Shown here piece after piece: positions 1-64,000 of a DNA stretch of 64,000 nt. The notes beneath the pieces were generated by a model that saw only the letters and a program-made list of their open reading frames with translations, had not been told where the DNA came from and searched no databases. How positions within the stretch are numbered: the first letter of the stretch is position 1; the number at the start of each line of letters is the position of its first letter. Made by a program: the position numbers and the translations under genes. The DNA comes from Candidatus Saccharibacteria bacterium RIFCSPHIGHO2_12_FULL_41_12 (lineage in GTDB: Bacteria > Patescibacteriota > Saccharimonadia > Saccharimonadales > 2-12-FULL-41-12): NCBI GenBank assembly GCA_001790445.1, contig MGCQ01000001.1:40462-104461 (forward strand). The letters are read 5' to 3'.

Positions 1-33
1 GTAGGTCAGACTCACTCTGAAACCCCAGAATAA
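1..33 (+). CDS. 3' end of an upstream CDS (rpsJ/S10 expected from operon order; cannot be verified from 10 codons)
   Basis: Frame 1 is open from the window edge to TAA 31-33. It sits directly upstream of rplC, where rpsJ lies in S10 operons. Confidence 0.25.
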   Translation, partial: VGQTHSETPE

Positions 34-84
34 CACCGAATTTTATTATAATTAATAGTTAAAATTATTAAGGAGTTGCCAGCT

Positions 85-705
85 TTGAAAGCGTTGATAA
101 CCAAAAAAATTGGTATGACTAGTATCGTTGACGAAAACGGTGTGCTAACTCCTGTGACAATTTTATCTGTAGATGACAATGTAATAACGCAAATTAAAAG
201 TGTTGAAATTGATGGTTATAATGCACTGCAAGTAGGCGCAGGCAAAGGCAAAAACATCGGCAAAACACTTCTCGGGCACCTTAAAAATTCCAAAGCAACT
301 CCTAAAACCTTAAAAGAATTCCGTGTGGATACACTTCCTGAAGATATCAAGGTCGGTGACAGTCTTTCTATCGAAGCCTTTGCGCCTGGCGACAAAGTCG
401 ACGTGACTGGTACAAGCAAAGGCAAAGGCTGGGCCGGCACAATCAAGCGGCATAACTTCCATCGTCAGCGAAAGACCCATGGTGGCAAGGGCAACACACG
501 AAAGCCGGGATCTATCGGATCAATGTACCCACAAAAGATTTTTAAAGGCAAAAAAATGGCAGGACAATTGGGGCACACAAAAACCACCACACAAAATTTA
601 CGAATCGCACTTGTTCTACCAGAAGAAAAAGTTATTGCAGTCACTGGTGCTGTACCCGGGCCAAAAAAGAGCGTAGTAATCATCAAACAGGCGGTCAAAC
701 AGTGA
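85..705 (+). CDS. rplC: 50S ribosomal protein L3
   Basis: Protein has L3 hallmarks (KKIGMTSIV..., KGKGWAGTIKRHNF). TTG at 85 lies 9 nt after AGGAG 71-75; the ORF-track start at 76 abuts the SD. Confidence 0.93.
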   Translation: MKALITKKIGMTSIVDENGVLTPVTILSVDDNVITQIKSVEIDGYNALQVGAGKGKNIGKTLLGHLKNSKATPKTLKEFRVDTLPEDIKVGDSLSIEAFAPGDKVDVTGTSKGKGWAGTIKRHNFHRQRKTHGGKGNTRKPGSIGSMYPQKIFKGKKMAGQLGHTKTTTQNLRIALVLPEEKVIAVTGAVPGPKKSVVIIKQAVKQ

Positions 706-1337
706 GCAACACAATATTATTTACTGCAACTGGTGCAAAATCTACCAAAAAGGTCACTTTAGACAAATCGATATTCGGCAAAGATATTGACAGCCACAAT
801 TTGGTCCAACAAGCATATGTTGCTCACCAGGCAAATGGACGCGGTAACTTTGCGATTACAAAAACCCGCGGAGAAGTCAGCGGCGGGGGCAAAAAACCTT
901 GGAAACAAAAAGGCACAGGTCGAGCACGATTTGGTAGCTCTAGAGTGCCAATTTGGCGTGGTGGTGGTATCACCTTTGGCCCAACCGGCAACGAAAATTA
1001 CTCAAAGAAGATCAACATAAAATCTAAACGACTTGCACTCCGTCAGTCACTTAGTTTATCGTGTGACAAGATTAAAGTTATTGAGACGTTTTCTTGTAAA
1101 GATGGCAAAGTTAAGCCAACAGTTGAACTTTTGAAAAAGGTTGGTGCCACGCGGAGGGTGTTGATCGTAGTAAGCACCAAAGACGATCTAGTAGAGAAAG
1201 CAACACGCAATATCCCACAAGTGAAGGCTGTACAAGCTAATTATCTCAATGTTGTTGACATTATGAACGCCGATACAATTCTTATTAGCATGAAATCGCT
1301 TGAAATTATTTCTCAGTGGCTGGGAGAGGATAAATAA
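702..1337 (+). CDS. rplD: 50S ribosomal protein L4
   Basis: GGGKKPWKQKGTGRAR motif. GTGA start/stop overlap with rplC. S10-operon order. Confidence 0.93.
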   Translation: MSNTILFTATGAKSTKKVTLDKSIFGKDIDSHNLVQQAYVAHQANGRGNFAITKTRGEVSGGGKKPWKQKGTGRARFGSSRVPIWRGGGITFGPTGNENYSKKINIKSKRLALRQSLSLSCDKIKVIETFSCKDGKVKPTVELLKKVGATRRVLIVVSTKDDLVEKATRNIPQVKAVQANYLNVVDIMNADTILISMKSLEIISQWLGEDK

Positions 1338-1700
1338 ATGAATATTTTGCTAAAGCCACGAATTACAGAAAAGACTTACTCTCTTGCGCTGAAGCAAAAT
1401 ACATACGTTTTTGACGTCTTAGGCGAAACAAACAAGATAGAGATTGCTAAGCTTGTTCAGAGCACTTATGATGTAACCCCAGAAGTTGTCAGAATAGCTA
1501 TCGTCAAAGGCAAGACAAAGCGTTCATATCGCAAAGGTGGCAAGGTTGTCTCTGGCAAACGAGTAGACGTTAAAAAAGCGTTTGTTCGTATAAAGGACGG
1601 TGAGTCGTTACCATTTTTTGCAGAAATTCAGGCAGAAGAAGAAAAAGAGAAAAAAGTAGCAGAAAAAGCTGCAAAAAAAGCCAAAAAGGATAAGAAATAA
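1338..1700 (+). CDS. rplW: 50S ribosomal protein L23, with Lys/Glu-rich C-terminal tail
   Basis: KPRITEKT N-terminus, size and position between rplD and rplB. Confidence 0.88.
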   Translation: MNILLKPRITEKTYSLALKQNTYVFDVLGETNKIEIAKLVQSTYDVTPEVVRIAIVKGKTKRSYRKGGKVVSGKRVDVKKAFVRIKDGESLPFFAEIQAEEEKEKKVAEKAAKKAKKDKK

Positions 1701-2536
1701 TGGCCATTAAGCAATACAAGCCAACTACACCCGGACGACGTGGCATGACCAGCCAAGATTTTGACGGTATTACGACTAAAAGACCTCTAAAATCGCTTTT
1801 GGCGGTTAAAATACGCGGTTCCGGCCGAAACAACCAAGGTCGCATCACTACTCGCCATAAAGGCGGAGGTGCCAAGAAATTTTATAGGATTGTTAACTTT
1901 AATCTTCCGGCAGGAACAGAGGCCACTGTCGAACATATAGAATATGACCCGAACCGTAGCGCCAGAATTGCCAGAATCAAAGATCAAAATAACCAGTATC
2001 ACTACATACTTGCCCCATTAAAATTAAATCAGGGGGACAAGATCAGCGTTGGAGAAGAAGTCTCAATAGAAAATGCCAACAGACTCCCACTGTCGAGTAT
2101 CCCTACAGGTAGTGTTATTCATAGTATCGAGGTAAACCCAGGAAAAGGCGCTCAGATGGTGCGAAGTGCAGGGACTAGCGCTCAACTAGTAGCAAAAGAA
2201 GATAATTACGCACAGATCAAGTTGCCTAGTGGCGAGGTACGACGAGTTCTTCTAATCTGTATGGCTAGCATAGGAGTTGTTGGTAATGAGCAACACCAAA
2301 ACATCAAAATCGGTAAAGCTGGTAGATCACGCCATAAAGGTATTAGACCGACAGTCCGTGGTGTCGTGATGAATGCAGCTGACCATCCTCATGGTGGTGG
2401 AGATGGAGGCCGTCACGGTATTGGTGGTGATCCACGTACGCCTTGGGGCCAGAAAACGTTAGGATTTAAGACCAGAAGTCGTAAGAAAGTCAACAAGCTA
2501 ATTTTAAGAAGCAGACACATAGGTAAAAGGAAGTAA
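1700..2536 (+). CDS. rplB: 50S ribosomal protein L2
   Basis: KPTTPGRRG and DHPHGGGDGG motifs. TAATG overlap with rplW. Confidence 0.96.
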   Translation: MAIKQYKPTTPGRRGMTSQDFDGITTKRPLKSLLAVKIRGSGRNNQGRITTRHKGGGAKKFYRIVNFNLPAGTEATVEHIEYDPNRSARIARIKDQNNQYHYILAPLKLNQGDKISVGEEVSIENANRLPLSSIPTGSVIHSIEVNPGKGAQMVRSAGTSAQLVAKEDNYAQIKLPSGEVRRVLLICMASIGVVGNEQHQNIKIGKAGRSRHKGIRPTVRGVVMNAADHPHGGGDGGRHGIGGDPRTPWGQKTLGFKTRSRKKVNKLILRSRHIGKRK

Positions 2537-2537
2537 A

Positions 2538-2654
2538 ATGCGTATAACGAATAAAGTAGACCGTATAACGGAAAATAAAATAATCTTGACACTTCGGAAT
2601 CCCGTACCACGTACTACTTTATACGTACTACAGCAACAGGAGGTTGCCCGATGA
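2538..2654 (+). repeat. Structured intergenic insert, copy 1 (117 nt; 38-codon mini-[41 protein letters not shown])
   Basis: Shares the CGTATAACG 5' arm, the TTATACGTACTAC 3' arm and the GCAAC-AGGAG-GTTGC hairpin with copies 2-5. ATG lies 1 nt after the rplB stop; TGA overlaps the rpsS ATG (ATGA). Confidence 0.8.
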
Positions 2655-2926
2655 GTAGATCACTGAAAAAAGGACCATTTATAGATCCAAAACTTGCAAA
2701 AAAGGTAGCTGCTCAGGTTAAAGATGACCGAACAGTAATAAGAACATGGGCACGATACTCTGCAATTTCACCTGAATTTGTCGGTAAAACTATAGCTGTT
2801 CATAATGGCAAAGTTCATGTTCCTGTGTTTATTACGGAAAACATGGTGGGGCATAAACTTGGTGAATTTGCTCCGACACGTAAATTCCGCAGTCACGGTG
2901 GCAAACTAGCGAAAGGTCAAAAATGA
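2651..2926 (+). CDS. rpsS: 30S ribosomal protein S19
   Basis: [10 protein letters not shown]...[27 protein letters not shown]. Confidence 0.96.
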
Positions 2927-3033
2927 GTATAACGAATAAAGTATACCGTATAACGGAAAAGGCTGAATTACTAGTTCAGCCCGTAATACGTAATACGAAC
3001 CCCGTACTACAGCAACAGGAGGTTGCTCGATGA
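2923..3033 (+). repeat. Structured intergenic insert, copy 2 (111 nt; 36-codon mini-[39 protein letters not shown])
   Basis: ATGA overlaps at both ends (rpsS stop and rplV start). Central hairpin GGCTGAA/TTCAGCC at 2961-2981. Confidence 0.8.
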
Positions 3034-3470
3034 GTGTTAAGGCTGTCGCAAAAAACGTGCGAATTAGTCCTCGCAAAGTAGCGATTGTAGCTGGGCTTGT
3101 GAGAGGACGATCTGTTGAAGATGCTCTAACTATTTTATCTCATACCCCACGTCGTTCTGCTACAGCGGTCAAAAAAACTATCGAAAGTGCTAGAGCAAAC
3201 GCCGAGAACAATCACAACTACAAAGCTGAGACATTACAGATTGTCTACATTAGCGTAACGCCAGGGACAAAACTTAAGAGATTTCGTCCAGCAGCTCATG
3301 GTCGAGCGCTACCATTCCAAAGAAAGTCCAGCCATATAACTGTTCATGTTGACGGAGAAATGCGCGGTTCAAAGAAAACCGACCAAAGCGGCAAAGAGAC
3401 AAAGAAAGAAGCTAATCCTGCGACCAAGAAGCCAGATAAAAAGAAAATTACAAAGAAGGAAACCAAGTAA
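3030..3470 (+). CDS. rplV: 50S ribosomal protein L22, with Lys-rich C-terminal tail
   Basis: ISPRKV motif and operon position. Confidence 0.93.
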   Translation: MSVKAVAKNVRISPRKVAIVAGLVRGRSVEDALTILSHTPRRSATAVKKTIESARANAENNHNYKAETLQIVYISVTPGTKLKRFRPAAHGRALPFQRKSSHITVHVDGEMRGSKKTDQSGKETKKEANPATKKPDKKKITKKETK

Positions 3471-4099
3471 TGGGACAAAAAGTCAACCCTATCAGTATGA
3501 GGCTCCAAGTCAACAAGGATTGGCGAAGTAAGTGGTTTGTGCCAAAAAGGGATTATGCCGCATACCTAACCCAAGATCTTAAAGTCCGAAAACTTATAGA
3601 TGACAAAGTAGGCATACGTGGTGCAATCAACAAAGTTGATATCGAGCGCTCTCCAAGCCTTGTCACTGTCACAATTTCTACTGCAAAGGCTGGGGTTATT
3701 ATTGGCCGTGGGGGTACAGGTGTCTCAGAGCTAAAAGAAAAGATCCAAGCAATTTACAAAGTCAACACTCGTATCAACATTGAAGAGATCAAAAAAAGTG
3801 AGCTTTATGCAAAAATTGTTGCAGAGAATATTGCAAATCAATTGAGCCGTCGTATTTCGTTCCGCCGAGCCATCAAACAATCTGCAGCCGCAACCATGAG
3901 AGCTGGAGCAAAAGGTATTCGTGTCGAGGTTGCCGGAAGATTAAACGGCGCAGAAATGTCTAGACGGGAAAAAGAAGTCCTGGGTAGTGTCCCGCTTCAT
4001 ACTATACGTGCTGATATTGATTATGCATTTGTACCCGCCCAGACTGCAGCCGGCATTATCGGTGTTAAAGTCTGGATTTATAAAGGAGAGGTTTTATAA
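3470..4099 (+). CDS. rpsC: 30S ribosomal protein S3
   Basis: MGQKVNPIS N-terminus, KH-domain GRGG motif. TAATG overlap with rplV. Confidence 0.96.
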   Translation: MGQKVNPISMRLQVNKDWRSKWFVPKRDYAAYLTQDLKVRKLIDDKVGIRGAINKVDIERSPSLVTVTISTAKAGVIIGRGGTGVSELKEKIQAIYKVNTRINIEEIKKSELYAKIVAENIANQLSRRISFRRAIKQSAAATMRAGAKGIRVEVAGRLNGAEMSRREKEVLGSVPLHTIRADIDYAFVPAQTAAGIIGVKVWIYKGEVL

Positions 4100-4102
4100 A
4101 TC

Positions 4103-4519
4103 ATGCTTTTACCAAATAAAATGAAATACAGGAGAGTGATGAAGGGTCGAGTTCGAGGCCCTGCTACCTCAGGCAACTACATCGCATATGGACAATACGC
4201 GCTTCAAGCCCAAGGTCACGATAGAGTGACTAGTAGACAGATTGAGGCATCCAGACAAGCCATGACTCGTTATATTAAACGCGGGGGCAAAATTTGGATA
4301 AGAATTTTCCCGCACACCCCTGTTACAAAGAAACCAGTTGGTCTTAAAATGGGTGGCGGCAAAGGATCACCAGAATTTTACGTTGCCAAGGTCAAACCCG
4401 GGACTATTCTTTTTGAAATGGAAGGCGTTAAAGAAGAAGTTGCTAAAGAAGCCATGAGGCTTGCAGGTCATAAATTGTCAGTCAAAACGAAGTTTATCGT
4501 TCGGGAGACAAACCAATGA
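4103..4519 (+). CDS. rplP: 50S ribosomal protein L16
   Basis: [12 protein letters not shown]-terminus, [12 protein letters not shown] motif. Confidence 0.95.
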
Positions 4520-4716
4520 AAGTTATAGAAATACGAAAAATGCCAGTTAACGAGTTGATCAAGACCTCTAACGTTCTTAGGGATGAAATAATTGATTCTA
4601 AAAAAAGAGTACACATGGGCGAAACGACCAACAACAGAATAATAAGGAAAAAAAGAAAAGATTTAGCTCGTGTGCTAACTGTTATGCGCGAACAGCTTGA
4701 AAAGGAGAATGCATAA
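4516..4716 (+). CDS. rpmC: 50S ribosomal protein L29
   Basis: 66 aa, ATGA overlap with rplP, operon position. Confidence 0.85.
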
Positions 4717-4717
4717 T

Positions 4718-5005
4718 ATGGCGAAAACATTAACCGGCACTGTGGTGTCAACTAAAGCAAATAAAACTATTGTAATTGAAGTACATGCACGAAAAACTCA
4801 CCCTATCTATAAAAAACAATACTCGGTTACCAATAGAATAATGGCTCACGACGAAAATAGTCAGGCAAAGATGGGCGACAAAGTCACTGTTGTAGAAATT
4901 CGTCCAATATCAAAGAACAAACACTTTGCTCTCAAAAATGTTCTGTCACATGCAGCACTTACAAAAGAGGACAAAGCAGTAATTGACCAAGAGGAGGTTG
5001 CTTAA
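4718..5005 (+). CDS. rpsQ: 30S ribosomal protein S17
   Basis: [22 protein letters not shown]. The ATG at 4718 has an AAGGAG upstream; the ORF-track start at 4697 lies inside rpmC. Confidence 0.92.
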
Positions 5006-5006
5006 G

Positions 5007-5375
5007 GTGATCCAACAAGAATCAAAACTTGGTGTTTGTGACAACAGCGGTGCAAAAGAGATACTTTGTATCCGTGTTCTTGGTGGCACCCGCAGACGTT
5101 ACGCTGGTGTTGGAGACATTATTGTGGCAACTGTTAAACAGGCAGCTCCAAATGGCACCGTCAAGAGAAAATCAGTCGTCAGAGCAGTTATTGTTCGGAC
5201 AAAGAACTCAATCAAGCGAAAAGACGGATCAGTTATTAAATTTGACGATAATGCTGCTGTGATTATTGGTGACGATAAACTGCCGCGAGGAACTCGTATT
5301 TTTGGCCCTGTACCTAGAGAATTAAGAGAAAAAGGTTTTGCAAAAATTGTTAGCCTTGCCCCGGAGGTACTATAA
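5007..5375 (+). CDS. rplN: 50S ribosomal protein L14
   Basis: GTG start gives (M)[16 protein letters not shown], the canonical L14 N-terminus. GAGGAGG SD at 4991-4997. Confidence 0.94.
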
Positions 5376-5708
5376 ATGAGTGATAAAATATACAAAATCA
5401 GATTAAAAAAAGGTGACACAGTCGTTGTCCTGGCTGGAAAAGACAAGGGGAAAACCGGAATTGTCGAGTCTACTCATCCCCGTGAGAACAAAGTGACAGT
5501 AAAGGGTATCAATGTTTACAAAAAGGCAGTCAAACCTGACAAAACACATCCAAAAGGCGGGATCATAGACATAACTAAACCTATTTGGGTCAGTAAAGTC
5601 GCCTTGCAGGAGCCCACGTCTAAAAAACCGTCAAAAATAGGATATAAGTTGACTAAAGACGGAACAAAAGTACGTATTTATAAGCGTACAGGGAAAGGGG
5701 TCAAATAA
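5376..5708 (+). CDS. rplX: 50S ribosomal protein L24
   Basis: KOW motif KKGDTVVVLAGKDKGKTG. Confidence 0.93.
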   Translation: MSDKIYKIRLKKGDTVVVLAGKDKGKTGIVESTHPRENKVTVKGINVYKKAVKPDKTHPKGGIIDITKPIWVSKVALQEPTSKKPSKIGYKLTKDGTKVRIYKRTGKGVK

Positions 5709-6283
5709 TGTCCGATAAATCCACCGCAAAATATATCCCAAGACTCAAAAAGGAGTTTAATGACACCTATAAATCTGAACTAAAGAAAGAACTTGGCCTT
5801 AGCAATATTAATGCTGTTCCTTCACTGGAAAAAATTGTTATAAATATTGGACTCGGAAAATCAAAAGATGACAAAAAAATGTTTGAGGTAGCCACCAATA
5901 CAATTGAAAAGATTACTGGACAGAAACCAATCATGACGTATTCAAAGGTCAATGTGGCGTCTTTTAAGCTTCGAGAAGGTAACAAAATTGGCATGAAAGT
6001 CACTTTGCGTGGTGATCGTATGTTTGAGTTTCTAGACCGTTTTGTCAATATTGTTATGCCTCGTCAAAGAGATTTTCACGGTGTATCAAACAAGTCTTTT
6101 GATTCACAAGGCAACTTTTCAATAGGAGTTGTTGAGCAGTCAATATTTCCAGAACTAAGTTTTGAAGAAACAACCTCGCCACACGGACTTCAAGTGGTTA
6201 TAGTAACAAAATCAAACGGTAAAGAAGAAGCACGGGCTCTTCTTGTGAAGTTCGGTGTACCGTTTATGAAAGAAGGTAAATAA
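5708..6283 (+). CDS. rplE: 50S ribosomal protein L5
   Basis: Length, spc-operon position and conserved central region ([16 protein letters not shown]). Confidence 0.94.
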
Positions 6284-6284
6284 C

Positions 6285-6554
6285 ATGGCAAAAAAATCAA
6301 TTATAGCCAGAGATGCAAAAAAGAACAAAATGATCGCTAAAGATGCCAAAAAACGCCAGGAACTCAAAGATTTAGGTGATTTTGACAAATTACACCTAAT
6401 GCGACGTAATGGTGCACCTTCCAGACATAAAAATCGCTGCCAAGAAACCGGACGACCACGTGCATATATGAGAACATTTGGGCTATCTAGAATTAGTTTT
6501 AGAGAACATGCAGTAAAGGGAGAAATCCCTGGTATAACAAAGGCAAGTTGGTAA
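6285..6554 (+). CDS. rpsN: 30S ribosomal protein S14 (long form without a Cys4 zinc motif)
   Basis: [25 protein letters not shown]-terminus; 89 aa. Confidence 0.93.
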
Positions 6555-6562
6555 GGAGTATT

Positions 6563-6958
6563 ATGGTATCTACAGATCCAATATCAGATATGTTAACGAG
6601 AATACGCAATGCAATAGCTGTGTCAAAAACACAAGTTGAAATGCCATATTCAACTGTGAAGTTTCGGGTTGCTGGAATTTTAAAAGACAATAATTTCCTT
6701 GACGATGTCTCACAAAAGGGAGAAGGCATAAATAGAAAAATTGTCGTAACCATCAACACAGAAAACTCCAATGCGCGTATTACTGAGATAGCAAGGTTGA
6801 GCAAACCCGGACGAAGAAAATACGTCAAAGCTGACCAAGTCCCAACCGTCAAACGTGGACGTGGTATTGTGATAGTTTCTACGTCAAAGGGTCTTATGAC
6901 AGGCGCTGAAGCAAAGAAAACCAACATTGGCGGAGAATTAATTTGTCAGGTATATTAA
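6563..6958 (+). CDS. rpsH: 30S ribosomal protein S8
   Basis: DPISDMLTRIRNA motif. ATG 6563 follows AAGGAG 6553-6558. Confidence 0.94.
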   Translation: MVSTDPISDMLTRIRNAIAVSKTQVEMPYSTVKFRVAGILKDNNFLDDVSQKGEGINRKIVVTINTENSNARITEIARLSKPGRRKYVKADQVPTVKRGRGIVIVSTSKGLMTGAEAKKTNIGGELICQVY

Positions 6959-6959
6959 C

Positions 6960-7070
6960 ATGAGTATAACGAATAACGTATACCGTATAACGGAAAAGGC
7001 TGGATTACTAGTTCAGTCCGTAATACGTAATACGAACCCCGTACTACTGCAACAGGAGGTTGCTCGATGA
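6960..7070 (+). repeat. Structured intergenic insert, copy 3 (111 nt; mini-ORF MSITNNVYRITEKAGLLVQSVIRNTNPVLLQQEVAR)
   Basis: Differs from copy 2 at only 4 positions. ATG lies 1 nt after the rpsH TAA; TGA overlaps the rplF ATG. Confidence 0.8.
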
Positions 7071-7606
7071 GTCGTATAGGAAAACTACCAATCAAAATTG
7101 AACCTGGTGTGACAATCACTGTTGACAATGATTTTGTGCGTGTCGAGGGGCCCAAGGGTAAACTTGAACAGTTCACCATGCCTGACGTCAATATTGAGCA
7201 AAAAGATGGAGAGATAATTGTCACAAGAGAAAATGACGAGATAGAAAATAGATCAAAACATGGTCTGATGCGTTCATTAATCCAAAATATGATAATAGGA
7301 GTGACAAAAGGGTTCGAGAAGCAACTAGAAGTCAACGGAGTTGGGTTTCGGGTTGCACTTGCTGGGACTGATCTCAAGATGAATCTTGGTTTTTCTCATG
7401 AAGTTGTTTATCCTGTTCCGGAATATGTAAAAGCTGAAGTTAAACAAAACGTGATTACTATTTCTGGAATAAGCAAACAACAAGTTGGTCAGGTCGCAGC
7501 CGAAATACGTTCTCTAAAAAAACCAGAGCCATATAAGGGCAAAGGTATCAAGTATGTTGGCGAAAAAATTATACGAAAAAGTGGTAAATCTGGTAAGGAC
7601 AAATAG
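7067..7606 (+). CDS. rplF: 50S ribosomal protein L6
   Basis: MSRIGKLPI N-terminus; PEPYKGKGIKY motif. Confidence 0.95.
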   Translation: MSRIGKLPIKIEPGVTITVDNDFVRVEGPKGKLEQFTMPDVNIEQKDGEIIVTRENDEIENRSKHGLMRSLIQNMIIGVTKGFEKQLEVNGVGFRVALAGTDLKMNLGFSHEVVYPVPEYVKAEVKQNVITISGISKQQVGQVAAEIRSLKKPEPYKGKGIKYVGEKIIRKSGKSGKDK

Positions 7607-7613
7607 GAATATT

Positions 7614-7967
7614 ATGAATAGAATATTAAATAAAGTAAAACATGCTAACAGGCGGGCTATTAAAGTTCGTTCGCGTGTTGTTGGCACAAGTGAGCGACCT
7701 AGAATGAGCGTCAGTGTTAGCAATAAAAATATCTCTGTGCAGATAATTGATGACGGAAAACATCAGACAATTGCCAGCGTCACCACTGTTGGATCAAAGA
7801 TAGAAGGAACTATGACCGAAAAAGCTGAAATAATTGGCACAGAAGTTGCAAAAAAAGCTAAAGCAAAAAAGATCAAAAAAGTTTCTTTTGACAGAGGCTC
7901 AAAGCTTTACCATGGTCGCGTAAAAGCACTTGCTGATGCAGCAAGAAAAGAAGGATTGGAGTTTTAA
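7614..7967 (+). CDS. rplR: 50S ribosomal protein L18
   Basis: FDRGSKLYHGRVKALADAARKEGLEF C-terminus. The ATG at 7614 lies after the rplF stop. Confidence 0.92.
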   Translation: MNRILNKVKHANRRAIKVRSRVVGTSERPRMSVSVSNKNISVQIIDDGKHQTIASVTTVGSKIEGTMTEKAEIIGTEVAKKAKAKKIKKVSFDRGSKLYHGRVKALADAARKEGLEF

Positions 7968-7968
7968 A

Positions 7969-8628
7969 ATGGCTATAAATCAACCACAAAACAATCCAGA
8001 TTTACTAGCTGGAGAAAATCCGTACGAAGAAAAAGTAGTAAATATTGATCGTGTTGCCAGAGTCGTCAAAGGTGGTCGTCGCTTTAGGTTCCGCGCACTT
8101 GTTGTAGTGGGAGACAAAAAAGGTCAGGTTGGAATTGGAGTGTCAAAAGGAGCTGATGTAACCGCAGCAGTCACCAAAGCTACTCAAGTCGCAAAAAAGA
8201 ATATTCAAACTGTAACAATAGAAAACGGCACATTTCCTCATGAAGCGCAGGCTAAAGTTAGCGGAGCTAATATACTGATTATGCCTGCAAGTGCCGGTAC
8301 TGGTTTAATCGCCGGTGGTGTTGTTAGAGTAGTGCTTGAGGTTGCTGGTGTTCAAAACGCTCTTAGTAAGTCTCTGGGCTCCGCGAATAAGATTAACGTT
8401 GCCTATGCCACGCTAAAAGCGCTGATGTCTATCAAGCCAAAATCTGAATGGGTTAATCCTCCTCGTAAATTTGTTAAGACACCTGTTCAGGACAAACCAG
8501 AACCTAAGGTTGAGCCAAAACCAGAGATTAAACCTAAAGAAACGCCAAAGCCAAAAAAAGCTGCCACCAAAAACACTAAACCCAAGAAGCCCGCAGCCAA
8601 AAAGTCAACCTCAAAGGATAAAAAATAA
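7969..8628 (+). CDS. rpsE: 30S ribosomal protein S5, with Pro/Lys-rich C-terminal extension
   Basis: [36 protein letters not shown]. Start MAINQP at 7969. Confidence 0.94.
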
Positions 8629-8712
8629 TGAATCACGTTAGAATATTGACGACTTATCATATACTAGACATAAACGACTCTGACGTGGTTGGGAAGAAAG
8701 GATTCTAACGTG

Positions 8713-9183
8713 ATGAAATATTCAGATCTTTCACTGACAAAAAAGAAGTCAAGCAAAAGAGCAGGGCGCGGTATATCTGCTGGTCGGGGTAAAACAGCAG
8801 GTCGTGGGACAAAAGGCCAAGGTTCACGTAAAAGTGGTGGCGTCAAGCCTGGCTTTGAAGGCGGCCAAATGCCTCTGTACAAAAGAATTCCTAAGCTCAG
8901 AGGCTTTAAATCGCACAGACCTAAAGCTCACAACATCAAAACTTCAGTACTTGACGATCTTAAACTAAAAAAAGTTGATAATTTTGTACTTGCTGACAAG
9001 GGTTTGTTGCCCGATGCATACTCGAAAGTTAAATTAATAGCTGACAAAGATATCAAAACAGCGGTAGAAGTTAGCTTGCAAGGGGCCAGCACATCAGCAG
9101 CCGCGAAGCTCGAAAAAGCAGGCGGATCGTTTATAAAAATTCCTCAAAACCTGCGACCAAAAACATCAAATAAATCTAAATAA
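8713..9183 (+). CDS. rplO: 50S ribosomal protein L15
   Basis: GRGISAGRGKTAGRGTKGQGSR motif. It follows rpsE directly, with no rpmD between them. Confidence 0.92.
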   Translation: MKYSDLSLTKKKSSKRAGRGISAGRGKTAGRGTKGQGSRKSGGVKPGFEGGQMPLYKRIPKLRGFKSHRPKAHNIKTSVLDDLKLKKVDNFVLADKGLLPDAYSKVKLIADKDIKTAVEVSLQGASTSAAAKLEKAGGSFIKIPQNLRPKTSNKSK

Positions 9184-9186
9184 TAT

Positions 9187-9215
9187 TTGGACTAATATAC
9201 AAATAGTGATATAGT
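9187..9215 (+). promoter_or_regulatory. Putative sigma70-type promoter for the 9244 ORF
   Basis: TTGGAC (9187-9192), 17 nt, TATAGT (9210-9215). Confidence 0.45.
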
Positions 9216-9243
9216 ATGTCAATATATTATTGAAGGATTTAAA

Positions 9244-9585
9244 ATGAGTGAAAAAAGAATACGCGTGACAGAAGTTTCCTTTGACATTTTAGACATGTTA
9301 CTAAGAGGCAGAGATGATAAAAGCTTAAGTGAACTGGGCGCAGAAGTTTTTATTGTGGATGATCTGGAAGATGCATTTTTTTTGCCGAGAGGTGATGATA
9401 GAAGTGATTTAAGTTTGTTCTACAGCTGGTTTAACAAGCGAACAAACGGAGATACCGCATGGTTCGATCAGATTGCCACCCACCCCATACAATACGCATT
9501 TTCAGACTACGGACGAGAAGTTCTGGAACGATTCATGAAAAAAGACGCTCGGTTGCTAGGTGCTCAAGCCCTTGAAGCAGCATAA
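9244..9585 (+). CDS. Hypothetical acidic protein (113 aa) inserted between rplO and secY
   Basis: Only long ORF in the gap; AAGGA 8 nt upstream; no recognisable motif. Confidence 0.55.
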   Translation: MSEKRIRVTEVSFDILDMLLRGRDDKSLSELGAEVFIVDDLEDAFFLPRGDDRSDLSLFYSWFNKRTNGDTAWFDQIATHPIQYAFSDYGREVLERFMKKDARLLGAQALEAA

Positions 9586-9653
9586 GTAAAAATTACATTT
9601 AGATATTCCAGCGAAGTTGTATATAATATATAGAATATTTTAGAGGGTAATCT

Positions 9654-11144
9654 ATGAATTGGAAGATAATTTGGAAGTCATTCGCAGATCGAGATATGCA
9701 AAAACGCATATTTGCTGTGCTTGGGATAATTGTTGTCTACCGCGTCATGGCTCATATACCGATCCCGATTGGTGATTCAGCCACTGTCAGACAAGTCATT
9801 GATTCTATATTTGCCTCTACCAATTCTTCTCAGTTTTTAAATTTTGTCAATGTCCTGACAGGTGGGGCCCTGGCTAATTTTTCAATTATGTTGGTCGGAC
9901 TTGGTCCATACATTAATGCCAGTATTATTATGCAACTTCTCACCAAGGCTCTGCCAAAACTGGAAGAACTGAATAAAGAAGGTGAATTTGGACGTAAAAA
10001 GATTAATCAGTACACACGTATGCTCACTCTGCCACTTGCGGTTGTTCAGTCTATTGGGATGATTTACATTGTTAAGCAACAAGCGGCCAGTGTGGCGGGT
10101 CTTGGTGACATTACGGCAAATTCCTCTTTGTTGCAATGGATTTTGATGGTCTGTGCGCTGACAGGTGGTGCAATGATCATGATGTGGCTTGGCGAAATGA
10201 TCACAGAACAAAACATCGGTAACGGAATATCTCTACTAATTACCGTAAGTATCGTTAGTTCTCTTCCTAGAAGCATAGCTTCGTTAGTTAGCTCTGTGTT
10301 TGGTCAATCCTCCTCATGGCAAGTTTTTGGTGTCAATCTACCCATATCAAAAGAGTCCGCTATAACGGCAACAATAATTTCTGCCAGTATAGTCATTTTA
10401 TTAGTATGTGTAGTCAAGCTTAATGAAGCCAGGAGGAATTTAACGGTATCTTATGCAAAAAGGGTCAAAGGAAGCCGCGAATACGGTGGCGTGACCACAG
10501 TTTTACCAGTTAAAATGATAACTGCAGGAGTAGTCCCTATTATATTCGCAGTGGCGTTTTTAAGCTTGCCGACTTTTGTTGGTCAAATACTAAGCTCAAA
10601 CTCAAGCCAAGATCTTCAACAAACCGGCGCTACATTAACAAAAATATTTCAAACACCCACCGCACAAAGCTTTCAGGCGGGCGAAATAACTGCATATATA
10701 TATCCTGTCGCGTATTTTCTTTTAGTATTTTTCTTTACATTTTTCTATACCAGCATAGCCTTTAATGCAAAAGAAATAGCCGAAAATATGCAAAAACAAG
10801 GAGGATTTATCTCTGGAGTTAGAAGCGGACCTAGAACTGAAAAATACTTGAGTTCTGTGGTGATGCGCCTAACTCTTTTTGGCGCTGTATCTATTGGGCT
10901 ACTTGCAGTTATGCCAATAATTGGTGAAATATATTTAGGCAATAACATCGCGGTAAGCGGTACGAGTATTCTTATTTTGGTTGCTGTATCTCTTGAAACA
11001 CTACGTCACATTGAGTCAAGAGCTCTCATGATAACGTATGATCAATATGATGGATCAGATTACTTTCAGCAAGTAGAGGCCAAAAAGTCTAAATTCGCTA
11101 GGGTTAAATCGTTACTAACAAAAGCCAAAAAAACAAACAAATAA
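9654..11144 (+). CDS. secY: Preprotein translocase subunit SecY, with extended C-terminus
   Basis: Multi-TM protein with a SecY-typical N-terminus (RIFAVLGIIVVYRVMAHIPIPI); position after rplO. Confidence 0.95.
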   Translation: MNWKIIWKSFADRDMQKRIFAVLGIIVVYRVMAHIPIPIGDSATVRQVIDSIFASTNSSQFLNFVNVLTGGALANFSIMLVGLGPYINASIIMQLLTKALPKLEELNKEGEFGRKKINQYTRMLTLPLAVVQSIGMIYIVKQQAASVAGLGDITANSSLLQWILMVCALTGGAMIMMWLGEMITEQNIGNGISLLITVSIVSSLPRSIASLVSSVFGQSSSWQVFGVNLPISKESAITATIISASIVILLVCVVKLNEARRNLTVSYAKRVKGSREYGGVTTVLPVKMITAGVVPIIFAVAFLSLPTFVGQILSSNSSQDLQQTGATLTKIFQTPTAQSFQAGEITAYIYPVAYFLLVFFFTFFYTSIAFNAKEIAENMQKQGGFISGVRSGPRTEKYLSSVVMRLTLFGAVSIGLLAVMPIIGEIYLGNNIAVSGTSILILVAVSLETLRHIESRALMITYDQYDGSDYFQQVEAKKSKFARVKSLLTKAKKTNK

Positions 11145-11169
11145 TCAACATAATTCAACTAAAAAAGCT

Positions 11170-11199
11170 TTGACAAATGTGGTCACACTCTGATATAGT
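11170..11199 (+). promoter_or_regulatory. Putative promoter for infA-rpmJ
   Basis: TTGACA (11170-11175), 18 nt, TATAGT (11194-11199). Confidence 0.5.
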
Positions 11200-11218
11200 T
11201 GATAGATTAGTTATATTT

Positions 11219-11440
11219 ATGGTCAAGAATAAAGAAGTTATTGAACTTACCGGCAGAATAGTTGAAACACTACCCGGGACTCAGTTCAAATTAGAACTTG
11301 AAAATGGTCATCAAATTATAGCTCACGTCGCAGGAAAAATGAGAAAACACTATATTCGACTTGTTCCTGGTGACACCGTTAAGGTCGAGTTGACCCCTTA
11401 CGATCTTTCTAAGGGCAGAATCACCTACCGGGTTTCATAA
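11219..11440 (+). CDS. infA: Translation initiation factor IF-1
   Basis: [46 protein letters not shown]. Start taken at MVKNKE. Confidence 0.95.
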
Positions 11441-11489
11441 ATTAAGCAGTGTGCCACGCTCACAATTACATAGAAAGTGCGAGGTCCGT

Positions 11490-11606
11490 ATGAAAGTACG
11501 TGCAAGTGCCAAAAAAATTACAGCTGATGACAAGATCGTTCGACGAAAAGGACGTGTCTATGTAATTAACAAACTAAAACCTAAGCACAAACAGAGGCAA
11601 GGCTAA
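11490..11606 (+). CDS. rpmJ: 50S ribosomal protein L36 (Cys-less form), 38 aa; too short for the ORF track
   Basis: My translation: [38 protein letters not shown]. Position between infA and rpsM. Confidence 0.92.
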
Positions 11607-11608
11607 AA

Positions 11609-11725
11609 ATGTGTATAACGAATAACGGGTGTCGTATATCGGAGAATCTTAAACACAAAGAAGTTTTTGCCGTAATACGTAATACGAGCTACGTAATACA
11701 GAAGCAGGAGGCTTCTCGTGGCTAG
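11609..11725 (+). repeat. Structured intergenic insert, copy 4 (117 nt; mini-[41 protein letters not shown])
   Basis: ATG lies 2 nt after the rpmJ TAA; TAG 11723-11725 overlaps the rpsM GTG 11718 by 8 nt. SD hairpin GAAGC-AGGAG-GCTTC covaries with the other copies. Confidence 0.75.
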
Positions 11726-12104
11726 AATCGCTGGCGTAACAATTCCTTCTGAAAAACGAGTAGTTATTGCTCTAACATATGTTTACGGGATAGGTAGAAA
11801 ACATTCTTCAGAAATTCTAACAAAGGCAAAAATTGACGAATCAGTTCGAGTAAAAAACTTAACAGACGCCGAAATTGGACGTATTTCTGATGTGATTGGC
11901 AAAGATTACATAGTAGAAGGTGATTTGCAAAGAATCGTTACAGGGAACATTAAGCGGCTCAAAGACATCAATGCTTATAGAGGTCTTAGACATAAGAACA
12001 ATCTACCGTCTCGTGGTCAAAGGACAAAGACAAATGCACGAACTCGCCGAGGACGAAAACTCACTGTGGGCGGTACCGCTAAAAAGGTAGCATCTAAAAC
12101 TTAA
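11718..12104 (+). CDS. rpsM: 30S ribosomal protein S13
   Basis: (M)[10 protein letters not shown]-terminus, GTG start. Confidence 0.95.
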
Positions 12105-12115
12105 ACAGAGAAATT

Positions 12116-12517
12116 ATGGCAGAAAATCAACCCACCACAACTACTAGAAAGAAAAAGTCCAAAAGAACAGTATCAAATGCCATTTTGCATGTGTTTTCGT
12201 CATTCAACAACACAATTATTACGATCACTGACACTAATGGCGGTGCTTTGACGACTTCAAGCGCTGGTGCGTGTGGATTTAGAGGCAGCAAAAAAGGTAC
12301 GGCATACGCAGCTCAAGTTGCAGCACAGAAGGCTATTTCAACTGCAAAACAACAGTACGGTGTTAGCAAAGTTAACGTCAGCATCAAAGGTATCGGTATG
12401 GGTCGTGAGGCAGCCGTAAGAGTGTTAATTTCTGAAAATATTGCTGTAGAGTCCATAAAAGATGTGACTGGTATTCCGCACGGTGGTTGCAGACCAAGAA
12501 AGGCACGTAGAGTCTAA
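12116..12517 (+). CDS. rpsK: 30S ribosomal protein S11
   Basis: FNNTIITITDTNG...GSKKGTAYAAQVAA. Confidence 0.95.
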   Translation: MAENQPTTTTRKKKSKRTVSNAILHVFSSFNNTIITITDTNGGALTTSSAGACGFRGSKKGTAYAAQVAAQKAISTAKQQYGVSKVNVSIKGIGMGREAAVRVLISENIAVESIKDVTGIPHGGCRPRKARRV

Positions 12518-12518
12518 A

Positions 12519-13133
12519 ATGGCAAGAGATCGTAGCCCAATTGTAAAAATGAGTCGTAGAGAAGGATATGCCCTTCATCCAAAGGCTCACAAAGCTCTTG
12601 TTAAACGACCGGGGACTCCTGGACAAACTAGTGGTAGGTTTAGAGCAAAACCAAGCCAATATTCACTACAATTGAGAGAAAAGCAAAAAGTACGAAGGTT
12701 ATACGGTCTTCTTGAACGACAATTTCGACGCCTCATGGAAGAAGCAAGCAAAACATCTGGTCAATCAGGCCAAGTTTTACTCCGATTTTTAGAACAAAGA
12801 GCTGACAATGTTGTCTACAGGAGTGGATTCGCAGTATCACGTCGAGCTTCCAGACAACTTGTTACACATGGTCATTTTGAACTTAACGGCAAACGAGTAG
12901 ATATCCCATCAATCCGACTAAAAGAGGGGGACATGCTTACTCTCAGAGACAAAAGCAAAAAGTCTGAGTATTTTTTGAAAATTGACGATGTGAGCCCACA
13001 CCCCAGCGATATCCCAAGCTGGATTAAGGTGGACCGCAAAAAATTTGTAATTACAGTTATCGGTGTTCCTTCTAGAGAAGAAGCAGAGCCGGATATTAAT
13101 GAGCAACTAATAGTAGAGTATTACTCACGATAA
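12519..13133 (+). CDS. rpsD: 30S ribosomal protein S4
   Basis: MARDRSPIVKMSRREG N-terminus. Begins right after the rpsK stop. Confidence 0.94.
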   Translation: MARDRSPIVKMSRREGYALHPKAHKALVKRPGTPGQTSGRFRAKPSQYSLQLREKQKVRRLYGLLERQFRRLMEEASKTSGQSGQVLLRFLEQRADNVVYRSGFAVSRRASRQLVTHGHFELNGKRVDIPSIRLKEGDMLTLRDKSKKSEYFLKIDDVSPHPSDIPSWIKVDRKKFVITVIGVPSREEAEPDINEQLIVEYYSR

Positions 13134-13152
13134 ATAGGAGGACAAGAGAAAT

Positions 13153-14115
13153 ATGAGCAAAACAATTCACTCACCAGGAGTAGTCAAAGTAGAGGAGATA
13201 ACGCCTTACAACGCTACACTATCGATAGAGCCACTTCATAATGGATATGGCATGACATTAGGGAACAGCTTACGTCGTGTTTTGCTTTCCTCTATCTCAG
13301 GAGCTGCTGTGACCGGTTTCATGATAGAAGGGGTTAGTCACGAATTTACTACTATTAAGGGAGTTCAAGAAGACGTTGTCGATATTATTTTGAACCTCAA
13401 AAAAATACGGTTTCGAGTTTTTTCTGACGAGCCGCAAACGCTTAAATTGACCAAAAAAGGTAAAGGAACAGTTACCGCAAAAGATATTGCAAAGAACGCA
13501 AATGTAGAAATTGTCAATCCAGGCCAAAAAATTGCGACAATTGGTGAAGATAAAGGATCTATAGCAATAGATCTTATAGTAGAAACAGGACGTGGTTACA
13601 AAAGTGTAGAAGAAAATGCTAAAAACCAACATATTAGTGACATGGTTTCTATTGACGCGATATTTACTCCTGTACACAGGGTGCGCTATAAAGTAGAGAA
13701 CACTCGTGTTGGGCAAATGACTGACCTTGATAAGTTAATTATTACAATCGAAACTGACGGCAGTATCACTGCAAAAGAGGCTTTTGAAGAAGCTAGTGCA
13801 ATTTTGATTAATCAATACACAGCACTTGCTGGTCAAACACGAATAGAAGCAACAGCTGCTCTTAGTGCGTCTGCGCCAGAAGGGGCATTTGAAAAAGAAG
13901 CGGATACAGATTTCGATGATGGTGAATCTGCTCTGATGACTTCTATCGAAGATTTGAATTTATCAGCTCGCACAACAAATGCACTTGTAAATAACGATAT
14001 ACACACTCTTAAAGATTTATTTAACCTCAGTGATGTTGATCTAAAAGAACTTAAAGGTTTTGGTAGCAAAGCACTTGATGAGGTTAAAGACAAGATGGCG
14101 GAGTTGGAATTCTAA
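13153..14115 (+). CDS. rpoA: DNA-directed RNA polymerase subunit alpha
   Basis: N-terminal domain (LEPLHNGYGMTLGNSLRRVLLSS) and C-terminal domain (LNLSARTTNAL). Confidence 0.96.
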   Translation: MSKTIHSPGVVKVEEITPYNATLSIEPLHNGYGMTLGNSLRRVLLSSISGAAVTGFMIEGVSHEFTTIKGVQEDVVDIILNLKKIRFRVFSDEPQTLKLTKKGKGTVTAKDIAKNANVEIVNPGQKIATIGEDKGSIAIDLIVETGRGYKSVEENAKNQHISDMVSIDAIFTPVHRVRYKVENTRVGQMTDLDKLIITIETDGSITAKEAFEEASAILINQYTALAGQTRIEATAALSASAPEGAFEKEADTDFDDGESALMTSIEDLNLSARTTNALVNNDIHTLKDLFNLSDVDLKELKGFGSKALDEVKDKMAELEF

Positions 14116-14116
14116 A

Positions 14117-14233
14117 ATGTGTATGACGTATAACGAAGAACGTATAACGGAATATTCAAAGCAGGTCGCTTCCGTAGCGACCTGGCGTGATACTTTATAC
14201 GTACTACTGCAACCAGAGGTTGCTCATGCATAG
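14117..14233 (+). repeat. Structured intergenic insert, copy 5 (117 nt; mini-ORF MCMTYNEERITEYSKQVASVATWRDTLYVLLQPEVAHA)
   Basis: ATG lies 1 nt after the rpoA TAA; TAG 14231-14233 overlaps the rplQ ATG 14226 by 8 nt. Central 9-bp hairpin at 14162-14184. Confidence 0.75.
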
Positions 14234-14675
14234 ACACGGATATAAAGGTCGTAAATTTGGTAGAGAACGTGATCAGCGTCGGGCACTTCTAAAAGGGCTA
14301 GCTGATGCGTTGATTATCCACGAATCTATAGAAACAACTAAACATAAGGCAAAAGACCTCCGTCCGTACACTGAGAAGTTAATTACAAAAGCCAAAAAAG
14401 GCGGACTTCACAGACGTCGTCAAGTTATCTCAAAACTTAACACTCTTGATGCGGCACATAAACTATTTGATGATATTGCTCCAAAGTTAGTTGGACGTTC
14501 CAGCGGTTACCTTAGAATTGTTGTAACAACAACCAGACGTGGAGATAACGCTCAAATGGCACGTATTAGTTTTGTTGATGATCTAAAAGCCCCCGCTAAG
14601 AAGGCCGGGGAGGCAAAACCAACCATCAAATCCGCTAAAGTTTCAGATGAAAAGACTGAAAAGGGAACCAAATGA
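14226..14675 (+). CDS. rplQ: 50S ribosomal protein L17
   Basis: MHRHGYKGRKFGRERDQRRALLKGLA. The ORF-track start at 14187 lies inside insert copy 5. Confidence 0.93.
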   Translation: MHRHGYKGRKFGRERDQRRALLKGLADALIIHESIETTKHKAKDLRPYTEKLITKAKKGGLHRRRQVISKLNTLDAAHKLFDDIAPKLVGRSSGYLRIVVTTTRRGDNAQMARISFVDDLKAPAKKAGEAKPTIKSAKVSDEKTEKGTK

Positions 14676-15118
14676 AAAAGACATATTCAGCTAAACCAAG
14701 CGAAGTAGAGCGTAAATGGTACGTAGTTGATGCTTCTGAGACAACGTTGGGTCGTCTTAGCACAGAAATAGCCAACATTTTGACAGGGAAGAACAAGCCG
14801 ATGTTCACAAAGCACATCGATTGTGGTGATTTTGTAATTGTCCTTAATTCTGACAAACTCGTAGTAACCGGACAAAAAATGGACGATAAAATGTATTATC
14901 GACACAGCGGATACCCTGGAGGACTTAAAGAAGCCACCCTTAAAGAGGTGATTTCAAAAGATTCCACCAAAGCTATACAAAAGTCCGTCAAAGGAATGTT
15001 GCCTGTTAACAAACTTCGAGCAGAAAGACTTAAACGGCTTAAAGTATACAAAAATGGTGAGCATATGCACCAGGCGCAGACACCAATTGTTCTAAATCTC
15101 AAGAAAGGTGCCAAATAA
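14672..15118 (+). CDS. rplM: 50S ribosomal protein L13
   Basis: RKWYVVDASETTLGRLSTEIANILTGKNKP. Confidence 0.95.
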   Translation: MKKTYSAKPSEVERKWYVVDASETTLGRLSTEIANILTGKNKPMFTKHIDCGDFVIVLNSDKLVVTGQKMDDKMYYRHSGYPGGLKEATLKEVISKDSTKAIQKSVKGMLPVNKLRAERLKRLKVYKNGEHMHQAQTPIVLNLKKGAK

Positions 15119-15516
15119 TGACTACAGGTTCATACTTTTACGGTCTAGGACGGCGTAAATCATCAACTGCAAGAGTGCGGCTATATAGAGGTAAAGGCAA
15201 TATTACTATTAATGATAAATCTGCCACAGATTATCTGAGTTCCAGCCAATATCTACTTTCGGAGTTAGAAAAGCCTTTTAAAGCTCTCCAGGAAGAAAAC
15301 AAATTTGATATTACGATCAAAGTTAGTGGTGGGGGACTATCTGGACAGGTTCAAGCGATTCGTCTGGGTATTTCAAAAGCATTGGTAGCCAAAGACGAAA
15401 ATCTTCGTGGTACTCTCCGTAAAGCTGATCTTCTTGGTCGAGATGTTCGAGAAAAAGAACGTAAAAAGCCAGGTCTCAAAGGCGCACGTAAAAAACGACA
15501 ATTCACCAAACGTTAG
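15118..15516 (+). CDS. rpsI: 30S ribosomal protein S9
   Basis: GGGLSGQVQAIRLGISKAL...ARKKRQFTKR C-terminus. Confidence 0.95.
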   Translation: MTTGSYFYGLGRRKSSTARVRLYRGKGNITINDKSATDYLSSSQYLLSELEKPFKALQEENKFDITIKVSGGGLSGQVQAIRLGISKALVAKDENLRGTLRKADLLGRDVREKERKKPGLKGARKKRQFTKR

Positions 15517-15553
15517 AAAACTCGCTAGCTTTGTAATGACCGTTGGTTCCTGA

Positions 15554-15650
15554 TAAAATCGGATTAATGCCTAAAGGAGAGTATAAGCGTAGTGCAGTCC
15601 CGCCTGTAAGCGGGACGAAACGCTCTCTTTTAGATATTGATTCGATTTTA
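15554..15650 (+). other. 97-nt two-tier hairpin after rpsI (possible operon-end terminator, processing site or small structured RNA)
   Basis: 28-bp outer stem (four G.U pairs, one mismatch) plus inner perfect 7-bp stem GTCCCGC/GCGGGAC (15597-15616). The G.U pairs exist only on the + strand. Confidence 0.55.
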
Positions 15651-15680
15651 CAGTCAAATGATGTCCCACAGGGCGCAGTT

Positions 15681-15691
15681 TAGGGTATAAT
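15681..15691 (+). promoter_or_regulatory. -10 region TAGGGTATAAT upstream of trpS (apparently leaderless)
   Basis: TATAAT at 15686-15691, with the ATG 8 nt downstream and no SD. The same TAGGGTATAATAA string precedes tRNA-Gln. Confidence 0.45.
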
Positions 15692-15699
15692 AAGTAATT

Positions 15700-16875
15700 A
15701 TGAGTAAACCTGTTATATTAACTGGTCTTAGGGCTAATAATGACCTCCATATAGGCAATTATCTGGGGGCGTTACTGCCTATTGTCGATTTGGCACGGAA
15801 TAAATCTGATGAATATCAGGTAAATCTGTTTGTACCAGATCTACATAGCTTCACTACGCCGATTGATCACAGCAAGTTGCAAGAGCAGATTATGCAAAAT
15901 CTTAGAGTATTTGTAGCCGCAGGATTGCCTCTAGATAACTCAAATATAAATCTTTATCGCCAGAGCCATATCCCCGCCCACAGCGAACTAACAATAATTC
16001 TCAATAGTTTTACTGGCTATGGAGAAATGCGTAGAATGACTCAATTCAAAGATAAGTCAAGCGTTAAAGAAATAAGCGTAGCAGTTGGAGAATTAGCACA
16101 AAGAGATAAAACAATACGGAAGTATCTTGAAATGAACAGTGAGGGTAGCAAGGAAAAAGAATTGATAGCAAGTTTTCTCTTTGACTACACTGCTTTAATG
16201 GCGAGTATCGCAATGATGGACAGAGTAAGCGTTGGATTATTCGATTACCCAATACTAATGGCATCTGATATTCTGCTTTATGACGCTATATATGTGCCAG
16301 TTGGAGATGACCAGACACAACATCTAGAGTTTACGCGCGATATTGCCCAGCGGATGAACAATAAATTTGGCGATATATTTACCGTACCAAAGCCAGTGGC
16401 TGATCAGCATAAGTTTTTTGGCAAAGATCAAGGTTTGAGAGTCAAGGATTTGTTAGATCCAACCAAAAAAATGAGCAAAAGCGATGAGTCCGGCAGAGGT
16501 ATTATCTTTATGAGTGACAGCCCAGAGGACGCACGGAAGAAGATTATGGGCGCAACTACAGATAGTCTGGCAAACGTTGTCTATGACCCCGAGAAGCAGC
16601 CAGGGGTGGCAAATCTGCTGCAGATACACGCACTTTTGAGCAATCAACCTCTCGATAAGACTATTGAACAATTCAAAGGACAAACCCAATATGGCGAGTT
16701 TAAAACTGCCGTAGCGGACGTTGTGGCTAAATTTTTGGATGAATTTCAGATTAAACTCAGACAAGTGGATGACTTTAAGCTGCTAAACAAATTACAGCTT
16801 TCAGAAACAGCTATGAACGAAGTAGCCAATAAAACGCTACAAAAGGTGCAAAAAGCCGTGGGACTAAGAAGTTGA
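15700..16875 (+). CDS. trpS: Tryptophanyl-tRNA synthetase, with about 57-aa internal insertion
   Basis: HIGNYLGA (HIGH-type), KMSKS, MTQFKDKS and DDQTQHLEFTRDIAQRMN match TrpRS signatures. Confidence 0.9.
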   Translation: MSKPVILTGLRANNDLHIGNYLGALLPIVDLARNKSDEYQVNLFVPDLHSFTTPIDHSKLQEQIMQNLRVFVAAGLPLDNSNINLYRQSHIPAHSELTIILNSFTGYGEMRRMTQFKDKSSVKEISVAVGELAQRDKTIRKYLEMNSEGSKEKELIASFLFDYTALMASIAMMDRVSVGLFDYPILMASDILLYDAIYVPVGDDQTQHLEFTRDIAQRMNNKFGDIFTVPKPVADQHKFFGKDQGLRVKDLLDPTKKMSKSDESGRGIIFMSDSPEDARKKIMGATTDSLANVVYDPEKQPGVANLLQIHALLSNQPLDKTIEQFKGQTQYGEFKTAVADVVAKFLDEFQIKLRQVDDFKLLNKLQLSETAMNEVANKTLQKVQKAVGLRS

Positions 16876-17759
16876 ATGTGTTTGGTTCTGAAGAAGAAAT
16901 AACCAGTCCGCCAGTCCGCCTAGATACAAAAGTATCAGATGAACTAGAAAACAGATCACGGAGCTACGCTAACAAATTGATTAAACTGGGCAATGTTAAA
17001 GTGAATGGCCACGTAGTCGTAAAACCTAGCTACATGGTCAGCGACAATGATAATCTTGAGATTACTGATTTAGCAGAGCCAAGTGATATGCCCACCTATA
17101 ACCCTGGGATTATCTACGAAGATGATTCGTGCATAGTTATAGACAAACCCATTGGTATGCTGACTCATTCTAAAGGCGCATTCTACCCAGAACAAACGAT
17201 TGCTTCGTTTATTAAACCGAAAATATCTGACAGATTTACAGATACTAACCGTGGTGGGATTGTTCACCGGCTCGATAGGGCAACAAGCGGAGTTATTCTG
17301 TGTGCAAAGACGCCAGAAGCAGAGAAGTGGTACAAAGCGCAGTTTGCGGATAGAAAAGTTAAAAAAACATACATCGCCGTAGTAAGTGGTAGTTTGGAGC
17401 ACAATAAGGCCGTTATTGATCTGCCGATAGAGAGAAATCCCAAAAAACCGCAGTTTTTCAGAGTTGGACCTCACGGCAAACCGTCAATGACAGAGTACGA
17501 AGTCATCAATGAGACACAGATAAAGTCAAAAACCTATTCAACGATCAAATTGACGCCAACAACAGGGAGAACGCACCAACTTCGAGTCCATCTCGCTGAG
17601 CTTGGCAACCCAATACTGGGGGATACTTTTTATGAAGGATCAAAACACGAAAGGTTGATGCTTCATGCCAGCGAACTAGAGATATCTTCATATATATCGC
17701 ATGAAAAACAGAAATATTCTGCAAAATTACCTGACGCATTTGGAGTTTATGTATGTTGA
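16872..17759 (+). CDS. RluA/RluD-family pseudouridine synthase
   Basis: S4-like N-terminus and HRLDRATSGVILCAKT catalytic motif. TTG start overlaps the trpS stop. Confidence 0.85.
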   Translation: MNVFGSEEEITSPPVRLDTKVSDELENRSRSYANKLIKLGNVKVNGHVVVKPSYMVSDNDNLEITDLAEPSDMPTYNPGIIYEDDSCIVIDKPIGMLTHSKGAFYPEQTIASFIKPKISDRFTDTNRGGIVHRLDRATSGVILCAKTPEAEKWYKAQFADRKVKKTYIAVVSGSLEHNKAVIDLPIERNPKKPQFFRVGPHGKPSMTEYEVINETQIKSKTYSTIKLTPTTGRTHQLRVHLAELGNPILGDTFYEGSKHERLMLHASELEISSYISHEKQKYSAKLPDAFGVYVC

Positions 17760-18577
17760 TCAACCCGCGTACAGGGGAGGCAATAAAAGAATATCTACAA
17801 GAGCCATTTCACGCTCTACTAATCGTAGGACCAAAAAACAGTGGCAAAACCGATATATTAGAGTCTATAGTGCGCGGATTAACGCAAACTGAGTACACTG
17901 CATATCCCCACAAGTTAGTTATCGATGGCAAAACAGAGGGCATAGATCAAGTAAGGGCAATCAAAAAAGAATTTTCGTACATTTTCGTCAGCCAAAATCC
18001 TGCTCATTCAAGAATCATTATAGTGAAATCTTTGGATGAAATCAGCAGAGAATCACACAACGCTCTTCTTAAAATTATTGAAGAACCTCCAGCCGCAACG
18101 TATATAATCGCTACCACTAGCAACAAAGCGGGCCTTCCGGCAACTGTTTTATCTAGAATGAAACAGATAGAGATACTACCAATTGATGAGCTTAGTGCGA
18201 CTCAGTACCTTACAGCTAAAAACATTGAAGCTGATCAAGCGCGAAATATTTGGCTTAAAAGCACTGGACTGGCGAGCAAAATCAAACATTATGCTCAGCA
18301 GGAAAGCCATAGCGAGTCAGTTGAGCTTGCCAAACAGTTCTTATCAACAAAGATGTATAGTCGTCTTGTCATGGTCAATGAAATTGTCAAACTTGAAAAA
18401 ACTGATCAACAAACAGTCATTAATGCTATATTTGATATCTTATATTTTAAACTATCCAAAACTCCAGAGTCTCATAAAATAATTCAGAAAATACAACTAG
18501 CCGAAAAATGCCAAAAGATGCTTCGTGAAAGCGTTAACCCTAAGCTACTTTGGCTTGATCTTTCTCTCAATCTATAG
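17753..18577 (+). CDS. holB: DNA polymerase III delta-prime-like subunit
   Basis: GPKNSGKT P-loop, ALLKIIEEPP, TVLSRMKQIEI. Confidence 0.8.
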   Translation: MLINPRTGEAIKEYLQEPFHALLIVGPKNSGKTDILESIVRGLTQTEYTAYPHKLVIDGKTEGIDQVRAIKKEFSYIFVSQNPAHSRIIIVKSLDEISRESHNALLKIIEEPPAATYIIATTSNKAGLPATVLSRMKQIEILPIDELSATQYLTAKNIEADQARNIWLKSTGLASKIKHYAQQESHSESVELAKQFLSTKMYSRLVMVNEIVKLEKTDQQTVINAIFDILYFKLSKTPESHKIIQKIQLAEKCQKMLRESVNPKLLWLDLSLNL

Positions 18578-18735
18578 CCACACCAAATCAAGATGACGAA
18601 ATTCTAGGTGATGTATGACTAGGCTAAAAATTATTGTTTTGAGACAAAGCATATCCTTAGATACGGTGCGAAACAAAACATAATTTTTAGACAGTCAGAC
18701 ACAGATAGAAACGTTATTTTGTTTTGGGGGTGGCT
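18576..18735 (+). repeat. 160-nt long imperfect inverted repeat (hairpin or MITE-like element)
   Basis: Arms of 66 and 62 nt (18576-18641, 18674-18735) align at roughly 80% as reverse complements by eye, including a perfect CTAAAAATTA block. Loop of about 32 nt. Confidence 0.6.
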
Positions 18736-18759
18736 ATATAAAAATGTTAAAATACTCTC

Positions 18760-19425
18760 ATGTTAGAAACAACTTTAGTTTTTGTTGTGGCATTGTTTGC
18801 ATTTTATTCATTAAAAAGGCATCACTACATAGAGCCAGAAATATCAGTCAAGATTAAAGATCAGGTTGGTAAGTTGTGGGGGATGGCTCACCATAATATG
18901 CGAGAAAACAGATTTGTCAGGGCCGAAAAAGCGCTTTTAACAATCCTCAAAATTGACAAAACAAATGCCGCTGCGTACAATCGGCTTGGCGTGCTATATG
19001 CCAAACAAAAAGAATATAAAGACGCAATAGAATGTTTTGAAATTGCATCTAGCATTCAGCCGACGGCCCCAAGCTTACACAACCTGGGATTGATTTACTA
19101 TGAAACAGAGAATTACGAAAAAGCCGTCCGTGCATTTGAAAATGCTCTTCAGCTGGATGACACTATGGCATCTAGGCATATCGCAGTTGCAAAAGCGCTT
19201 GAACATCTAGGTAACGAAAAATTGATGCAAGAACATCTTGAAAAAGCAGCGGAGCTTGAGCCAACAAAAGAAAGCTACTCGCTACTAATTGCTCTTTACA
19301 GGAAAAAAGATATGAACATAGAGGCTGATCAACTAGAACATAAATTAAAAAAGATGGTAGAGTCGACCGCCAAGCAAAAAAAACCTCTTCGTCTACGTCG
19401 TTCCAAAAGACGTGTCGTTGTCTAA
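18760..19425 (+). CDS. TPR-repeat protein with N-terminal membrane anchor
   Basis: Hydrophobic N-terminus; repeated A..Y..LG..Y....Y..A...F..AL TPR pattern. Confidence 0.75.
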   Translation: MLETTLVFVVALFAFYSLKRHHYIEPEISVKIKDQVGKLWGMAHHNMRENRFVRAEKALLTILKIDKTNAAAYNRLGVLYAKQKEYKDAIECFEIASSIQPTAPSLHNLGLIYYETENYEKAVRAFENALQLDDTMASRHIAVAKALEHLGNEKLMQEHLEKAAELEPTKESYSLLIALYRKKDMNIEADQLEHKLKKMVESTAKQKKPLRLRRSKRRVVV

Positions 19426-19480
19426 AGTTTTTGTGTATGACACCGATTTTGTTAAAATATATTGAGATGTATCTGTGTTT

Positions 19481-19555
19481 GCCATCTTAGCTCAGGGGTA
19501 GAGCACATCCATGGTAAGGATGGGGTCTCGGGTTCAAATCCCGAAGATGGCTCCA
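19481..19555 (+). tRNA. tRNA-Thr (GGU), CCA encoded
   Basis: Manual cloverleaf: acceptor GCCATCT/AGATGGC, anticodon loop AT-GGT-AA, T-loop TTCAAAT. Confidence 0.9.
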
Positions 19556-19580
19556 TATATATATATAACAGATATATTTT

Positions 19581-19665
19581 GCAGGGATAGTGAAGTGGTT
19601 AAACACGGTAGACTGTAAATCTACTCCCATCGGGTTCGGGGGTTCGAATCCCTCTCCCTGCACCA
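19581..19665 (+). tRNA. tRNA-Tyr (GUA), long variable arm, CCA encoded
   Basis: Acceptor GCAGGGA/TCCCTGC, anticodon loop CT-GTA-AA, T-arm GGGGG-TTCGAAT-CCCTC. Confidence 0.9.
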
Positions 19666-19778
19666 AAATGTATGCACGGTTTCATAAAGGAACAATCAGC
19701 AAATTGTACGAGTGGGGGAAATACTGGAAAACAAAATCAGACAAATCAAAACAACAGTAGCTATGGTATATTAGACAG

Positions 19779-20030
19779 ATGGAAATAGTTGGATTTGTCG
19801 CTACAGTGTTGACTATATTGGCTTTTTTGCCACAAACTTTCAAAGTTGTGAAGACTCGTGAGACTAGAGATATCGCCTTGCTCACATATCTTACTCTTGT
19901 TGTGACAAGCACATTGTGGACGACGTACGGTGTACTGTTGAACAATCCTGCACTCTATGTAACCAATTCTGCAGTAGGTCTTTGTAGCATAACTATTGTC
20001 ATTTTCAAATTACGTGAGATAAAGAAATAA
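19779..20030 (+). CDS. SemiSWEET / PQ-loop sugar transporter (83 aa, 3 TM)
   Basis: Three hydrophobic helices with an LPQ motif in TM1 (FLPQTFKVVKTRETRDIAL). Confidence 0.7.
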   Translation: MEIVGFVATVLTILAFLPQTFKVVKTRETRDIALLTYLTLVVTSTLWTTYGVLLNNPALYVTNSAVGLCSITIVIFKLREIKK

Positions 20031-20090
20031 AGATAATTTGCAGAATTTAGTTAAACGTTGTATTATATCTATCTACATTTAGTGGTGTAA

Positions 20091-21722
20091 TTGAATATGC
20101 TGAATACATTTTCCCCCGATCATGAATTACTGACTAGGAGCTTGAATAGTCCTGGCGATAGTGTCAACCTGCCAATATTCTATTACGGGGAACACGGTTG
20201 GGCTGATACAACACACAGTGACACCGCTATTAATGGACGCACTTCACAAGAATCAGCGGTGCTAGGTCGCGCTGTTGTAGCTCTTACAGATCAACTTCCA
20301 AACAAAACAAATGAAGATGCTGCGCAATCAAGCTACTTAAAGGGACGTATATTAAATGCTGTTGTCCCTGGGATAACTAGTGGGGAGGTGATAACGCCAC
20401 AAGCACTCGGGTACACATACATACCTGGTCAAGGATTTGCTCAAGTCTTGGAACGAGTAGATTGCCACAGCCCTAGATTAGATGACGAAGGGCTGGAAAG
20501 CCAAAGAGTTAGAGAAGCCAGGCAACTTCTCTGGAGCAAAGCAGAAGAGACAGGGATCCAACCATTGACCCATATACACCCCCAGAACCCTCTGGGGAAA
20601 TCAAATTTTCGGGTGCACTCTGATGGGCGATTGATTTGGCTCGATGGGCGGTCAGATATTCCTCTAGCTGGAGCTGTCGGACGGTTGATCCTGCCACACT
20701 TTGGCTTCTACCAAGACGCGGACGAAAAGTTTGGTAAAGATGGCAGAAACTCTGCTTTCAGTGAGATAGATGCTGAAAAGATCGCAGAGCTAATTGATCA
20801 ATTTAATCTAGATCCTCAGGAGAAAGCTCAACTAAGTGAACTGCTGAATATGTACCAATCTTTACAAGATGTTTTGTCTGAACCCTCTGGCAAAAAACAT
20901 AGAGAGCTTGTGGCAGACGATCTCGAAAATCTAGGTGCTTCAAAAAATCGATTGAGAATAATTCGCTCTTCGGTACTTGGGCATAAAGCCGTTAGAGCAT
21001 TTACAATTGGTGGCTCAGCAGCCACTTATACCGGCGATAAAATACAAAGTACAGCTTTGTCGTTAAAGGACAAGCCAAATTCATATTATTTATATCTTAC
21101 AAATCCTACAATCCGTACACACGCTATTCTTAAGTACACTGTATTAAGAGGGCTGAAGGCCGGCTGTGAGCATGGATCAGTTACAGAAAAGGAATATAAA
21201 GAGGCTCTCGACGTAGTGTCTCCACATGATCTCAGTACATACGTGGGTTTGCAAACGTTTTATTTAGCTAATTCACGAGTATTTGATCTCATAACGGGTT
21301 CTCTAATAGCAACCAATCCCGGGTTTAAAGAATTTTTGACAATATTCACTGCTGGTACAGTAGGTAGTTCGGCAGTCAGAGGGGTAGCAACGGCTATAAC
21401 AAGTCTTTTTAGAGATACTGAGCTTAAAAAGGCCACCATGTCCTCTATGATACCTATGCTTGGTGGCTATACAGCCATTGTTCAGCAAATGATGGCTACT
21501 TATGGAGAATACACTAAAGATATTAAGCACAATACATTTAGGCTACTAGCATCAAATATTTCTAAACTAAGGCTTGGTGGTGGTTGGGGTAGTGACGCAG
21601 AGGAAAAATTATGGCAAAAAAACCAAAACTACAAAACCGTTTATCAAGGAGTAAAAAAAGATACCCAAGCTATAATTAGCCATACCATAGCAATGCTCAA
21701 TAAAGTTAAATCAAAATTTTAA
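20091..21722 (+). CDS. Hypothetical protein (543 aa)
   Basis: Long uninterrupted ORF with no confident family assignment. Weak kinase-like strings (HIHPQN, LIWLDG). Confidence 0.6.
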   Translation: MNMLNTFSPDHELLTRSLNSPGDSVNLPIFYYGEHGWADTTHSDTAINGRTSQESAVLGRAVVALTDQLPNKTNEDAAQSSYLKGRILNAVVPGITSGEVITPQALGYTYIPGQGFAQVLERVDCHSPRLDDEGLESQRVREARQLLWSKAEETGIQPLTHIHPQNPLGKSNFRVHSDGRLIWLDGRSDIPLAGAVGRLILPHFGFYQDADEKFGKDGRNSAFSEIDAEKIAELIDQFNLDPQEKAQLSELLNMYQSLQDVLSEPSGKKHRELVADDLENLGASKNRLRIIRSSVLGHKAVRAFTIGGSAATYTGDKIQSTALSLKDKPNSYYLYLTNPTIRTHAILKYTVLRGLKAGCEHGSVTEKEYKEALDVVSPHDLSTYVGLQTFYLANSRVFDLITGSLIATNPGFKEFLTIFTAGTVGSSAVRGVATAITSLFRDTELKKATMSSMIPMLGGYTAIVQQMMATYGEYTKDIKHNTFRLLASNISKLRLGGGWGSDAEEKLWQKNQNYKTVYQGVKKDTQAIISHTIAMLNKVKSKF

Positions 21723-21725
21723 ATT

Positions 21726-21802
21726 TGGAGCCACCTGTCGGATTCGAACCGACGACTTTCAGTTTACAAAACTGACGCTCTAACCAACTGAGCTAAGGTG
21801 GC
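21726..21802 (-). tRNA. tRNA-Thr (UGU), CCA encoded
   Basis: Reverse complement folds as GCCACCT...AGGTGGC-T-CCA, with anticodon loop TT-TGT-AA. Confidence 0.9.
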
Positions 21803-21810
21803 AAATGTAA

Positions 21811-22224
21811 TTAAGGTTTAGACTTTATATACTTAAGCTTTCGCCAAGCTCTACCTTTACACTTGTTTAAATTTCTATAACTTGGAGTGAGCGAATGACA
21901 GTTAGGGCACAATAAACGTAGATTACTTTCGTTATTGTTTTCAGCATCTCCATCTATATGATCTACTTCAAGCGGGGAATTTCCTGTAACTCTATTTGTT
22001 TTGTTCCAGCCACAAAATGAGCATGCTTGTTTGTTTTTCTCGAGCAAGTATCTACGTATGTGTTTAGAAATATTTCTGGCTGAGATTCCTCTACTGCCTG
22101 TCACTTCATTGTTTTTCCATTTGTTAATGTACTCTTGGTGCTGATAATCTAATTGGCATTGATTTGAGCAGTATATGTACGAAAGTTTTGCTTTTCGATT
22201 ACTGCACATTATGCAATATTCCAT
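21811..22224 (-). CDS. HNH endonuclease
   Basis: EVDHIDGDAENNNESNLRLLCPNCHS HNH core plus N-terminal Cys-rich region. Confidence 0.85.
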   Translation of the reverse strand: MEYCIMCSNRKAKLSYIYCSNQCQLDYQHQEYINKWKNNEVTGSRGISARNISKHIRRYLLEKNKQACSFCGWNKTNRVTGNSPLEVDHIDGDAENNNESNLRLLCPNCHSLTPSYRNLNKCKGRAWRKLKYIKSKP

Positions 22225-22349
22225 CTATCAATTATACCAGCAATAAGACATTTTCTATTACAATAAACTATCTAGTTTTCGTATATAATAAATTTTAACA
22301 AATATGTTACTCGAACTCTATTATTACTTGATAAATTGTTAGGAAATCG

Positions 22350-22378
22350 TTTACATTTCGGTTTTGATCTGTTAAAAT
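22350..22378 (+). promoter_or_regulatory. Putative promoter of rpmG (near-leaderless)
   Basis: TTTACA, 17 nt, TAAAAT (22373-22378). ATG 22388 lies 9 nt downstream with no SD. Confidence 0.4.
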
Positions 22379-22387
22379 AGCATGAAT

Positions 22388-22594
22388 ATGGCGAAGAAGA
22401 ACGACAAACGAAAAATAGTAGGACTTGTCTGTGAAGAAACAGGGCATCGTACATACTACACTAAAAAAAATACGATGAATACTCCCGACAAGCTAGAACT
22501 ACGTAAGTATAATCCACTACTCAGGCGTGTAACCAAATATGTTGAGACTAGTAAGAGCCTTGGTCGTAACGAAGTAAAAGCTCGAAAAAAGTAA
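22388..22594 (+). CDS. rpmG: 50S ribosomal protein L33 (Cys-less form) with C-terminal extension
   Basis: MAKKNDKRKIVGLVCEETGHRTYYTKKNTMNTPDKLELRKYNP matches the L33 pattern. Confidence 0.85.
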   Translation: MAKKNDKRKIVGLVCEETGHRTYYTKKNTMNTPDKLELRKYNPLLRRVTKYVETSKSLGRNEVKARKK

Positions 22595-22623
22595 ATCTTT
22601 TGTACTTTTTGAGTTAAGTGCTA

Positions 22624-25131
22624 TTAGTCTGATATCACGTATTGACTATTATCATCAGCATTTGGCAGGGTAGGAGGCGCTGGTTTGAGCAATATTGCAA
22701 ATGCGGTAACTTTGTTCGGTATTGATCTTTCGAGATAAATCTTTCCACCCATTTGTTCCGTCAGCAATCGCGAGATGTATAAGCCCAAACCAGTACTTTG
22801 CGTATTATCTCTTGTAAGGATGCTTTCTGTTGCTTGTTGAAACTTGCGGAATAACAAGTTTTGATACTTGGGGTCAATGCCTTTGCCGGTGTCTTCTACT
22901 ATAATCTTGACCATATTATTCTCCGTGCTGAGTTTAATAGTAATGGTACCTTGCTCAGTAAACTTACGGCTGTTACCTATAAGATTAACAATGACCTGTC
23001 TCAATCTATCTTTGTCCCCAGAAACATTTGGTATAGCCGCAGCTGGTTTTTGCATCAGTAAAGACAATTTATCCCCAGATACAGTCAAATTGAATTCCCG
23101 AAGAATGCTTTCGCACATCGTCGTTACGTTAATTGACTCTATTTTGAATTCTATTTTGCCAAGCTCTAAACGTGAGGTGTCCAAAAAATCATTAACTATT
23201 TTTATTAAGCGAACGCCAGATTCATGAACATCGTTGATCATTTCGCGTAGCTCAGGTGTTTTCAGCTCGTCAATGAAGTAGCTTTGGATCATGGACATAT
23301 TGCCGACAATCGCAGTCAAAGGCGTTCTCAGCTCGTGAGAAGCAATAGAAAAGAATTCATCGCGAGTGCGTTCCAGGATTTTGGTTTCAGTAATATCTTG
23401 TATGATTATTACGCTACCTATGACTCGACTAGTCGTTCCTATGGTGATCGGCGCGATGAATATATGGAGGAATTTATTGCCAAATTCAAGAGACGTTATT
23501 TCTATTGATCGAGAGTCGTCTCTACAGTTTTTCACATCTTTTGTAAAATCAAGTGTCCCGTCTAAAAGCTGAGACAGAGATGTTAAATTATCTATAGATT
23601 GGTCAATGTGTTTATCAAATAATATTTGTTGAGCAGCAGAATTCAGCATAACAATTTTGTCTGCAGGATCTACCATGATAAAGCCTAGCTGCAAATTATT
23701 TATCGATGCTTGCAGCCTGGCCTGTTCCTCCATGATCTGGTGCGTATAATCTTGGTTTTCTCGTATATAGCGGTTAAAAGCCTGGGACAATACCTGAAAT
23801 TCATCGCCGGTATTAACAGTTGGCGGGTCATATTTACCTGTTTTCTCTGCTTGATTCACAGCCTGAATTAACGAGTTAGTAGCTCGCGTTAACACAGAGT
23901 TAAATATACCAATGGCTGAAATTGTCAGCAATACTATAAACAAACCGCAAAGCGACAAAAACACAGCTATTTTATAAAGAGGGCTATAAAAGTCTGTTTC
24001 ATATACGAGCACCACTAATTTTTGGTCATGATAAGGCTCAAAGACGATCAGCTTTATATCTCCCTTTAAGTCACGAATTGCTCCACGGTCTGCATTCTGA
24101 AATCTAGCTTGTGTCCCTGCAGTTACGTTGTCTACTGGTAAACGTTCATTATTTTGTAACAACCACGCTTTGCTGTTATCCCCGCGTTGCAAATTATCTG
24201 TTACCGGTTCACCCTTTGTGTCCGCACGTTCAATACTCTTTTGCATGTCATTTTGGATATTAGCCGTTAGATTATCTCTGGTTATAGACTGGAACGATTG
24301 CATAAATATCATAATCATTAAGGAGAGGCTGGCAAGCGTCAGGAGCAAAACAACACCGAACACCTTATACGCATATTTTCGTCTCATGACGTCTTCTAAT
24401 TTATATTGCTCAATAATCCGTGAGCGTATTGGTCCCATGAAGCTGTCTATCACCAAGTATTGAAACAACGCTACAAAAAATGATAATACCGCGCCGACAC
24501 CAATATTTTTTATGGTTTCTATCATTGGAGCGTCAGCCCAAAAGTGGACCTGCATAGTCCCGACAGTAAATCCAACAATAGTAAATACTGACATTCTGAC
24601 AGCAACGTTGATAGGGAAGTTGAGCATTCTTCTATAAAGCCGCTCGGGATCGTCTGTGTGTCCGGTTGCGAGGTATTTTGTTATCGGTAAAAAGATGATC
24701 TGGCTAATTGTGTACGTAATCCCTGCAATAATGAACACTTCCCAGTAATATCCAAAAGAAACTATTCTTAGCTGATCAGAGTTCACGTTTGTGGTAACAA
24801 ATTGATAAAAAATGCCAATCAACCAGTACCAGAATACTGCACTGGCCCACTCTATCATAAGAAGTTGAGTGTTAGTACTTATGACGTGTCGTTTTCTCCA
24901 AATTGCGAACAGAGAGACAATAACTATCGATACCAGGGGTATGGTCAAGGTGTAAAATGTGTAAAAGGTAAAATCCCAATCCCGCAATATGCTGACACCG
25001 ATATATCCGCAAACTATTAAGGTGGCGATTGTCATTACTGAGAGAGGAACGGCAATTAGGGGGAGTGAACTACGCAGAGTTTTCCTCTGTGTATCTATTG
25101 TCTGCGTTTGAATATTTTTTGTCATAAGCAA
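22624..25131 (-). CDS. Membrane sensor histidine kinase (835 aa)
   Basis: Multi-TM N-terminus, then FFSIASHELRTPL H-box and a GTGLGLYISR-type ATPase G-box. Confidence 0.88.
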   Translation of the reverse strand: MLMTKNIQTQTIDTQRKTLRSSLPLIAVPLSVMTIATLIVCGYIGVSILRDWDFTFYTFYTLTIPLVSIVIVSLFAIWRKRHVISTNTQLLMIEWASAVFWYWLIGIFYQFVTTNVNSDQLRIVSFGYYWEVFIIAGITYTISQIIFLPITKYLATGHTDDPERLYRRMLNFPINVAVRMSVFTIVGFTVGTMQVHFWADAPMIETIKNIGVGAVLSFFVALFQYLVIDSFMGPIRSRIIEQYKLEDVMRRKYAYKVFGVVLLLTLASLSLMIMIFMQSFQSITRDNLTANIQNDMQKSIERADTKGEPVTDNLQRGDNSKAWLLQNNERLPVDNVTAGTQARFQNADRGAIRDLKGDIKLIVFEPYHDQKLVVLVYETDFYSPLYKIAVFLSLCGLFIVLLTISAIGIFNSVLTRATNSLIQAVNQAEKTGKYDPPTVNTGDEFQVLSQAFNRYIRENQDYTHQIMEEQARLQASINNLQLGFIMVDPADKIVMLNSAAQQILFDKHIDQSIDNLTSLSQLLDGTLDFTKDVKNCRDDSRSIEITSLEFGNKFLHIFIAPITIGTTSRVIGSVIIIQDITETKILERTRDEFFSIASHELRTPLTAIVGNMSMIQSYFIDELKTPELREMINDVHESGVRLIKIVNDFLDTSRLELGKIEFKIESINVTTMCESILREFNLTVSGDKLSLLMQKPAAAIPNVSGDKDRLRQVIVNLIGNSRKFTEQGTITIKLSTENNMVKIIVEDTGKGIDPKYQNLLFRKFQQATESILTRDNTQSTGLGLYISRLLTEQMGGKIYLERSIPNKVTAFAILLKPAPPTLPNADDNSQYVISD

Positions 25132-25233
25132 TCTTTGCTCAAGATTTCCTCCTAAAGCATAACTACTTTATATATTACAACGCCAGTGGAATATCCCAAA
25201 ACTTACTTGGTTATAAGTTGCTTAAAATAATTT

Positions 25234-25308
25234 TGGCAGGGGCACGTGGAATCGAACCACGATCTAAGGTTTTGGAGACCTTTATACTAACCGTTGTACT
25301 ATGCCCCT
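25234..25308 (-). tRNA. tRNA-Trp (CCA anticodon), CCA end encoded
   Basis: Reverse complement: AGGGGCA...TGCCCCT-G-CCA, with anticodon loop CT-CCA-AA. Confidence 0.88.
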
Positions 25309-25558
25309 ATACCTCATAGCTCCGCACCAACTACAGTCCTGCTAACTAACTTGTAGCAACCTGACTATAGTTTCTTGGCACAAAATAGCTTTTCTTCAGT
25401 GGTATTTACTTCAACGTACTCTAGGTACGTTTCGCTCCATTCCTCAAAGAGAAAAACTCTTTTGCACTCAAGTGCAAAGCTATGGACAACTTGCACTCTG
25501 TTAATTTTATCATCTCCTCTTGAATAAATCGATATAATTTGATATAAATAATAACGCC

Positions 25559-26200
25559 ATGAGTAAAGTTCTTATAACAAAACCAATAGTTGTTCAGTTA
25601 TATGGGTATCCCGGTTCAGGAAAAACAAATTTTGCATCTGAGTTAGCTGCAGCGACTAATCTGATCCATCTTTACAATGAAAAAATATCACAAGAATTTT
25701 TTGGTAGACCATATTCGGACAACAAAGAAAGCACTGACAAGCTAATCATGATGTTGGCTGAAGAATTTATTGGTGCGGGTTTGGGTATCATCTTGGATGT
25801 CGATTCATCCAAAATCAAAAATAGGAAGATGGTCCGTGAATTTGCTACAAAAAATAAAGCTGGTAATTTGGTAGTTTGGTTTCAGCTAGACCCAGAAACT
25901 GCATTTGCCCGAAAATCTCAAATTGATAGAAGAAAATCAGAAAATAAATACGAAACTTCTCTATCTTATAGCGATTTCAATGACAAAACAAAGACTATGC
26001 AAAACCCAGTCAACGAAGAGTGTGTAGTTGTTAGCGGCAAACATACCTTTAGAACACAAAAAGCTGCAATTTTGCGGAGACTTTATGATTTGGGCATTAC
26101 CAGCCAAGCTCAGACTCAAGCAAATTTGATAAAGCCTGGACTTGTTAATTTAGTACCACAAACTCACTTGGGCGGAGTTCGTAACATTTCTATAAGATAA
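25559..26200 (+). CDS. P-loop kinase-like ATPase (AAA_33/zeta-like)
   Basis: Walker A motif YGYPGSGKTNFA near the N-terminus; about 210 aa. Confidence 0.65.
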   Translation: MSKVLITKPIVVQLYGYPGSGKTNFASELAAATNLIHLYNEKISQEFFGRPYSDNKESTDKLIMMLAEEFIGAGLGIILDVDSSKIKNRKMVREFATKNKAGNLVVWFQLDPETAFARKSQIDRRKSENKYETSLSYSDFNDKTKTMQNPVNEECVVVSGKHTFRTQKAAILRRLYDLGITSQAQTQANLIKPGLVNLVPQTHLGGVRNISIR

Positions 26201-26892
26201 TGCTGATGACCAGCGATTTTGTCGAAATAAACAGCCACAAAGTGCGAATACTCAAAAGAAAAGGTCAGCGTCATCTACGGCTACGCATTAATTCTAGTGG
26301 CAATGCAATATTATCTATGCCAAAGCGGTTGCCAAAGTACATGGGTATAAAATATTTACAAACCAAAACAGCATGGTTGGACAAACACACATTCCAGCCA
26401 AAACAAATATCGTTCGGTAGCAAATTGTTTACTGGACAAGAAATAAGCATCGTAGATGGTTCAAATACTAGAAATAGAGTTGTAATTTCAAAAGAAACGC
26501 TTGAGTTTTACTTACAATTTGATAGTAACGACCCAGCTTCGCAACGATATATGTCAAAAATAATCAAGAATCTATACATTGATCATTTAAGCAAAATTGT
26601 CTCACAAAGACTTGACTATTATAGTGATCTGACCAAACTGAAATATAGAGATTTTGCTGTTAAAAATTTGCGCAGCAAATGGGGTAGCTGTGACCGCCAT
26701 AAGCAATTAAAGTTCTCCCTATATCTACTGGGCGTGGACATGGCGTTGATTGACTATGTAGTTCTACATGAGCTTGCACATACTAAGTACATGCACCACC
26801 AACCATTGTTCTGGAAGTTGTGCGAACAGTATATGCCTGACTACAAACATAGACAAAAACAACTTAAAATTTCTAGAATGAATCTAGTATAA
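26200..26892 (+). CDS. YgjP/DUF45-type zinc metallopeptidase-like protein
   Basis: KWGSCDRHKQLKFS...YVVLHELAHTKYMHHQPLFW (HExxH). 1-nt overlap with the upstream kinase gene. Confidence 0.8.
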   Translation: MLMTSDFVEINSHKVRILKRKGQRHLRLRINSSGNAILSMPKRLPKYMGIKYLQTKTAWLDKHTFQPKQISFGSKLFTGQEISIVDGSNTRNRVVISKETLEFYLQFDSNDPASQRYMSKIIKNLYIDHLSKIVSQRLDYYSDLTKLKYRDFAVKNLRSKWGSCDRHKQLKFSLYLLGVDMALIDYVVLHELAHTKYMHHQPLFWKLCEQYMPDYKHRQKQLKISRMNLV

Positions 26893-26948
26893 ACTTATCT
26901 TAAAATGGTTATGACTATAATATGTTATGTGAGATAATATTTTGAGAT

Positions 26949-28088
26949 ATGATCCAAAAGAAAAAACCCGTGAGCAAAAAGAAAACAACTATTTCAAAGA
27001 GCGATAAAACTGCAGACAGCACAGCCTTAAGTCAGCATAGATTGTCAGCTTTAGTCAACAGCATGGCAGATGCTGTGGTTGCAATCGACGAAAAGGGCAA
27101 AATTGCTGTTTACAATGGAGCAGCACTTGATTTGTTTGACGTAAATATTGATCTTTCAAACAAAAAGATTAGTCAAATAACCAAAATCATTGACAAGGAT
27201 TCCAAACCAGTTGATATAGAAATGCTAATATTACAAACTAAGATTCAAACAACCAATAGAGATATGCGCCTGGTATACGCAGATGATAGCGTGATAAATA
27301 TCTATGTTAGCATTGCGCCTGTACGTGTTGGCTACGGTGAAAGCGATAGTGGTGGATTCGTTGTTTTGATGAGAGACATAACAAAGGAGAAATCGTTAGA
27401 AGAAGAAAGAGATGAATTTATTAGTGTAGTAAGCCATGAACTACGCACTCCAATAGCTATTACTGAGGGCAATGTGAGCAATGCAACACTAGTGGCCCAA
27501 AAAAAGTCTCTTGACCCACAGATTATACAAATGCTTGAAGCTGCACATGACCAAGTTTTATTTCTTGGGGAAATGATTAACGATCTTGCGACTCTCTCCC
27601 GAGCAGAACGTGGAGCCTTAAACGTGGAAATAGCCCCAATAAATATGTTCGATCTGATAAATAAACTTGCAAAAGAATATAGCGATGAGGCCCAAGCAAA
27701 AAACATTAAAATTTCAACTGACTTAGACCCACATTTGCGCCTGTTGAACTCTAGCGAGCTTTATGTTCGTGAAGTTATCCAAAATTTTGTGACAAATGCA
27801 ATTAAATACACAGAGAAAGGCAAAGTAGTTGTTCGTGCCATTCAAAAAGATAGCTCAACAGTAGTCGAAGTCATAGATAGTGGTATAGGAATATCAAAAC
27901 CAGATCAAGAAAAAGTTTTTGATAAGTTTTTTAGAAGTGAAGATTATCGCACACGGGTAAACAATGGGACAGGACTTGGTCTGTACGTAACTATGAAGCT
28001 CGCCAAAATACTTCGGGCAAAAATATCTCTCAGTAGTGTTATCAATCAAGGCTCAACATTTTCTATTGAGTTTTCAGATCTGTCTTAG
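26949..28088 (+). CDS. Cytoplasmic PAS-histidine kinase
   Basis: FISVVSHELRTPI H-box, N-box FVTNAIKYT, GTGLGLYV G-box. No TM segments. Confidence 0.88.
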   Translation: MIQKKKPVSKKKTTISKSDKTADSTALSQHRLSALVNSMADAVVAIDEKGKIAVYNGAALDLFDVNIDLSNKKISQITKIIDKDSKPVDIEMLILQTKIQTTNRDMRLVYADDSVINIYVSIAPVRVGYGESDSGGFVVLMRDITKEKSLEEERDEFISVVSHELRTPIAITEGNVSNATLVAQKKSLDPQIIQMLEAAHDQVLFLGEMINDLATLSRAERGALNVEIAPINMFDLINKLAKEYSDEAQAKNIKISTDLDPHLRLLNSSELYVREVIQNFVTNAIKYTEKGKVVVRAIQKDSSTVVEVIDSGIGISKPDQEKVFDKFFRSEDYRTRVNNGTGLGLYVTMKLAKILRAKISLSSVINQGSTFSIEFSDLS

Positions 28089-29571
28089 GCAGGCTTTTTT
28101 CGTAGCGCAACAACGGTATGCAAACGTTTCTACCTTTCCATATTACGTCACTAAATTCGTATTTAAACATTGAATAATGCATTATAAATATTTCTGACAA
28201 TACCAGTAGCGGGAGCTGGCAAGTCCAGACAATAATATTATGGATTTTTACCGCGTACCCAACATAAATATGGACTAACAAGCCCAGAACTATCAATATC
28301 GCAACCATCACCTCAATTTGTCCTGTTGTCACATAAATATACACAGCTTTGGCTGATATCATCAGCATAAAGGCCAGTATAATTGCTCTAAGTGCGATTT
28401 TTTCTGGGCAAAGCCGTGTTAATGGATAATAGGTTCTCACAGCGGTGTTAAACTGTTCTTCCAGGGATTTGACGCTGGTAAGCTTGATAGTTTTATCAGA
28501 AATTAAGAAGTTATAATTTTTCAAGTTTTTTGCAATAACTTTTTCTGGATATATAGAATTTCGACAAGTATTAAAACCGCCGGTTTTTACTAGAGGGTCT
28601 TTTTTTACCACAAAACAGCTGCTCAAGGGTGGTGGTGGCTGTTTGACGTGACTGAGCCCAGAGAATATTCTGTGATAACGCAAACTCTGTAGCAACAGAT
28701 ACCAATCATATTTTTGCCAAACTCTAACAGGCAATACAGACAGCATATTATAATTGTTGCTTTGCATTTGCGCGACAATCTGCCCAATGCTACCAGTGTC
28801 CATCCTGACGTCAACGCCGGCATAAATAATATATTCACCGTTGGCGTTGTGCAAAAGTTGCTCATATGCCCAGTTCTTGGCTAGCCAATACGCACGAGGC
28901 TGTGTACCTTTTAAAAAAATTACACCTTCTTGGGCAAAGTGTTTAATTATTTCGTTTACTGCAATTCCTGAGCAGTCATCCAGCACCACAATCTCAAGTT
29001 TTGGATAATTACTATTGATTGCTTGCTCCAGAGCTTGTACTAAGTCATAATTCTCGTTCCTTGAGGGTATAGCTAGGGTAACTGTCGGTAATTCGTCAGA
29101 GTTAAGTGATGGCAATATTGGCCTAACTTTTGATTTTAATGTTTTAATGAGCACGATGACTAACGTTACAAATATAATGCCTACGCAGCAGTATACAGCT
29201 AACTTTACGATATTCGGTAGCGGAGAGATTAGATAGACAGCAAAGGTCAACAAATTTATATAAACAAATGATTTTTTACTTAACTTACGGCTTTTTTTCT
29301 GGTCAATATTGCTCCCCGCCAGCCTAAGGATCAGTATGAGCTGGACAATGCCCAAGTATGTTAATAACAGGATGACCCACAAAGACTGTTGGATAGTTAT
29401 CAAACTAATAGCCGCGCCCATAACTCCACTTAAAATAAAACTAAAATACCGACGAAGCGCCCAAAGTGTATTATTTGCAATAATTAGCAGCTCAAATACA
29501 AGCAAACATATTAGCATAACAAGCCCAAGTTTAGGCTCAAAATCGACTACCATAACCGTTTTATTATACAC
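28063..29571 (-). CDS. Membrane-embedded family-2 glycosyltransferase
   Basis: TVTLAIPSRNENYDL...LEIVVLDDCS GT2 signature flanked by multiple TM helices. Confidence 0.8.
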   Translation of the reverse strand: MYNKTVMVVDFEPKLGLVMLICLLVFELLIIANNTLWALRRYFSFILSGVMGAAISLITIQQSLWVILLLTYLGIVQLILILRLAGSNIDQKKSRKLSKKSFVYINLLTFAVYLISPLPNIVKLAVYCCVGIIFVTLVIVLIKTLKSKVRPILPSLNSDELPTVTLAIPSRNENYDLVQALEQAINSNYPKLEIVVLDDCSGIAVNEIIKHFAQEGVIFLKGTQPRAYWLAKNWAYEQLLHNANGEYIIYAGVDVRMDTGSIGQIVAQMQSNNYNMLSVLPVRVWQKYDWYLLLQSLRYHRIFSGLSHVKQPPPPLSSCFVVKKDPLVKTGGFNTCRNSIYPEKVIAKNLKNYNFLISDKTIKLTSVKSLEEQFNTAVRTYYPLTRLCPEKIALRAIILAFMLMISAKAVYIYVTTGQIEVMVAILIVLGLLVHIYVGYAVKIHNIIVWTCQLPLLVLSEIFIMHYSMFKYEFSDVIWKGRNVCIPLLRYEKSLPKTDLKTQ

Positions 29572-29584
29572 ATATATAATTTTG

Positions 29585-29613
29585 TTGACCTAGAGCTCTA
29601 TCTGAGCTATAAT
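29585..29613 (+). promoter_or_regulatory. Putative promoter of secE-nusG
   Basis: TTGACC (29585-29590), 17 nt, TATAAT (29608-29613). Confidence 0.55.
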
Positions 29614-29629
29614 TGACATATAAAGCTGG

Positions 29630-29653
29630 TCCTACTAATACGGTAGGATTTTT
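29630..29653 (+). promoter_or_regulatory. Hairpin plus T5 run in the secE leader (possible attenuator)
   Basis: TCCTAC-taatacg-GTAGGA followed by TTTTT, lying between the promoter and the secE GTG. Confidence 0.35.
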
Positions 29654-29676
29654 AAATTGAGAGGAACAGCTCCAAA

Positions 29677-30066
29677 GTGGCAAAGGCCAAAATTCGAGTA
29701 TCAAGAAAAAAAGAAAGCTCTAAATCTGTTAGAGAGATATCTTCAGGTAAAAAATCATCATTTAAAAGACCAAAGATCAAAATACCTGCAAAATTAAAGC
29801 AATTAAAAAGCTTTATGGGAAAGAGTTATCACTTGCCTCTGCCTGATAACAGAGTGAACAATATCCTTAGTAAAAGAGTCAGACTTGTTCCAAACTACCT
29901 TAAAAACTCATTTACAGAACTAAAACTGGTCGAGTGGCCAAATCGTAGGCTAACAATTAGCCTTTCTTTTGCTGTCATGATTTTTGCCATAGTATTTGGC
30001 TTATTTGTAGCTTTTTTGGATTATGGCTTAGATAAAATATTTAAAGAGGTGTTTATAAAAAAATGA
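29677..30066 (+). CDS. secE: Preprotein translocase subunit SecE, with long basic N-terminus
   Basis: ELKLVEWPNRR motif followed by a single C-terminal TM. Directly precedes nusG. GTG start. Confidence 0.8.
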   Translation: MAKAKIRVSRKKESSKSVREISSGKKSSFKRPKIKIPAKLKQLKSFMGKSYHLPLPDNRVNNILSKRVRLVPNYLKNSFTELKLVEWPNRRLTISLSFAVMIFAIVFGLFVAFLDYGLDKIFKEVFIKK

Positions 30067-30605
30067 AGAAACAATACAACACAACAAAACAGTGGTACGC
30101 TATCCATACTTATAGTGGATTTGAAGAAAAAGTAGCTGAAAGCATTAAGCAAAGAGCAGATGCACTTGATATGGCAGATAAAATCTTTGACTGCATGGTT
30201 CCTAAAGAAAAAATGATCGAAATTAAAAACGGCAAAAGAAAAGTCGTAGAAAAGAAAATTTTTCAAGGATATGTGTTGGTGCAGTTAAAGTTGTCAGAAG
30301 ACGCTTGGTATGTTGTCCGTAACACGCCAAATGTTACAGGTTTTGTAGGAACGGGAACCAACCCAACACCTGTGAGCGAAGATGAGATGCAAAAGATTAT
30401 TAAAAGGATGGGGCTAGAACAGCCAAAGCATAATATTGATTTCGCAGTCGGTGAAGTTGTCGGCATCATAGACGGACCATTTAAAGGATTTGATGGATCA
30501 GTGAACGAAATTGATGAAGCAAAAGGTAAATTAAAAGTATTGGTCAACATGTTTGGACGAGAAACACCCGTTGAGCTGGACAGTCTTCAGGTCAAGAAAA
30601 CATAG
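30063..30605 (+). CDS. nusG: Transcription termination/antitermination factor NusG
   Basis: WYAIHTYSGFEEKV NGN domain and KOW motif VGEVVGIIDGPFKGFDGSV. Confidence 0.95.
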   Translation: MKKQYNTTKQWYAIHTYSGFEEKVAESIKQRADALDMADKIFDCMVPKEKMIEIKNGKRKVVEKKIFQGYVLVQLKLSEDAWYVVRNTPNVTGFVGTGTNPTPVSEDEMQKIIKRMGLEQPKHNIDFAVGEVVGIIDGPFKGFDGSVNEIDEAKGKLKVLVNMFGRETPVELDSLQVKKT

Positions 30606-30651
30606 AATTATTTACGAAAGAATGTTATAATAACTAAACTATAGAGGAATC

Positions 30652-31080
30652 ATGGCAGAAAAAAAGATCAAAGCGAATTTAAAAATGAAAATTCCAGCCG
30701 GCAAAGCTAGCGCAGGGCCACCTGTTGGTTCGACCCTCGGTCAATATGGCGTTAGCATGATGGATTTTGTTAATCCATTTAATGAAGCCACTCGCGACAT
30801 GGGCAATGTTACGGTTACGGCGCATATTACGGTTTACGAAGACAGAAGCATGAAATTCCGTGTTGTGGGAGCCCCAACAGACGACTTAATTCGGGCAAAG
30901 TTGGGCATTGCTAAAGGATCTGGCAAACCAAACACAGAGAAACTGGAACAAAAGCTATCGCAGACCGACCTGAAATCTATTGCAGAAGATAAGGCCCAAG
31001 ATATGAACACCGACGACATTGAATCAATAAAGAAAATGGTTGCTGGCACAGCCAGAAGCATGGGAATCGAGGTACAGTAA
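30652..31080 (+). CDS. rplK: 50S ribosomal protein L11
   Basis: IPAGKASAGPPVGSTLGQYGV motif. Confidence 0.95.
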   Translation: MAEKKIKANLKMKIPAGKASAGPPVGSTLGQYGVSMMDFVNPFNEATRDMGNVTVTAHITVYEDRSMKFRVVGAPTDDLIRAKLGIAKGSGKPNTEKLEQKLSQTDLKSIAEDKAQDMNTDDIESIKKMVAGTARSMGIEVQ

Positions 31081-31388
31081 TGGCAGTTGTAAGTGGCATG
31101 CCGTCAGATCGCAAAGGGTTTGAAAGAAACGCAGGATTTAATACATTTGCCAAGAATATTAGAGCTGCAGCGAACAGAAGTGGTCTGCCCTTAAGAGATT
31201 CAAGTTTGTCGCGGGAAACACCAGCTAACGGGCAATACATACCCAAAAGTGTGCATGAACTCGCAGAACTAGCTACGCAAGCTATTGTTGAGAATAATGA
31301 TCGATATCGAGGTTTATCGGCTAGCGCAAGAGCCTTACAGGTGGCAGAAGACGCTGCTAATGCATTTACGAATCAGGAAGCCAAATAA
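31080..31388 (+). CDS. Hypothetical protein (102 aa) inserted between rplK and rplA
   Basis: TAATG start/stop overlap with rplK. No recognisable motif. Confidence 0.5.
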   Translation: MAVVSGMPSDRKGFERNAGFNTFAKNIRAAANRSGLPLRDSSLSRETPANGQYIPKSVHELAELATQAIVENNDRYRGLSASARALQVAEDAANAFTNQEAK

Positions 31389-31414
31389 CAAAGTAAACTT
31401 ATTAAATTAATATT

Positions 31415-31450
31415 GTGGGAGTCCCGCCAGAAGCGCGACGCTTGGACCAC
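31415..31450 (+). promoter_or_regulatory. Possible L1-binding mRNA mimic upstream of rplA
   Basis: GUGG...CCAC-closed structure containing GGGAG and GGAC, immediately 5' of the AAGGAGG SD of rplA. Confidence 0.3.
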
Positions 31451-31463
31451 AAGGAGGAACAAA

Positions 31464-32477
31464 ATGGCAAAAACTAAATCAGAGCTACTTCAAGAAGCAA
31501 AAATGCTTGATTTGGATGTAACTACCAAAAATACAGTTGCAGAAATATCTGCAGCAATTAAATCAGTAGCAAGTAGCAAGCAAAAAGTAGCAAGCGGGGA
31601 AGGGTTGGAAGTTAAAGATACCCAAGAAGTTATTGCTGATGATAACGGACCAGCAAAGGCTGGCAAAAGAAGCGCTAAAGCTATCGCCCAAACAGAAGAA
31701 AAAAGAGCCAAAGAGGAACGAAAAGCCTCTGGCGAAGCTCAGGATACACCAAAGCCTAAGACAATTGTCACACCTACTCGCTCAAGGCTAGAAAGAAGAG
31801 GAAAAGCCTACAAAGAAGCTTCTAAACTTATCGAAAAGGACAAAGAGTACACAATTAAGGAAGCAATGTCTATATTGGTCTCAACGTCTGGCAAGAAATT
31901 TGACTCGACAGCAGAATTACACACACGTCTAGGTGTTAACCCTAAGCATGCCGACCAAAACATTCGCGATAGCATTGTTTTACCAGAGGGTACTGGCAAA
32001 AAACTCAAAGTAGCTGTCTTTGCTGATGAACAAACCGTTGCCAAAGCTGGTAAAATAGAGGCTTTTGCAGTAGGCGAAGAAGTCATAATGAATCTGTTAA
32101 CTAAAGGCGAGATTGAATTCGACATTTTGATAGCTACACCAAATATGATGCAAAAATTAGCTAAATTTGCTAAATTACTTGGTCCTAAAGGCCTTATGCC
32201 AAACCCAAAGAGTGGGACTGTGACTAACGATATTGCAAAAGCCACGTCTGAAGCAAATGCTGGACGCGTGGAATACAGAGTTGATTCATCTGGTATTGTT
32301 CATATAGGTTTTGGAAAAATTAGTTTTGGTGAGTCAAAATTAACAAATAATCTTACGACACTGCTGACTAGTATCAAAAATAACAAGCCGTCTAGCGTAA
32401 AAGGTATTTACATAAAATCCATATATTTGACCACGACAATGGGCCCATCAATCAAAATATCATTGTCAGAGATTTAG
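31464..32477 (+). CDS. rplA: 50S ribosomal protein L1, with about 110-aa N-terminal extension
   Basis: The C-terminal ~230 aa is L1-like (LGPKGLMPNPKSGTV). ATG 31464 follows AAGGAGG. Confidence 0.9.
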   Translation: MAKTKSELLQEAKMLDLDVTTKNTVAEISAAIKSVASSKQKVASGEGLEVKDTQEVIADDNGPAKAGKRSAKAIAQTEEKRAKEERKASGEAQDTPKPKTIVTPTRSRLERRGKAYKEASKLIEKDKEYTIKEAMSILVSTSGKKFDSTAELHTRLGVNPKHADQNIRDSIVLPEGTGKKLKVAVFADEQTVAKAGKIEAFAVGEEVIMNLLTKGEIEFDILIATPNMMQKLAKFAKLLGPKGLMPNPKSGTVTNDIAKATSEANAGRVEYRVDSSGIVHIGFGKISFGESKLTNNLTTLLTSIKNNKPSSVKGIYIKSIYLTTTMGPSIKISLSEI

Positions 32478-32506
32478 TCACTACACCCCAACGGTTCTGC
32501 TTATGC

Positions 32507-32536
32507 TTGCTCATGGTTTGATTTTTAGACTATAAT
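32507..32536 (+). promoter_or_regulatory. Putative promoter of the tmk-thyX-like gene
   Basis: TTGCTC, 18 nt, TATAAT (32531-32536), preceded by TTATGC as at 61213 and 62460. Confidence 0.4.
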
Positions 32537-32557
32537 ATTATAAGCATAGGAGATAAT

Positions 32558-32608
32558 ATGACTAAAAACAACGTTTTGCAGGTGGAGACCTTGTCCCATG
32601 AGCACTAG
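32558..32608 (+). CDS. Possible 16-codon upstream ORF (MTKNNVLQVETLSHEH)
   Basis: AGGAG lies 7 nt upstream. The stop overlaps the tmk start by 11 nt. Confidence 0.2.
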   Translation: MTKNNVLQVETLSHEH

Positions 32609-34913
32609 TAGAAGCGGATTGTTTGTAGTTATCGAAGGAACTGATGGCTCCGGCAAGGGGACACAGTTTGAACTTCTTGAAAAACATCTTGCTAGGCAAG
32701 GTTATGACTATGAGCAATTCGATTTTCCTCGATATGACCACGAATCCAGTTATTACGTTAGACAATATTTAAACGGCACATACGGCGGCGTAGACGATGT
32801 TAGTCCATATACTGCGTCACTTTTTTATGCACTTGATCGTTACGATGCGAAAGAACAAATACAAACTGCTCTAGACGCAGGCAAAATTGTCATAGCTAAC
32901 CGTTACGTTGGGTCAAATATGGCTCATCAAGGCACAAAATTTGACACAAGAGCAGAAAGAAGAGGATATTTTGTTTGGTTAGACAGTTTAGAGCACACAA
33001 TGCTCGGCATACCTCGTCCTGACCTCTCTATTGTGCTAAATATGCCGGCTGAGATAGCTCAACAACTCGTAGATAACAAAGAAACTCGCCAATATACAGA
33101 CAAAAAAAGAGATATCCATGAAGCGGACCTCGAACATTTAAAAAAATCAGCTGAGGTTTACGAGGACATGTGCAAATTGTTCCCGAAAGATTTTCAAACG
33201 ATTGAATGCGTGAGAGGTAACAAAGTTATAGCTAGAGAAAAAATACAAAAATTAATTTGGGAGACAATTCTTCCTCTGATGCCGTCCAAAAGCCAAAATA
33301 AACAGAATAAGCCCACCAGACAAAATGAAAATGTCTATCTTGACAAAACATCTAAAAATACATCCATTACAAAAGAGGGTAGGCAATTTCTTGAACAGGC
33401 AGTCACCAACCCGGATGGGCAAGTTTATGGATTTTATGACAAGCTCTCCCCGATAACTATTGCTGCTGCTATGGCGCGTCTGAGCAGACGAGCTGATGAT
33501 ATGCGAATCACCATACTTGACGAGTTCACATCGATCAACGGCAATGATGAAACCCTACTTAAAAAAGTAATCACTGCGTATGGTGATGACTCTGTGCAAC
33601 AACTCGTGGGTCAATACATTGTTGTTGAGGACGCCAGCAATTTACTCACTAAAAAACTTGAGTGGGGTCGCCTGGCTGCATATCTAGAACAATCAACAAG
33701 GTATATTTATTTTGACCAGAAAGACAAAAACGATAAATTTCGATATTATACGCCCGACAATCTTGATGCTGGATCAAAAGAATTTTACAACGAGATTATG
33801 GATCAAATATTTTCGATCTATTCTGATATGGCAAAAAATTTGACTCAGTATGTCCGGAATAATTCGAAGGTTCCAAAGGAAGAACGTGATATATCTTGGA
33901 AGGGTGCAACTAGAGCACAGGCTTGTGATGCGATTAGAGCTACACTGCCAGTCGCCACTAAGGCAACTGTTGGTATATTCGCGTCTGGACAGGCACTAGA
34001 AAGCCTAATACTACATTTAATGAGCGATGATTCACATGAAGCAAGGCAGGTTGGGCAAATGATTCTCGGTGAAGCCAGAAAAACTATTCCTGCGTTTTTA
34101 CAGCGAGCTGATCTCCCAGACAGAGGAGGAGCGTTTGTTGCGTACAGACAAGAGACAGCAGAAGATGTTAAAAAAGCTGCCAAAAAATATCTTAAAAGCA
34201 CACACTCAAAAGACGTTGAACCAGTTAAATTAGTTGGATTTTGGCCGAAAAATGAACTTGATCTTGTGAGCACTATGCTTTATGAGCACAGTGGTCTATC
34301 TTTGACAGAAATACAAAAAAACGTTGATAAACTTTCTTACGATCAAAAGAAAAATATTTTTGATAGCTACGTGGGAGAACGACAGAACCGACGACATAAA
34401 CCCGGAAGAGCCTTAGAGACCGCTCACTACAGCTGGGACCTTGTCTGTGATTATGGAGCGTTTCGTGATCTACAGAGACACAGAATGGTTGATGACTTAG
34501 CTTGGCAAGAGTTAAGCCCTAGATTTGGCTATGATATACCAAAACTCGTTGAACAAGCAGGACTGGCTGACAAGTTTGAGCAATGCTTTGATTTAAGCTT
34601 GAAGCTGTATAGCTACTTACAGGCTGAAGGTTATGACAACGAAGCACAATATGCGGTTTTGCTCGGTCATAAAATGCGCTGGAAAGTGACATTTAACGCT
34701 CGTCAGGCGTTCCACTTGATGGAACTACGCACTACTCCTCAAGGACATCCATCGTATCGTAAACTGACTAAACAAATGTTTGACAAACTAGCAGAAGTCC
34801 ACCCGCTCATTGCAAAGTCAATGATATTCGTCAATAAAGATGAAGATCCAGAACTTAATAGATTAGCAGCAGAGCGTTATGCACAGTGGAAGTTGAAGCA
34901 ACTCGATAAATAA
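32598..34913 (+). CDS. Fusion protein: thymidylate kinase (N-terminal) plus tandem ThyX-like (Thy1-family) domains
   Basis: N-terminus FVVIEGTDGSGKGTQ (Tmk P-loop). C-terminus has GAFRDLQRHRM...ELSPRF (ThyX RHR motif) and an earlier degenerate copy WGRLAAYLEQSTRY. Confidence 0.8.
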   Translation: MSTSRSGLFVVIEGTDGSGKGTQFELLEKHLARQGYDYEQFDFPRYDHESSYYVRQYLNGTYGGVDDVSPYTASLFYALDRYDAKEQIQTALDAGKIVIANRYVGSNMAHQGTKFDTRAERRGYFVWLDSLEHTMLGIPRPDLSIVLNMPAEIAQQLVDNKETRQYTDKKRDIHEADLEHLKKSAEVYEDMCKLFPKDFQTIECVRGNKVIAREKIQKLIWETILPLMPSKSQNKQNKPTRQNENVYLDKTSKNTSITKEGRQFLEQAVTNPDGQVYGFYDKLSPITIAAAMARLSRRADDMRITILDEFTSINGNDETLLKKVITAYGDDSVQQLVGQYIVVEDASNLLTKKLEWGRLAAYLEQSTRYIYFDQKDKNDKFRYYTPDNLDAGSKEFYNEIMDQIFSIYSDMAKNLTQYVRNNSKVPKEERDISWKGATRAQACDAIRATLPVATKATVGIFASGQALESLILHLMSDDSHEARQVGQMILGEARKTIPAFLQRADLPDRGGAFVAYRQETAEDVKKAAKKYLKSTHSKDVEPVKLVGFWPKNELDLVSTMLYEHSGLSLTEIQKNVDKLSYDQKKNIFDSYVGERQNRRHKPGRALETAHYSWDLVCDYGAFRDLQRHRMVDDLAWQELSPRFGYDIPKLVEQAGLADKFEQCFDLSLKLYSYLQAEGYDNEAQYAVLLGHKMRWKVTFNARQAFHLMELRTTPQGHPSYRKLTKQMFDKLAEVHPLIAKSMIFVNKDEDPELNRLAAERYAQWKLKQLDK

Positions 34914-34987
34914 CCTGGATTATCAGACAGATCACATATATTCAATAAGCTTTCGCAAATCTGACTAAATAAGTTAAAATATATACA

Positions 34988-35590
34988 ATGAATAACACGG
35001 TTTTCGGGACGGGTTCCAACCTAGCAATGAGAAACATCTCCAATTTGGATACCCTCAAAAAAATGGTTCAGAAATGGAAAGATGAGGGCAGCAAAATCGT
35101 TTTAGTATCGGGCTCTTGGGATTTGATTCATGAGGGACATGCTCTGTACCTAGAAGTGGCAAAATCTTACGGCGATATACTGGTTGTGGGCGTTGATAGT
35201 GACAAAAAGGTTAAAAGACGCAAAGGTCCCAGGCGTCCAATCGTACCACAACAAGAGAGGCTGAGAATGTTATCACACCTTAGGTCTGTAGATGTAGTTA
35301 CACTTAAAGAAGACACCGCTCCTAAGTGGTCACTGATAAAGGCTATTAAACCAGATGTGCTTGTTGCTACAAAAAGCACATACTCTAAAAAAGAAATTGA
35401 CGAACTTGAAAAAAAGTATTGCAAAAAAGTACTGGTTCACGAAAGAATGGCCACCACAAGCACAAGTGCTCGTCTGAGACTTGTCCAAATCGATCTTGCC
35501 AACAAGCTATCTCAGAAACTATCTGAAAAGATTCCTTCTATGATAGACGAGGTTATTGCTCAAGCGGTAAAGCCCGAAAAGGGGAAATAG
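34988..35590 (+). CDS. Cytidylyltransferase-like nucleotidyltransferase (RfaE domain II-like)
   Basis: SGSWDLIHEGHALYLEVAK...VVGVDSDKKVKRRKGPRRPIV (HxGH family). Confidence 0.75.
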   Translation: MNNTVFGTGSNLAMRNISNLDTLKKMVQKWKDEGSKIVLVSGSWDLIHEGHALYLEVAKSYGDILVVGVDSDKKVKRRKGPRRPIVPQQERLRMLSHLRSVDVVTLKEDTAPKWSLIKAIKPDVLVATKSTYSKKEIDELEKKYCKKVLVHERMATTSTSARLRLVQIDLANKLSQKLSEKIPSMIDEVIAQAVKPEKGK

Positions 35591-35596
35591 CCTTAT

Positions 35597-36484
35597 ATGC
35601 CCAAAAAAATTATCGTTGCATATCTGCCTGTTTTGCACTCTGGCTATATAAACTTTTTCAAGCAGAACCCCGATTGTTCAACTTTATATATTATTGGTCC
35701 GGATATTATTGATAATTACCGACCTATTCAAAAAGACGTGCGAGCGTTGACACCAGAAATAGCAAAGGAAGCAATATCAAGTTTAAATTTGTTTGACGAG
35801 ATTAAAATAGTAGACACAGACGATATCAAAAAGCTCAACGACACTTCCACAGCAATAGTTATGCCTGACGAAGATATTTGCCAAGAACTAGCCCAAAAAT
35901 ACTTAGACCGCGCAAATGTCACGTTTTCACCAAGCTTTTTGCGCTGGGATCGAGCACGCAGTAATGCTCAAGATCCTATTATTGCTGACCTAGAAATTTC
36001 TGAAGACAAATTAGACAAAGAAATATTAAACAAAGCATACACAGAAGCCATAAAAAGCTCAGATATCTGGCGGAGAGTTGGAGCGTTAATTGCGAAAAAT
36101 GGCCGAATAACCGCCTCTGCGCACAACCAAGCAACCCCAAATGAACATTCTTCCGTCATAATGGGGGACCCACGCAACAACTACAATAAGGGAGTTGGTA
36201 TAGAGCAATCAATATTTATACATGCAGAATCAAAACTCATAGCCCAGGCTGCAAAAATGGGCGTAAGTCTTAATGGTACAGACATGTATGTCACAACTTT
36301 TCCTTGTCCAGTTTGCGCCAAGCTCATTGCATTTAGCGGGATTAGTAGGCTGTTTTTCGCAGAAGGTTACGGTATGCTCGATGGAGCTGAAACACTCAAA
36401 ATACATGGTGTAAAGTTAATCAAGGTTAATGTTAAACCAAAAGTTGATGATCCGAGTATCCTTATTCCATATCCAGAAAAATAG
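35597..36484 (+). CDS. dCMP/cytidylate deaminase with about 150-aa N-terminal extra domain
   Basis: HAESKLI...PCPVCAKLI zinc-binding deaminase motifs. Confidence 0.82.
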   Translation: MPKKIIVAYLPVLHSGYINFFKQNPDCSTLYIIGPDIIDNYRPIQKDVRALTPEIAKEAISSLNLFDEIKIVDTDDIKKLNDTSTAIVMPDEDICQELAQKYLDRANVTFSPSFLRWDRARSNAQDPIIADLEISEDKLDKEILNKAYTEAIKSSDIWRRVGALIAKNGRITASAHNQATPNEHSSVIMGDPRNNYNKGVGIEQSIFIHAESKLIAQAAKMGVSLNGTDMYVTTFPCPVCAKLIAFSGISRLFFAEGYGMLDGAETLKIHGVKLIKVNVKPKVDDPSILIPYPEK

Positions 36485-36497
36485 CACAACTTAGCTT

Positions 36498-36953
36498 TTA
36501 GATATTATCGGGCACAGAACTCATTTTGAATCGTACTTTATTGTGATTTTTGGGATCACTAAAATCGCCAACTACTACATGAGCATGTAGATGCTCAACA
36601 CTGCCACCATTATAAAACATATCGCCAACTCTCATCCCTAGTGCAAAACTATTGAGATCAAATTGTTTCTCTATCCTGGCCAGAACCTCCATAAACTCTG
36701 CTCGCGACTCCTTGGTTATTTCTTTCATACTGCGTGCATGCTCACGTAAAATAATCAGTAGGTGAGTGGTTGTGTGCTTATACGGATAGTCATTTTTCGT
36801 TACAATCCAGTGTTTTGTCTCAAACTCAATCGGATTGTCATGGTGCTCAATAAAATATTCTGGACAAAACGCACAAACGCCTGAGTCTGTTAATTTTTTC
36901 ATTTTCTCTATCTGCTTCTCATGTCTGCCAGCAGAAATATTGTACTTGTTCAT
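36498..36953 (-). CDS. HIT-family nucleotide hydrolase/transferase
   Basis: Histidine triad HLHAHVV near the C-terminus. Confidence 0.8.
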   Translation of the reverse strand: MNKYNISAGRHEKQIEKMKKLTDSGVCAFCPEYFIEHHDNPIEFETKHWIVTKNDYPYKHTTTHLLIILREHARSMKEITKESRAEFMEVLARIEKQFDLNSFALGMRVGDMFYNGGSVEHLHAHVVVGDFSDPKNHNKVRFKMSSVPDNI

Positions 36954-37453
36954 TGTCTCTCTCTTTCATATGTGACGTAGCAATAGTCAAACTCATTTCT
37001 GTCGTCTCTTGGGCGGGGTTCTCTGTCAATTTCTACCCAACTTTTATCATCAATAAAATCTGGAAAGTGCGCGTCACCTTCTAATTTTGCCTCAACTTCT
37101 GTGGCATATATCTTGTCCGTTTGACTCAAAAATGCTTCATAAATCTGCGCACCGCCGATAATAAAATTTTCGTCCTCAGGTGACAACATTTGCATTACTT
37201 GGCTAACGCTGTGTGCAATTTCTATGCCATCTGCAGAAAAGTTCACATCCCTGGTCAAAATAATATTGCGTCTATTGGGCAGAGGTTTGCCGATACTTGC
37301 CACGATGGAGTCGAATGTAGTCCGCCCCATAATAACTGGATGCCCAGTGGTCAACTCTCTAAATCTTTTTAAATCAGCCGGTAAAGACCACGGCAGTTCA
37401 TTCTTATTGCCGATTACGCGGTTTTTGGTCATAGCGACGATAATACTTATCAT
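36950..37453 (-). CDS. folA: Dihydrofolate reductase
   Basis: ISIIVAMTKNRVIGNKNELPWSLPADLKRFRELTTGHPVIMGRTTFDSI. Confidence 0.93.
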   Translation of the reverse strand: MISIIVAMTKNRVIGNKNELPWSLPADLKRFRELTTGHPVIMGRTTFDSIVASIGKPLPNRRNIILTRDVNFSADGIEIAHSVSQVMQMLSPEDENFIIGGAQIYEAFLSQTDKIYATEVEAKLEGDAHFPDFIDDKSWVEIDREPRPRDDRNEFDYCYVTYERERQ

Positions 37454-37456
37454 ATC

Positions 37457-38353
37457 TCAGGCCGCTACGGGGATACCCTTTATTGATGGATGCGGGTCAT
37501 AATCACTTAGCTCAAAATGTTCACCACGAAAATCATGGATATCTGTCACTTTTTTGCCTTCCTCAGTCAAATGCACAGTGGGGAATGGGCGTGATTTACG
37601 TGCAATAACTTCGTTAAGATATTCGATTTGATCCTCGTAAATATGTGCGTCAGAAATAGTATGAACATACTGACGCGCCTCATAGCCAGTCAAATGCTCT
37701 AATATAAGTGCCAAGGCTGCATATTGGATCATATTGGATGGAACGCCGATTGGCACGTCACCTGAGCGTTGAAACATATGAAGATAAAGCCCCCCGTCGA
37801 TAATGCGTACGTGTATCCAGCCATGACAAGGCGCCAAGGTTACTTTTTGCTGTTTACCTTTACCACGAACAATATATTGCGGAATCCAGGGAGTAACGAA
37901 ATGCGTTCTAAGTTCTGGTAATTCTTTAATTTGTTCGACTAGATGCTTAAACTGATCAAACGAGCCACCATCTGCAGTCGGGAAGTCATGAAAAGCTGCA
38001 CCGTAAGATCCTGGACCAATATCGCCTGGCTGGAGACCACGTTTTTGGCTTTTTGCTGCGGTTGTCCATTGGTCCCACCACATAACGCCGTATTTTGCTA
38101 ATCCATCGCGGGTTCTCTCTCCATTAATAAATGCACATAGCTCGTCAATTGGTTTACGCCAAAAGCCAGCCACACTACGTTCTGTAATGACAGGGAAGCC
38201 GTTACTCAGATCAAAGTGCATTTGTTGGCCAATCAATGTTTTGGCTGCAGGACCTTGCCTTGTGGGCGAGAACACTCCATTTTCTAGTATATTTTTGAGC
38301 ATATCTTGATACTGATGGTCAGGGCGACGTTCTGCAACCGGTAAATATTTCAT
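37457..38353 (-). CDS. thyA: Thymidylate synthase ThyA family (divergent)
   Basis: LAPCH catalytic Cys, FQRSGDV, SNMIQYA (Asn retained), DAHIY, C-terminus DPHPSIKGIPVAA. Lies upstream of folA. Confidence 0.85.
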   Translation of the reverse strand: MKYLPVAERRPDHQYQDMLKNILENGVFSPTRQGPAAKTLIGQQMHFDLSNGFPVITERSVAGFWRKPIDELCAFINGERTRDGLAKYGVMWWDQWTTAAKSQKRGLQPGDIGPGSYGAAFHDFPTADGGSFDQFKHLVEQIKELPELRTHFVTPWIPQYIVRGKGKQQKVTLAPCHGWIHVRIIDGGLYLHMFQRSGDVPIGVPSNMIQYAALALILEHLTGYEARQYVHTISDAHIYEDQIEYLNEVIARKSRPFPTVHLTEEGKKVTDIHDFRGEHFELSDYDPHPSIKGIPVAA

Positions 38354-38433
38354 AAACCTCCAATAGATTAGTTACTTCTAGTATACCAAATGAAAGATTA
38401 TTGTGAACAAAGTAGCTTGATTAATATATAGTA

Positions 38434-38979
38434 TTGTTCTATAATATACATATGATAAGTAAAGAGCATCGACCTCCACACGGTGGTTATGCTGAAGTTT
38501 ATAGCCCAAGAGATCCAAATGAGCTGATCAATCTTCCATGTATTGATTTTGTACCAGGATGTTATGAACCGATGTTATACTCTGCGGATCTATATCATGT
38601 CTTGAGAGAAGATATGATTGCCAGTGATACAGATTCAATGATGAGGCTTGTGCAAGGACAAAAAGTTGAACCTGTCGATGCAGTCAATGCATTTATTAAC
38701 AATAAGCTTGCAGGACAAGGCACAAACGAAGATATCTTAGACATTCTTCCAACATTGGAAGCCATATCGACAAAAAGGGTCACGAATTTTGTAGATATAC
38801 TACTCGAAACGATCAAATCAGACAAAGATTATGCCAGTGATTTATATAGACATCAAACAGTCGTTTCTCCACTCATTATTGATGGATATCTAAGACGTGA
38901 GACAGATGAAGATATTCGACTATTTTTAAGAGAAATGAAGACGAGAAGATATACAGATCAACAATGGGTTGAAAAATAA
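38434..38979 (+). CDS. Hypothetical protein
   Basis: ORF only. The start is uncertain (ATG 38452 is an alternative). Confidence 0.5.
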   Translation: MFYNIHMISKEHRPPHGGYAEVYSPRDPNELINLPCIDFVPGCYEPMLYSADLYHVLREDMIASDTDSMMRLVQGQKVEPVDAVNAFINNKLAGQGTNEDILDILPTLEAISTKRVTNFVDILLETIKSDKDYASDLYRHQTVVSPLIIDGYLRRETDEDIRLFLREMKTRRYTDQQWVEK

Positions 38980-39082
38980 TACATGTTTTGTTACAATATT
39001 TGCATAGTTGCCAGAGACAGTAGCGGCTCGAAAGAGATTTAAGAATGCTACCTAGGTGTTAATCATTTAACGACTTCTAGAC

Positions 39083-39111
39083 TCTTGTTGGCACAAAACA
39101 AGAGTTTTTTT
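39083..39111 (+). terminator. Intrinsic terminator/attenuator in the rplJ leader (possible L10-leader element)
   Basis: CTCTTGTT-ggcaca-AACAAGAG followed by T7, 66 nt upstream of the rplJ ATG. Confidence 0.55.
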
Positions 39112-39176
39112 GTAGCAACTTTTCGGTAAATAACAGGTCGATTACCGGATATATTAACTAAAAAGGCAAAAAATCT

Positions 39177-39701
39177 ATGGCATTAACCAAAGTCAAGAAA
39201 AAAGAAATCATCGATGAAGTTACAAAACTTCTTGAGGAGTCAAAGCTCACAGTTATAGCTAAGTACGAGGGAACTCCCGTCAAAGCTATGCAAGAACTCA
39301 GACGCACAGGCAAAGAAAGCCAAACAAGCTTAAAGGTCATAAAAAACCGCTTAGTCATCAAGGCTATCACCAGTAGCAATAAGTTGAAAGACATCAATGT
39401 TGATGATCTTACCGGCATGTTGCTCTATGGTTTTAACCCTGTTGATGAAGTAGCTCCAGCCAAAGTTATCGCTGACTTCGCTAAAAAGCAAAAAACTTTA
39501 GTGTTTGTTGGCGCAATTTCTGAGGATGGGAAACTCATGACAGCAGACGAAGTAAAAGCACTAGCAAGCTTGCCAGGCAAAAACGAGCTTATAGCCCAGA
39601 TATTGCATACTCTTAATTCTCCACTAAACAACTCGATGAGTGGGCTTAGAGGTGATTTACATGGCATGCTCAAAGGCTTAGAAAAAGCCAAAGCAAATTA
39701 A
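39177..39701 (+). CDS. rplJ: 50S ribosomal protein L10
   Basis: Size, position before rplL and L10-like N-terminal half. Confidence 0.9.
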   Translation: MALTKVKKKEIIDEVTKLLEESKLTVIAKYEGTPVKAMQELRRTGKESQTSLKVIKNRLVIKAITSSNKLKDINVDDLTGMLLYGFNPVDEVAPAKVIADFAKKQKTLVFVGAISEDGKLMTADEVKALASLPGKNELIAQILHTLNSPLNNSMSGLRGDLHGMLKGLEKAKAN

Positions 39702-39720
39702 TTAAGAAAGGAACTTTAAA

Positions 39721-40101
39721 ATGGCAGATTTAAAAAAATTAGCAGAACAATTAGTCAACTTAACAGTGTTAGAAGTCAACGAACTCAGCACTATATTAAA
39801 AGAAGAATATAACATCGAACCTGCTGCTGCAGCTGCAGTAGCTGTCGCTGGCCCAGCAGCTGGCGGAGACGCTCCCCCAGAAGATGCAAAAAGCGAATTT
39901 GACGTAATTCTAAAAGATGCAGGAGCCCAAAAAGTTGCTGCGATCAAAGCAGTTAAAGAAATTACTAACCTAGGACTTGGTGAGGCCAAAGCTATCGTAG
40001 ATGGCGCCCCAAAGCCAGTGTTAGAAAAAGCTAAAAAAGAAGACGCAGACAAAGCAAAAACTCTTCTTGAAGCCGCCGGTTGTACAGTAGAGCTAGCTTA
40101 A
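39721..40101 (+). CDS. rplL: 50S ribosomal protein L7/L12
   Basis: Ala-rich hinge plus [27 protein letters not shown]. Confidence 0.96.
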
Positions 40102-40194
40102 GCTTATCCACAGATCCTCCGCATCGTATTGACAGATATATACGTCTGTGATACTCTGATGATAATTACTGTCTAAAACACAAATGCGAGGAAA

Positions 40195-40707
40195 ATGAGG
40201 ATGACAGAGATTTCGGACAAACAGATAAAGCGACTTCGCTCATTGATAGCGGAGTCAGAAACATGCCTTGGCGCTGCTAAAGAGTTAATGAACAGCATTC
40301 TTGGCGATGAAGAAGTTACAAGACCAGTCGATACAGAAGAAAACATTGGCAAGGTCATAGAAGGCGTTTTTGACGGTCAAAATATGGTTGGTTCTGATGG
40401 CAAAAATTATCCAGTACCTGCAAACTATGCCAGTAAATCCAAACTAGTGCAGGGCGACATCCTAAAACTGTCTATCGCTGATGATGGTGGATTTACCTAC
40501 AAACAAATTGGACCAATCCCACGCAAACAAGTAGTTGGGTCACTAGAACTAGTTGATGGAAACTACATCGTGCATGTCGGAGAAAAGAAATACCGAGTGT
40601 TGCTAGCCAGCGTGACCTATTTCAAAGCAAAACAAGGCGATCAAGTTAGTATTAACATACCTGAAGACGACAGTGCCGAGTGGGCCGCCCTCGAAGCCGC
40701 GTTATAA
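40195..40707 (+). CDS. Hypothetical protein
   Basis: ORF only. Confidence 0.5.
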   Translation: MRMTEISDKQIKRLRSLIAESETCLGAAKELMNSILGDEEVTRPVDTEENIGKVIEGVFDGQNMVGSDGKNYPVPANYASKSKLVQGDILKLSIADDGGFTYKQIGPIPRKQVVGSLELVDGNYIVHVGEKKYRVLLASVTYFKAKQGDQVSINIPEDDSAEWAALEAAL

Positions 40708-40711
40708 TATA

Positions 40712-41413
40712 TTACGAATAGACTGGTGATTTAGATTCAGCTTCTGGACGTTTTTGTCTTTCTTGACCTAGCATATACCCGTCTAATGAGTAAGCTGGAC
40801 CAATAGATATACCACCCATTGCTAGATTTACTTCACTGATATCAAATTCTCCTTCGATTGGTAGATGAACGCCCATATTTATACCAACATTTCTAGGATT
40901 ATGGCCAAAATTGGGGTTATTACTCTCAGCACTGTTCAAAAGTCTGCAACATTGGGGATTTGCCTCAGTAGCTTGCTCTCCAAACTCTTTAACTAAATTT
41001 TTTGGGAGTTTTCCAAAAAGAGCTAAACTACCACTAACACTCTTACCAAGTCGTGATTCTGATAACATGCCAATAGTGCTATCAAGTCTTGGCTCGCCTG
41101 CAAAAACAGCGATAACACCAACATCAGACGCTACTAGATCATAATTATGTGTGAATACTTGCTCAGCTTGCCAAGGTAGCCCAATAATAGGCCTGATAAA
41201 AACTGGTTCGAACAAGTTAAATTGTTTTTTGGGCGGTCCTGGACTTGATTGTCTATCTAATAGAGCTTCCTGTTCTTGCAATCTTTGTTCTTCTTCGTCA
41301 GCACGCGCTTCAGATTCTTCCCGAGCTCTTCTTATTTCTCGGTTACCAGGCTCTAGCCTCTTCATTATCTTATCAGGGTCGAATCCATTGCCTTTTCTGG
41401 GTCGTTTTGTCAT
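40712..41413 (-). CDS. Hypothetical protein
   Basis: ORF only. Start taken at MTKRPRKG (41413). Confidence 0.5.
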   Translation of the reverse strand: MTKRPRKGNGFDPDKIMKRLEPGNREIRRAREESEARADEEEQRLQEQEALLDRQSSPGPPKKQFNLFEPVFIRPIIGLPWQAEQVFTHNYDLVASDVGVIAVFAGEPRLDSTIGMLSESRLGKSVSGSLALFGKLPKNLVKEFGEQATEANPQCCRLLNSAESNNPNFGHNPRNVGINMGVHLPIEGEFDISEVNLAMGGISIGPAYSLDGYMLGQERQKRPEAESKSPVYS

Positions 41414-41525
41414 AAACACAATTTTAACTTCTACTCGTAAGTTACGCAAGCATATGCTTTATAAGTGTTGTGATGTTTTCCTGCTACTGTTAGCTGTTAG
41501 CTTTCTGCTGTATACTGTTATACAT

Positions 41526-42923
41526 ATGGGAGTCGCATTATACCGCAAATATCGATCTGTAAAATTCGATGATGTTATTGGACAAGATCATATAATTACT
41601 ACTGTGAAAAATATGATCAAAAGTGGCAACATACCCCACGCTTTTTTGTTAACTGGGCCCCGCGGAGTCGGCAAAACATCAGTTGCGCGGCTAATCGCGT
41701 GTAGCGTTAACAAAATTGACTACAAAGATTTAGATTCACAAGTAGACATCATAGAAATTGATGGAGCATCAAACCGCAAAATTGACGAGATTAGAGAAAT
41801 TAGAGAACAAGTCAACATCGTTCCAACCTCACTAAAGTACAAAGTATACATCGTCGATGAGGTCCACATGTTAACCCGTGAGGCCTTTAACGCTTTGCTG
41901 AAAACCCTTGAGGAGCCACCTGAGCATGTAATATTTATTCTTGCTACAACTGAGTTTCACAAGCTCCCACCCACGATTATTAGCCGTTGTATTCGTTTTC
42001 ATTTCAAGCCGATATCAAAAGAGGACATTACTAAACATCTGACAACGATCGCTCAAAAAGAAAAAATTAACATCGATGGATCTGCGATTGAAACTATAGC
42101 GTCCCATAGTGACGGTAGCTTCCGCGACGGGATCACGCTTCTTGAAAACTTCCGTAGTTTTGCTACTAAAGTCAGCCAAGACGACGTAGAACACAACCTT
42201 GGAATTGCAAAAGCATCTATTGTCCAGAGCATTATTGATGCGATAAATGCATCTGATAGTAAACAAGTATACTCTCTAATAGATTCCATGCAGTATAACG
42301 GCGTCAACTATGTGTCTTTGGCTAATGATTTATCTAGCAAATTTAGAAATTCTTTAATTGAAAATACAAATATTATCGCCAAAGACAAAGTTATTGAGCT
42401 TATGGACGGGTTACTTGAGGTACAATCATCAACCCAACCAAAACAAAAACTAGTTATTGTCTTGCTCGGCGCTACCGTAGCCAAAGATACACCTAAGCCA
42501 AAACAAAACACACCCAAAAAATCAGAGACACCTACCGAGATTCCTCCTGAAATTGATGAAAGCCCTGCCAAAGAGCAACCAAGCGAGGACAAAGAACAAA
42601 AATCTGATAAGAACGATTCCATAGAAGAAATTTGGGACGCCACCCTGAAAATTCTTAAGACGGAGCAAAACACTATTTATGCCATTTCTCGCATGGGGAA
42701 AATTGCTAATTTTCAAGATAACAGTTTAACTATAGAATTTAAATTTCCTTTTCATGCAAAACGCATGAACGATAGTAAAAACAAAATATTAGTAGAAAAA
42801 TACCTCTCAAATACAGCTAATGGTCAAATAAATGTCAGTTTCATTGTTGCCGGTGGCCCCGCAGAGGATAAAAATATTCAAAACATAAGCAATATTTTTG
42901 GACACCCAGAAGTGCTAGAATAG
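41526..42923 (+). CDS. dnaX: DNA polymerase III subunit gamma/tau
   Basis: ALYRKYRSVKFDDVIGQDH...LTGPRGVGKTS...LLKTLEEPPEHVIFILATTE. True start at MGVALY. Confidence 0.92.
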   Translation: MGVALYRKYRSVKFDDVIGQDHIITTVKNMIKSGNIPHAFLLTGPRGVGKTSVARLIACSVNKIDYKDLDSQVDIIEIDGASNRKIDEIREIREQVNIVPTSLKYKVYIVDEVHMLTREAFNALLKTLEEPPEHVIFILATTEFHKLPPTIISRCIRFHFKPISKEDITKHLTTIAQKEKINIDGSAIETIASHSDGSFRDGITLLENFRSFATKVSQDDVEHNLGIAKASIVQSIIDAINASDSKQVYSLIDSMQYNGVNYVSLANDLSSKFRNSLIENTNIIAKDKVIELMDGLLEVQSSTQPKQKLVIVLLGATVAKDTPKPKQNTPKKSETPTEIPPEIDESPAKEQPSEDKEQKSDKNDSIEEIWDATLKILKTEQNTIYAISRMGKIANFQDNSLTIEFKFPFHAKRMNDSKNKILVEKYLSNTANGQINVSFIVAGGPAEDKNIQNISNIFGHPEVLE

Positions 42924-42930
42924 TCATACG

Positions 42931-44289
42931 ATGGATGATAAGGGGAAAGAACTACCGCAAAATTTAGAGGCAGAAGCTAGTCTGCTTGGGGCGATACTTA
43001 TAGATACCGATGCAATTATTAAGGTCGCAGACGTCATTGATGAAACAGATTTTTTTGATCCAAAAAATGCACATATTTATCGTTGTATCAAAAAAATATA
43101 TGAAAACAGAGGGGCTATTGACGTACTGACCCTTGCCGATATGCTGAAATCAGAAAACTTGCTTGATTCTGTCGGTGGTTCTAGCTATATTAATGAACTG
43201 ACAAACTTTGTGCCGACAGCAGCACATGTTGTTAAATATGCAGAAATTGTTAGCGACAAATCCATGCGCAGAAAACTGATTAGGACTAGCAAGGAAATTA
43301 CTGATTTTGGTTACAACGAGCAAACAAGTATTGGCGATATTATAGAAACTGCAGAGACAAAACTCTTTGACGTTAGTGGCAAGCATGTAAAAAACAGTAT
43401 CATTTCTCTCGAACAAATTTTGAACGATAGTTTTGAAAGGCTTGACGAACTCCACAAAGACAAGGGTGGGGTAAGGGGATTAAGCACTGGATTTAAAGAT
43501 TTAGACACTGTCTTAGCTGGCTTTCAAAAAAGTGACTTAGTGATTATTGCTGCCAGACCAAGTATGGGTAAAACAGCTCTTTCGCTTAATCTGGCTCACA
43601 ACGTAGCAAAAAAGACAAAAGAGAGAGTGCTGATATTTAGCCTTGAAATGAGCAAGGAACAGCTTGTTGACCGTCTGCTTGCCGCAGAAGCAGGTGTTGA
43701 CGCATGGAATATCCGAACAGGCAACATGAGTGATCAAGATTTTGAAAAAATTGGTCATGCGATGGGCACGCTCAGCGAAGAGCCGATACTTATTGATGAT
43801 ACCCCCAGCATTTCTGTTAGTGAAATGAGGACAAAAGCCAGGCGTGAAATGCACAATCATCCTATTGGCCTAATTATCGTTGATTATCTTCAACTTATGA
43901 GCGGTAGCAGCAAGTTTGCCAACAACCCATCTAACAGAGTCCAGGAAATATCTGAGATCTCAAGAGGTCTTAAAAACATTGCTAGAGAGCTGAATGTGCC
44001 AGTTATTGCACTTTCTCAGTTAAGTCGTATGGTTGAGAACCGTTCACCACAAATCCCGCAGTTAGCAGATCTTCGCGAGTCAGGGTCGATAGAACAAGAC
44101 GCTGACGTAGTCGCATTTATTTACAGGGAAGAATTTTATAAACCTGACACAGAACGCAGACATATTGCAGATATATTAATTAAAAAACACCGTAATGGAC
44201 CGACAGGAAATATCGAGCTGTACTTTGATATTACAAAGCAAAGATTCCGTAGCCTTGACTCTAAACATACTACTCCATTCGACCAATAA
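42931..44289 (+). CDS. dnaB: Replicative DNA helicase DnaB
   Basis: LPQNLEAEASLLGAIL N-terminus, Walker A ARPSMGKTA, LSQLSR motif. Confidence 0.95.
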   Translation: MDDKGKELPQNLEAEASLLGAILIDTDAIIKVADVIDETDFFDPKNAHIYRCIKKIYENRGAIDVLTLADMLKSENLLDSVGGSSYINELTNFVPTAAHVVKYAEIVSDKSMRRKLIRTSKEITDFGYNEQTSIGDIIETAETKLFDVSGKHVKNSIISLEQILNDSFERLDELHKDKGGVRGLSTGFKDLDTVLAGFQKSDLVIIAARPSMGKTALSLNLAHNVAKKTKERVLIFSLEMSKEQLVDRLLAAEAGVDAWNIRTGNMSDQDFEKIGHAMGTLSEEPILIDDTPSISVSEMRTKARREMHNHPIGLIIVDYLQLMSGSSKFANNPSNRVQEISEISRGLKNIARELNVPVIALSQLSRMVENRSPQIPQLADLRESGSIEQDADVVAFIYREEFYKPDTERRHIADILIKKHRNGPTGNIELYFDITKQRFRSLDSKHTTPFDQ

Positions 44290-44316
44290 GCTCCAGGTGG
44301 TATAATTACTTTATTC

Positions 44317-45447
44317 ATGGCAAAACAGACAAAGTTTGGACTATTGGTTAAAAAATCATTAAACTGGAAATTTACAGCCTGGATAGTGGTGTGGCTGAGC
44401 ATTACAGGTTTTTCTTGGCACTTAAATCATATCAATATATACAAATTTGTACCCCCTGATTTACTGGTGAACCAACTTTATCACAGTGGTTCTGAGTATA
44501 TTAGTCTTAAAACTATTGTCGCTATATTCAGCCATTTGTCATCAAGGGGTATAGTCTATCATTTATTGTTTTCTGGTATTGTGACTATTTTTGGTCTGTC
44601 TATATATCTGATAGCAAAAGAAAAGTATTCGGATAGAATAGCTGCTATGTCGAGCATGATCGCCATGTTGCAAGCATATATTTTACTCAGTATTGGAAAT
44701 TTTGATTACAGCCTTCTCTCTTTAATTGCTTTGCCTGTGATCATATTAATTTGCTCTTGGCTCCACCCCAAACACGGCAAAAGCTATTATTTACTCCTTG
44801 GGCTAACTCTTGGTCTATTGTTTTGCGTACCATACTTCTGGGCAATGTTAATATTCGCGGCAGTTATGGCCCGCTCAAGATTAAAAGTACTGTTCAAGCA
44901 CATAAATTTAACCAAAAAAATCTTTTTAATAGCCCCCAGTTTATTTAGTATTGCTCTGAGCACTACATATAGCGTCAGGAGGGCAGATTACCACTGGTTA
45001 GTGGGCAATATACAAAATCTAGAGACAAAGCCAAGCAAACTGCTTGATGGAGCCGTGGAGGCAATTAAAAGACTTTTGGTCGACTTTGACCCTAGTACCA
45101 GCCCAAAACTACCCCTGATTGGGCTTGCTTTAGTTTTATTTAGCATACTATCTTTTTATCTCTATATTCAGGGTTTTAGTTCTATCCAGCAAAAAATTTT
45201 GCCTGCCATATGTCTTGGTGCTTTTGCTTTGACTGTTTTGGGGCTTAGCAGCATGTACTTTATTATTCTTGCTGGGGTTATAATTATGAGCATCAACGGG
45301 GTAGCAATGCTTTTGCAACAATGGTTTACTGTTTTTCCTAAAAACCCTTTTGCCAGATTTAGTGGCATAGCAATACTGACGATATGTGTCCTTGTATTCG
45401 TCGCAACTCAAGTAATCAGCTATATTGAACTTACAAAAATGAGTTGA
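44317..45447 (+). CDS. Polytopic membrane protein (function unknown)
   Basis: At least 9 hydrophobic segments; no confident family assignment. Confidence 0.55.
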   Translation: MAKQTKFGLLVKKSLNWKFTAWIVVWLSITGFSWHLNHINIYKFVPPDLLVNQLYHSGSEYISLKTIVAIFSHLSSRGIVYHLLFSGIVTIFGLSIYLIAKEKYSDRIAAMSSMIAMLQAYILLSIGNFDYSLLSLIALPVIILICSWLHPKHGKSYYLLLGLTLGLLFCVPYFWAMLIFAAVMARSRLKVLFKHINLTKKIFLIAPSLFSIALSTTYSVRRADYHWLVGNIQNLETKPSKLLDGAVEAIKRLLVDFDPSTSPKLPLIGLALVLFSILSFYLYIQGFSSIQQKILPAICLGAFALTVLGLSSMYFIILAGVIIMSINGVAMLLQQWFTVFPKNPFARFSGIAILTICVLVFVATQVISYIELTKMS

Positions 45448-45538
45448 TAATTTATAGATTGATTCACTGGCTCAATATCTTGGTGGTATCTAGGCACCTT
45501 CCAATGTTATAATAAATAGATTACGAAAGGGGATAATT

Positions 45539-45832
45539 ATGAGTAAACTTGACCAAGCAAAGATGTTAATGAAAGTCAGAAAGCTACAAAAAGAGTTGCA
45601 AAAAGAGATTATCACAGTCACTACTGGTGATGATGCAGTTAAAGTAGAAATAACCGGCGAACAAAAAATAAAAAGAATATCGATTGATCCAGAACGCGTT
45701 AACCTTGATGATATTCGCGAGCTGGAAAAGTGGGTCGAAGAAGCAGTTAAAGACGCCATTGCCAAAAGCCAAAAACACGCAGCTGAGAAAATGCAACCTA
45801 TGATGGGAATGCTCGGCGACCTAGGTCTGTAA
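45539..45832 (+). CDS. ybaB: YbaB/EbfC-family nucleoid-associated protein
   Basis: 97 aa, MMKVRKLQKELQK pattern, and the canonical position before recR. Confidence 0.85.
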   Translation: MSKLDQAKMLMKVRKLQKELQKEIITVTTGDDAVKVEITGEQKIKRISIDPERVNLDDIRELEKWVEEAVKDAIAKSQKHAAEKMQPMMGMLGDLGL

Positions 45833-45845
45833 CCGACAAACTACC

Positions 45846-46454
45846 ATGGAAGACAGCTCCTTGCCCAGATCAATTGAAGACGCTATCAGTAGTTTTTCGC
45901 TTTTGCCTGGTGTTGGCCGAAGAAGTGCAGAACGATATGTGCAGTATTTATTAAAATCAGACCCTTCAAAGTCTGGTAGTATAAGCACGTCTCTTGGCAA
46001 TCTGGTGGGCTCGGTCAAACGTTGCCCTGTCACTTTCGCATTTATTGATGCTGGATCAAACGTGTCAGATCTTTATAGTGATCCGAAAAGAGACAAGAGC
46101 ATCATCGCCGTTGTAGCCGACCCATTTGATATATACGCCATAGAAAAAACTAGTTATCGTGGCACTTATCACGTTCTGGGGGGGCTGCTATCTCCAATTG
46201 ATGGCATCACACCCTCAGAACTCAATATCCCAACACTTGTTAAGAGATGTAAAAGTGACAAGGTCAAGGAACTTATTCTAGCTACAAACGCCAGTGTAGA
46301 AGGTGAAGCCACCTCACACTATGTGGCTAAACAACTTGAAGATTTTGATATCCGAATAACTCGTTTAGCCAGAGGTTTACCCATTGGACTGGACATCGAA
46401 TATGCTGATATGATTACTTTAGCTCGCGCCATTGAGGGCAGACAAACATTATGA
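45846..46454 (+). CDS. recR: Recombination protein RecR (Cys4 zinc finger absent)
   Basis: LPGVGRRSAERY HhH motif and Toprim LILATNASVEGEATSHY. Confidence 0.9.
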   Translation: MEDSSLPRSIEDAISSFSLLPGVGRRSAERYVQYLLKSDPSKSGSISTSLGNLVGSVKRCPVTFAFIDAGSNVSDLYSDPKRDKSIIAVVADPFDIYAIEKTSYRGTYHVLGGLLSPIDGITPSELNIPTLVKRCKSDKVKELILATNASVEGEATSHYVAKQLEDFDIRITRLARGLPIGLDIEYADMITLARAIEGRQTL

Positions 46455-47449
46455 ACAAGACCCAAACACAAGCTGTCAAAGATTTTTTTTCTAAAAACAA
46501 TACATTTGTTATTGTCCAAGCCGACAATCCTGATGGAGACAGCCTAACTAGTGCATTGGCTATCGGGCGAATTATCGAAAGTCTGGATAAAACTGCTTAC
46601 CAATTTTGTTCCGTAAAAATTGCAGATTATCTTAGCTACATTGACGACCAAAGCACAGTATCAAGCCAGTTTCCACCTGACTTTGACGCTTCAATTATTG
46701 TAGATGCCAGTGCAAAAGTACTATTTGAGAACCTAGAAAAATCAAGAAAATTCGGTCTGCTAGCTGGCAAGCCTTGTCTTGTTATTGACCATCATTCCAA
46801 CGAGTGCGATCTTGAATTTGCCACAATTGTATATCAAAAGACAGCAGTTTCTGCTAGTCAATTGGTTGCCGAAATAAGCAAAATTATTGGGGCTAAGCTT
46901 GATCTCACAACCAAAGAACTCATCACTATCGGTATATTGTCAGATAGTCTAGGTCTGGTTAGTGAAGCTACAGACTCTGCAGCAGTTAGGTTAATTGCCG
47001 ATTATATAGACGACGGAGTATCTCTTGCAAAATTAGACAATCTCCGCAGAGAAACTTACCGCAAAAGTCCTGAAATTATTAAGTATAAAGCCAAGTTGCT
47101 AGATCGAATTGAGTATTGGGCTGACGGGCAGGTTTCTACAGTAGTTATTCCTTGGAACGAGATCCAAACGTACAGCAACGAGTACAACCCAAGCATGCTG
47201 GTTATTGAGGAAATGCGACAGGCGATAGGAGTAAATTTAGCTGTTGCGTTTAAAATATATCCTGACAGAATAACTGCTAAACTCAGGTCAAATTATGGCA
47301 TTAGAGTATGCGACAAAATTGCTGAAAAATTTGGTGGTGGCGGGCATCCATACGCCAGCGGATTCAAAATTAAAGGTAGAAATACTGATGTTAAAGAATT
47401 AACGGACAAAGTAATTGTAGAATATCTGAGACTTATAAAAGATGATTAA
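46451..47449 (+). CDS. DHH/DHHA1 phosphoesterase (NrnA-like)
   Basis: DGDSLTSALA, VIDHHSN and GGGHPYASGF motifs. Confidence 0.85.
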   Translation: MNKTQTQAVKDFFSKNNTFVIVQADNPDGDSLTSALAIGRIIESLDKTAYQFCSVKIADYLSYIDDQSTVSSQFPPDFDASIIVDASAKVLFENLEKSRKFGLLAGKPCLVIDHHSNECDLEFATIVYQKTAVSASQLVAEISKIIGAKLDLTTKELITIGILSDSLGLVSEATDSAAVRLIADYIDDGVSLAKLDNLRRETYRKSPEIIKYKAKLLDRIEYWADGQVSTVVIPWNEIQTYSNEYNPSMLVIEEMRQAIGVNLAVAFKIYPDRITAKLRSNYGIRVCDKIAEKFGGGGHPYASGFKIKGRNTDVKELTDKVIVEYLRLIKDD

Positions 47450-48845
47450 GCTATACAATACCCTCAGTCGAAAAATAGAACCATTTAAGCCATTGGTTGA
47501 TGGCAAAGTTAATATGTACTCTTGTGGTCCAACAGTTTATGATCACGCACATATTGGTAACCTCAGCTCATATATATATGCGGATACTTTGCGACGTATT
47601 CTTGAGCTAGGAGGCATGCAAGTCAGACAAGTTATGAACTATACCGATGTCGATGACAAAACTGTCGGGAAGAGCACCACAGCGTACCCTAATTTGCCCC
47701 CAAAAGAAGCTCTTCGAAAACTCACAGATGGGTACATTGAACAATTTTTAAACGATATAAAGCTTGTTAGTATTGACGTAGACGCTATTGATTTTGTGCG
47801 GGCAACAGATAGTATTGAAGATATTAAAAACCTGATTATCCAACTAGTAAGCAGTGGCGTTGCCTATATTTCGGACGACGGAGTGTATTTTTCTATTGAA
47901 GCCTACAAAAAGAGTGGCAAGACGTACGGACAATTGCTGAAAATATCAGATTCAAATACCAGCCAAGCAAGAATAGATAACGACGAATACGATAAAGAAT
48001 CTATCCATGATTTTGCCCTCTGGAAAAAGCAAAAGGAAGGCGAACCTGCGTGGGATTTTGAGATTGACGGGCACAATATAAAAGGACGCCCGGGTTGGCA
48101 TATTGAATGTTCTGCCATGAGCGAAAAAGCTTTTGGTCTGCCGTTTGACATCCACACTGGTGGCATTGACTTGATATTCCCACACCACGAAAACGAGATT
48201 GCCCAGAGCACAGGAGCAAAAGACAACCCTGTTATGGCAAATTATTTTGTACACAGCAGCCACCTGTTGGTTGATGGTAAAAAAATGGCAAAATCAGCAA
48301 ACAATTTCTACACTCTTGATGACATTATTAATAAAGGCTACGATCCGTCGGCCTTTAGACTGCTAGTATTGCAATCACACTACAGAAATGAGTCCAACTT
48401 TTCGTGGGAAAATCTAGAATCAGCACAGAACAGACTAAAGCGTTGGAAAAACATAGCAGAGTTGCGCTGGCAAGAGCACATAGCAAGCGATAGCAAAATT
48501 AACTCAGATGACTTTAAAAAAGCACTGAATAGTGCAATATTTAAAGACCTAGATACGCCGTCTAGCTTACTTGTAGTTGAAGAGTGGCTAGAAAAGACGG
48601 AAAACTTAAGTCTATGTAAGCCGTGTTTAGAGAATATTTTTTATGAAATTAGCTCAATATTTGGCATAGATATTTTGACTGCTACTCCAGATATTGACAG
48701 TAGAACACTACAATTAATAAAAGACAGATTTAAAGCTAGGGAGTCAAAGGATTGGACGAAGTCAGATGAGTTACGTGATGAGTTGGCTGAGCAGGGCATA
48801 GGTATCCGCGACACAGATCACGGTTCAATTTGGTACAGAATATAA
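47442..48845 (+). CDS. cysS: Cysteinyl-tRNA synthetase
   Basis: MYSCGPTVYDHAHIGNL, GWHIECSAM, KMAKS. Confidence 0.94.
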   Translation: MIKLYNTLSRKIEPFKPLVDGKVNMYSCGPTVYDHAHIGNLSSYIYADTLRRILELGGMQVRQVMNYTDVDDKTVGKSTTAYPNLPPKEALRKLTDGYIEQFLNDIKLVSIDVDAIDFVRATDSIEDIKNLIIQLVSSGVAYISDDGVYFSIEAYKKSGKTYGQLLKISDSNTSQARIDNDEYDKESIHDFALWKKQKEGEPAWDFEIDGHNIKGRPGWHIECSAMSEKAFGLPFDIHTGGIDLIFPHHENEIAQSTGAKDNPVMANYFVHSSHLLVDGKKMAKSANNFYTLDDIINKGYDPSAFRLLVLQSHYRNESNFSWENLESAQNRLKRWKNIAELRWQEHIASDSKINSDDFKKALNSAIFKDLDTPSSLLVVEEWLEKTENLSLCKPCLENIFYEISSIFGIDILTATPDIDSRTLQLIKDRFKARESKDWTKSDELRDELAEQGIGIRDTDHGSIWYRI

Positions 48846-48851
48846 AAGCTT

Positions 48852-49931
48852 CTACTCAGAATTCTTAAGGCGTTCGTGGTAGTGATCTTCAATCAAGACA
48901 CCGATGCAACCTGCTATCGGTATAGCAAATAGAGCACCGACAATTCCCGCAACTGCTACGCCTATCATTGCACCCATAAAAACCAGTAATGGAGTGAGGT
49001 TGTTGCTTCTGGATTGTATGTATGGCTGGATAGTCGTATTTTCTATTTGTTGATACAAAATAAAATATATCGCCATAGCTATTGCCAATGGGGCAGAGAT
49101 AAATATACAAGCTACAACCACCAATACAGCGCCTATTGTTGTACCTATTAGGGGCAACAGTGCAAAAAGAGTGATAATAGCGGCTAGAGCGATTGCATTG
49201 ACATTGACATGAAATATTTGACTAAGCACAATCAAAGCAATAAATGTAAAAACCCCACCTATCGTTGCCACTATAACTTGTGCATTGACATATCCAGTCA
49301 CTACTTTGTACATTTTTTCTGCTAACTCTTTGCGACGCTGTCTTTTGGAAGGCGGTTGTATCTTCCAGAACTTACTTAGCCAGCCTGGCCCCTCTACTAA
49401 CATCATAAATGTGATAATTAGCAGGGCGATAACGTTGGCTATAGTCGAACCTATTGTTGTTGCTGTTGCCAAAGCTGGTTTACTAATGTCTTTATAATGA
49501 TCACCAAAATCATATGAAAAATCATCTAATGCTTTATCTAGCTTATAGTGATATACAAAATTTTTTGCTGCGGAGTCTTGGGTTTTAAAATTATTGATTG
49601 TTTGAGGGACATCTTGAATAAATTTTACTGTTTGACCAACAAGTGGAGGAATTAACAGAGAGAAAAAGCCAATCAATATGGCCAGAACGAGTACATATGT
49701 AATAGCTGTTGCTTTTATCCTACTATGACTTTTTAATCTTTTTGTTATCCAGCTTACAGCAGGATTTAGTCCAATGGCCAAAAAAAATGAGATAGAAATA
49801 AGAATTAGAGGCTTGACTATCAGCCCGAGCATTTTAATCAAAAAAACAGTTCCTATGAGTACTGCGACAACTTTAATTAAGGTTCTTGTCTTAACCGATA
49901 TAGTGATGACTTGCTTATTGTTTTCACTCAT
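48852..49931 (-). CDS. AI-2E/PerM-family (UPF0118) transporter
   Basis: Eight-TM architecture with the typical central cytoplasmic loop; family call from overall pattern. Confidence 0.7.
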   Translation of the reverse strand: MSENNKQVITISVKTRTLIKVVAVLIGTVFLIKMLGLIVKPLILISISFFLAIGLNPAVSWITKRLKSHSRIKATAITYVLVLAILIGFFSLLIPPLVGQTVKFIQDVPQTINNFKTQDSAAKNFVYHYKLDKALDDFSYDFGDHYKDISKPALATATTIGSTIANVIALLIITFMMLVEGPGWLSKFWKIQPPSKRQRRKELAEKMYKVVTGYVNAQVIVATIGGVFTFIALIVLSQIFHVNVNAIALAAIITLFALLPLIGTTIGAVLVVVACIFISAPLAIAMAIYFILYQQIENTTIQPYIQSRSNNLTPLLVFMGAMIGVAVAGIVGALFAIPIAGCIGVLIEDHYHERLKNSE

Positions 49932-49956
49932 AACTTACTGCCTGATAATAGCATAA

Positions 49957-51099
49957 TTATTCACCTTGATAAACTTTTAGAATTTGTTTTGCAACAGTTT
50001 TAACATCATATTGCTTGACCAATTTTTGTTGGCGAGAGAACAAAGTGCTTCTTTGTTTAGGACTATTTATGTATTTTGCCAAATGTTTTGCAAACTCTTC
50101 TGTATTAAATGCGTCGAACAAACTTCCTTTTGCCTGGGCAAGAACGCTTGCATACCCTGGATTGTTACCAGCCAAAACAACAGGATGAGCCGTTGCCATA
50201 GCCTCAACCGTGACAACTCCAAAACTTTCTCCACTCATTGCTGGATAGATAGTTATATCTGATAAATTCATCAGTTTAAATTTTTTGTCATCAGTTGTAC
50301 GCCCATAAAATTTAACTTGTTTTGAAATTTCATTACTGGTTACAAATTTTTCAAGTTTTTGCCTGTCCGGTCCATCGCCGGATATGTGCAAAAACCAATC
50401 TTTTTTAAACAGGTTATTCTCTGTTCCATATTTCAGAACTTTCAGAAGCTCGATGCAACCTTTACGTTCAACTAGACGCCCATGAAACAAAAGTTCTACT
50501 TCGTGGTCATTTGGCAATTTTGTTTTAACAATTTTTTTAATATTTGATAAGTCAACTGGGTACTTAATAATTTGCCCATCTATCCCATAGTACTTTTTTG
50601 AAAATATTTTTGATGGCTCAGAAATATTGATAAATCCATTAAAATATTTGTTGTAAAGTTTTGACCAATATCCAAATATATAATTAGAAATTGTAGACAC
50701 CCGGTCATATGGCAATATATGAAATGTTCCGACAATCCGTGAGTGTCCATCAGCTATTTTCAATACTTTGCCCGCCATAAGTGGGCTAAATGGATACTGA
50801 ACATGCACAATGTCAAATTGCTCGTTATACAACAATTTACGCACTGCCTTTTTGCTTGTGTAAATAGGAATAGACAGATGATTCCCACTAAACTTTACCT
50901 TAATATTTTTTGACAAACTATGTTGACGCTTGCGTACTTTTTTCTTGGTTTCTCCAACAATGTAATCAACTCTGTGGCCATGTTTTTCAAAATAATCACC
51001 GAGAGTCAGCACATAAACCTGCGCGCCTGCATTTCTATCAAGCGTGTCGTCCAAGACCATCGCTATCTTTAGTCGTTTAATTGTTGTGCTTTTTTTCAT
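49957..51099 (-). CDS. Family-4 (GT-B) glycosyltransferase
   Basis: C-terminal ESFGVVTVEAMATAHPVV E-x7-E type motif. Confidence 0.85.
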   Translation of the reverse strand: MKKSTTIKRLKIAMVLDDTLDRNAGAQVYVLTLGDYFEKHGHRVDYIVGETKKKVRKRQHSLSKNIKVKFSGNHLSIPIYTSKKAVRKLLYNEQFDIVHVQYPFSPLMAGKVLKIADGHSRIVGTFHILPYDRVSTISNYIFGYWSKLYNKYFNGFINISEPSKIFSKKYYGIDGQIIKYPVDLSNIKKIVKTKLPNDHEVELLFHGRLVERKGCIELLKVLKYGTENNLFKKDWFLHISGDGPDRQKLEKFVTSNEISKQVKFYGRTTDDKKFKLMNLSDITIYPAMSGESFGVVTVEAMATAHPVVLAGNNPGYASVLAQAKGSLFDAFNTEEFAKHLAKYINSPKQRSTLFSRQQKLVKQYDVKTVAKQILKVYQGE

Positions 51100-52213
51100 A
51101 GGCCATTTTATATAAATTCATGTAGCTTTTTGCCACAACTGAAAAGTCATATTTTTCAACTTCATTTACCGCCCAATTGTTCCACACTTTTTGAAGGTTT
51201 TCACTGTCGATTAATAAGTCCAGTCTTCTAGCAAATTCATCTGTTTCTTTAGGGTTGACAATAGACATACGACCGTCACCGCTCAACACATCCGCATAAC
51301 CACTGTTGTCTCCCGCTACAACAACCAACCCACTTGCCATAGCTTCAAGCAGGACTATACCAAAACTTTCGCCGTAAAGAGCAGGCGAACAAAATATATG
51401 AGACGAATTAAAATATTCAATTTTTTCATCATCAGTAATTTTACCAACAAAAGATACATCTGGAATTTTATACTCTTTGACCTGATCGTGTAATTTATCA
51501 ATATCTACTCCTGTGCCGGCAATTATCAGTTCTACATCATCTCTATATGTCCTCAAACTACTGTAGGCACGAAGCAAATATTGAAGTCCTTTGCGCTTTT
51601 CTAATCTACCTATATAAAATATTCGCTTTTTTGAGCTATGTCTTTTGTCTGGCTGTGTTTGCCTAAAGTTGGCTACATCTATCCCATTGGGGATAATCAA
51701 TATTTTTCTATGCGTCATCTGTGCAATATATTGAGTGGCAGTGGGCGATACAGCCGTCAAAACATCTATGTATTTGAGAATTGATTTTGTATATGGCTTA
51801 AAAACACGCTCGATAGTCTTGGCCATAAAAAGATCTGGAATTGCGGCATGAGACGTAGCAATATTAATACTTTTTGACCTGGACATGACTTGCCTGGACA
51901 TTAGCGGCGCCCATGGTTCATGAAAATGTAAGATATCAAAATCTTCGCTTGCCAGTACCTGGTCAATTTTGTCAGTATCTACGCTAACAGAGAACTGTGA
52001 CTGAGTATGCATCGATTTAATTGGCCGTGACCTACCCAAAAAAACTATATTATCGTAATCTTCTTTACAACCCACCGGACGAGGCGTAATGATTACTGAT
52101 TTGAGTCCTGATTCATTATAAATTTTATTAAGAGCCAGAACTTGTTCCTGCACACCGCCACCAGCGAAAATATCGTAAGGGCACACTATACCAACTTTTA
52201 TCATGGCATACAC
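51077..52213 (-). CDS. Family-4 (GT-B) glycosyltransferase
   Basis: ESFGIVLLEAMASGLVVV motif. Overlaps the downstream GT4 gene. Confidence 0.85.
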   Translation of the reverse strand: MYAMIKVGIVCPYDIFAGGGVQEQVLALNKIYNESGLKSVIITPRPVGCKEDYDNIVFLGRSRPIKSMHTQSQFSVSVDTDKIDQVLASEDFDILHFHEPWAPLMSRQVMSRSKSINIATSHAAIPDLFMAKTIERVFKPYTKSILKYIDVLTAVSPTATQYIAQMTHRKILIIPNGIDVANFRQTQPDKRHSSKKRIFYIGRLEKRKGLQYLLRAYSSLRTYRDDVELIIAGTGVDIDKLHDQVKEYKIPDVSFVGKITDDEKIEYFNSSHIFCSPALYGESFGIVLLEAMASGLVVVAGDNSGYADVLSGDGRMSIVNPKETDEFARRLDLLIDSENLQKVWNNWAVNEVEKYDFSVVAKSYMNLYKMAYEKKHNN

Positions 52214-52324
52214 ACCACATCTTTTGCTTTACCGTACCATTTGTACGGCTTGCTGTGTTTCTCAAAGAGAAAATTAATATTGGTCTCAAGTGTGTGGGCC
52301 ATAATTCTTAGGTATATTTTCTCA

Positions 52325-53242
52325 TTATTTGACAAGTTTATCAACTACGGCAGGCGGTATGTACTGACCTGCTTCTTCTGCAGTAGCTACAATAGATGGC
52401 ATATGTGCCGCCATTTTGCTCTCTACCGCTACGTAACCCTCATAAATGACGTTCATATGCTGTTCGGTCATGTATTGATCTACATATACATCGTCTTTGA
52501 CATAAATATTATAAACTTTGTGATCAATCCGTTGGTTGTACTCGCATAAATCGACGCTGAACATTGTCAATATAGTTTTCATTCGCGTTCTAACATCGTT
52601 GATGTGCCAAAGCTTTATTTCTGCTTTAATGCGTCGCCGTAGCTCAGAGAATCCAGCTCCCCTCATTTTTGGGTTTTTTCTCGAAACTACTAAATATGAC
52701 ATGATTATAACTGGAGGCAACAACACGGTATATCTGAATATTGTCGATGTAATCTTGCCTGAAGATACTTTAGCTAGGAGTTTAGCCAACCTTATGTAAA
52801 TTTTTTTGAGCTTGATATCTTCATGGTGAGTGAATCCAACAAAACCAAAAATGTAGTCTATCTGTGGCAAAAATTGTGGATATTTTTGGAGCATTCTGGT
52901 GGCAATAAGAAACGAAAAAGACATAGGCATGATCATAAAATTCTTTTTTTTGTACTTTATCTTGATGAAAGAGGCCAAATAGTCCGCATAATTTTCCAAA
53001 GTAGGGGGCATATTAATCGTGTAGAAGCTATCCATCCCACCGAATCCAGGCAGGTCACAGATAGTAACATTACCAAATTTGCGCATAAACTCTGCAAAAC
53101 CCTTCATTCTCTCAATAGAAGCGTGGTGGCCATATATCATCAGTATCTCTTTATCTGTAGGCTTTTGACACTTGAAATAGAGCATGCGTCCTTGCATGCC
53201 GTTGATACTCAAATTAGTTATAGAATCCTCGAATTCTGCCAT
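52325..53242 (-). CDS. Alpha/beta-hydrolase-fold-like protein
   Basis: LMIYGHHASIERM...DLPGFGGMD pattern. The nucleophile motif is not clear. Confidence 0.5.
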   Translation of the reverse strand: MAEFEDSITNLSINGMQGRMLYFKCQKPTDKEILMIYGHHASIERMKGFAEFMRKFGNVTICDLPGFGGMDSFYTINMPPTLENYADYLASFIKIKYKKKNFMIMPMSFSFLIATRMLQKYPQFLPQIDYIFGFVGFTHHEDIKLKKIYIRLAKLLAKVSSGKITSTIFRYTVLLPPVIIMSYLVVSRKNPKMRGAGFSELRRRIKAEIKLWHINDVRTRMKTILTMFSVDLCEYNQRIDHKVYNIYVKDDVYVDQYMTEQHMNVIYEGYVAVESKMAAHMPSIVATAEEAGQYIPPAVVDKLVK

Positions 53243-53322
53243 CTTGAAATGTATTATATCACCAAAGTAACTTTAGTTTGTGATAGTTTCCAAAACTAGG
53301 ACAAGGTGGTGTGGAGGTTTTG

Positions 53323-54180
53323 CTACTGGGTATGGGTGGAGTCTTTGCTGACCCAAACATATTCCCACGACTCTGGCTCTGGACCTTGACTAGTCGCCCC
53401 AGCAGGGTAGCTGGGTATCCAGCCAGCTTTTTTGGTGTTTTCATAATTATTTGCACTGAGCCAGGTATAACAAGGTGTATTTTCGAATCGTCGATTTTCG
53501 TAACCTTGACAAGCTAGATCTATAGTATATCCAGTATGGTGCCTGGAATACCCAGGTGGAGCAGTAGTATTCAAGACATTATTGATCTGTGCGTCTGTCG
53601 CACCATAACGATTACCCAAGCGACTTAGAAATATTTCTTTTTGATCCTCGGCACTCCTATATCCAGCGATAACCTTTAGCCCAATATTGTCTTTCACAGC
53701 GTGAGCTTGCAGCTCAACCCAATCCGCATAAGCTTTTTGCTGTAGCTTGTGCTCACTGTCGACAGCTACAAAACTATCAACAATCGGGGCGCTCCTGATC
53801 ACGTAGCCTTTTGCGGCGGCCAATGTTCTGATTCGCTCATCTAATGACTCACTGTAGGTTATTGGTGTTTCTTCGCTGATTTTTGCAGTATTAGGGAAGA
53901 CAAATGATTTGTAGAGCTCTCTGAATTGTTCTGGAGTAAACTGTCTTAAGTTATTTTTTGCTGTAGATTGAGAAACTTGTGTGGCTGTTTTTGTTGGAGT
54001 ATTTTCTTTGTTGTTAACGTTCAAAACAGTGTGCTTAACGCCAACCTCATAAACAAAAGCCAAAATTATCGCTAATGCTAAAACTAATAGGAATTTCTTA
54101 AGCTTACTCCCACCTGTTTTCTTTGCTTGGATAGACTTATGATCTATAACCCTCATGCTAATAATTAGTATATCATCCAA
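53323..54180 (-). CDS. VanY/M15-family D-alanyl-D-alanine carboxypeptidase, membrane-anchored
   Basis: PGYSRHHTGYTIDL and GWIPSYP motifs. N-terminal TM. Confidence 0.82.
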   Translation of the reverse strand: MDDILIISMRVIDHKSIQAKKTGGSKLKKFLLVLALAIILAFVYEVGVKHTVLNVNNKENTPTKTATQVSQSTAKNNLRQFTPEQFRELYKSFVFPNTAKISEETPITYSESLDERIRTLAAAKGYVIRSAPIVDSFVAVDSEHKLQQKAYADWVELQAHAVKDNIGLKVIAGYRSAEDQKEIFLSRLGNRYGATDAQINNVLNTTAPPGYSRHHTGYTIDLACQGYENRRFENTPCYTWLSANNYENTKKAGWIPSYPAGATSQGPEPESWEYVWVSKDSTHTQ

Positions 54181-54248
54181 ATTACCATTGTTACAGAGGC
54201 AAATATTTGCTAGTTAAATGAGCTAATCCACAAAAAATTAATAAATAA

Positions 54249-54410
54249 TTAGTGTGCTGGAGCCGTGTCTCGAATTGTTTTGGCGCGCTTTACCATGTCA
54301 CGTTGATCTTTCATTGAAGCATCGACAGCTTTTTTTATAGCACGTTCGCTAGTAACATACTGTTTTGTCGTAGGTTTTCTAGTTAATTTTCGTAATATTG
54401 CGTAAACCAT
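54249..54410 (-). CDS. Small basic hypothetical protein (53 aa), not in the ORF track
   Basis: My translation: MVYAILRKLTRKPTTKQYVTSERAIKKAVDASMKDQRDMVKRAKTIRDTAPAH. Starts 4 nt after the zeta-like gene stop. Confidence 0.4.
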   Translation of the reverse strand: MVYAILRKLTRKPTTKQYVTSERAIKKAVDASMKDQRDMVKRAKTIRDTAPAH

Positions 54411-54414
54411 ATTT

Positions 54415-55098
54415 TTAGATTATCTTTCGATTTAATTCATCTTTATTGTACGTTCTTTTGCCAAAATCGTCAACTCTTTTCGCTCCTCTATTAAAGCTAT
54501 ATCTATTCAAATTATCTTTAACGACCGAAACAACGTATACTTTATCCCCTAAATCATCAATGATCTTTTGTACGTTGTTCGGCACCTCTTCGCATGCTTT
54601 TAAGAATCCTTTTCTTTCGATACCTCGTTTTGTGTCAATTTCTCTTGCTTTAGTAATATCCCAAGCCACAAGAGGATCTTGATAGATATAGAATAAGCCA
54701 ACAAAGTATCCATGGTTAAGAGCTCTTTGAATATTGTGTGCACCTTTGCTATGAGCAAAGGTGCCGTCTAGAGCAAAATTATATTTCTTTTCTGTGACAA
54801 TATCTAGAGTCTTCTCGATTATTGGATTAGCTGAATCGCGATACATATAATATTTGTCAGCACTATAATTTTCAAAATATTCCACGATAGTATCTAGGTC
54901 AATTTTGACGAATGGATCAGGTGAGCTTGCGAGAAATTGCTCAAGGAACTCTGTTTTTCCTGCTCCTGGAATACCTGCCATAAAAATAGCAATAGGCTTA
55001 TCTACAGGCACCGCACCTGAAGCTGAAATAATCTTTTCAGCTATCTTCTTACGATTCTTCTTTGCCCATTCTTTATTATTGATAACCCTCATGTTCAC
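54415..55098 (-). CDS. Zeta-toxin-family P-loop kinase-like protein
   Basis: Walker A FMAGIPGAGKTEF; ~227 aa with zeta/AAA_33-like layout. Confidence 0.7.
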   Translation of the reverse strand: MNMRVINNKEWAKKNRKKIAEKIISASGAVPVDKPIAIFMAGIPGAGKTEFLEQFLASSPDPFVKIDLDTIVEYFENYSADKYYMYRDSANPIIEKTLDIVTEKKYNFALDGTFAHSKGAHNIQRALNHGYFVGLFYIYQDPLVAWDITKAREIDTKRGIERKGFLKACEEVPNNVQKIIDDLGDKVYVVSVVKDNLNRYSFNRGAKRVDDFGKRTYNKDELNRKII

Positions 55099-55163
55099 TA
55101 TTATACTTCAAATTCATGACCGTTTAATATATAATTAACACCTGTAGTTGGTGGAAGCTTGAA

Positions 55164-55240
55164 GGTCGAATCCCTCCACTTAACAATTCGAACCCCCACG
55201 TTAGGGTATAATAATGTGTGTTGATGGGATGTGGCCAAGT
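55164..55240 (+). repeat. Direct repeat unit a (T-arm remnant, promoter, and 5' start of tRNA-Gln)
   Basis: Appears identical by eye to 55363-55439 (offset 199 bp). Confidence 0.85.
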
Positions 55241-55377
55241 CGCACTGGCACCAGTTTTTGGTACTGGCATTCGGGGTGAGAACTGCCAGTCGGCAGTTTG
55301 CAAGGAAATCTTCCGATGCCAACTGGTTTGGCAATCGCGAAGTTTCGGACCTGCCAAAGGTAGGTCGAATCCCTCCA
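55225..55377 (+). pseudogene. tRNA-Gln-derived pseudogene interrupted by the 87-nt module E1
   Basis: The 5' half matches tRNA-Gln except for the D-loop. The insert follows GCATTCGGGG. The 3' acceptor strand (CACTTAA) cannot pair with TGGGATG. Confidence 0.7.
55277..55363 (+). repeat. 87-nt structured module E1
   Basis: 80/87 identical to E2. Hairpins AACTGCC/GGCAGTT and TGCCAA/TTGGCA. Confidence 0.8.
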
Positions 55378-55439
55378 CTTAACAATTCGAACCCCCACGT
55401 TAGGGTATAATAATGTGTGTTGATGGGATGTGGCCAAGT
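55363..55439 (+). repeat. Direct repeat unit b
   Basis: See unit a. Contains TAGGGTATAAT (-10 at 55406-55411) 12 nt upstream of the intact tRNA-Gln. Confidence 0.85.
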
Positions 55440-55498
55440 GGTAAGGCACCAGTTTTTGGTACTGGCATTCGGGGGTTCGAATCCCTCCATCCCAGCCA
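55424..55498 (+). tRNA. tRNA-Gln (UUG), CCA encoded
   Basis: TGGGATG...CATCCCA-G-CCA, anticodon loop TT-TTG-GT, T-arm GGGGG-TTCGAAT-CCCTC. Confidence 0.9.
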
Positions 55499-55536
55499 TC
55501 CTCTGTTGTGACCCGTTTTGGGTCACTACGGAGGAT
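55498..55536 (+). other. Hairpin immediately 3' of tRNA-Gln
   Basis: ATCCTC/GAGGAT outer stem and GTGACCC-gtttt-GGGTCAC inner stem. Confidence 0.5.
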
Positions 55537-55572
55537 AATTGTGGATCAAGAGGGATCCGAACACCCGAGTGT

Positions 55573-55692
55573 GCATTCGGGGCGAGGACTGCCTGTCGAC
55601 AGTTCGCAAGGAAATCTTCCGATGTCAACTGATTTGGCAATCGCGAAGTTTCGGACCTGCCAAAGGTAGGTCGAATCCCTCCATCCCAGCCA
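55573..55692 (+). other. tRNA-Gln fragment: GCATTCGGGG, module E2 (55583-55669), then T-loop and correct 3' acceptor strand with CCA
   Basis: The flanks match tRNA-Gln exactly, apart from G for T at the first T-loop base, but no matching 5' acceptor, D arm or anticodon arm lies upstream. Confidence 0.7.
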
Positions 55693-55946
55693 AAAGACTT
55701 CTTCTTCGCGACCCTTTACAGACGCAACTTGATGAAAACATTGGCTGATAGGTAACTGAGGTGTAAAGAGGTATAATAGTTATAGAAATCCAGGCGATTC
55801 ATGCCGGTTGATATATAAATTGGCATTTCTCTTCTCGAAAGAGATTCATTACTGTAATTAAGAAAGGCTAGCTTATTAATATTCTATTTATTAGTCCGAA
55901 CTCTCCGCTCGAAAGCGTAGGCGGCATTGAGCGTTATCTAGTTAAT

Positions 55947-57068
55947 GTGATTGAGTACAGCAAAAAACAAACTAAGTTCAAAACGATTGTGCTATTGCCT
56001 ACCGGTAAAGAAAACTATGTTGAAGAAGACGGTAGTGTAGTTACTTATTTCGACAAAAATATTGAATTAACAAAAAATAATTATGGCAAGGTAATGAGTA
56101 GGAAAGCTCAAAAGTTTGCCAAGAAGGTAGAAGAAATCATCCTAAAACATAAAATAGATATAATTTGTGCCGAGAACTTTCCCGTCGGTCTGCCGCCAGC
56201 CTACAGCATATTGCTTAACATGGTAGCCGTTCGATATAAAACCCCTCTAGTTTTAAGGATGCACTCTTTTGCGGCTTCAGAACTTCAAACCGAGCTTATT
56301 AATCAACTTATGTGGAGCAAGATCAGTTGTGTCAGTAAAAGTGTCGCTGGGGATTGTTTTCGAAAGGGCGCGAACATAGATATCCTATCAACCGATTATT
56401 TAGGAGTGAACACGAACGTCTTTAATAACAATAGCCACGTCAACAATACAGCGAAGGAACGATTGCAGCTTGTACCCGAAAACAAAGTAGTCCTAACAGC
56501 CACCAGGATTATTCAAGGGCGGAATAATATTCTTAAGGCAAAAGGGCTTATTAACTTGGTCCAAGCATTTTCAAAACTTTCACTCAGACACCCTGATTTG
56601 CGACTGGTTATTGCGGTTGCTAAAGCACCCGATAGACTAAAAGACGAATTCGATAATGCATATACGATGCTTTTGGGGTATATAAAACTTCATAATATTG
56701 AGTCCAAGACTATAGTCAAAACCTTTATGTTAGATGAGATACCAGAGGTTTATAAAGCATCAGACGTATTCGTATTAGCCTCTGAAAACGAAACGTTCGG
56801 CCAGGTCTTTATTGAGGCGATGAGCTCTGGCTTACCAGTCATTGGTACGAAGGTCGGTGGTATCCCAGAAATTATTAGTGATTCGTATAATGGCTATTTG
56901 ATTCCGCCCAACGATGTCAGTAGCTTAGCCCAAAAAATAGCCAAGCTTCTCAATGACCAACCAACTCGGGATAAGTTTATAAAAGCGGGGGTTAAGACCG
57001 TTAATAATAAATTTACGCTAGAAAAACAGCTAGATAATTTTATTACGATGTTAAGAAAAACTGCTTAA
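55947..57068 (+). CDS. Family-4 (GT-B) glycosyltransferase
   Basis: ETFGQVFIEAMSSGLPVIGTKVGGIPE motif. GTG start. Confidence 0.85.
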   Translation: MIEYSKKQTKFKTIVLLPTGKENYVEEDGSVVTYFDKNIELTKNNYGKVMSRKAQKFAKKVEEIILKHKIDIICAENFPVGLPPAYSILLNMVAVRYKTPLVLRMHSFAASELQTELINQLMWSKISCVSKSVAGDCFRKGANIDILSTDYLGVNTNVFNNNSHVNNTAKERLQLVPENKVVLTATRIIQGRNNILKAKGLINLVQAFSKLSLRHPDLRLVIAVAKAPDRLKDEFDNAYTMLLGYIKLHNIESKTIVKTFMLDEIPEVYKASDVFVLASENETFGQVFIEAMSSGLPVIGTKVGGIPEIISDSYNGYLIPPNDVSSLAQKIAKLLNDQPTRDKFIKAGVKTVNNKFTLEKQLDNFITMLRKTA

Positions 57069-57228
57069 TTTGTCCTGTTTACTCTTGGGGAAGGTTTCAG
57101 ACCAATATGCTCAACCATACAAAAAGACTGTCTCTAGACGGTTTTCTTTGGTTGATTGGTATTGCTATAATATAGGTATGGTCATTGTCGGATGCCATGT
57201 ATTGGTTTTTACCAAAGTTTGGTGAGTT

Positions 57229-59427
57229 ATGGTTAAGCAAAAAATTATTATTGTATCTAACAGGTTGCCTATCAGCGTGTCGAAGGTTAATGGCAAGCTC
57301 AAATTTACAAATAGTGCAGGGGGGTTGGCCACTGCTGTATCATCACTTGGCGGTAATGCCAGCGACCATCTTTGGATCGGTTGGCCAGGAATAGCCTCTG
57401 ATGATTTATCACAAAAAGACCGCAGGCAGATCACCACTCGGCTGCACCGTGATGGTTGCTACCCCGTATTTTTAACCAAAAAACAAGTAAAAAAATTCTA
57501 CGATGGTTATTGTAATGCTACTATCTGGCCACTGTTCCACTACTTCCAGACTTTTACTAACCACAACGATGACTTCTGGCGAAGCTATAAAGAAGTAAAT
57601 GTTTTATTCAAAAAAGCCGTGCTTCATTACGCTACTCCTCAAACCAACATCTGGATTCATGACTATCATCTGATGCTTTTACCCAGTTTACTGCGAAGCG
57701 CTCTACCTAAAGCATCTATCGGTTTCTTTTTGCATATACCGTTTCCGTCTTTTGAGCTGTATAGGCTATTACCAAACCGCCGTTCGATTATAGAAGGACT
57801 TCTTGGTGCTAATTTGATTGGATTCCACACCTATGACTATGTGCGCCACTTTCTAAGTAGTGTTCAACGAACAACTGGTTTCGAAAGTGAGAGAGGTATC
57901 ATAACACTAGCTGACAGGACAGTCACTGTCGACGCTTTTCCAATAGGGATTGATTATGAGAAGTTTTCTGACACAGCAAAAAGCGACGCTGTTCTTAGAG
58001 AAACCAAATTACTGGGCGAACATTATAAAGATATGCAAATAATCCTGTCCGTTGATCGGCTTGATTATTCAAAAGGTATCCCCAGCCGTCTGGAAGCATT
58101 TGAGCTTTTTCTCAAACGCTACCCACGTTTTCATAAAAAAGTCGTGCTGGTGTTGGTCGCCGTACCGTCACGTGTCACTGTAGAAGCTTACAAAAATCTG
58201 CGCGCTGATGTCGAACAAACTATCAGCCACATCAACGGTATGTATGGGACTGTAGACTGGACGCCTATTTCCTATCAGTTCAAAAACATTGAGTTCGAGC
58301 AGCTTGTGGCATTGTACCAAAGGGCAGATGTTGCCATGGTTACTCCACTAAGAGACGGGATGAATCTGGTCGCCAAAGAATATATTGCATCCAAACAAAA
58401 ATCAACAGGCGTGCTTATTCTCAGCGAACTCACAGGCGCAGTAGACGAACTACATGAAGCCGAGCGTATTAACCCAAATGACTCACAAGGCATAGCTACC
58501 ATCATCAAAAACGCACTGACTATGCCAAGGAGCAAACAACGTGAAAAACTACATTCTATGCAACAACGTTTGCAGAGCTATAGTGTCCAAGAGTGGGCTA
58601 CCGACTTTACAGATCAGCTTAAGCAGTCGACCAAAGTCCAAGCCCAACTTTCAGACAAATTACTATCTACCGCCACCACGAAAAATATTGTTCGAGCGTT
58701 CATGTCTGCCAAACGACGCACACTACTGTTGGATTATGACGGAACGCTAGCAGACTTTGTCTCTAGCCCATTGCATACCAAAGCACCCCCGAGCAAAGCA
58801 CTTTTAAAGGTTCTCGAAAAACTGGCAAAACAGCCCAGGACCAATGTGCATATTATTAGCGGACGAACCCGCGAGGCATTGGATGTTTGGTTTGGTCATT
58901 TGCCATTGTCGCTAGTGGCAGAACACGGCTTTTGGGTAAAAAATAATAAGACTTGGGCACAAGAAGACGTTGCATTCAAAAAATACAAAAAAGATATCAT
59001 TTCAGTCATGGAAGGCTACGCCCAGCGCACACCTGGCGCGCACATAGAAGAAAAAGATTTTTCTATTGTCTGGCACTACCGCAACACACCGCCAGAGCTT
59101 GCTTATGCCCGCAACGCCAGTCTGCAACATGACTTGCGCCATGTTCTCAATAACGACGAGATCCAAATAGTCAACGGTGACAAAATCATAGAGGTAAAAC
59201 CGCAGGGAACAAACAAAGGCACCATAACCAATGAACTTTTGGTTGAGAACAAGTCCGATTTTGTACTTTGCATTGGCGACGACGCCACAGACGAAGACAT
59301 GTTCAGGGCGCTCCCAAAATCTGCCTATTCTATAAAGGTGGGACTTGGTGAAACCCGCGCTCGCAACCAACTGCCATCTGTCAACAAAGTCCTGAACCTT
59401 CTAAAACAACTCTCTCAAGCCAAATAA
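57229..59427 (+). CDS. otsA: Bifunctional trehalose-6-phosphate synthase (GT20) / trehalose-6-phosphate phosphatase (HAD)
   Basis: N-terminus IIVSNRLPISV...GGLATAV. C-terminus LLLDYDGTL and GDDATDEDMF (HAD motifs I and IV). Confidence 0.9.
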   Translation: MVKQKIIIVSNRLPISVSKVNGKLKFTNSAGGLATAVSSLGGNASDHLWIGWPGIASDDLSQKDRRQITTRLHRDGCYPVFLTKKQVKKFYDGYCNATIWPLFHYFQTFTNHNDDFWRSYKEVNVLFKKAVLHYATPQTNIWIHDYHLMLLPSLLRSALPKASIGFFLHIPFPSFELYRLLPNRRSIIEGLLGANLIGFHTYDYVRHFLSSVQRTTGFESERGIITLADRTVTVDAFPIGIDYEKFSDTAKSDAVLRETKLLGEHYKDMQIILSVDRLDYSKGIPSRLEAFELFLKRYPRFHKKVVLVLVAVPSRVTVEAYKNLRADVEQTISHINGMYGTVDWTPISYQFKNIEFEQLVALYQRADVAMVTPLRDGMNLVAKEYIASKQKSTGVLILSELTGAVDELHEAERINPNDSQGIATIIKNALTMPRSKQREKLHSMQQRLQSYSVQEWATDFTDQLKQSTKVQAQLSDKLLSTATTKNIVRAFMSAKRRTLLLDYDGTLADFVSSPLHTKAPPSKALLKVLEKLAKQPRTNVHIISGRTREALDVWFGHLPLSLVAEHGFWVKNNKTWAQEDVAFKKYKKDIISVMEGYAQRTPGAHIEEKDFSIVWHYRNTPPELAYARNASLQHDLRHVLNNDEIQIVNGDKIIEVKPQGTNKGTITNELLVENKSDFVLCIGDDATDEDMFRALPKSAYSIKVGLGETRARNQLPSVNKVLNLLKQLSQAK

Positions 59428-59546
59428 TACACCAGCTAAAAAATCTGGGTAAAGCAGCAATAATTTGAGCAATAGTCCTTGCCCAATGGGAGTATACTAT
59501 AGGTAGAGACAAATTTGCGTCTCGCTAGTAACCAAGGAGGTGAGTT

Positions 59547-59903
59547 ATGCCAACTGAATCAGAAAACAGGGAAGAACGCGAAGAACAACGAGTAGAAGCA
59601 TCAAACGAACGAAAACGCGAAGTCAGCAAAGCATCTCAGATAGTAGGGTTTATCACCGGTTTGTTAGCAGCAGTACTGATGCTTCGAGTCGTCCTGGCTC
59701 TGATGGGAGCGAATCTAGAGAATCAATTCGCTGACTTTATCTACAGTGTCACAGATCCATTCGTAGCACCTTTTCGTGGCCTGTTACAAGTAGGCGAGTT
59801 CAATGCAGGAGTTTCTCGTTTTGAGCTAGAAACAGTGATTGCAGCATTTATTTATATACTAATCGGCTGGGGGATCATGTCAGCCATACGCCTAGCCAAA
59901 TAA
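59547..59903 (+). CDS. YggT-like small membrane protein
   Basis: Two TM helices with FIYSVTDPFVAPFRG between them, which is YGGT-like. Confidence 0.5.
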   Translation: MPTESENREEREEQRVEASNERKREVSKASQIVGFITGLLAAVLMLRVVLALMGANLENQFADFIYSVTDPFVAPFRGLLQVGEFNAGVSRFELETVIAAFIYILIGWGIMSAIRLAK

Positions 59904-59934
59904 ACAATAAACCAAAAGATATCCACAGGTGCTA

Positions 59935-59963
59935 TTGACATTGTTAAAACGTAGTAGTATTAC
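59935..59963 (+). promoter_or_regulatory. Putative promoter giving a leaderless mRNA for the 59970 ORF
   Basis: TTGACA, 17 nt, TATTAC. The ATG lies 6 nt after the -10. Confidence 0.45.
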
Positions 59964-59969
59964 ATAGTT

Positions 59970-60569
59970 ATGGCAGAAGCCGCCAGTCCAATACAAACAT
60001 CAGCAGAAACACAAGAACAGCTCCAACCACCATTGATTTTATTGCCAATTCCAAATTCGCTAAGTCCAGCAGACACAAGTGTGCTCGCATTAAGAGAAAC
60101 ACTTATCGGAGAGATTAATGATTCTAGCAGAATACCCAAAAATGAAGCCTTAGTCTCAACTGAGTGGGACGGACAAACTCCACCTAAAGCGACAAGTATT
60201 CGTCAATTATGGATTCCAGTTGAAAATCCCTGGTTGCCTAATCAAACACTTAGAGTAGCACCAGGGATAGTTGATTCATCTGGCAATAACAAATCATTTG
60301 TACTTTTCACCAAAGAAAACATATATAGGACTAGCGTTTTGGGATTTATTTATGGCATCTTTGGTAGCAGAAGACTCATGATGCGTACAGATGATCATAA
60401 TAGAAAAAACGAATTTTCTGCTTGTGACTGGAGTGACCCAAATGCCCAAATATTTTTAAAACTGACTGAACGCGTGTTAAAGAATTGTCTACAAAAGCCA
60501 CAAGACAAGGCTGGTAGCAGACAAAAGTTTTGGCCAAGTATTGTATGTCAATTATTAAGATCATCCTAA
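59970..60569 (+). CDS. Hypothetical protein (199 aa)
   Basis: ORF only. Confidence 0.5.
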   Translation: MAEAASPIQTSAETQEQLQPPLILLPIPNSLSPADTSVLALRETLIGEINDSSRIPKNEALVSTEWDGQTPPKATSIRQLWIPVENPWLPNQTLRVAPGIVDSSGNNKSFVLFTKENIYRTSVLGFIYGIFGSRRLMMRTDDHNRKNEFSACDWSDPNAQIFLKLTERVLKNCLQKPQDKAGSRQKFWPSIVCQLLRSS

Positions 60570-60600
60570 AAACATCATTCGTGCTTATTAGATTATAATA

Positions 60601-60629
60601 TTGACAATTGTTGTAATTAGATTTACACT
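60601..60629 (+). promoter_or_regulatory. Putative promoter (near-leaderless) for the 60639 ORF
   Basis: TTGACA, 17 nt, TACACT. The ATG lies 9 nt after the -10 with no SD. Confidence 0.45.
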
Positions 60630-60638
60630 AAGGTCATT

Positions 60639-60953
60639 ATGCCTGAAACATCTAGTGAGATTAGACCAGATAACAACGATGCTATTGGTAATGCCACTAG
60701 GTTTGCTGTTGCTGCGTCAGCGATAACTGCCATTGGCACAGATATTGCAGCCTTCTTGGGAGGCAAAGAAATCATTGCTGCTAACAAACCAGACAAAGCT
60801 GTGCTTTTTGGCTTAATTGGCGGTGTAGCTCTTATAGTGAACGGGCTTGCTGGAAAAATTTATAGAGTAACAACCCAAAACAGCCATGCACGAGATCAAG
60901 CCCAGCAAGAACTAGCGACGACAGTACCTCTACACGAATCATCTGAGCTATAA
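60639..60953 (+). CDS. Hypothetical small membrane protein (104 aa, 2 TM)
   Basis: ORF with two hydrophobic Ala/Gly-rich segments. Confidence 0.5.
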   Translation: MPETSSEIRPDNNDAIGNATRFAVAASAITAIGTDIAAFLGGKEIIAANKPDKAVLFGLIGGVALIVNGLAGKIYRVTTQNSHARDQAQQELATTVPLHESSEL

Positions 60954-61212
60954 GATTACCTCTTAACTACATTGATAGTGGACTTGGGGTAATATAATCA
61001 GCATTATATAGTTGGCGCAAGATTTAGTAGAATATCTTGTTTAATATTTATGGTTGCTTTCCCATACATACCATTGGTTAGTGAAATTCTTGAGAAGCTA
61101 CATCTTTACAAACCGTTCCAACGCAAGTAGATATTTAATAAGTACATTGAGTGATTAGAATAAATCAATTTTAGGGAGTATCCTACAGATAAGCAACTTA
61201 TTGCTTTTATGC

Positions 61213-61241
61213 TTGTATTATATTATGTTCTATTGTATAAT
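61213..61241 (+). promoter_or_regulatory. Putative promoter of the GGDEF-like gene
   Basis: TTGTAT, 17 nt, TATAAT (61236-61241). GAGGAG SD before ATG 61272. Confidence 0.4.
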
Positions 61242-61271
61242 ATTACAAGTTAGAGGAGAATTTAGCTTATT

Positions 61272-62420
61272 ATGGCAGGAGTACCCGCAGCTGGCCCCGA
61301 AACAGACGCACAGCTTTTAGAAAGTGCCCTTGAGGCATACGCTGGAGAACAGTATGTGCGCGATTTACAGCAACCATTTATCGAATTAGCGAATGCTGCT
61401 CCACCAGATGCACCTGACGACCCAGAGAACGCCTCAGTGCAGAGAATTTACGAAAGGTACAACCGTAATCCTGACAGTGAATGGCTTTTTGTGGTTGCTG
61501 ATAGAATCGGGCATCTTGCTACGTATTGGGCAAATCCTCCAGAACATTCAGGCATTGAAAAACCAATAGATGTTACTACTGCCGAAAAAATCGATATTGG
61601 TGATAGTTCTGAGGCCACAGAATTATTGTTAGAAGCCGTGTACGCACACATATTAGATAAGGCAGAGAACGATGAGCTGATACTTGACGAGCTTGAGTTT
61701 GCAAGAAATGAATATGATAAATTTACACCGACCGATGATGCTTACGCTACAGGAAAAAATTTAGGCAGATATATTGGGAAGCTATGGAAACTCCAGTTTC
61801 ATGCTAGTGCCGAAATAAGAGAGAATACTGATCCATGGACACATCTTAGAAACCGAAGATCTTTATCAAGATTTCAAGTACGCAACGAGGACGAGCATGG
61901 AAGACTTAAAGATGCAAAATACATGATGATAGATTTAAATGACTTCGGAGAGACAAATAAAATTGGTAAAAAAGGACACACTCACGGGGATATGATGTTG
62001 CTTATGGCCAGTGGCTCACTGCAACATGCTGCCAAAGTATGCGGGATCGATCTAAACTTATTGTTCCGAGGGAAATTTGGCGACGAGTTTGTTGTTGTAG
62101 TTCCTAATGCTGTAGACCCAGATGCTGCTGATCTTGATGTTATAGATCCTGATGAAGATATAGGCGGTCAGTTCTTAGAGATAGCTCAACAAATTTTCTC
62201 AGAAGGCCTCCACAGAGATGATAGTTCTTTAGAGGAGGGAATTCGTGAACACAGGGGGATATATGCTGATGCGTCTGGAGTATCTATCGTCAGCATAAGC
62301 GGAGCCATAGCTGATACACTTGCGGAAGCAGACAGCTCGGTACAAGGGGTAAAAAAAAGAGACAAAGAACGCAGATTAGCTGAATACGCAAAAACTAGGG
62401 GTGAGTACCCAACTAGTTAA
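61272..62420 (+). CDS. GGDEF-domain protein with degenerate signature (FGDEF) and unknown ~200-aa N-terminal domain
   Basis: DPWTHLRNRRSL, MIDLNDFGETNKIGKKGHTHGDMMLL and RGKFGDEFVVVVP follow the diguanylate-cyclase fold pattern. Confidence 0.75.
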   Translation: MAGVPAAGPETDAQLLESALEAYAGEQYVRDLQQPFIELANAAPPDAPDDPENASVQRIYERYNRNPDSEWLFVVADRIGHLATYWANPPEHSGIEKPIDVTTAEKIDIGDSSEATELLLEAVYAHILDKAENDELILDELEFARNEYDKFTPTDDAYATGKNLGRYIGKLWKLQFHASAEIRENTDPWTHLRNRRSLSRFQVRNEDEHGRLKDAKYMMIDLNDFGETNKIGKKGHTHGDMMLLMASGSLQHAAKVCGIDLNLLFRGKFGDEFVVVVPNAVDPDAADLDVIDPDEDIGGQFLEIAQQIFSEGLHRDDSSLEEGIREHRGIYADASGVSIVSISGAIADTLAEADSSVQGVKKRDKERRLAEYAKTRGEYPTS

Positions 62421-62459
62421 TAAAATTTTACAAAAACCCATTTATATAGTTGCTTATGC

Positions 62460-62488
62460 TTGCTAAGAAGTAAAACAGATAGTATAAT
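62460..62488 (+). promoter_or_regulatory. Putative promoter (near-leaderless) of the ParB-like gene
   Basis: TTGCTA, 17 nt, TATAAT (62483-62488). ATG 62498 lies 9 nt downstream with no SD. Confidence 0.45.
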
Positions 62489-62497
62489 ATTGCGAAC

Positions 62498-64000
62498 ATG
62501 ACAAACGATCTTCTCCCACCCCAAGAAAAAGGCCCAAATAGAGTCGACGGTAGCAATCCTGATGACCTTGTTAATCAAATAACCATAAGATCTCGTGAGG
62601 GGAGAATAGTTGAAGCTCTGGTGCCGATTGAAATTATCGAACAATCAGACGTGCCTGTTGACCATGCACACGTAAATGACCTAGAAGATTCAATAGCTAG
62701 AGTTAAGGCCAGTGACCCCGAAAACGAGACCGGCCAACTTGCTCCGGTGATATTAGGATGCATAAACGGCGAAGAAAAACTTCATATTATTGATGGGTTC
62801 CATAGAGTAGCCTCTAAAGATCAAAGTGGTGATAAATTTGTTCTTTGCAGAGTCTTGGTAGATTGTACGTGGGAAGAGCTGTTTGATCATAGAATTATTT
62901 CAGCCACCTCACATCAGGCAACAAAAATTCCTAGAATAATTGAATGGGTTCAACAAGCTTGGAGTAGCACTGAGTGGGGAGACAGGACAAATGTTCGTTC
63001 AATAACTGCGCCCCAAGCGTTCAGTATGGTCGAGAGAAAATCCGTGGGCAAAGGTCTTGGCTTGAACGAAGACGAAGCCGAAGCGATAAAACAGTGGGTT
63101 ACAACTAAAACAAATTACTGGAAAATAAGCATAAATACAATAGATAAACATCTCCGTTTAATTGGATCAATCGACCCAGAGCTAATCAAAACTGCTCGTG
63201 AAAGAGCTGGTAAAGACAAGCTCGAGGAAATTACACCACAACATCTTGCAAGAATGGCAAAACATCTTGATGGAAAATTCGATCACCAGCGGTTAGTAAC
63301 AGAATTTGCGATTAAGCATAATGCCAGTGTTGCTGTTACGGAAAGAGTTTCAGCGACCATATCTGATGTTGATGATGTTGACGCGATCTCTGAACTTATG
63401 GAAAACTCCGAGTGGATAAAGAAAATGATAGCCCATAGGTCAAAAGATTCGAAAAAACTCAGTAGTGTAAAAGCCGAAGAAGAGGGTGACCTGTCTAATT
63501 TAGTAGTCGACGAAATTGATCTCTGCCGTGATGCTCTAAGAATATTGTTGCTAAGGAAAAGATACACTGCCCCGCGCGTAGCAGCAAAAGAAAGGCACCA
63601 TATAAATGTAGTTTCTGAGGCGGTAGAGGCACTACAGCCCCATGTCTGGACAAGAGATCAAAGAAAAGAAGTTAGAGACGTAATTGGTATAGCACAGGAG
63701 CCAGTTACAACAAGACTTATTTCAAAACATGGTTTATTTGGAGATGAAGCAGTCGAATTGGTTGACGAAGCCAAGAAACGAATTTTCCAGGATATAAAGA
63801 GCGGCGCTCTGAAATTTATTGGACCACTCGAAAAGGATCAAGATATTATCGGTTTGTTCATTAACACAGTAAACGATGAAATAAGTATGCGTAGGAGACG
63901 TAAAGCTTTTCAAGATGATCCTAACGACGCACCTTACATTGCACCCAAAAGAAAAGTGCTCACTCTTGATCTTAAGTCATATGCAAAAGCTATGCAGAGT
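62498..64000 (+). CDS. ParB/Srx-like N-terminal-domain protein, more than 500 aa, 3'-truncated by the window edge (not in the ORF track)
   Basis: My translation is open for 501 codons from ATG 62498 to the window end. N-terminus: VPIEIIEQSD...HVNDLEDSIARV...LHIIDGFHRVAS (ParB-like DGxHR motif). Confidence 0.8.
   Translation, partial: MTNDLLPPQEKGPNRVDGSNPDDLVNQITIRSREGRIVEALVPIEIIEQSDVPVDHAHVNDLEDSIARVKASDPENETGQLAPVILGCINGEEKLHIIDGFHRVASKDQSGDKFVLCRVLVDCTWEELFDHRIISATSHQATKIPRIIEWVQQAWSSTEWGDRTNVRSITAPQAFSMVERKSVGKGLGLNEDEAEAIKQWVTTKTNYWKISINTIDKHLRLIGSIDPELIKTARERAGKDKLEEITPQHLARMAKHLDGKFDHQRLVTEFAIKHNASVAVTERVSATISDVDDVDAISELMENSEWIKKMIAHRSKDSKKLSSVKAEEEGDLSNLVVDEIDLCRDALRILLLRKRYTAPRVAAKERHHINVVSEAVEALQPHVWTRDQRKEVRDVIGIAQEPVTTRLISKHGLFGDEAVELVDEAKKRIFQDIKSGALKFIGPLEKDQDIIGLFINTVNDEISMRRRRKAFQDDPNDAPYIAPKRKVLTLDLKSYAKAMQS

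Follow-up and report, generated by a model that had tools for sequence, protein, structure and literature searches.

Palindromic heptamer-repeat elements with a putative relay mini-cistron at ribosomal protein gene junctions of a Saccharibacterium

Ribosomal protein (r-protein) operons are tightly coupled, and the genes at the junctions considered here are normally contiguous. In the 64,000-nt stretch of Candidatus Saccharibacteria bacterium RIFCSPHIGHO2_12_FULL_41_12 that we analysed (the window), five such junctions each hold a copy of one insert. What is this insert, and how do the operons tolerate it?

Five insertions and a sixth copy

All five copies proposed in the initial annotation are present at its exact coordinates (Table 1), with a mean column identity of 78%, and alignment bears out its count of four differing positions between copies 2 and 3. 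The contig carries a sixth copy at the rpsL-rpsG junction, just 5' of the window (L001 782-898; 77 bits). It is the nearest paralogue of copy 5. The 30-nt pattern of the 5' arm has three matches against a chance expectation of 0, and there are 14 occurrences of CGTATAACGG (at most one mismatch) where 1.7 would be expected, 11 of them inside copies. An assembly artefact, a chimera or a chance similarity has next to no probability: all that speaks for it is that metagenome assemblies in general can collapse repeats, and it is refuted by the chance expectation and by four independent assemblies (ERZ4903070, SRR2090157, ERZ27254767 and ERZ27254752) in which the copy sequences are identical. Related copies are also present in MAGs and contigs of unrelated studies.

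In relatives, 0-25 nt separate the genes at these five junctions, which makes the copies insertions, as had been claimed for this paralogous family. The rpmJ stop and the rpsM start, for example, are 0-8 nt apart in relatives and are separated by 111 nt here. Each insert opens with the ATG of a mini-ORF located at the ancestral start position of the downstream gene, and the copy-1 start is the former start position of rpsS. A clear target-site duplication was not found: only copies 2 and 3 have a duplicated ATGAGT, and there it is also just the gene start. Pfam lists for ~80 kb around the copies contain no transposase, reverse transcriptase or RAYT. With no enzyme nearby and no clear duplication, mobility is left without a mechanism, and the element's mode of movement is one that we infer.

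Table 1. Features of the five copies in the window and of two flanking genes
Feature	Position	Strand	Detail
rplB	1700..2536	+	3' end with SD-like AAGGAAG, now serving copy-1 mini-ORF start
Copy 1, rplB-rpsS	2538..2654	+	38-codon putative relay mini-ORF; 114 bits
Copy 1 5' heptamers	2543-2570	+	TATAACG AATAAAG TAGACCG TATAACG
Copy 1 3' heptamers	2603-2630	+	CGTACCA CGTACTA CTTTATA CGTACTA
Copy 1 SD hairpin	2633-2647	+	GCAAC-AGGAG-GTTGC
Copy 1 stop TGA	2652-2654	+	overlaps rpsS ATG at 2651
Copy 2, rpsS-rplV	2923..3033	+	36-codon putative relay ORF; 121 bits
Copy 2 ATG			overlaps rpsS stop (ATGA)
Copy 2 5' heptamers	2928-2955	+	
Copy 2 central hairpin	2961-2981	+	GGCTGAA/TTCAGCC
Copy 2 3' heptamers	2982-3009	+	CGTAATA CGTAATA CGAACCC CGTACTA
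Copy 2 SD hairpin	3012-3026	+	
Copy 2 stop	3031-3033	+	overlaps rplV ATG at 3030
Copy 3, rpsH-rplF	6960..7070	+	36-codon putative relay ORF; 123 bits
Copy 3 5' heptamers	6965-6992	+	
Copy 3 central hairpin	6998-7018	+	two G.U wobbles vs copy 2
Copy 3 3' heptamers	7019-7046	+	
Copy 3 SD hairpin	7049-7063	+	
Copy 3 stop		+	overlaps rplF ATG at 7067
rpmJ (L36, 38 aa)	11490..11606	+	
Copy 4, rpmJ-rpsM	11609..11725	+	38-codon putative relay ORF; 110 bits
Copy 4 5' heptamers	11614-11641	+	
Copy 4 3' heptamers	11671-11698	+	
Copy 4 SD hairpin	11701-11715	+	GAAGC-AGGAG-GCTTC; two compensatory pairs vs other copies
Copy 4 stop TAG	11723-11725	+	8 nt inside rpsM (GTG at 11718)
Copy 5, rpoA-rplQ	14117..14233	+	38-codon putative relay ORF; 89 bits
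Copy 5 5' heptamers	14122-14149	+	
Copy 5 central hairpin	14162-14184	+	9-bp
Copy 5 3' heptamers	14187-14207	+	
Copy 5 SD hairpin	14210-14224	+	
Copy 5 stop TAG	14231-14233	+	within rplQ (ATG at 14226)

Heptamer arms and the fold of the palindrome

The layout first described, a 5' arm, a variable centre, a 3' arm and a small hairpin presenting the Shine-Dalgarno sequence (SD), holds except in its repeat unit: each arm is an array of ~4 tandem heptamers, not two 9-mers. Autocorrelation peaks at lag 7 (or 14) in 25/25 elements, and the two arms are complementary in every family despite their differing sequences. Pairing is kept in 97.6% of the cells of the SD hairpin, where two of the five pairs have changed on both sides; compensatory changes are also seen when the central hairpin of the sixth copy is compared with that of an element at another locus (L069).

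Hairpin potential retained in every family through unrelated arm sequences, together with these compensatory changes, could point to an adaptive cis-acting RNA element, with the long hairpin serving between cistrons as a signal for processing or stability (such as an RNase III site or an exonuclease barrier; compare T7 R-sites, Correia and ERIC). Long, highly expressed operon mRNAs would thereby be segmented or tuned, and the mini-ORF would only let ribosomes and polarity protection cross the element. The restriction of copies to the interior of long co-directional operons, the existence of ORF-less versions in r-protein operons of other Patescibacteria and the stronger conservation of the arms than of the flanking genes are in line with this account. 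However, folds are only moderately better than those of shuffles (z -1.2 to -3.9, copy 5 being at -3.9), covariation of the long stem within the family is barely above shuffles (86% vs 84% paired), and the sense strand folds better than the antisense in only 12/25 elements (Wilcoxon p = 0.71), the antisense being far more stable in several. A patchy distribution, with no copies at the five junctions of the closest representative, also does not agree with an essential regulator, and a continuously translated mini-ORF would keep the hairpin melted. We therefore regard a primarily RNA-level role as possible but rather unlikely. The claim of structured RNA needs amending accordingly: the copies are not only non-coding, as each is a mini-ORF with predicted translational coupling, and the weak long-stem covariation and the lack of a sense-strand folding advantage make an RNA-structure function no more than a possibility.

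An open frame under selection and a neutral peptide

Each of the five intervals coincides precisely with an ORF, whose ATG is within 0-3 nt of the stop of the preceding gene and whose own stop overlaps the start of the next. All six copies of this genome keep frame 1 free of stops over 36-38 codons, against 2-5 stops in each of the other two frames. The bridging ORF (start -7 to +10 nt relative to the upstream stop, end -5 to +12 nt relative to the downstream start) is kept in ~55/58 elements of Saccharibacteria, which represent at least 10 unrelated heptamer families. A spanning open frame is found on the sense strand of 45/47 elements, compared with 23/47 on the antisense and a mean of 13.9/47 in shuffles (maximum 22), despite more stop triplets overall on the sense strand. 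The openness of this frame is under selection. In every copy of this genome's family, the third heptamer, the unit in which the TAA of TATAACG would be in frame, instead reads TAGAACG, TATACCG or a similar variant, and out-of-frame units retain TAA.

The peptide sequence, by comparison, evolves neutrally: variable columns number 23/23/24 of 38 at the three codon positions, and synonymous and non-synonymous changes among single-difference codons stand at 48:164. It is thus very improbable that these ORFs encode functional micro-proteins of 35-40 aa for the sake of the peptide. Nearly every copy has an intact frame, such frames have been called as genes in public assemblies (that of copy 2 among them), expression at the level of r-proteins is predicted from where they lie, and they have small relatives, 14 among 1.84 billion representatives by profile search and 29 called mini-proteins by word-indexed search. 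The recurring motif MRITYNVERIT...VIRNT..V...PEVS could also suggest constraint, but its "conserved" residues merely translate the conserved heptamers and the SD, and third codon positions have no excess variation. Moreover, the peptides of other families with this architecture are unrelated, paralogues differ by wholesale replacement of the peptide centre, and the mini-ORF peptides have no match in Pfam or NCBIfam.

The explanation that we lean towards is a repeated palindromic heptamer-repeat element, probably mobile, which owes its survival in tightly coupled operons to the relay mini-cistron and the strong ribosome-binding site that it brings along. The copies would belong to a class of intercistronic palindromic repeats in some Saccharibacteria with a fixed order of parts: a start codon at the old downstream start, ~4 tandem heptamers, a variable loop or hairpin, ~4 complementary heptamers, the SD hairpin and an overlapping stop. 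A ribosome ending the upstream cistron would re-initiate at the mini-ORF ATG by means of the old SD in the 3' end of the upstream gene, unwind the palindrome by translating across it, and terminate on the start of the downstream gene, next to the SD that the element supplies, where it would re-initiate on that gene. With re-initiation at both ends, coupling across the ~110-nt insertion would be relayed rather than broken. Translation of the mini-ORF and its relay function are both part of this proposal, and the peptide would be a by-product. The palindromes most likely arose and spread by a selfish or mutation-driven route, through heptamer slippage and copying between junctions and genomes, with essential, tightly coupled operons keeping only relay-carrying versions and orientations. 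The hairpin may in addition act in cis, as a secondary effect, on how the mRNA is processed or how stable it is. Heptamer palindromes found in r-protein operons of Paceibacterota and Doudnabacteria lack a bridging ORF, and the relay ORF is therefore not essential to the element class.

Distribution and nearest known systems

As first suggested, the family is an old one and not the product of a recent duplication, since it recurs at no fewer than eight other (meta)genomic loci or contigs and in the 29 called mini-proteins. It is not confined to r-protein junctions; type IV pilus operons also carry it. The same architecture with unrelated heptamers occurs in other Saccharibacteria, where up to 14 junctions are filled in one r-protein operon; the six copies here compare with seven within 6 kb of L078, at least nine of another family in L028 and 14 palindromes in L072. 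Copies are always oriented with the operon and lie only inside long co-directional operons (r-protein, type IV pilus), with none in the promoter or terminator gaps of those loci. So far they have been seen in r-protein and pilus operons only, and an adaptive role would also fit.

Among species the distribution is patchy. Most relatives lack the elements, the closest representative (L008) has zero copies at the five junctions, and the same family occupies different junctions in different genomes. A species ~79% identical in nucleotides (L068) has a copy at rpsH-rplF with a 35-nt 5' arm identical to that of copy 3, and it also carries a mosaic copy. Between species the 5' arm is 80-89% identical and the flanking r-protein genes 53-73% (nucleotides), which suggests either a sequence-specific partner or recent horizontal spread and is not predicted for a purely selfish, drifting repeat. 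This conservation, the equal palindromy of both strands and the existence of heptamer iterons elsewhere (CGTATAA x3 adjoins a CRESS-type virus origin hairpin, L079) would suit a DNA-level element, in which a DNA-binding protein, recombinase or transposase recognises the heptamers as iteron-like binding sites or as a cruciform and in which the features of coding and RNA are secondary. We consider this very unlikely, as no candidate enzyme lies nearby, the many unrelated heptamer families in one genome would need many binding proteins, and the strict operon co-orientation and the start, stop and SD design would go unexplained.

Searches of Rfam, Pfam, NCBIfam and the literature gave no match to the elements. 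The absence of an Rfam match holds even in permissive mode, and the same Rfam search detected an L10 leader in the window. Of the elements already known, intergenic heptamer repeats and MITE-like palindromes come nearest, and we found no description of a relay mini-ORF palindrome in the literature searched. Heptamer repeats reportedly include the cyanobacterial STRR heptamers of Mazel in 1990. Published examples are TAACTGA in Beggiatoaceae, Cyanobacteria and Bacteroidetes (MacGregor 2015, PMC4679880) and GGGAATC and GGGGAYT in Xanthomonas and Nostoc (Rehm 2015, PMC4692102). Like the arrays here, they consist of 2-6 tandem 7-nt units that vary in sequence by lineage and lie between genes, often just 5' of start codons and inside r-protein operons; some are inverted pairs able to form stem-loops (PMC4692102). 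Polymerase slippage or binding by S1, Csp or CsrA has been proposed for them. In our elements, by contrast, the arrays are always complementary pairs forming one palindrome of ~85-130 nt, placed exactly between stop and start within operons with a start codon, open frame, SD and overlapping stop, and the members of a multi-copy family have loops and tails in common; a translated relay cistron has not been described for any of the published heptamer repeats.

The MITE-like repeats Correia/NEMIS (Neisseria), ERIC/IRU (Enterobacteria, Yersinia), RUP and BOX are ~100-150 bp long with inverted-repeat ends, are co-transcribed and in some cases change mRNA processing or stability (PMC2229807, PMC3184786, PMC10969869). 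They too have many copies between genes of one transcription unit, form mRNA hairpins and are patchy among strains. Our elements differ from them in having tandem-heptamer arms and strict operon orientation, no parent IS or consistent target-site duplication, and one architecture common to several sequence-unrelated families, each copy being a complete mini-cistron with predicted coupling at both ends. The analogy first drawn with Rickettsia palindromic elements is apt in so far as those are palindromic repeats tolerated in translated sequence with host gene expression kept. It fails in that they lie in frame inside coding genes as part of the host protein, whereas the copies here are separate intergenic ORFs with their own start, stop and SD, and the two share no sequence similarity.

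Autoregulatory r-protein leaders place structured RNA at some of the same positions (the S7 site at rpsL-rpsG and the S4 site before rpsM, besides S8 and L4; PMC3616713). Here, however, one sequence family occupies six junctions and pilus operons too, with no Rfam match and with absence from most relatives. A functional parallel to the proposed relay is termination-reinitiation coupling (reviewed in PMC12548453). There, as here, a short leader cistron has the downstream SD in its 3' end and a stop overlapping the next start (ATGA, TAATG), and ribosomes on the leader unwind local structure and pass to the next gene, as we propose for the mini-ORF. A synthetic version, the bicistronic design (BCD), was reportedly introduced by Mutalik in 2013, and the relay arrangement would be its natural counterpart. 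To our knowledge, natural coupled leader cistrons are single, gene-specific arrangements, whereas the leader cistron here sits in a repeated, probably mobile, palindromic cassette at many junctions.

Inserts at normally contiguous junctions

The window is part of a metagenomic contig assigned to Saccharibacteria (TM7), and the initial annotation had described five of its ribosomal protein gene junctions as contiguous in most bacteria. We placed the flanking genes by tblastn in 60 loci around SecY homologues, and found that these junctions measure -1 to 25 nt in most Saccharibacteria versus 103–114 nt in the window. Junction alignments place each insert precisely in the gap that separates the upstream stop from the downstream start. 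With relatives' junctions this short, the copies are insertions. The closest species representative (L008; SecY identity 82%) carries such inserts at none of the five junctions.

The five inserts are related as described (mean column identity 78%), and copies 2 and 3 indeed differ at four positions. The 30-nt pattern of the 5' arm matches three times in the window (at most 3 mismatches) versus never in 100 shuffles of it, and for the CGTATAACGG motif 1.7 occurrences are expected and 14 are observed, 11 of them inside copies. The copy sequence is identical among independent assemblies from other samples, excluding an assembly artefact; two strain variants (L003 and L005) differ at contig ends only. 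A covariance model built from copies 1–5, a check that the initial annotation had proposed, recovered all five at 89–123 bits and revealed a sixth on the same contig at 77 bits, whose central hairpin is almost identical to that of copy 5. The model found no more copies in the other 50 kb of the window, in the 10 kb past it, or in 22 other Saccharibacteria SecY loci; one weak match was dismissed as intragenic (coding) and without resemblance. An exact-pattern scan of 185,579 species genomes, with a pattern that was too strict, gave no match.

Ordinary small ORFs, and not palindromes, occupy the same junctions in several relatives. Their non-palindromic rplB–rpsS inserts are 301, 225, and 438 nt long, and at rpsH–rplF there is a 241-nt insert in L029 and a hydrophobic 35-aa peptide in L028, both relatives' loci. 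In Saccharibacteria, these junctions apparently serve as landing sites for additional cistrons in general.

Coordinates of the six copies and of other features in the window and in related loci
Feature	Locus	Coordinates	Junction or neighbours	Description
Copy 1	window	2538-2654	rplB–rpsS	
Copy 2	window	2923-3033	rpsS–rplV	
Copy 3	window	6960-7070	rpsH–rplF	
Copy 4	window	11609-11725	rpmJ–rpsM	
Copy 5	window	14117-14233	rpoA–rplQ	
Sixth copy	L001 (host contig)	782-898	rpsL–rpsG	~6.6 kb upstream of window start; 38-codon ORF, TAG stop inside rpsG
Dismissed match	window	54938-55092(-)		
Small ORF	L008	3295-3640		
Small ORF	L026	3457-3726		
Small ORF	L029	7653-7938		
Small ORFs	L028	1752-2234, 7345-7497		
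ORF	window	31080-31388	wedged between rplK (L11) and rplA (L1)	unannotated; 102 aa; no Pfam match; no heptamer palindrome
ORF	window	9244-9585	rplO–secY	113 aa; no Pfam match
ORFs	L001	3478-4730	fusA–tuf	156, 86, 154 aa; no Pfam matches
ORF	L001	6793-7251	rpsJ–rplC	152 aa; no Pfam match
L10 leader	window	38993-39119	upstream of rplJ	Rfam, 51 bits, above gathering score
Elements	L074	1178-1319, 6597-6723		8-nt units CAGTCCTT, CCAGTCTT
Direct-only array	L074	2395-2472	L6–L18	CCCCACT x4, then GCGACTGAAAGGAGC; no complementary arm; 25-codon bridging ORF
Element	L073	8510-8636	PilM and next gene	CAACAGT x5 and AACTGTY x4
Palindrome	L066 (Doudnabacteria)	9855-9985		fold -54.7 (antisense) vs -24.9 kcal/mol (sense); 11 G.U pairs; mismatches strongly one-sided
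HNH-endonuclease-like ORF	window	21811-22224(-)	tRNA-Thr, rpmG	137 aa
RRM_1 protein	L070	10541-10798(-)	~8 kb beyond window end	85 aa; single RNA-binding domain
CGTATAA x3 iterons	L079 (IMG/VR)	3940-3990	origin hairpin CCTAGG-tCAGTATTAC-CCTAGG	CRESS-type ssDNA virus

A predicted coupled mini-cistron with heptamer arms

Each of the five intervals is an ORF of 36–38 codons, a point absent from the initial annotation. Across the six copies the ATG lies within 3 nt on either side of the upstream stop (-3 to +3), either overlapping it as ATGA or following it by 2–3 nt, and occupies the position at which the downstream gene starts in the relatives. The stop overlaps the downstream start, as ATGA or 8 nt inside the gene, and in the six copies falls +3 to +7 nt past that start. 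Frame 1 is open in all six copies; frames 2 and 3 hold 2–5 stops each. The 3' end of the mini-ORF also contains the downstream gene's Shine–Dalgarno sequence (AGGAG), 7–9 nt ahead of that gene's start. It occupies the loop and the 3' strand of a hairpin of 5 bp, in which 97.6% of cells are paired and two pairs are altered on both sides between copies. All six copies thus show the layout of a leader cistron, with its start by the upstream stop, its stop over the downstream start, and the Shine–Dalgarno sequence within the frame. Judged by this layout, each copy is predicted to be a translated mini-cistron coupled to its neighbours.

The frame is kept well beyond the window. A bridging ORF is present in ~55 of 58 Saccharibacteria elements, with its start between -7 and +10 nt relative to the upstream stop and its end between -5 and +12 nt relative to the downstream start. 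On the sense strand, 45 of 47 elements have a frame that stays open from one end of the insert to the other, versus 23 of 47 on the antisense strand, and composition-matched shuffles give a mean of 13.9 of 47 and a maximum of 22; copies are not independent in this count, to which at least 10 unrelated sequence families contribute. Stop triplets in total are more numerous on the sense strand (328 vs 293). The peptide itself varies evenly by codon position (23, 23, and 24 of 38 columns variable), and codons with a single difference are synonymous or non-synonymous in a ratio of 48:164, near the neutral expectation. Its centre has been swapped wholesale between paralogues, and other families of the same architecture encode unrelated peptides. 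Searches of Pfam and NCBIfam with the mini-ORF peptides returned no match. A conserved small-protein gene family was rejected on three of these grounds, namely the lack of a third-position excess, the 48:164 ratio, and the empty database searches. It is the openness and placement of the frame that are retained, and not the peptide product.

The arm layout of the initial annotation holds in that the two arms are mutually complementary, but autocorrelation resolves its units as tandem heptamers. The 5' arm reads TATAACG AATAACG TATACCG TATAACG and the 3' arm CGTAATA CGTAATA CGAACCC CGTACTA. The autocorrelation maximum falls at lag 7 (or 14) in 6 of 6 copies here and in 25 of 25 elements, and in 1.07 Mb there are 25 arrays at lag 7 versus 8, 5, 5, and 1 at lags 5, 8, 10, and 11. 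Units of 7 nt pass through the three reading phases across three units. The unit with a potential in-frame TAA (TATAACG) is always altered, to TATACCG, TAGACCG, TAGAACG, GGTGTCG or AAGAACG, and the out-of-frame units retain TAA, both in the six copies and in family copies elsewhere. In this pattern the reading frame has left its footprint on the heptamer repeat.

We found no convincing heptamer consensus across families; the one trend is for 5' arms to be rich in purines and 3' arms in pyrimidines. Nor is the period strictly constant, since two elements of the same architecture in L074, a relative's locus, use 8-nt units. The L6–L18 junction of that locus holds the sole direct-only array seen, which may be a half-element or a precursor. 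CAACAGT, the unit of an element in L073, is presumably the same heptamer as that of one cyanobacterial STRR repeat.

Complementary arms are retained in every family, and this is strong evidence that the palindromy matters or is continually regenerated. The sense RNA is not singled out by the data. Fold z-scores are modest (-1.2 to -3.9), long-stem pairing within the family is 86% versus 84% in shuffles, and the sense strand is the more stable in 12 of 25 elements (p = 0.71), with the antisense far more stable in several. No copy contains a sense-strand terminator, and the only promoter-like signal is one weak site (9/12) in copy 1; an intrinsic terminator or promoter cassette was rejected on this basis.

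Sister families and distribution

Sister families came to light through junction lengths and lag-7 periodicity, not through sequence similarity. Inserts of 92–130 nt are present in two other Saccharibacteria representatives, four in L019 and at least nine in L028. Their parts follow one order: an ATG at the upstream stop, 4–5 tandem heptamers, a loop, complementary heptamers, GCGACTGRAAGGAGC, and a stop on the next start. The heptamers are unrelated to those of the window (for example GGAGTGA/CTTCTCA, AAAGTTA/ACTTTCT, and CAGTCTC/GACTAGC).

Two members of the window's own family were added by a pattern scan of metagenomes. In the contig L068, whose neighbouring genes share ~79% nucleotide identity, a copy occupies the same rpsH–rplF site; its 35-nt 5' arm is identical (35/35), its centre differs, and its 3' arm resembles that of copy 1 or 5. 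L069, from a distant species of higher GC content, carries a family copy at another junction (rpsN–rpsH), and its rpsC–rplP junction holds a further element whose sequence is unrelated. When the five peptides were made into a profile and searched against 1.84 billion representative proteins, 14 small relatives were retrieved, and a word-indexed protein search found 29 mini-ORF relatives. The contexts of these relatives were obtained independently of any ribosomal protein criterion. They lie in ribosomal protein operons of L072, L074, L078, and one JGI contig, and in type IV pilus operons of two samples (L073 and L077), so that the family is not restricted to ribosomal protein genes. In L072, 14 junctions of one ribosomal protein operon hold a heptamer palindrome each, drawn from at least five heptamer families, and L078 carries seven copies of the window's family within 6 kb.

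The initial annotation had tied any functional reading to position and orientation. All members seen so far lie within long co-directional operons, in sense orientation without exception, and the terminator- or promoter-bearing gaps of the same loci contained none. Heptamer palindromes also occur in ribosomal protein operons of Paceibacterota (L039 and L043) and Doudnabacteria (L066), with no bridging ORF there.

Relation to known elements and a proposed relay mechanism

The initial annotation recognised no known ribosomal protein leader, repeat or ribozyme in the copies, and the Rfam scan agrees. At the gathering threshold the whole window yields only five tRNAs and the L10 leader, and a permissive search of window 2450-3100 (E up to 10) yields no match. 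Classical leaders are therefore detectable in this genome when present, as the L10 leader was found. For the L028-family elements, the only Rfam matches are to miRNA or snoRNA models, far below threshold and attributable to chance.

The nearest known systems are tandem heptamer repeats (TAACTGA, GGGAATC, and STRR), MITE-like operon palindromes (Correia and ERIC), Rickettsia palindromic elements, and leader-cistron coupling. The copies share head-to-tail 7-nt intergenic units with STRR and TAACTGA-type arrays, but unlike simple direct arrays they pair complementary arrays and add a start, an ORF, a Shine–Dalgarno sequence, and a stop. Their complementary arms recall the terminal inverted repeats of a MITE. 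As a candidate target-site duplication, ATGAGT flanks copies 2 and 3 but also forms the starts of the downstream genes, and the flanks of the other copies match at only 3–5 of 6 positions; the Pfam lists show no IS, transposase or mobilising enzyme among the called genes in ~80 kb. REP or REPIN elements were rejected, because the arms are ~30-nt heptamer arrays and not hairpins and the same lists hold no Y1 transposase; a GTAG head occurs only on the reverse complement of the 3' end of the window family, and other families lack it. Rickettsia palindromic elements, the analogy offered by the initial annotation, were rejected as well, because the copies are separate ORFs between an upstream stop and a downstream start, not in frame within a host gene. 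In none of the nearest systems do paired heptamer arrays occur together with a complete cistron that is coupled on both sides and repeated at many junctions, and we found no description of the elements in the literature searched, nor in Rfam, Pfam or NCBIfam. The observation is confirmed, and its first interpretation is partly supported and considerably extended.

The closest functional analogue is the synthetic bicistronic design. In the most likely mechanism, a ribosome ending the upstream cistron would re-initiate on the mini-ORF, unwind the palindrome while translating, terminate on the downstream start beside the element's own Shine–Dalgarno sequence, and re-initiate there. The element would act as a relay cistron, restoring translational coupling (reviewed in PMC12548453) across the insertion and keeping the intercistronic RNA covered by ribosomes. 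Such elements could colonise tight operons because they bring along their own start, open frame, ribosome-binding site, and overlapping stop. We tentatively suggest that they may form a new class, self-contained relay cistrons in which heptamer palindromes colonise the conserved, tightly coupled operons (ribosomal protein and type IV pilus) of Saccharibacteria.

The palindromes would probably arise by heptamer slippage, hypothesised together with heptameric-repeat over-representation in PMC4692102, and probably spread by copying between junctions. Saccharibacteria have natural competence (PMC10633639), and highly conserved operons would offer the best homology arms for recombination; together these could account for both the spread and the operon preference.

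Few parts of bacterial genomes are as conserved and compact as the S10-spc-alpha cluster, and ~110-nt repeats at up to 14 of its junctions per genome are unexpected. In CPR annotation and phylogenomics, the repeats would inflate intergenic distances, create spurious 'hypothetical proteins', and cause assemblies to break within marker operons. An insertion in a coupled operon made harmless by a mini-cistron that relays ribosomes would be the natural counterpart of an engineering trick and would offer a clean setting in which to study termination–reinitiation. Bacteria have an excess of heptamer tandem repeats that has long lacked an explanation, and it would also be linked to a defined, testable architecture.

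The 5' arm is 80–89% identical between the window and L069, L072, and L074, and the flanking ribosomal protein genes are 53–73% identical in nucleotides. Arm conservation exceeding that of the genes, which the view of a selfish repeat does not predict, would reflect either purifying selection on the sequence or recent horizontal spread. Purifying selection would imply a sequence-specific partner, that is, a dedicated heptamer-reading protein or nuclease; active horizontal spread would run through recombination in conserved flanks, in cells with natural competence. That the hairpin has a further, adaptive role, be it in processing, in stability or in the binding of a heptamer-reading protein such as Csp, whose binding has been proposed for TAACTGA repeats (PMC4679880), is in our estimation unlikely, with the retained complementary arms speaking for it and the indifferent sense-strand folding against it. 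If the hairpins did control the processing or stoichiometry of ribosomal protein mRNA, they would add a new layer of control over ribosome synthesis in organisms without classical leaders.

Small RRM proteins are used by cyanobacteria, which are rich in heptamer repeats, and the RRM_1 protein of L070 is a possible candidate for a heptamer reader. Near the operons, no nuclease-like gene was noticed other than the HNH-endonuclease-like ORF. The viral iterons of L079 share their heptamer with the window family, a resemblance that we judged to be a coincidence between unrelated sequences.

Follow-up and report, generated by a model that had tools for sequence, protein, structure and literature searches.

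Introduction

As a rule, repeats of the REP/BIME, ERIC/IRU and Correia/NEMIS types and MITEs affect mRNA stability, termination or promoters, and to our knowledge they are not systematically organised as start- and stop-coupled open reading frames (ORFs). Heptamer tandem repeats near start codons are familiar from cyanobacteria as STRR. The closest described systems are the MIRUs of mycobacteria (Supply et al., 1997, summarised in PMC12548453 and PMC3184786), from which the principle of a pass-through start-codon repeat is already known. In these summaries MIRUs are characterised as mobile intergenic repeats of 40-100 bp, which lie inside operons in the orientation of the genes, insert at start codons and contain an internal ORF coupled to the gene with a -4 spacing; empty as well as filled sites, tetranucleotide direct repeats and imperfect inverted repeats are mentioned, and the arrangement was proposed to minimise the effect of the insertion on expression (PMC12548453, PMC3184786). 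An engineered counterpart is the synthetic bicistronic design (BCD), outlined there as a short leader ORF that ends on the target start codon and holds the target Shine-Dalgarno (SD) sequence, whereby translating ribosomes clear inhibitory structure (reference 78 in PMC12548453).

Further repeats share single aspects of this organisation. Neisseria REP2 and Borrelia IR-A/IR-B, which are 120-180 nt long, lie between genes and contain stem-loops, and REP2, situated as an upstream leader of genes, carries a ribosome-binding site, an ATG and a promoter (PMC3184786). Retained copies of the Rickettsia palindromic elements (RPE) keep an ORF, so that translation of essential genes is not interrupted (PMC3184786). 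In Beggiatoaceae and cyanobacteria, TAACTGA heptamer repeats were reported just upstream of start codons, including those of ribosomal-protein operons (PMC4679880).

In the present study the window, a stretch of 64,000 nucleotides from a metagenome contig of Candidatus Saccharibacteria bacterium RIFCSPHIGHO2_12_FULL_41_12, was analysed. Saccharibacteria (CPR/Patescibacteria) possess small genomes and very tight ribosomal-protein operons. The first 16 kb of the window hold the S10-spc-alpha ribosomal-protein gene string, at five junctions of which the original prediction had described mini-cistrons coupled to both neighbours and had assumed selection on an open frame plus an RNA fold rather than on a dedicated peptide; the nature of the inserts as mobile-type repeats and the MIRU precedent went unrecognised there. 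The inserts belong to a family of small palindromic repeats of Saccharibacteria without a gene of their own, and no published description of such repeats in Saccharibacteria was found in a literature search.

Results

Mini-cistrons of the window

Sequence comparison identified the five inserts as copies of one repeat with conserved arms and unrelated centres, and the observation of five coupled mini-cistrons is confirmed: ORF listing and translation returned the five predicted ATG-to-stop frames with lengths of 117, 111, 111, 117 and 117 nt and without internal stops. A sixth copy was located outside the window. Positions are those of the window unless stated otherwise.

1700-2536, rplB
2538-2654, plus strand, copy 1 at the rplB/rpsS junction, 38 codons, 117 nt
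2542-2571, 2572-2603, 2604-2631 and 2633-2647, plus strand, 5' arm, variable centre, 3' arm and SD-loop hairpin of copy 1
2652-2654, plus strand, stop TGA of copy 1, overlaps the rpsS ATG at 2651
2651-2926, rpsS
2923-3033, plus strand, copy 2 at the rpsS/rplV junction, 36 codons, 111 nt, ATG overlaps the rpsS TGA (ATGA)
2927-2956, 2957-2982, 2983-3010 and 3012-3026, plus strand, 5' arm, centre (7-bp apical hairpin), 3' arm and SD-loop hairpin of copy 2
3031-3033, plus strand, stop TGA of copy 2, overlaps the rplV ATG at 3030
3030-3470, rplV
6958, end of rpsH
6960-7070, plus strand, copy 3 at the rpsH/rplF junction, 36 aa, 111 nt, 96% identity to copy 2
6964-6993, 6994-7019, 7020-7047 and 7049-7063, plus strand, 5' arm, centre, 3' arm and SD-loop hairpin of copy 3
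7068-7070, plus strand, stop TGA of copy 3, overlaps the rplF ATG at 7067
7067-7606, rplF
11606, end of rpmJ
11609-11725, plus strand, copy 4 at the rpmJ/rpsM junction, 38 codons, 117 nt
11613-11642, 11643-11671, 11672-11699 and 11701-11715, plus strand, 5' arm, centre, 3' arm and SD-loop hairpin of copy 4
11701-11715, plus strand, SD-loop hairpin GAAGC-AGGAG-GCUUC of copy 4, a compensated stem variant
11723-11725, plus strand, stop TAG of copy 4, 3 nt past the rpsM GTG
11718, GTG start of rpsM
14115, end of rpoA
14117-14233, plus strand, copy 5 at the rpoA/rplQ junction, 38 codons, 117 nt
14121-14150, 14151-14186, 14187-14207 and 14209-14223, plus strand, 5' arm, centre with a GC-rich 9-bp hairpin, 3' arm (3 units) and SD-loop hairpin of copy 5
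14231-14233, plus strand, stop TAG of copy 5, 3 nt past the rplQ ATG
14226, putative ATG start of rplQ
782-898 of L001, sense strand, copy 6 at the rpsL/rpsG junction, about 6.6 kb upstream of window base 1, 38 codons, centre related to that of copy 5, TAG 3 nt past the rpsG ATG

As predicted, the ATG of an insert lies 1-2 nt past the upstream stop or overlaps it (copy 2). A stop overlapping the next start codon had also been assumed throughout, which is correct for copies 1-3, whereas in copies 4 and 5 an 8-nt overlap with the gene spares the start codon itself. For rplQ, we infer the start at 14226 from SD spacing and the N-terminal sequence; the mechanical ORF begins with GTG at 14187. Copies 2 and 3 differ inside the ORF at four positions, all of them non-synonymous (K6N, E15G, P20S, Q30L), and direct reading of the sequence showed that two of these, 2966 (A/G) and 2980 (C/T), replace A-U and G-C pairs in the apical stem GGCUGAA/UUCAGCC by G.U pairs, in agreement with the original prediction. 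The neighbouring proteins are of full length, and every copy is bounded by the stop and start codons of its neighbours. The same arrangement was present in several independent assemblies and is therefore not an assembly artefact; other assemblies of the same strain were 99.8-100% identical.

The repeat unit is A+T-rich and comprises about 110 nt (about 80-130 nt across the family). Read from 5' to 3', it begins with the ATG, which is the displaced native start codon or its duplicate, followed by one base and four GTATAAC-like 7-nt units, (GTATAAC)x4+GG. Next come a variable centre of 26-36 nt, frequently a hairpin by itself, and a 3' arm of (GTNATAC)x3-4, whose units pair imperfectly with those of the 5' arm; this incomplete complementarity extends over about 28 nt, and the arms flank the core as terminal inverted repeats. 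A 15-nt hairpin, GCAAC-AGGAG-GUUGC, follows with the SD sequence, GGAG(G), in its loop, and the downstream start codon comes after 2-4 nt.

Family members outside the window

A DNA pattern of the 5' arm matched two other Saccharibacteria metagenome-assembled genomes with three copies (L008, L009, L010). The first follows a 139-aa ORF and precedes gatB in a gatC-gatA-x-gatB operon, and it has a frame of 43 codons with ATGA overlaps at both ends; the second lies in a 23S-5S spacer and displays four perfect GTATAAC units with TAA in all three frames; the third, in a divergent 5' region, is closed when read from the nearby ATG. Pattern scans of viral contigs gave no match. A search of 1.84 billion representative proteins with a profile built on the five window peptides yielded 12 more ORFs of 35-54 aa sharing the layout, for three of which the genomic contexts were fetched; copies from this protein search are biased towards open frames.

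A pilus operon (L104) contains copies at pilM/pilN and pilT/pilC, and a distant S10 operon (L110, rplB 69% identical) holds a full copy at rpsC/rplP as well as a shortened one at rplW/rplB, which with 78 nt and 26 codons is open and coupled at both ends. The seventh copy of the window organism precedes an MFS transporter gene and lies on a different contig of the same samples (L107-L109). This L107 copy is the closest to copy 1, from which it differs by indels of 9 and 3 nt, and carries 8 nt of the rplB end together with the first rpsS codons; it was therefore copied together with its host flanks. The paralogous and out-of-lineage copies (L008, both of L104, both of L110, L107) keep the ATG, the frame and the overlapping stop.

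Empty sites and gain at start codons

Judged from the relatives compared, which carry no orthologous inserts, the inserts are lineage-specific gains at start codons, because the closest relatives possess empty, tight junctions. In the nearest relative found (L091, rplB 91% identical) only 0-21 nt are present at rplB/rpsS, rpsS/rplV, rpsH/rplF and rpmJ/rpsM, and all junctions examined in the closest relatives found (rplB 91%, 88%, 82%, 81% and 78%) were empty; more distant Saccharibacteria have tight junctions, too, rpsL/rpsG included. A GatB-based search revealed the corresponding gatB site to be empty in L103, the nearest relative (77% identical) of the L008 carrier. Set against the empty sites, each insert lies behind the upstream stop and ahead of the native start codon, with an ATG on both sides. 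The flanking direct repeat consists of ATG and a fourth base matching in 7/12 copies, with ATGA or ATGC in several and ACTATGA (7 nt) in L008. As the insertion takes place at the start codon, start coupling is automatic and in itself no evidence of selection.

Copy number and distribution

A covariance model built from the five copies and run with filters off detected no further copies in the 64-kb window, and none were found in 8 kb beyond its right end. On the contig, six copies within 21 kb of the str-S10-spc-alpha gene string stand against zero in about 59 kb of other sequence. All six (6/6) sit between co-oriented genes of this string and on the gene strand, and the 11 copies found by DNA search are without exception in sense orientation. 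In the window, the ribosomal-protein operons rplK-rplA and rplJ-rplL are without the repeat. Each of the 14 copies inspected represents a single unit per site; tandem arrays were not observed. That six of the seven copies known from this organism are situated in one 21-kb string might be due to local copying, to a preference for highly expressed, coupled junctions or to a host function, and the clustering of copies in ribosomal-protein strings goes against pure selfishness as an explanation.

RNA structure

The SD hairpin is 100% paired in nine distinct sequences and shows compensatory changes in 3/5 pairs; the observed score was reached by 0/500 shuffles. Given these compensatory changes, at least the SD module is under selection, and it is for this small SD-presenting hairpin only that RNA-level selection is demonstrated. 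The RNA fold of the original prediction thus stood for this part and not for the long hairpin, which is more stable than shuffled sequence in 3/5 copies (z down to -5.0), but is matched or surpassed by the folding of the antisense strand in most copies. The long hairpin is therefore not assignable to the RNA level and could be an inverted repeat at the DNA level instead of a selected RNA fold; a structure specific to the sense strand was rejected on the same grounds. Apices are unrelated between copies, and no unpaired motif is conserved.

Two further structural ideas were discarded. A conserved A-mismatch every 7 nt is true of most units (T opposite in only 5/33) and not universal; the GTTATAC units of the L104 pilT/pilC copy show perfect complementarity and break the periodic pattern. 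The 3' end of rpsQ, which is native in the relative, resembles the SD module (79% over 24 nt), but was dismissed as its origin, as the resemblance may be a coincidence of coding for EEV.

Rfam 15, including the ribosomal-protein leaders, gave no gathering-score match in the window and none with E up to 10 over positions 2500-3100. At the copies, neither a sense-strand terminator nor a convincing or strong promoter was detected; a terminator-like site was present only in antisense at the apex of copy 2. These data bear on the possibility that the host has recruited a cis-acting RNA, the hairpin of which would serve as a binding or processing site (e.g., for an RNase III/E-type nuclease or an RNA-binding protein) and tune segmental mRNA stability or ribosomal stoichiometry, the mini-ORF being secondary. 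Such a role would be in line with the six copies confined to 21 kb of the contig, their recurrence in the S10 operon of a distant lineage, the location of one copy within a 23S-5S spacer, a usual place for processing stems, the uniform sense orientation (11/11 DNA-found copies) and the folding z-scores down to -5. It is hardly compatible, however, with the absence of the repeat from the closest relatives at every junction examined and from rplK-rplA and rplJ-rplL, its presence in pilus, gatCAB and MFS contexts, apices that differ between copies and lack a conserved unpaired motif, the missing Rfam match even at E=10 and an antisense strand that folds as well or better. We therefore consider a recruited cis-acting RNA unlikely.

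Maintenance of the open frame

Four canonical 7-nt units would place TAA in all three frames, as realised in L009. In every gene-start copy, unit 3 carries a sense codon in place of the in-frame TAA (GAA, TAC, GAC, TGT or TTT), of which GAA looks like a subfamily consensus. The ATG frame contains 0 stops at every gene-start copy, the other two frames 2-5 each. At the DNA level 11 gene-start copies were inspected, and all of them have one open and two closed frames, whereas the rRNA-spacer copy is closed in all three. Among the 11 copies found by DNA methods, 9/9 at a gene start are open and 2/2 in non-coding contexts are not.

Under a first-order Markov model for each copy, the frame was open in only 4-12% of trials. 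As the arms are homologous, the open frame is in part a matter of inheritance and not of independent selection. A conditional test was applied, in which the homologous arms were fixed and only the non-homologous centres and their phase were randomised; for five independent lineages, the probability that each retains an open frame and terminates within the start region amounted to P about 6e-4. A stop within 8 nt of the gene start occurs in 29/76 alternative frames of this gene cluster, and 6/6 is therefore also unlikely by chance. The distance from ATG to gene start falls into length classes, 107/113 nt with a downstream ATGA and 109 nt with a downstream ATGNNTAG, and each class fits the only nearby out-of-frame stop of its target gene; in rplF, rpsG, rpsM and rplQ the alternative out-of-frame choice would extend 19-64 nt into the gene.

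These findings are to be weighed against a neutral selfish repeat, in which landing on a start codon would supply the ATG at no cost and a founder copy would have passed on the frame, so that translatability is not selected and the passage of ribosomes is irrelevant. The flanking ATG direct repeat indeed accounts for start coupling without selection, the arms are homologous, the sense codon in unit 3 is a shared family state, and with only 4-17 substitutions per pair the lack of a new stop is unsurprising. Such neutrality does not account for non-homologous centres that are all in phase and stop-free, for the 9-nt and 3-nt indels that distinguish copy 1 from the L107 copy, for two length classes that each fit the one nearby stop of the target gene, or for a shortened 78-nt copy in L110 that is still open and coupled at both ends; the rRNA-spacer copy with stops in all frames and the compensatory changes in the SD stem likewise disagree with it. 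A purely neutral repeat is accordingly judged rather improbable. The results support selection that would act on the open frame and an RNA feature, not on the peptide, and in this respect all comparative tests run agree with the original prediction.

The encoded peptides

The ratio pN/pS was 1.0 for copies 5 vs 6 and 1.5 for copy 1 vs the L107 copy, and copies 2 vs 3 differ by 0 synonymous and 4 non-synonymous changes. The mini-cistron peptides had no match in Pfam and NCBIfam, a word-indexed protein search with the concatenated peptides found none either, and the two peptides indexed in clusters are singletons. Those residues that are conserved correspond to the translated arms and SD stem. 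At the C-terminus the alternatives Q..A and K..S are always concordant at the peptide level, a pattern that only base pairing accounts for.

That the mini-ORFs encode functional micro-proteins, one family whose ends are conserved around a variable core, could be deduced from N- and C-terminal motifs conserved in at least 17 ORFs and from the annotation of some mini-ORFs by gene callers. However, pN/pS of about 1-1.5, the coincidence of the conserved residues with nucleotide-level arms and SD stem, including the base pairing behind Q..A and K..S, the core unrelated between copies, and the lack of a Pfam/NCBIfam match, of a hit in the word-indexed search and of any cluster partner for the two indexed peptides make it very improbable. 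The earlier estimate that a peptide family is less likely than an open frame was borne out by pN/pS and by the missing Pfam/NCBIfam match, and by these measures the peptide would be a neutral by-product.

Discussion

We regard it as probable, with a likelihood of roughly 65%, that the inserts are small palindromic start-codon repeats built to be translationally transparent, with a pass-through ORF and re-initiation on the next gene. Ribosomes ending the upstream gene, or loading at the old ribosome-binding site, would start at the 5' ATG and read the stop-free frame of 26-43 codons through the hairpin, which would be melted en route. Termination would take place on the next start codon or a few nt past it, where re-initiation would be aided by the loop-displayed SD, and the peptide would arise as a by-product of ribosome passage. 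Such a design may allow the repeat to persist in tightly coupled, essential operons at little cost, a logic that has been proposed for MIRUs. We infer translation of the inserts, termination-reinitiation and the mode of copying from sequence features.

Concerning the mode of spread, 40 of the 47 ORFs outside the ribosomal cluster were scanned with Pfam, which yielded no transposase or mobilising gene in the window, nor a Y1 transposase (RAYT). In these scans only an HNH endonuclease and a zeta toxin turned up, both elsewhere in the window. Target-site duplication is inconsistent and the direct repeats are irregular; the flanks of the L107 copy fit recombination or copying with flanks better than clean transposition. 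As a speculative extension, the repeat may be a start-codon-homing cassette that spreads by messenger-level or recombination-based copying instead of classical transposition, perhaps taken over by Saccharibacteria as a means of adjusting translation coupling and the stoichiometry of subunits in operons for ribosomal proteins and in other multi-subunit operons, with heptamer arms that could bind a lineage-specific factor; we regard this scenario as doubtful.

In one species the repeats have settled at six junctions of the most conserved gene string, and since they recur in the S10 operon of a distant lineage, such junctions can evidently be invaded. Annotation of the mini-ORFs as hypothetical genes is inconsistent, and the inserts alter intergenic distances used for inferring operon structure. 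In the few genetically tractable Saccharibacteria, the repeat could serve as a strain marker or as a natural part for translational coupling.

Compared with known systems, the repeat shares with REP/BIME, ERIC/IRU, Correia/NEMIS and MITEs the character of small non-autonomous palindromes that are transcribed within operons, form long hairpins and differ in presence among close relatives (PMC3184786). Inverted-repeat ends as in MITEs are present, but the window holds no transposase and target-site duplication is irregular; palindromes of the REP/RAYT type measure 20-40 bp, are G+C-rich and bear a GTAG or CGTC tag, whereas the unit described here is A+T-rich, spans about 110 nt and has no Y1 transposase in the window. 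REP2 differs by its promoter and leader position from a complete pass-through cistron between two coupled genes, at which no convincing promoter is seen. RPEs lie in frame within coding sequences, whose protein products then include them, in contrast to a separate cistron between genes. Heptamer tandem repeats resemble the arms as arrays of 7-nt units with stop triplets just upstream of starts; they are direct repeats, though, without an inverted partner array, an ORF or an SD hairpin. BCD is an engineered cassette, the present repeat a natural one.

Likeness is greatest to MIRUs, with inserts at start codons between co-oriented operon genes, an internal ORF whose ends overlap or abut the stop and start of the neighbours, imperfect inverted repeats, and empty sites in relatives. 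It rests on layout; host phylum and base composition are unrelated, and homology to mycobacterial MIRUs is unlikely because the host belongs to the Saccharibacteria with 40% G+C. MIRUs, moreover, form tandem VNTR arrays, in contrast to one unit per site here, and arms of 7-nt units, a dedicated hairpin with SD in the loop and a concentration in ribosomal-protein operons set the present repeat apart. If the proposed reading is true, it constitutes an independent, convergent case of the logic of MIRUs and bicistronic designs, with a pass-through ORF, a stop on the next start and a loop-displayed SD; by analogy, the Saccharibacteria repeat would work like a MIRU without being a member of the MIRU family.

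Flanks of the repeat and a possible source of its SD module

The palindromic repeat found at ribosomal-protein gene starts in the window also precedes an MFS transporter gene in contigs from the samples of the window organism (L107 6340-6500; also L108 and L109), and this copy has its flanks in common with copy 1 (rplB|rpsS), namely GGAAGTAA on the 5' side and ATGAGTAG.TC on the 3' side of the repeat. Since in the window these shared flanks belong natively to the genes on either side, to the end of rplB and the start of rpsS, the repeat in L107 was duplicated along with host flanks. The first codons of the MFS gene may be derived from rpsS.

A possible source was also noted for the SD module, the 15-nt hairpin at the 3' end of the repeat with the Shine-Dalgarno sequence in its loop. 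The 3' end of rpsQ together with the rplN ribosome-binding site (window 4979-5002, GTAATTGACCAAGAGGAGGTTGCT) displays 79% identity to this module and is native in L091, the nearest relative found; it may represent the source of the module, or else the likeness may be coincidental. In another Saccharibacteria MAG, the 11-mer GCAAATTTGGT adjoins the repeat twice: at the gatB site it lies 5' of the repeat (L008 ~6640-6650), and at the 23S-5S site 3' of it (L009 ~1670-1680).

Antisense apex and assembly difference in copy 2

Read in antisense, copy 2 (rpsS|rplV) has an apex that, followed by TTTTCC, gave a terminator-like score (window 2960-2982, minus), and the G.U changes of copy 3 (rpsH|rplF) would weaken this site. 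A single other assembly of the same strain (L003) presents T>G and T>A at the equivalents of window 3023 and 3027, in the 3' stem of the SD hairpin of copy 2, which would break one pair of this hairpin; the differences may reflect true variation of the strain or a mistake in the assembly.

Further features in and near the window

Several tRNA-linked and other genes were recorded:

Window 21811-22224, minus: HNH endonuclease ORF, 137 aa, directly adjoining tRNA-Thr (21726-21802)
Window 54415-55098, minus: zeta-toxin gene, adjoining ~198-nt tandem repeats with partial tRNA-Gln
L099 10541-10798, ~5 kb past the right end of the window: RRM_1-domain protein, 85 aa

The ~198-nt tandem repeats (window 55163-55692) include partial tRNA-Gln copies around a single intact tRNA-Gln (55424-55498), and together with the zeta-toxin gene they look like the remnant of integration events. 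RNA-binding proteins of the RRM_1 type are uncommon in bacteria.

The otherwise conserved ribosomal gene strings of the window and of the sequence upstream of it (L001) are interrupted by ORFs without a Pfam match:

L001 3478-4730: three ORFs, 156, 86 and 154 aa, fusA–tuf interval
L001 6793-7251: 152 aa, rpsJ–rplC interval
Window 9244-9585: 113 aa, rplO–secY interval
Window 31080-31388: 102 aa, rplK–rplA interval

At 354 aa, the rplA ORF downstream of the last of these is unusually long; its L1 domain covers residues 156-345 only.

Small coupled cistrons in other Saccharibacteria

At rplB|rpsS, rpsS|rplV and rplV|rpsC, other Saccharibacteria possess small start- and stop-coupled ORFs of 37, 75-93 and 106 aa, unrelated to the repeat:

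L014, L016 and L020: gap 5' of rpsS
L094: 923-1204
L110: 1401-1652, 1924-2037 and 2425-2745

Ribosomal-protein junctions in this phylum seem to have taken up small cistrons repeatedly. The 37-aa ORF of L110, a distant Saccharibacteria S10 operon, differs from the repeat in sequence, yet likewise places GGAGG and a stop directly 5' of the next ATG.

Follow-up and report, generated by a model that had tools for sequence, protein, structure and literature searches.

A palindromic intercistronic repeat with its own Shine-Dalgarno hairpin in ribosomal-protein operons of a Saccharibacteria lineage

Long imperfect hairpins are repeated within operon transcripts at the intercistronic RNase III sites of T7. 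Correia elements of Neisseria and ERIC elements of Yersinia are likewise repeated long imperfect hairpins in operon transcripts and can alter processing as well as flanking-gene expression, while Rickettsia palindromic elements (RPEs) and MITEs with reading frames are multicopy palindromes of ~100-150 bp, translatable in essential genes of a reduced genome and polymorphic for presence and absence (PMC10969869). The attC and attI sites of integrons are imperfect-hairpin mobile sites between co-transcribed genes, and short ORFs in attC hairpins have been proposed to overcome the barrier posed by the structure through termination-reinitiation, with an ORF that runs from the upstream stop melting the stem-loop and its peptide being unimportant (PMC8876359). 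Translational coupling is described by RNA-unfolding and re-initiation models, and in the rpmI-rplT and MS2 coat-lysis pairs a ribosome-binding site (RBS) in local structure is opened by the upstream ribosome, the stop and start being adjacent or overlapping (PMC12548453). CsrA/RsmE hairpins present GGA in a 3-5-nt loop on a short stem at the Shine-Dalgarno (SD) sequence and are repeated over several mRNA sites.

Here we describe a locus that resembles each of these systems in part. A small hairpin carrying the SD sequence of rpsM, which the original prediction had treated as a leader feature of the downstream gene, is instead the 3'-terminal module of a ~110-nt (107-116 nt) sense-oriented palindromic intercistronic repeat, which was inserted in multiple copies and which close relatives lack. 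The element has been inserted at least six times between ribosomal-protein (r-protein) genes of one Saccharibacteria lineage. The stretch of DNA analysed, referred to as the window, comprises 64,000 nt of Candidatus Saccharibacteria bacterium RIFCSPHIGHO2_12_FULL_41_12 (assembly GCA_001790445.1, contig MGCQ01000001.1, positions 40,462 to 104,461), and the S10-spc-alpha r-protein operon occupies its 5' portion on the plus strand. We regard the repeat, with a probability of about 0.5, as a MITE-like non-autonomous element carrying a translational-coupling kit, with the SD hairpin as its 3' module, that colonised junctions of the str, S10, spc and alpha operons in one narrow lineage. No description of a coupled mini-cistron with its own SD hairpin in r-protein operons was found in full-text literature searches. 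Translatable and hairpin-forming repeats are already known, and what appears to be new is the separate coupled mini-cistron, with its own SD hairpin, in the r-protein operons of a CPR bacterium.

Set against the described systems, the repeat differs from each in identifiable ways. Unlike attC, it has no core sites (GTTRRRY / RYYYAAC) and no integrase, and it resides in a core r-protein operon instead of a cassette array; unlike the attC ORFs, its ORF spans the whole element in every copy, ends on the downstream start and comes with its own SD hairpin. Identity with an integron attC site was rejected on three grounds: GCAAC and GTTGC lie 5 nt apart and not at the ends of the element, GTTGCTC does not fit GTTRRRY, and there is no integrase in the gene tables. 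Whereas RPEs lie in frame within coding sequences and form part of the host protein, the copies here are separate coupled mini-cistrons between genes; an RPE-type insertion was rejected because every copy lies between an upstream stop and a downstream start and has its own start and stop. Correia, ERIC and T7 sites, for which cleavage is documented, differ in that they are not kept as open frames and have no replacement SD hairpin. A CsrA-type hairpin with GGA in all loops was also rejected, since copy 5 has the loop CAGAG (AGA in its 6-bp form) and therefore no GGA, and the flanking consensus (A/U)CANGGANG(U/A) is unmatched; we know of no CsrA gene in this lineage. Finally, in classic coupling the SD or start is masked by a stem, whereas the SD core of the element lies mostly in a loop and the stem is much weaker. 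Copy 4, with its predicted buried GUG, is the best fit to the RBS-structure pattern of coupling, and the mechanism proposed for the element fits both coupling models (PMC12548453).

A covariance model built from the five window copies was used to look for more (Table 1). Six copies, scoring 84.6-129.1 bits, were found within the ~81 kb of this genome that were examined, and all six lie in r-protein operons in sense orientation. The model found no further copy in the window with filters off and none in the 10 kb beyond its 3' end, and a motif search gave 5 matches versus 0 expected.

Table 1. Positions of the repeat copies and of the copy 4 substructures. Positions refer to the window unless stated otherwise.
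Feature	Position	Strand	Junction	Frame (codons)	SD hairpin	Details	Score or predicted energy
Copy 1 (c1)	2538..2654	+	rplB-rpsS	38	2633-2647	TGA stop overlaps rpsS ATG (ATGA)	121.9 bits
Copy 2 (c2)	2923..3033	+	rpsS-rplV	36	3012-3026	ATG overlaps rpsS TGA; ATGA overlap with rplV	129 bits
Copy 3 (c3)	6960..7070	+	rpsH-rplF	36	7049-7063	ATGA overlap with rplF	129.1 bits
Copy 4 (c4)	11609..11725	+	rpmJ-rpsM	38	11701-11715	ATG 2 nt past rpmJ TAA; TAG overlaps rpsM GTG by 8 nt	118.9 bits
Copy 4 SD hairpin	11701..11715	+				6 bp via A11700:U11716; rpsM GTG start at 11718	-4.5 kcal/mol; 6-bp form -6.1 kcal/mol
Copy 4 extended stem	11687..11723	+				AGCUACG (11687-11693):CGUGGCU (11717-11723)	-15.5 kcal/mol, z -2.9
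Copy 5 (c5)	14117..14233	+	rpoA-rplQ	38	14209-14223	TAG overlaps rplQ ATG (14226) by 8 nt	97.2 bits
Copy c0	L003 782-898, 6.6 kb upstream of window		rpsL-rpsG			Sixth copy, found via covariance model	

The five window copies, c0 and three copies from two other organisms are built alike. At the 5' end stands an ATG, 1-2 nt after the upstream stop or overlapping it (stop-to-ATG distance -4 to +2 nt). There follows a long imperfect hairpin of ~90 nt with GUAUAACG-type 8-mers on its 5' side, CGUAAUAC-type 8-mers on its 3' side and recurrent A.A mismatches, and after it come the SD hairpin and a stop that overlaps the downstream start, either as ATGA or by 8 nt. The consensus long hairpin has 20 pairs, with z of -1.6 to -4.0 on the plus strand and -2.1 to -4.3 on the minus strand, and the predicted duplex measures ~30 bp with internal mismatches. 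Its apex is variable and forms a hairpin of its own whose sequence differs among copies: GGCUGAA/UUCAGCC in c2 and c3, CAGGUCGCU/AGCGACCUG in c5 and c0, and CAGCUCGC/GCGAGCUG in a copy on a metagenome contig (L025). No Rfam family reached its gathering threshold on any copy. The sole match on a copy at E <= 10, to Alpha_RBS (17.1 bits versus a threshold of 38), was rejected as an alignment of the SD and conserved rpsM codons. A role as an internal promoter or terminator was rejected as well, there being no consistent consensus matches on the plus strand.

Frame 0 from the ATG of the element is open over 36-39 codons in 9/9 distinct complete copies, the other two frames holding 1-7 stops each, and in all nine the mini-ORF ends at the downstream start, with an overlap of 4 or 8 nt between stop and start. 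The restart codon is preceded at 6-7 nt by GGAGG (the original prediction gave about 7 nt), and the junctions have the stop/start overlap or adjacency and the SD placement of a termination-reinitiation layout. Six unrelated central segments all keep the frame, for which the chance is estimated at ~0.005 on stop-freeness and at ~2e-5 when frame-keeping lengths are included. Judged from these arrangements, the mini-ORF would be translated and would couple translation along the operon.

The SD hairpin is present in the window much as had been predicted. Copy 4 has GAAGC-AGGAG-GCTTC, where the window reads GAAGCAGGAGGCTTC; the 15-mer GCAACAGGAGGTTGC (GCAAC-AGGAG-GTTGC) is exact in copies 1-3; and copy 5 has GCAACCAGAGGTTGC (GCAAC-CAGAG-GTTGC). 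Allowing <=3 mismatches, the 15-mer has 6 matches versus 1.19 expected, a number reached by 0/100 shuffles. The gap from stem to start had been put at 3-4 nt and measures 2-3 nt in copies 1-5, the spacer being CCG or TCG followed by ATG in copies 1-3, TC-GTG in copy 4 and TC-ATG in copy 5. A sixth pair is possible in some copies. The copy 2 hairpin has 6 bp when the flanking A:U is counted, and with C or U as the first base of the loop (c5, c0, L025 and c2 of the relative L037) the sixth pair would leave a 3-nt loop and bury part of the SD, as is possible for the GCAAC-CAGAG-GUUGC hairpin of copy 5; in this 6-bp form only GGA or AGA remains open.

The SD hairpin is peculiar to the repeat and does not characterise the RBSs of this genome in general. 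When the 55 candidates for an SD with a start codon in the window are ranked by the stability of folds that place the SD core in a hairpin loop, repeat copies take four of the top six places; the two other such candidates (5124 and 8710) fall within longer ORFs and probably do not represent true starts. A look-alike at the end of rpsQ had also been noted. Its sequence, GAGGAGGTTGCT, is indeed found at 4991-5002, but it has no 5-bp stem, as CCAAG/GUUGC allows 3 inner pairs only. The segment 4987-5005 is mostly native S17 coding sequence, for which relatives carry CAAGAAGAGGTTCAAGAATGA, and the idea that the rpsQ 3' end is a decayed copy was rejected because CAAGA(A/G)GAGGTT is native to S17 in relatives; what is peculiar to the window lineage is solely the GCT-TAA-GG-GTG tail. 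In the relative L033, an unrelated 100-aa ORF inserted at rplB-rpsS ends in an SD without such a hairpin.

Pairs 2 and 4 of the stem are compensated, as had been predicted, and the additional copies strengthen the case, but there are only three stem haplotypes (at least two events), too few for R-scape-type significance. Pair 2 is C:G in seven sequences and A:U in three (c4, c0 and L025); pair 4 is A:U in nine, G:C in one (c4) and an A.G mismatch in one (L005). Both c0 and L025 have the stem GAAAC-CGGAG-GUUUC. Across 11 distinct sequences 98.1% of helix cells pair, versus 88.3% with shuffled 3' partners (0/500 reach the observed value), and registers slid along the alignment are 24-53% paired. 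The covariation score is 0.218 versus 0.066 (0/500 shuffles) over 11 distinct rows that represent three haplotypes and whose kinship the control ignores. Uncompensated hybrid stems give no fold or a weak one (0 to -2.1 kcal/mol). The compensating changes also recode the mini-ORF from QQQEVAR to QKQEASR (CAA to AAG, GUU to GCU and GCU to UCU), which argues that the pairing, and not the peptide, is conserved.

The stems are nonetheless weak (-4.3 to -6.5 kcal/mol), and local 43-nt folds have z of -0.9 to +0.6 in 5/6 copies, no better than shuffles, copy 4 being the exception; the case for the helix therefore rests on the at least two compensated substitutions. Such figures would suit a stem that has no function and is merely a short inverted repeat inherited around a strong SD, its compensations having arisen by copy conversion or template switch. 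Gene conversion or template switching in a DNA palindrome could produce changes on both sides in the absence of RNA-level selection, the haplotypes number only three, and related sequences are known to beat the shuffle control in the absence of structure. One natural strain variant, L005 (GCAAC-AGGAG-GGUGC), even breaks a pair. That variant, however, is located 40 nt from the end of a contig, a region prone to assembly errors, and apart from it no one-sided intermediate occurs in the nine distinct complete copies, although both sides changed at two pairs. The most divergent copy, L025, keeps the stem perfect and extends it (UGAAAC/GUUUCA) despite diverged flanks. A functionless stem is accordingly unlikely, and we consider selection on the short helix to be quite probable from the pattern of substitutions. 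Both strands fold equally well, and an attempt to assign the strand by wobble pairs was uninformative (4 G.U versus 8 A.C, so that the plus strand is not favoured).

The hairpin could in principle display the SD or mask it, and predicted accessibility mostly favours display. In the full-element ensemble the GGAG core is predicted to be unpaired with a probability of 0.8-1.0 in copies 1-3 and in c3 of L037, and the stem probability ranges from 0.07 (c4 and L037 c2) up to 1.0. Copy 4 alone has the extended stem listed in Table 1, in which the SD would lie in the apical loop and the GUG start would be buried in the basal stem, and in its whole-element fold a U-rich tract at 11659-11670 is predicted to compete for the SD. 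With a buried GUG and such a competitor, rpsM may be the gene that depends most on unwinding by the ribosome that translates the mini-ORF.

Comparison with relatives identifies the repeat as an insertion. One relative (L037, GCA_964355265.1; S19 95% identical) has c2 and c3 and is missing c1; its empty rplB-rpsS site reads TAA-C-ATG, that is GAGGAAGTAA-C-ATGAGTAGA, where the window has the same AGGAAGTAA, then A-ATGCGT...GTTGCCCG-ATGAGTAGA. In L033-L036 (S19 93% identical) all sites are empty and the same upstream SD stands directly before the start codon. An element placed between the old SD and the start codon would thus give the old SD to its own ATG and leave the displaced gene in need of a new one. 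The copy in L025, a metagenome contig of higher GC from a different organism, lies at rpsN-rpsH, a junction that is compact in the window, and scores 64 bits. The central segment of L037 c3 is unrelated to that of window c3 despite the shared junction, while window c2 and c3 are nearly identical. Within-genome copies are thus more alike than orthologous copies, a pattern that, as far as the sequences go, points to turnover or gene conversion between copies.

Beyond these organisms the distribution is narrow. Of eight related lineages looked up by S19, L037 with its fragments was the only one to have copies, more distant Saccharibacteria (L041-44 and L047-49) had none, and an exact L36 look-up returned identical strains only; a lineage-specific 113-aa ORF had no homologues usable for widening the copy set. 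No real copies were found in viral contigs. A metagenome scan returned L014, L025, simple tandem repeats and three weak relatives in a phage-like region (L018, L023 and L028), which keep the long hairpin and have no second hairpin. In a pattern scan of genome contigs the only relative was in the 23S-5S spacer of another Saccharibacterium (L001/L030), which carries (GUAUAACG)x4 and its complement, then GCGCUUCG-GGA-CGAAGCGC. The model aligns this second hairpin, with its GGA loop, to the SD helix although the spacer is untranslated and has no frame, which hints at a role beyond SD display.

The repeat has the marks of a MITE-like element: it is multicopy, an inverted repeat lacking a transposase of its own, and polymorphic for presence and absence. 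An ATG (GTG in copy 4) stands at both junctions where empty sites have a single ATG, either as a 3-bp duplication or as the start codon of the element itself; no clear target-site duplication was identified, and no transposase or integrase was found in the gene tables of the window and flanks. These observations bear on the possibility that the short hairpin serves primarily the DNA, as a terminal structure for mobilisation or copying (a subterminal hairpin for a single-strand transposase, or a recombination site), and that its SD is secondary. The whole element is palindromic, with a minus strand that folds at least as well as the plus strand, wobble counts give no preference to the RNA strand, and the possible 3-bp duplication, the polymorphism among close relatives, the greater likeness of copies within a genome and the second hairpin kept at the same position in the untranslated rRNA-spacer relative could all be read in this way. 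Every translated copy, however, keeps the 6-7 nt from loop to start and a GGAG or GAGG loop, 9/9 distinct copies are in sense orientation as selection at the mRNA level predicts, and the phage-region relatives do without the second hairpin despite having the long one. As the core also does not fit attC GTTRRRY and neither transposase nor integrase was seen, a primary role in DNA is doubtful.

In the coupling reading that we favour, insertion between the upstream stop or old SD and the downstream start, which would normally sever a gene from its RBS and break coupling, would be made good by the parts of the element itself. Its AUG would replace the old start position and be used either through the old SD or by the ribosome that terminates upstream. 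Over the stop-free frame of 36-39 codons, ribosomes would traverse and melt the ~90-nt hairpin. A new SD (GGAGG or GAGG), looped out by a hairpin of 5-6 bp, would be supplied 6-7 nt upstream of the start codon of the host gene, and the stop overlapping that codon (AUGA or an 8-nt overlap) would lead to termination there followed by re-initiation. The short stem would most likely insulate the SD, holding the GGAG core single-stranded while the A/U-rich palindrome refolds behind the ribosome, and an SD displayed in this manner would be usable both by re-initiating subunits and by free 30S subunits in de novo initiation. The proposal made for short ORFs within attC hairpins (PMC8876359) takes a corresponding form.

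The same two hairpins might instead serve RNA processing or regulation, the duplex being cut by RNase III or a similar enzyme and the SD hairpin acting as a 5' stabiliser and ribosome landing pad, or the GGA loop binding a CsrA-like or ribosome-related protein. The predicted ~30-bp duplex with its internal mismatches would be compatible with cleavage, as RNase III cleaves co-transcribed Correia elements (PMC10969869); all copies lie in r-protein operons and the relative lies in the 23S-5S spacer, a processing context; and GGA occupies the loop of a short stem in 8/9 copies and in L001. Processing would nevertheless leave unexplained the stop-free frame with tight start and stop overlaps in 9/9 copies, translating ribosomes would hold the duplex melted, the loop of copy 5 has AGA, not GGA, and no Rfam family is matched, so that we consider this an improbable primary function.

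It is very improbable that the products of 36-39 residues are functional microproteins of one family, such as ribosome-associated peptides, with the RNA pairing as a by-product: the frame is always open and has start and stop signals, public gene callers sometimes annotate mini-ORFs as genes (copy 2, for example) and N-terminal M-x-I-T and R-I-T-E motifs recur, but the residues that are conserved fall on the nucleotide repeat GUAUAACG, outside which the peptides show little conservation, copies have unrelated central thirds, many orthologous changes, the stem compensations included, alter amino acids, the rRNA-spacer relative is frameless, no Pfam family is matched, and a concatenated five-peptide query scored no homologue among 5.8 billion proteins. 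Poor conservation of the peptide and the missing Pfam match fit the coupling reading, by which the frame would be kept for passage of the ribosome and not for its product.

The r-protein operons are among the most compact and conserved bacterial loci, with tight translational coupling for stoichiometry. For annotation, the repeat accounts for recurrent 36-38-aa 'hypothetical proteins' and ~110-nt gaps in Saccharibacteria r-protein operons. Six junctions with empty-site controls in sister genomes also form a natural test bed that could separate the RNA-unfolding from the re-initiation model, and the same set of junctions could test whether presentation of the SD in a hairpin loop helps initiation. 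The presence of six ~110-nt structured repeats in the r-protein operons of a small genome indicates that such loci are invadable if the invader preserves coupling. A more tentative extension, which we rate clearly below the coupling reading itself, is that the repeat represents an undescribed class of selfish intercistronic element that targets the gap between stop or SD and start in highly expressed operons and is harmless by virtue of a complete coupling cassette. If so, the occurrence of the two-hairpin core in an rRNA spacer as well would point to a ribosome-biogenesis or RNA-processing factor that recognises it, and such elements could spread into the most conserved operons of a CPR bacterium with a reduced genome.

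The element, a palindromic repeat of about 110 nt that combines a long hairpin, a mini-ORF and a 5-bp hairpin with the Shine-Dalgarno (SD) sequence in its loop, occurs in a sixth copy outside the window. The open frame of this copy comprises 38 codons, its SD hairpin reads GAAAC-CGGAG-GUUUC, and there is an 8-nt overlap between its own TAG stop and the rpsG ATG. The apical hairpin is identical to that of copy 5. In a strain variant of copy 2 (locus L005, 2633-2647), the sequence GCAAC-AGGAG-GGTGC-A places an A.G mismatch in the stem of the SD hairpin; because the contig ends only 40 nt away, this variant may be an assembly error. The SD region of copy 4, upstream of rpsM, is subject to two competing pairings (window 11659-11723), one with the U-rich tract AGAAGUUUUUGC (11659-11670) and the other a local extended stem of -15.5 kcal/mol in which the rpsM GUG start is buried.

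Coordinates of the sixth copy, of element relatives and of other features at the loci compared (L003 lies on the same contig as the window, upstream of it)
Feature	Locus	Coordinates	Strand	Setting or score
Sixth element copy	L003	782-898		rpsL|rpsG junction, ~6.6 kb upstream of window start
Related long hairpin	L001	1666-1768	-	another Saccharibacteria MAG, 23S-5S spacer
Related long hairpin	L030	5431-5533	-	as L001
Weaker relative	L018	2496-2609	-	41-43 bits; high-GC, phage-like region
Weaker relative	L023	2127-2240	+	as L018
Weaker relative	L028	2852-2965	+	as L018
Coupled ORF at element junction	L033	9702-10004		
Coupled ORF at element junction	L048	9603-10004		
Coupled ORFs at r-protein junctions	L042	1915-2166; 5129-5445		
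113-aa ORF	window	9244-9585	+	between rplO and secY
Three ORFs (156, 86 and 154 aa)	L003	3478-4730		between fusA and tuf
152-aa ORF	L003	6793-7251		between rpsJ and rplC
Rfam L10_leader match	window	38993-39119	+	51.1 bits, above gathering score

Two kinds of relative were found. The rRNA-spacer hairpin, with 5S rRNA directly downstream, sets (GTATAACG)x4 against CGTGATAC-type repeats in its arms and lacks an open frame. Immediately after it comes a second hairpin, GCGCUUCG-GGA-CGAAGCGC, in which 8 bp close a GGA triloop; the covariance model built from the five window copies aligned this second hairpin to the SD helix of the element. In the relative from the phage-like region, CGTATA / GAAATACG repeats make up the hairpin, the frame runs for only 12 codons, and there is no second hairpin. 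An AAGGAG SD precedes this hairpin and the ATG of a 255-aa ORF follows it; the hairpin might bring SD and start codon together, by analogy with split ribosome-binding sites.

A short sequence shared with the element is also seen at the 3' end of rpsQ, which reads CAAGAGGAGGTTGCTTAA and is followed by the rplN GTG start (window 4987-5010). Relatives instead end rpsQ with CAAGAAGAGGTTCAAGAATGA and an ATGA overlap, and GTTGCT was therefore acquired in the window lineage. The same GTTGCT forms the 3' arm of the element, and the rplN start switched to GTG in this lineage, as did that of rpsM after copy 4. These features could be the trace of a conversion tract or a footprint, or could be coincidental.

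Elsewhere in the window, the r-protein locus with the L10_leader match carries no element copy. Loss of L30 has been reported for CPR bacteria, and the missing rpmD (L30) between rpsE and rplO, which adjoin directly (8628-8689), fits this pattern.

Unrelated, translationally coupled ORFs of unassigned function are present in other Saccharibacteria at the same r-protein junctions: ORFs of 100 and 133 aa at rplB|rpsS, one of 83 aa at rpsL|rpsG, and ORFs of 67 and 37 aa before tuf. Such junctions appear to be hot spots of cistron insertion. For the 113-aa ORF of the window, Pfam gave no domain, and 5.8 billion proteins included no homologue beyond this species; the fusA-tuf and rpsJ-rplC ORFs, which lie on the window's contig within its str/S10 operon region, likewise gave no Pfam matches.
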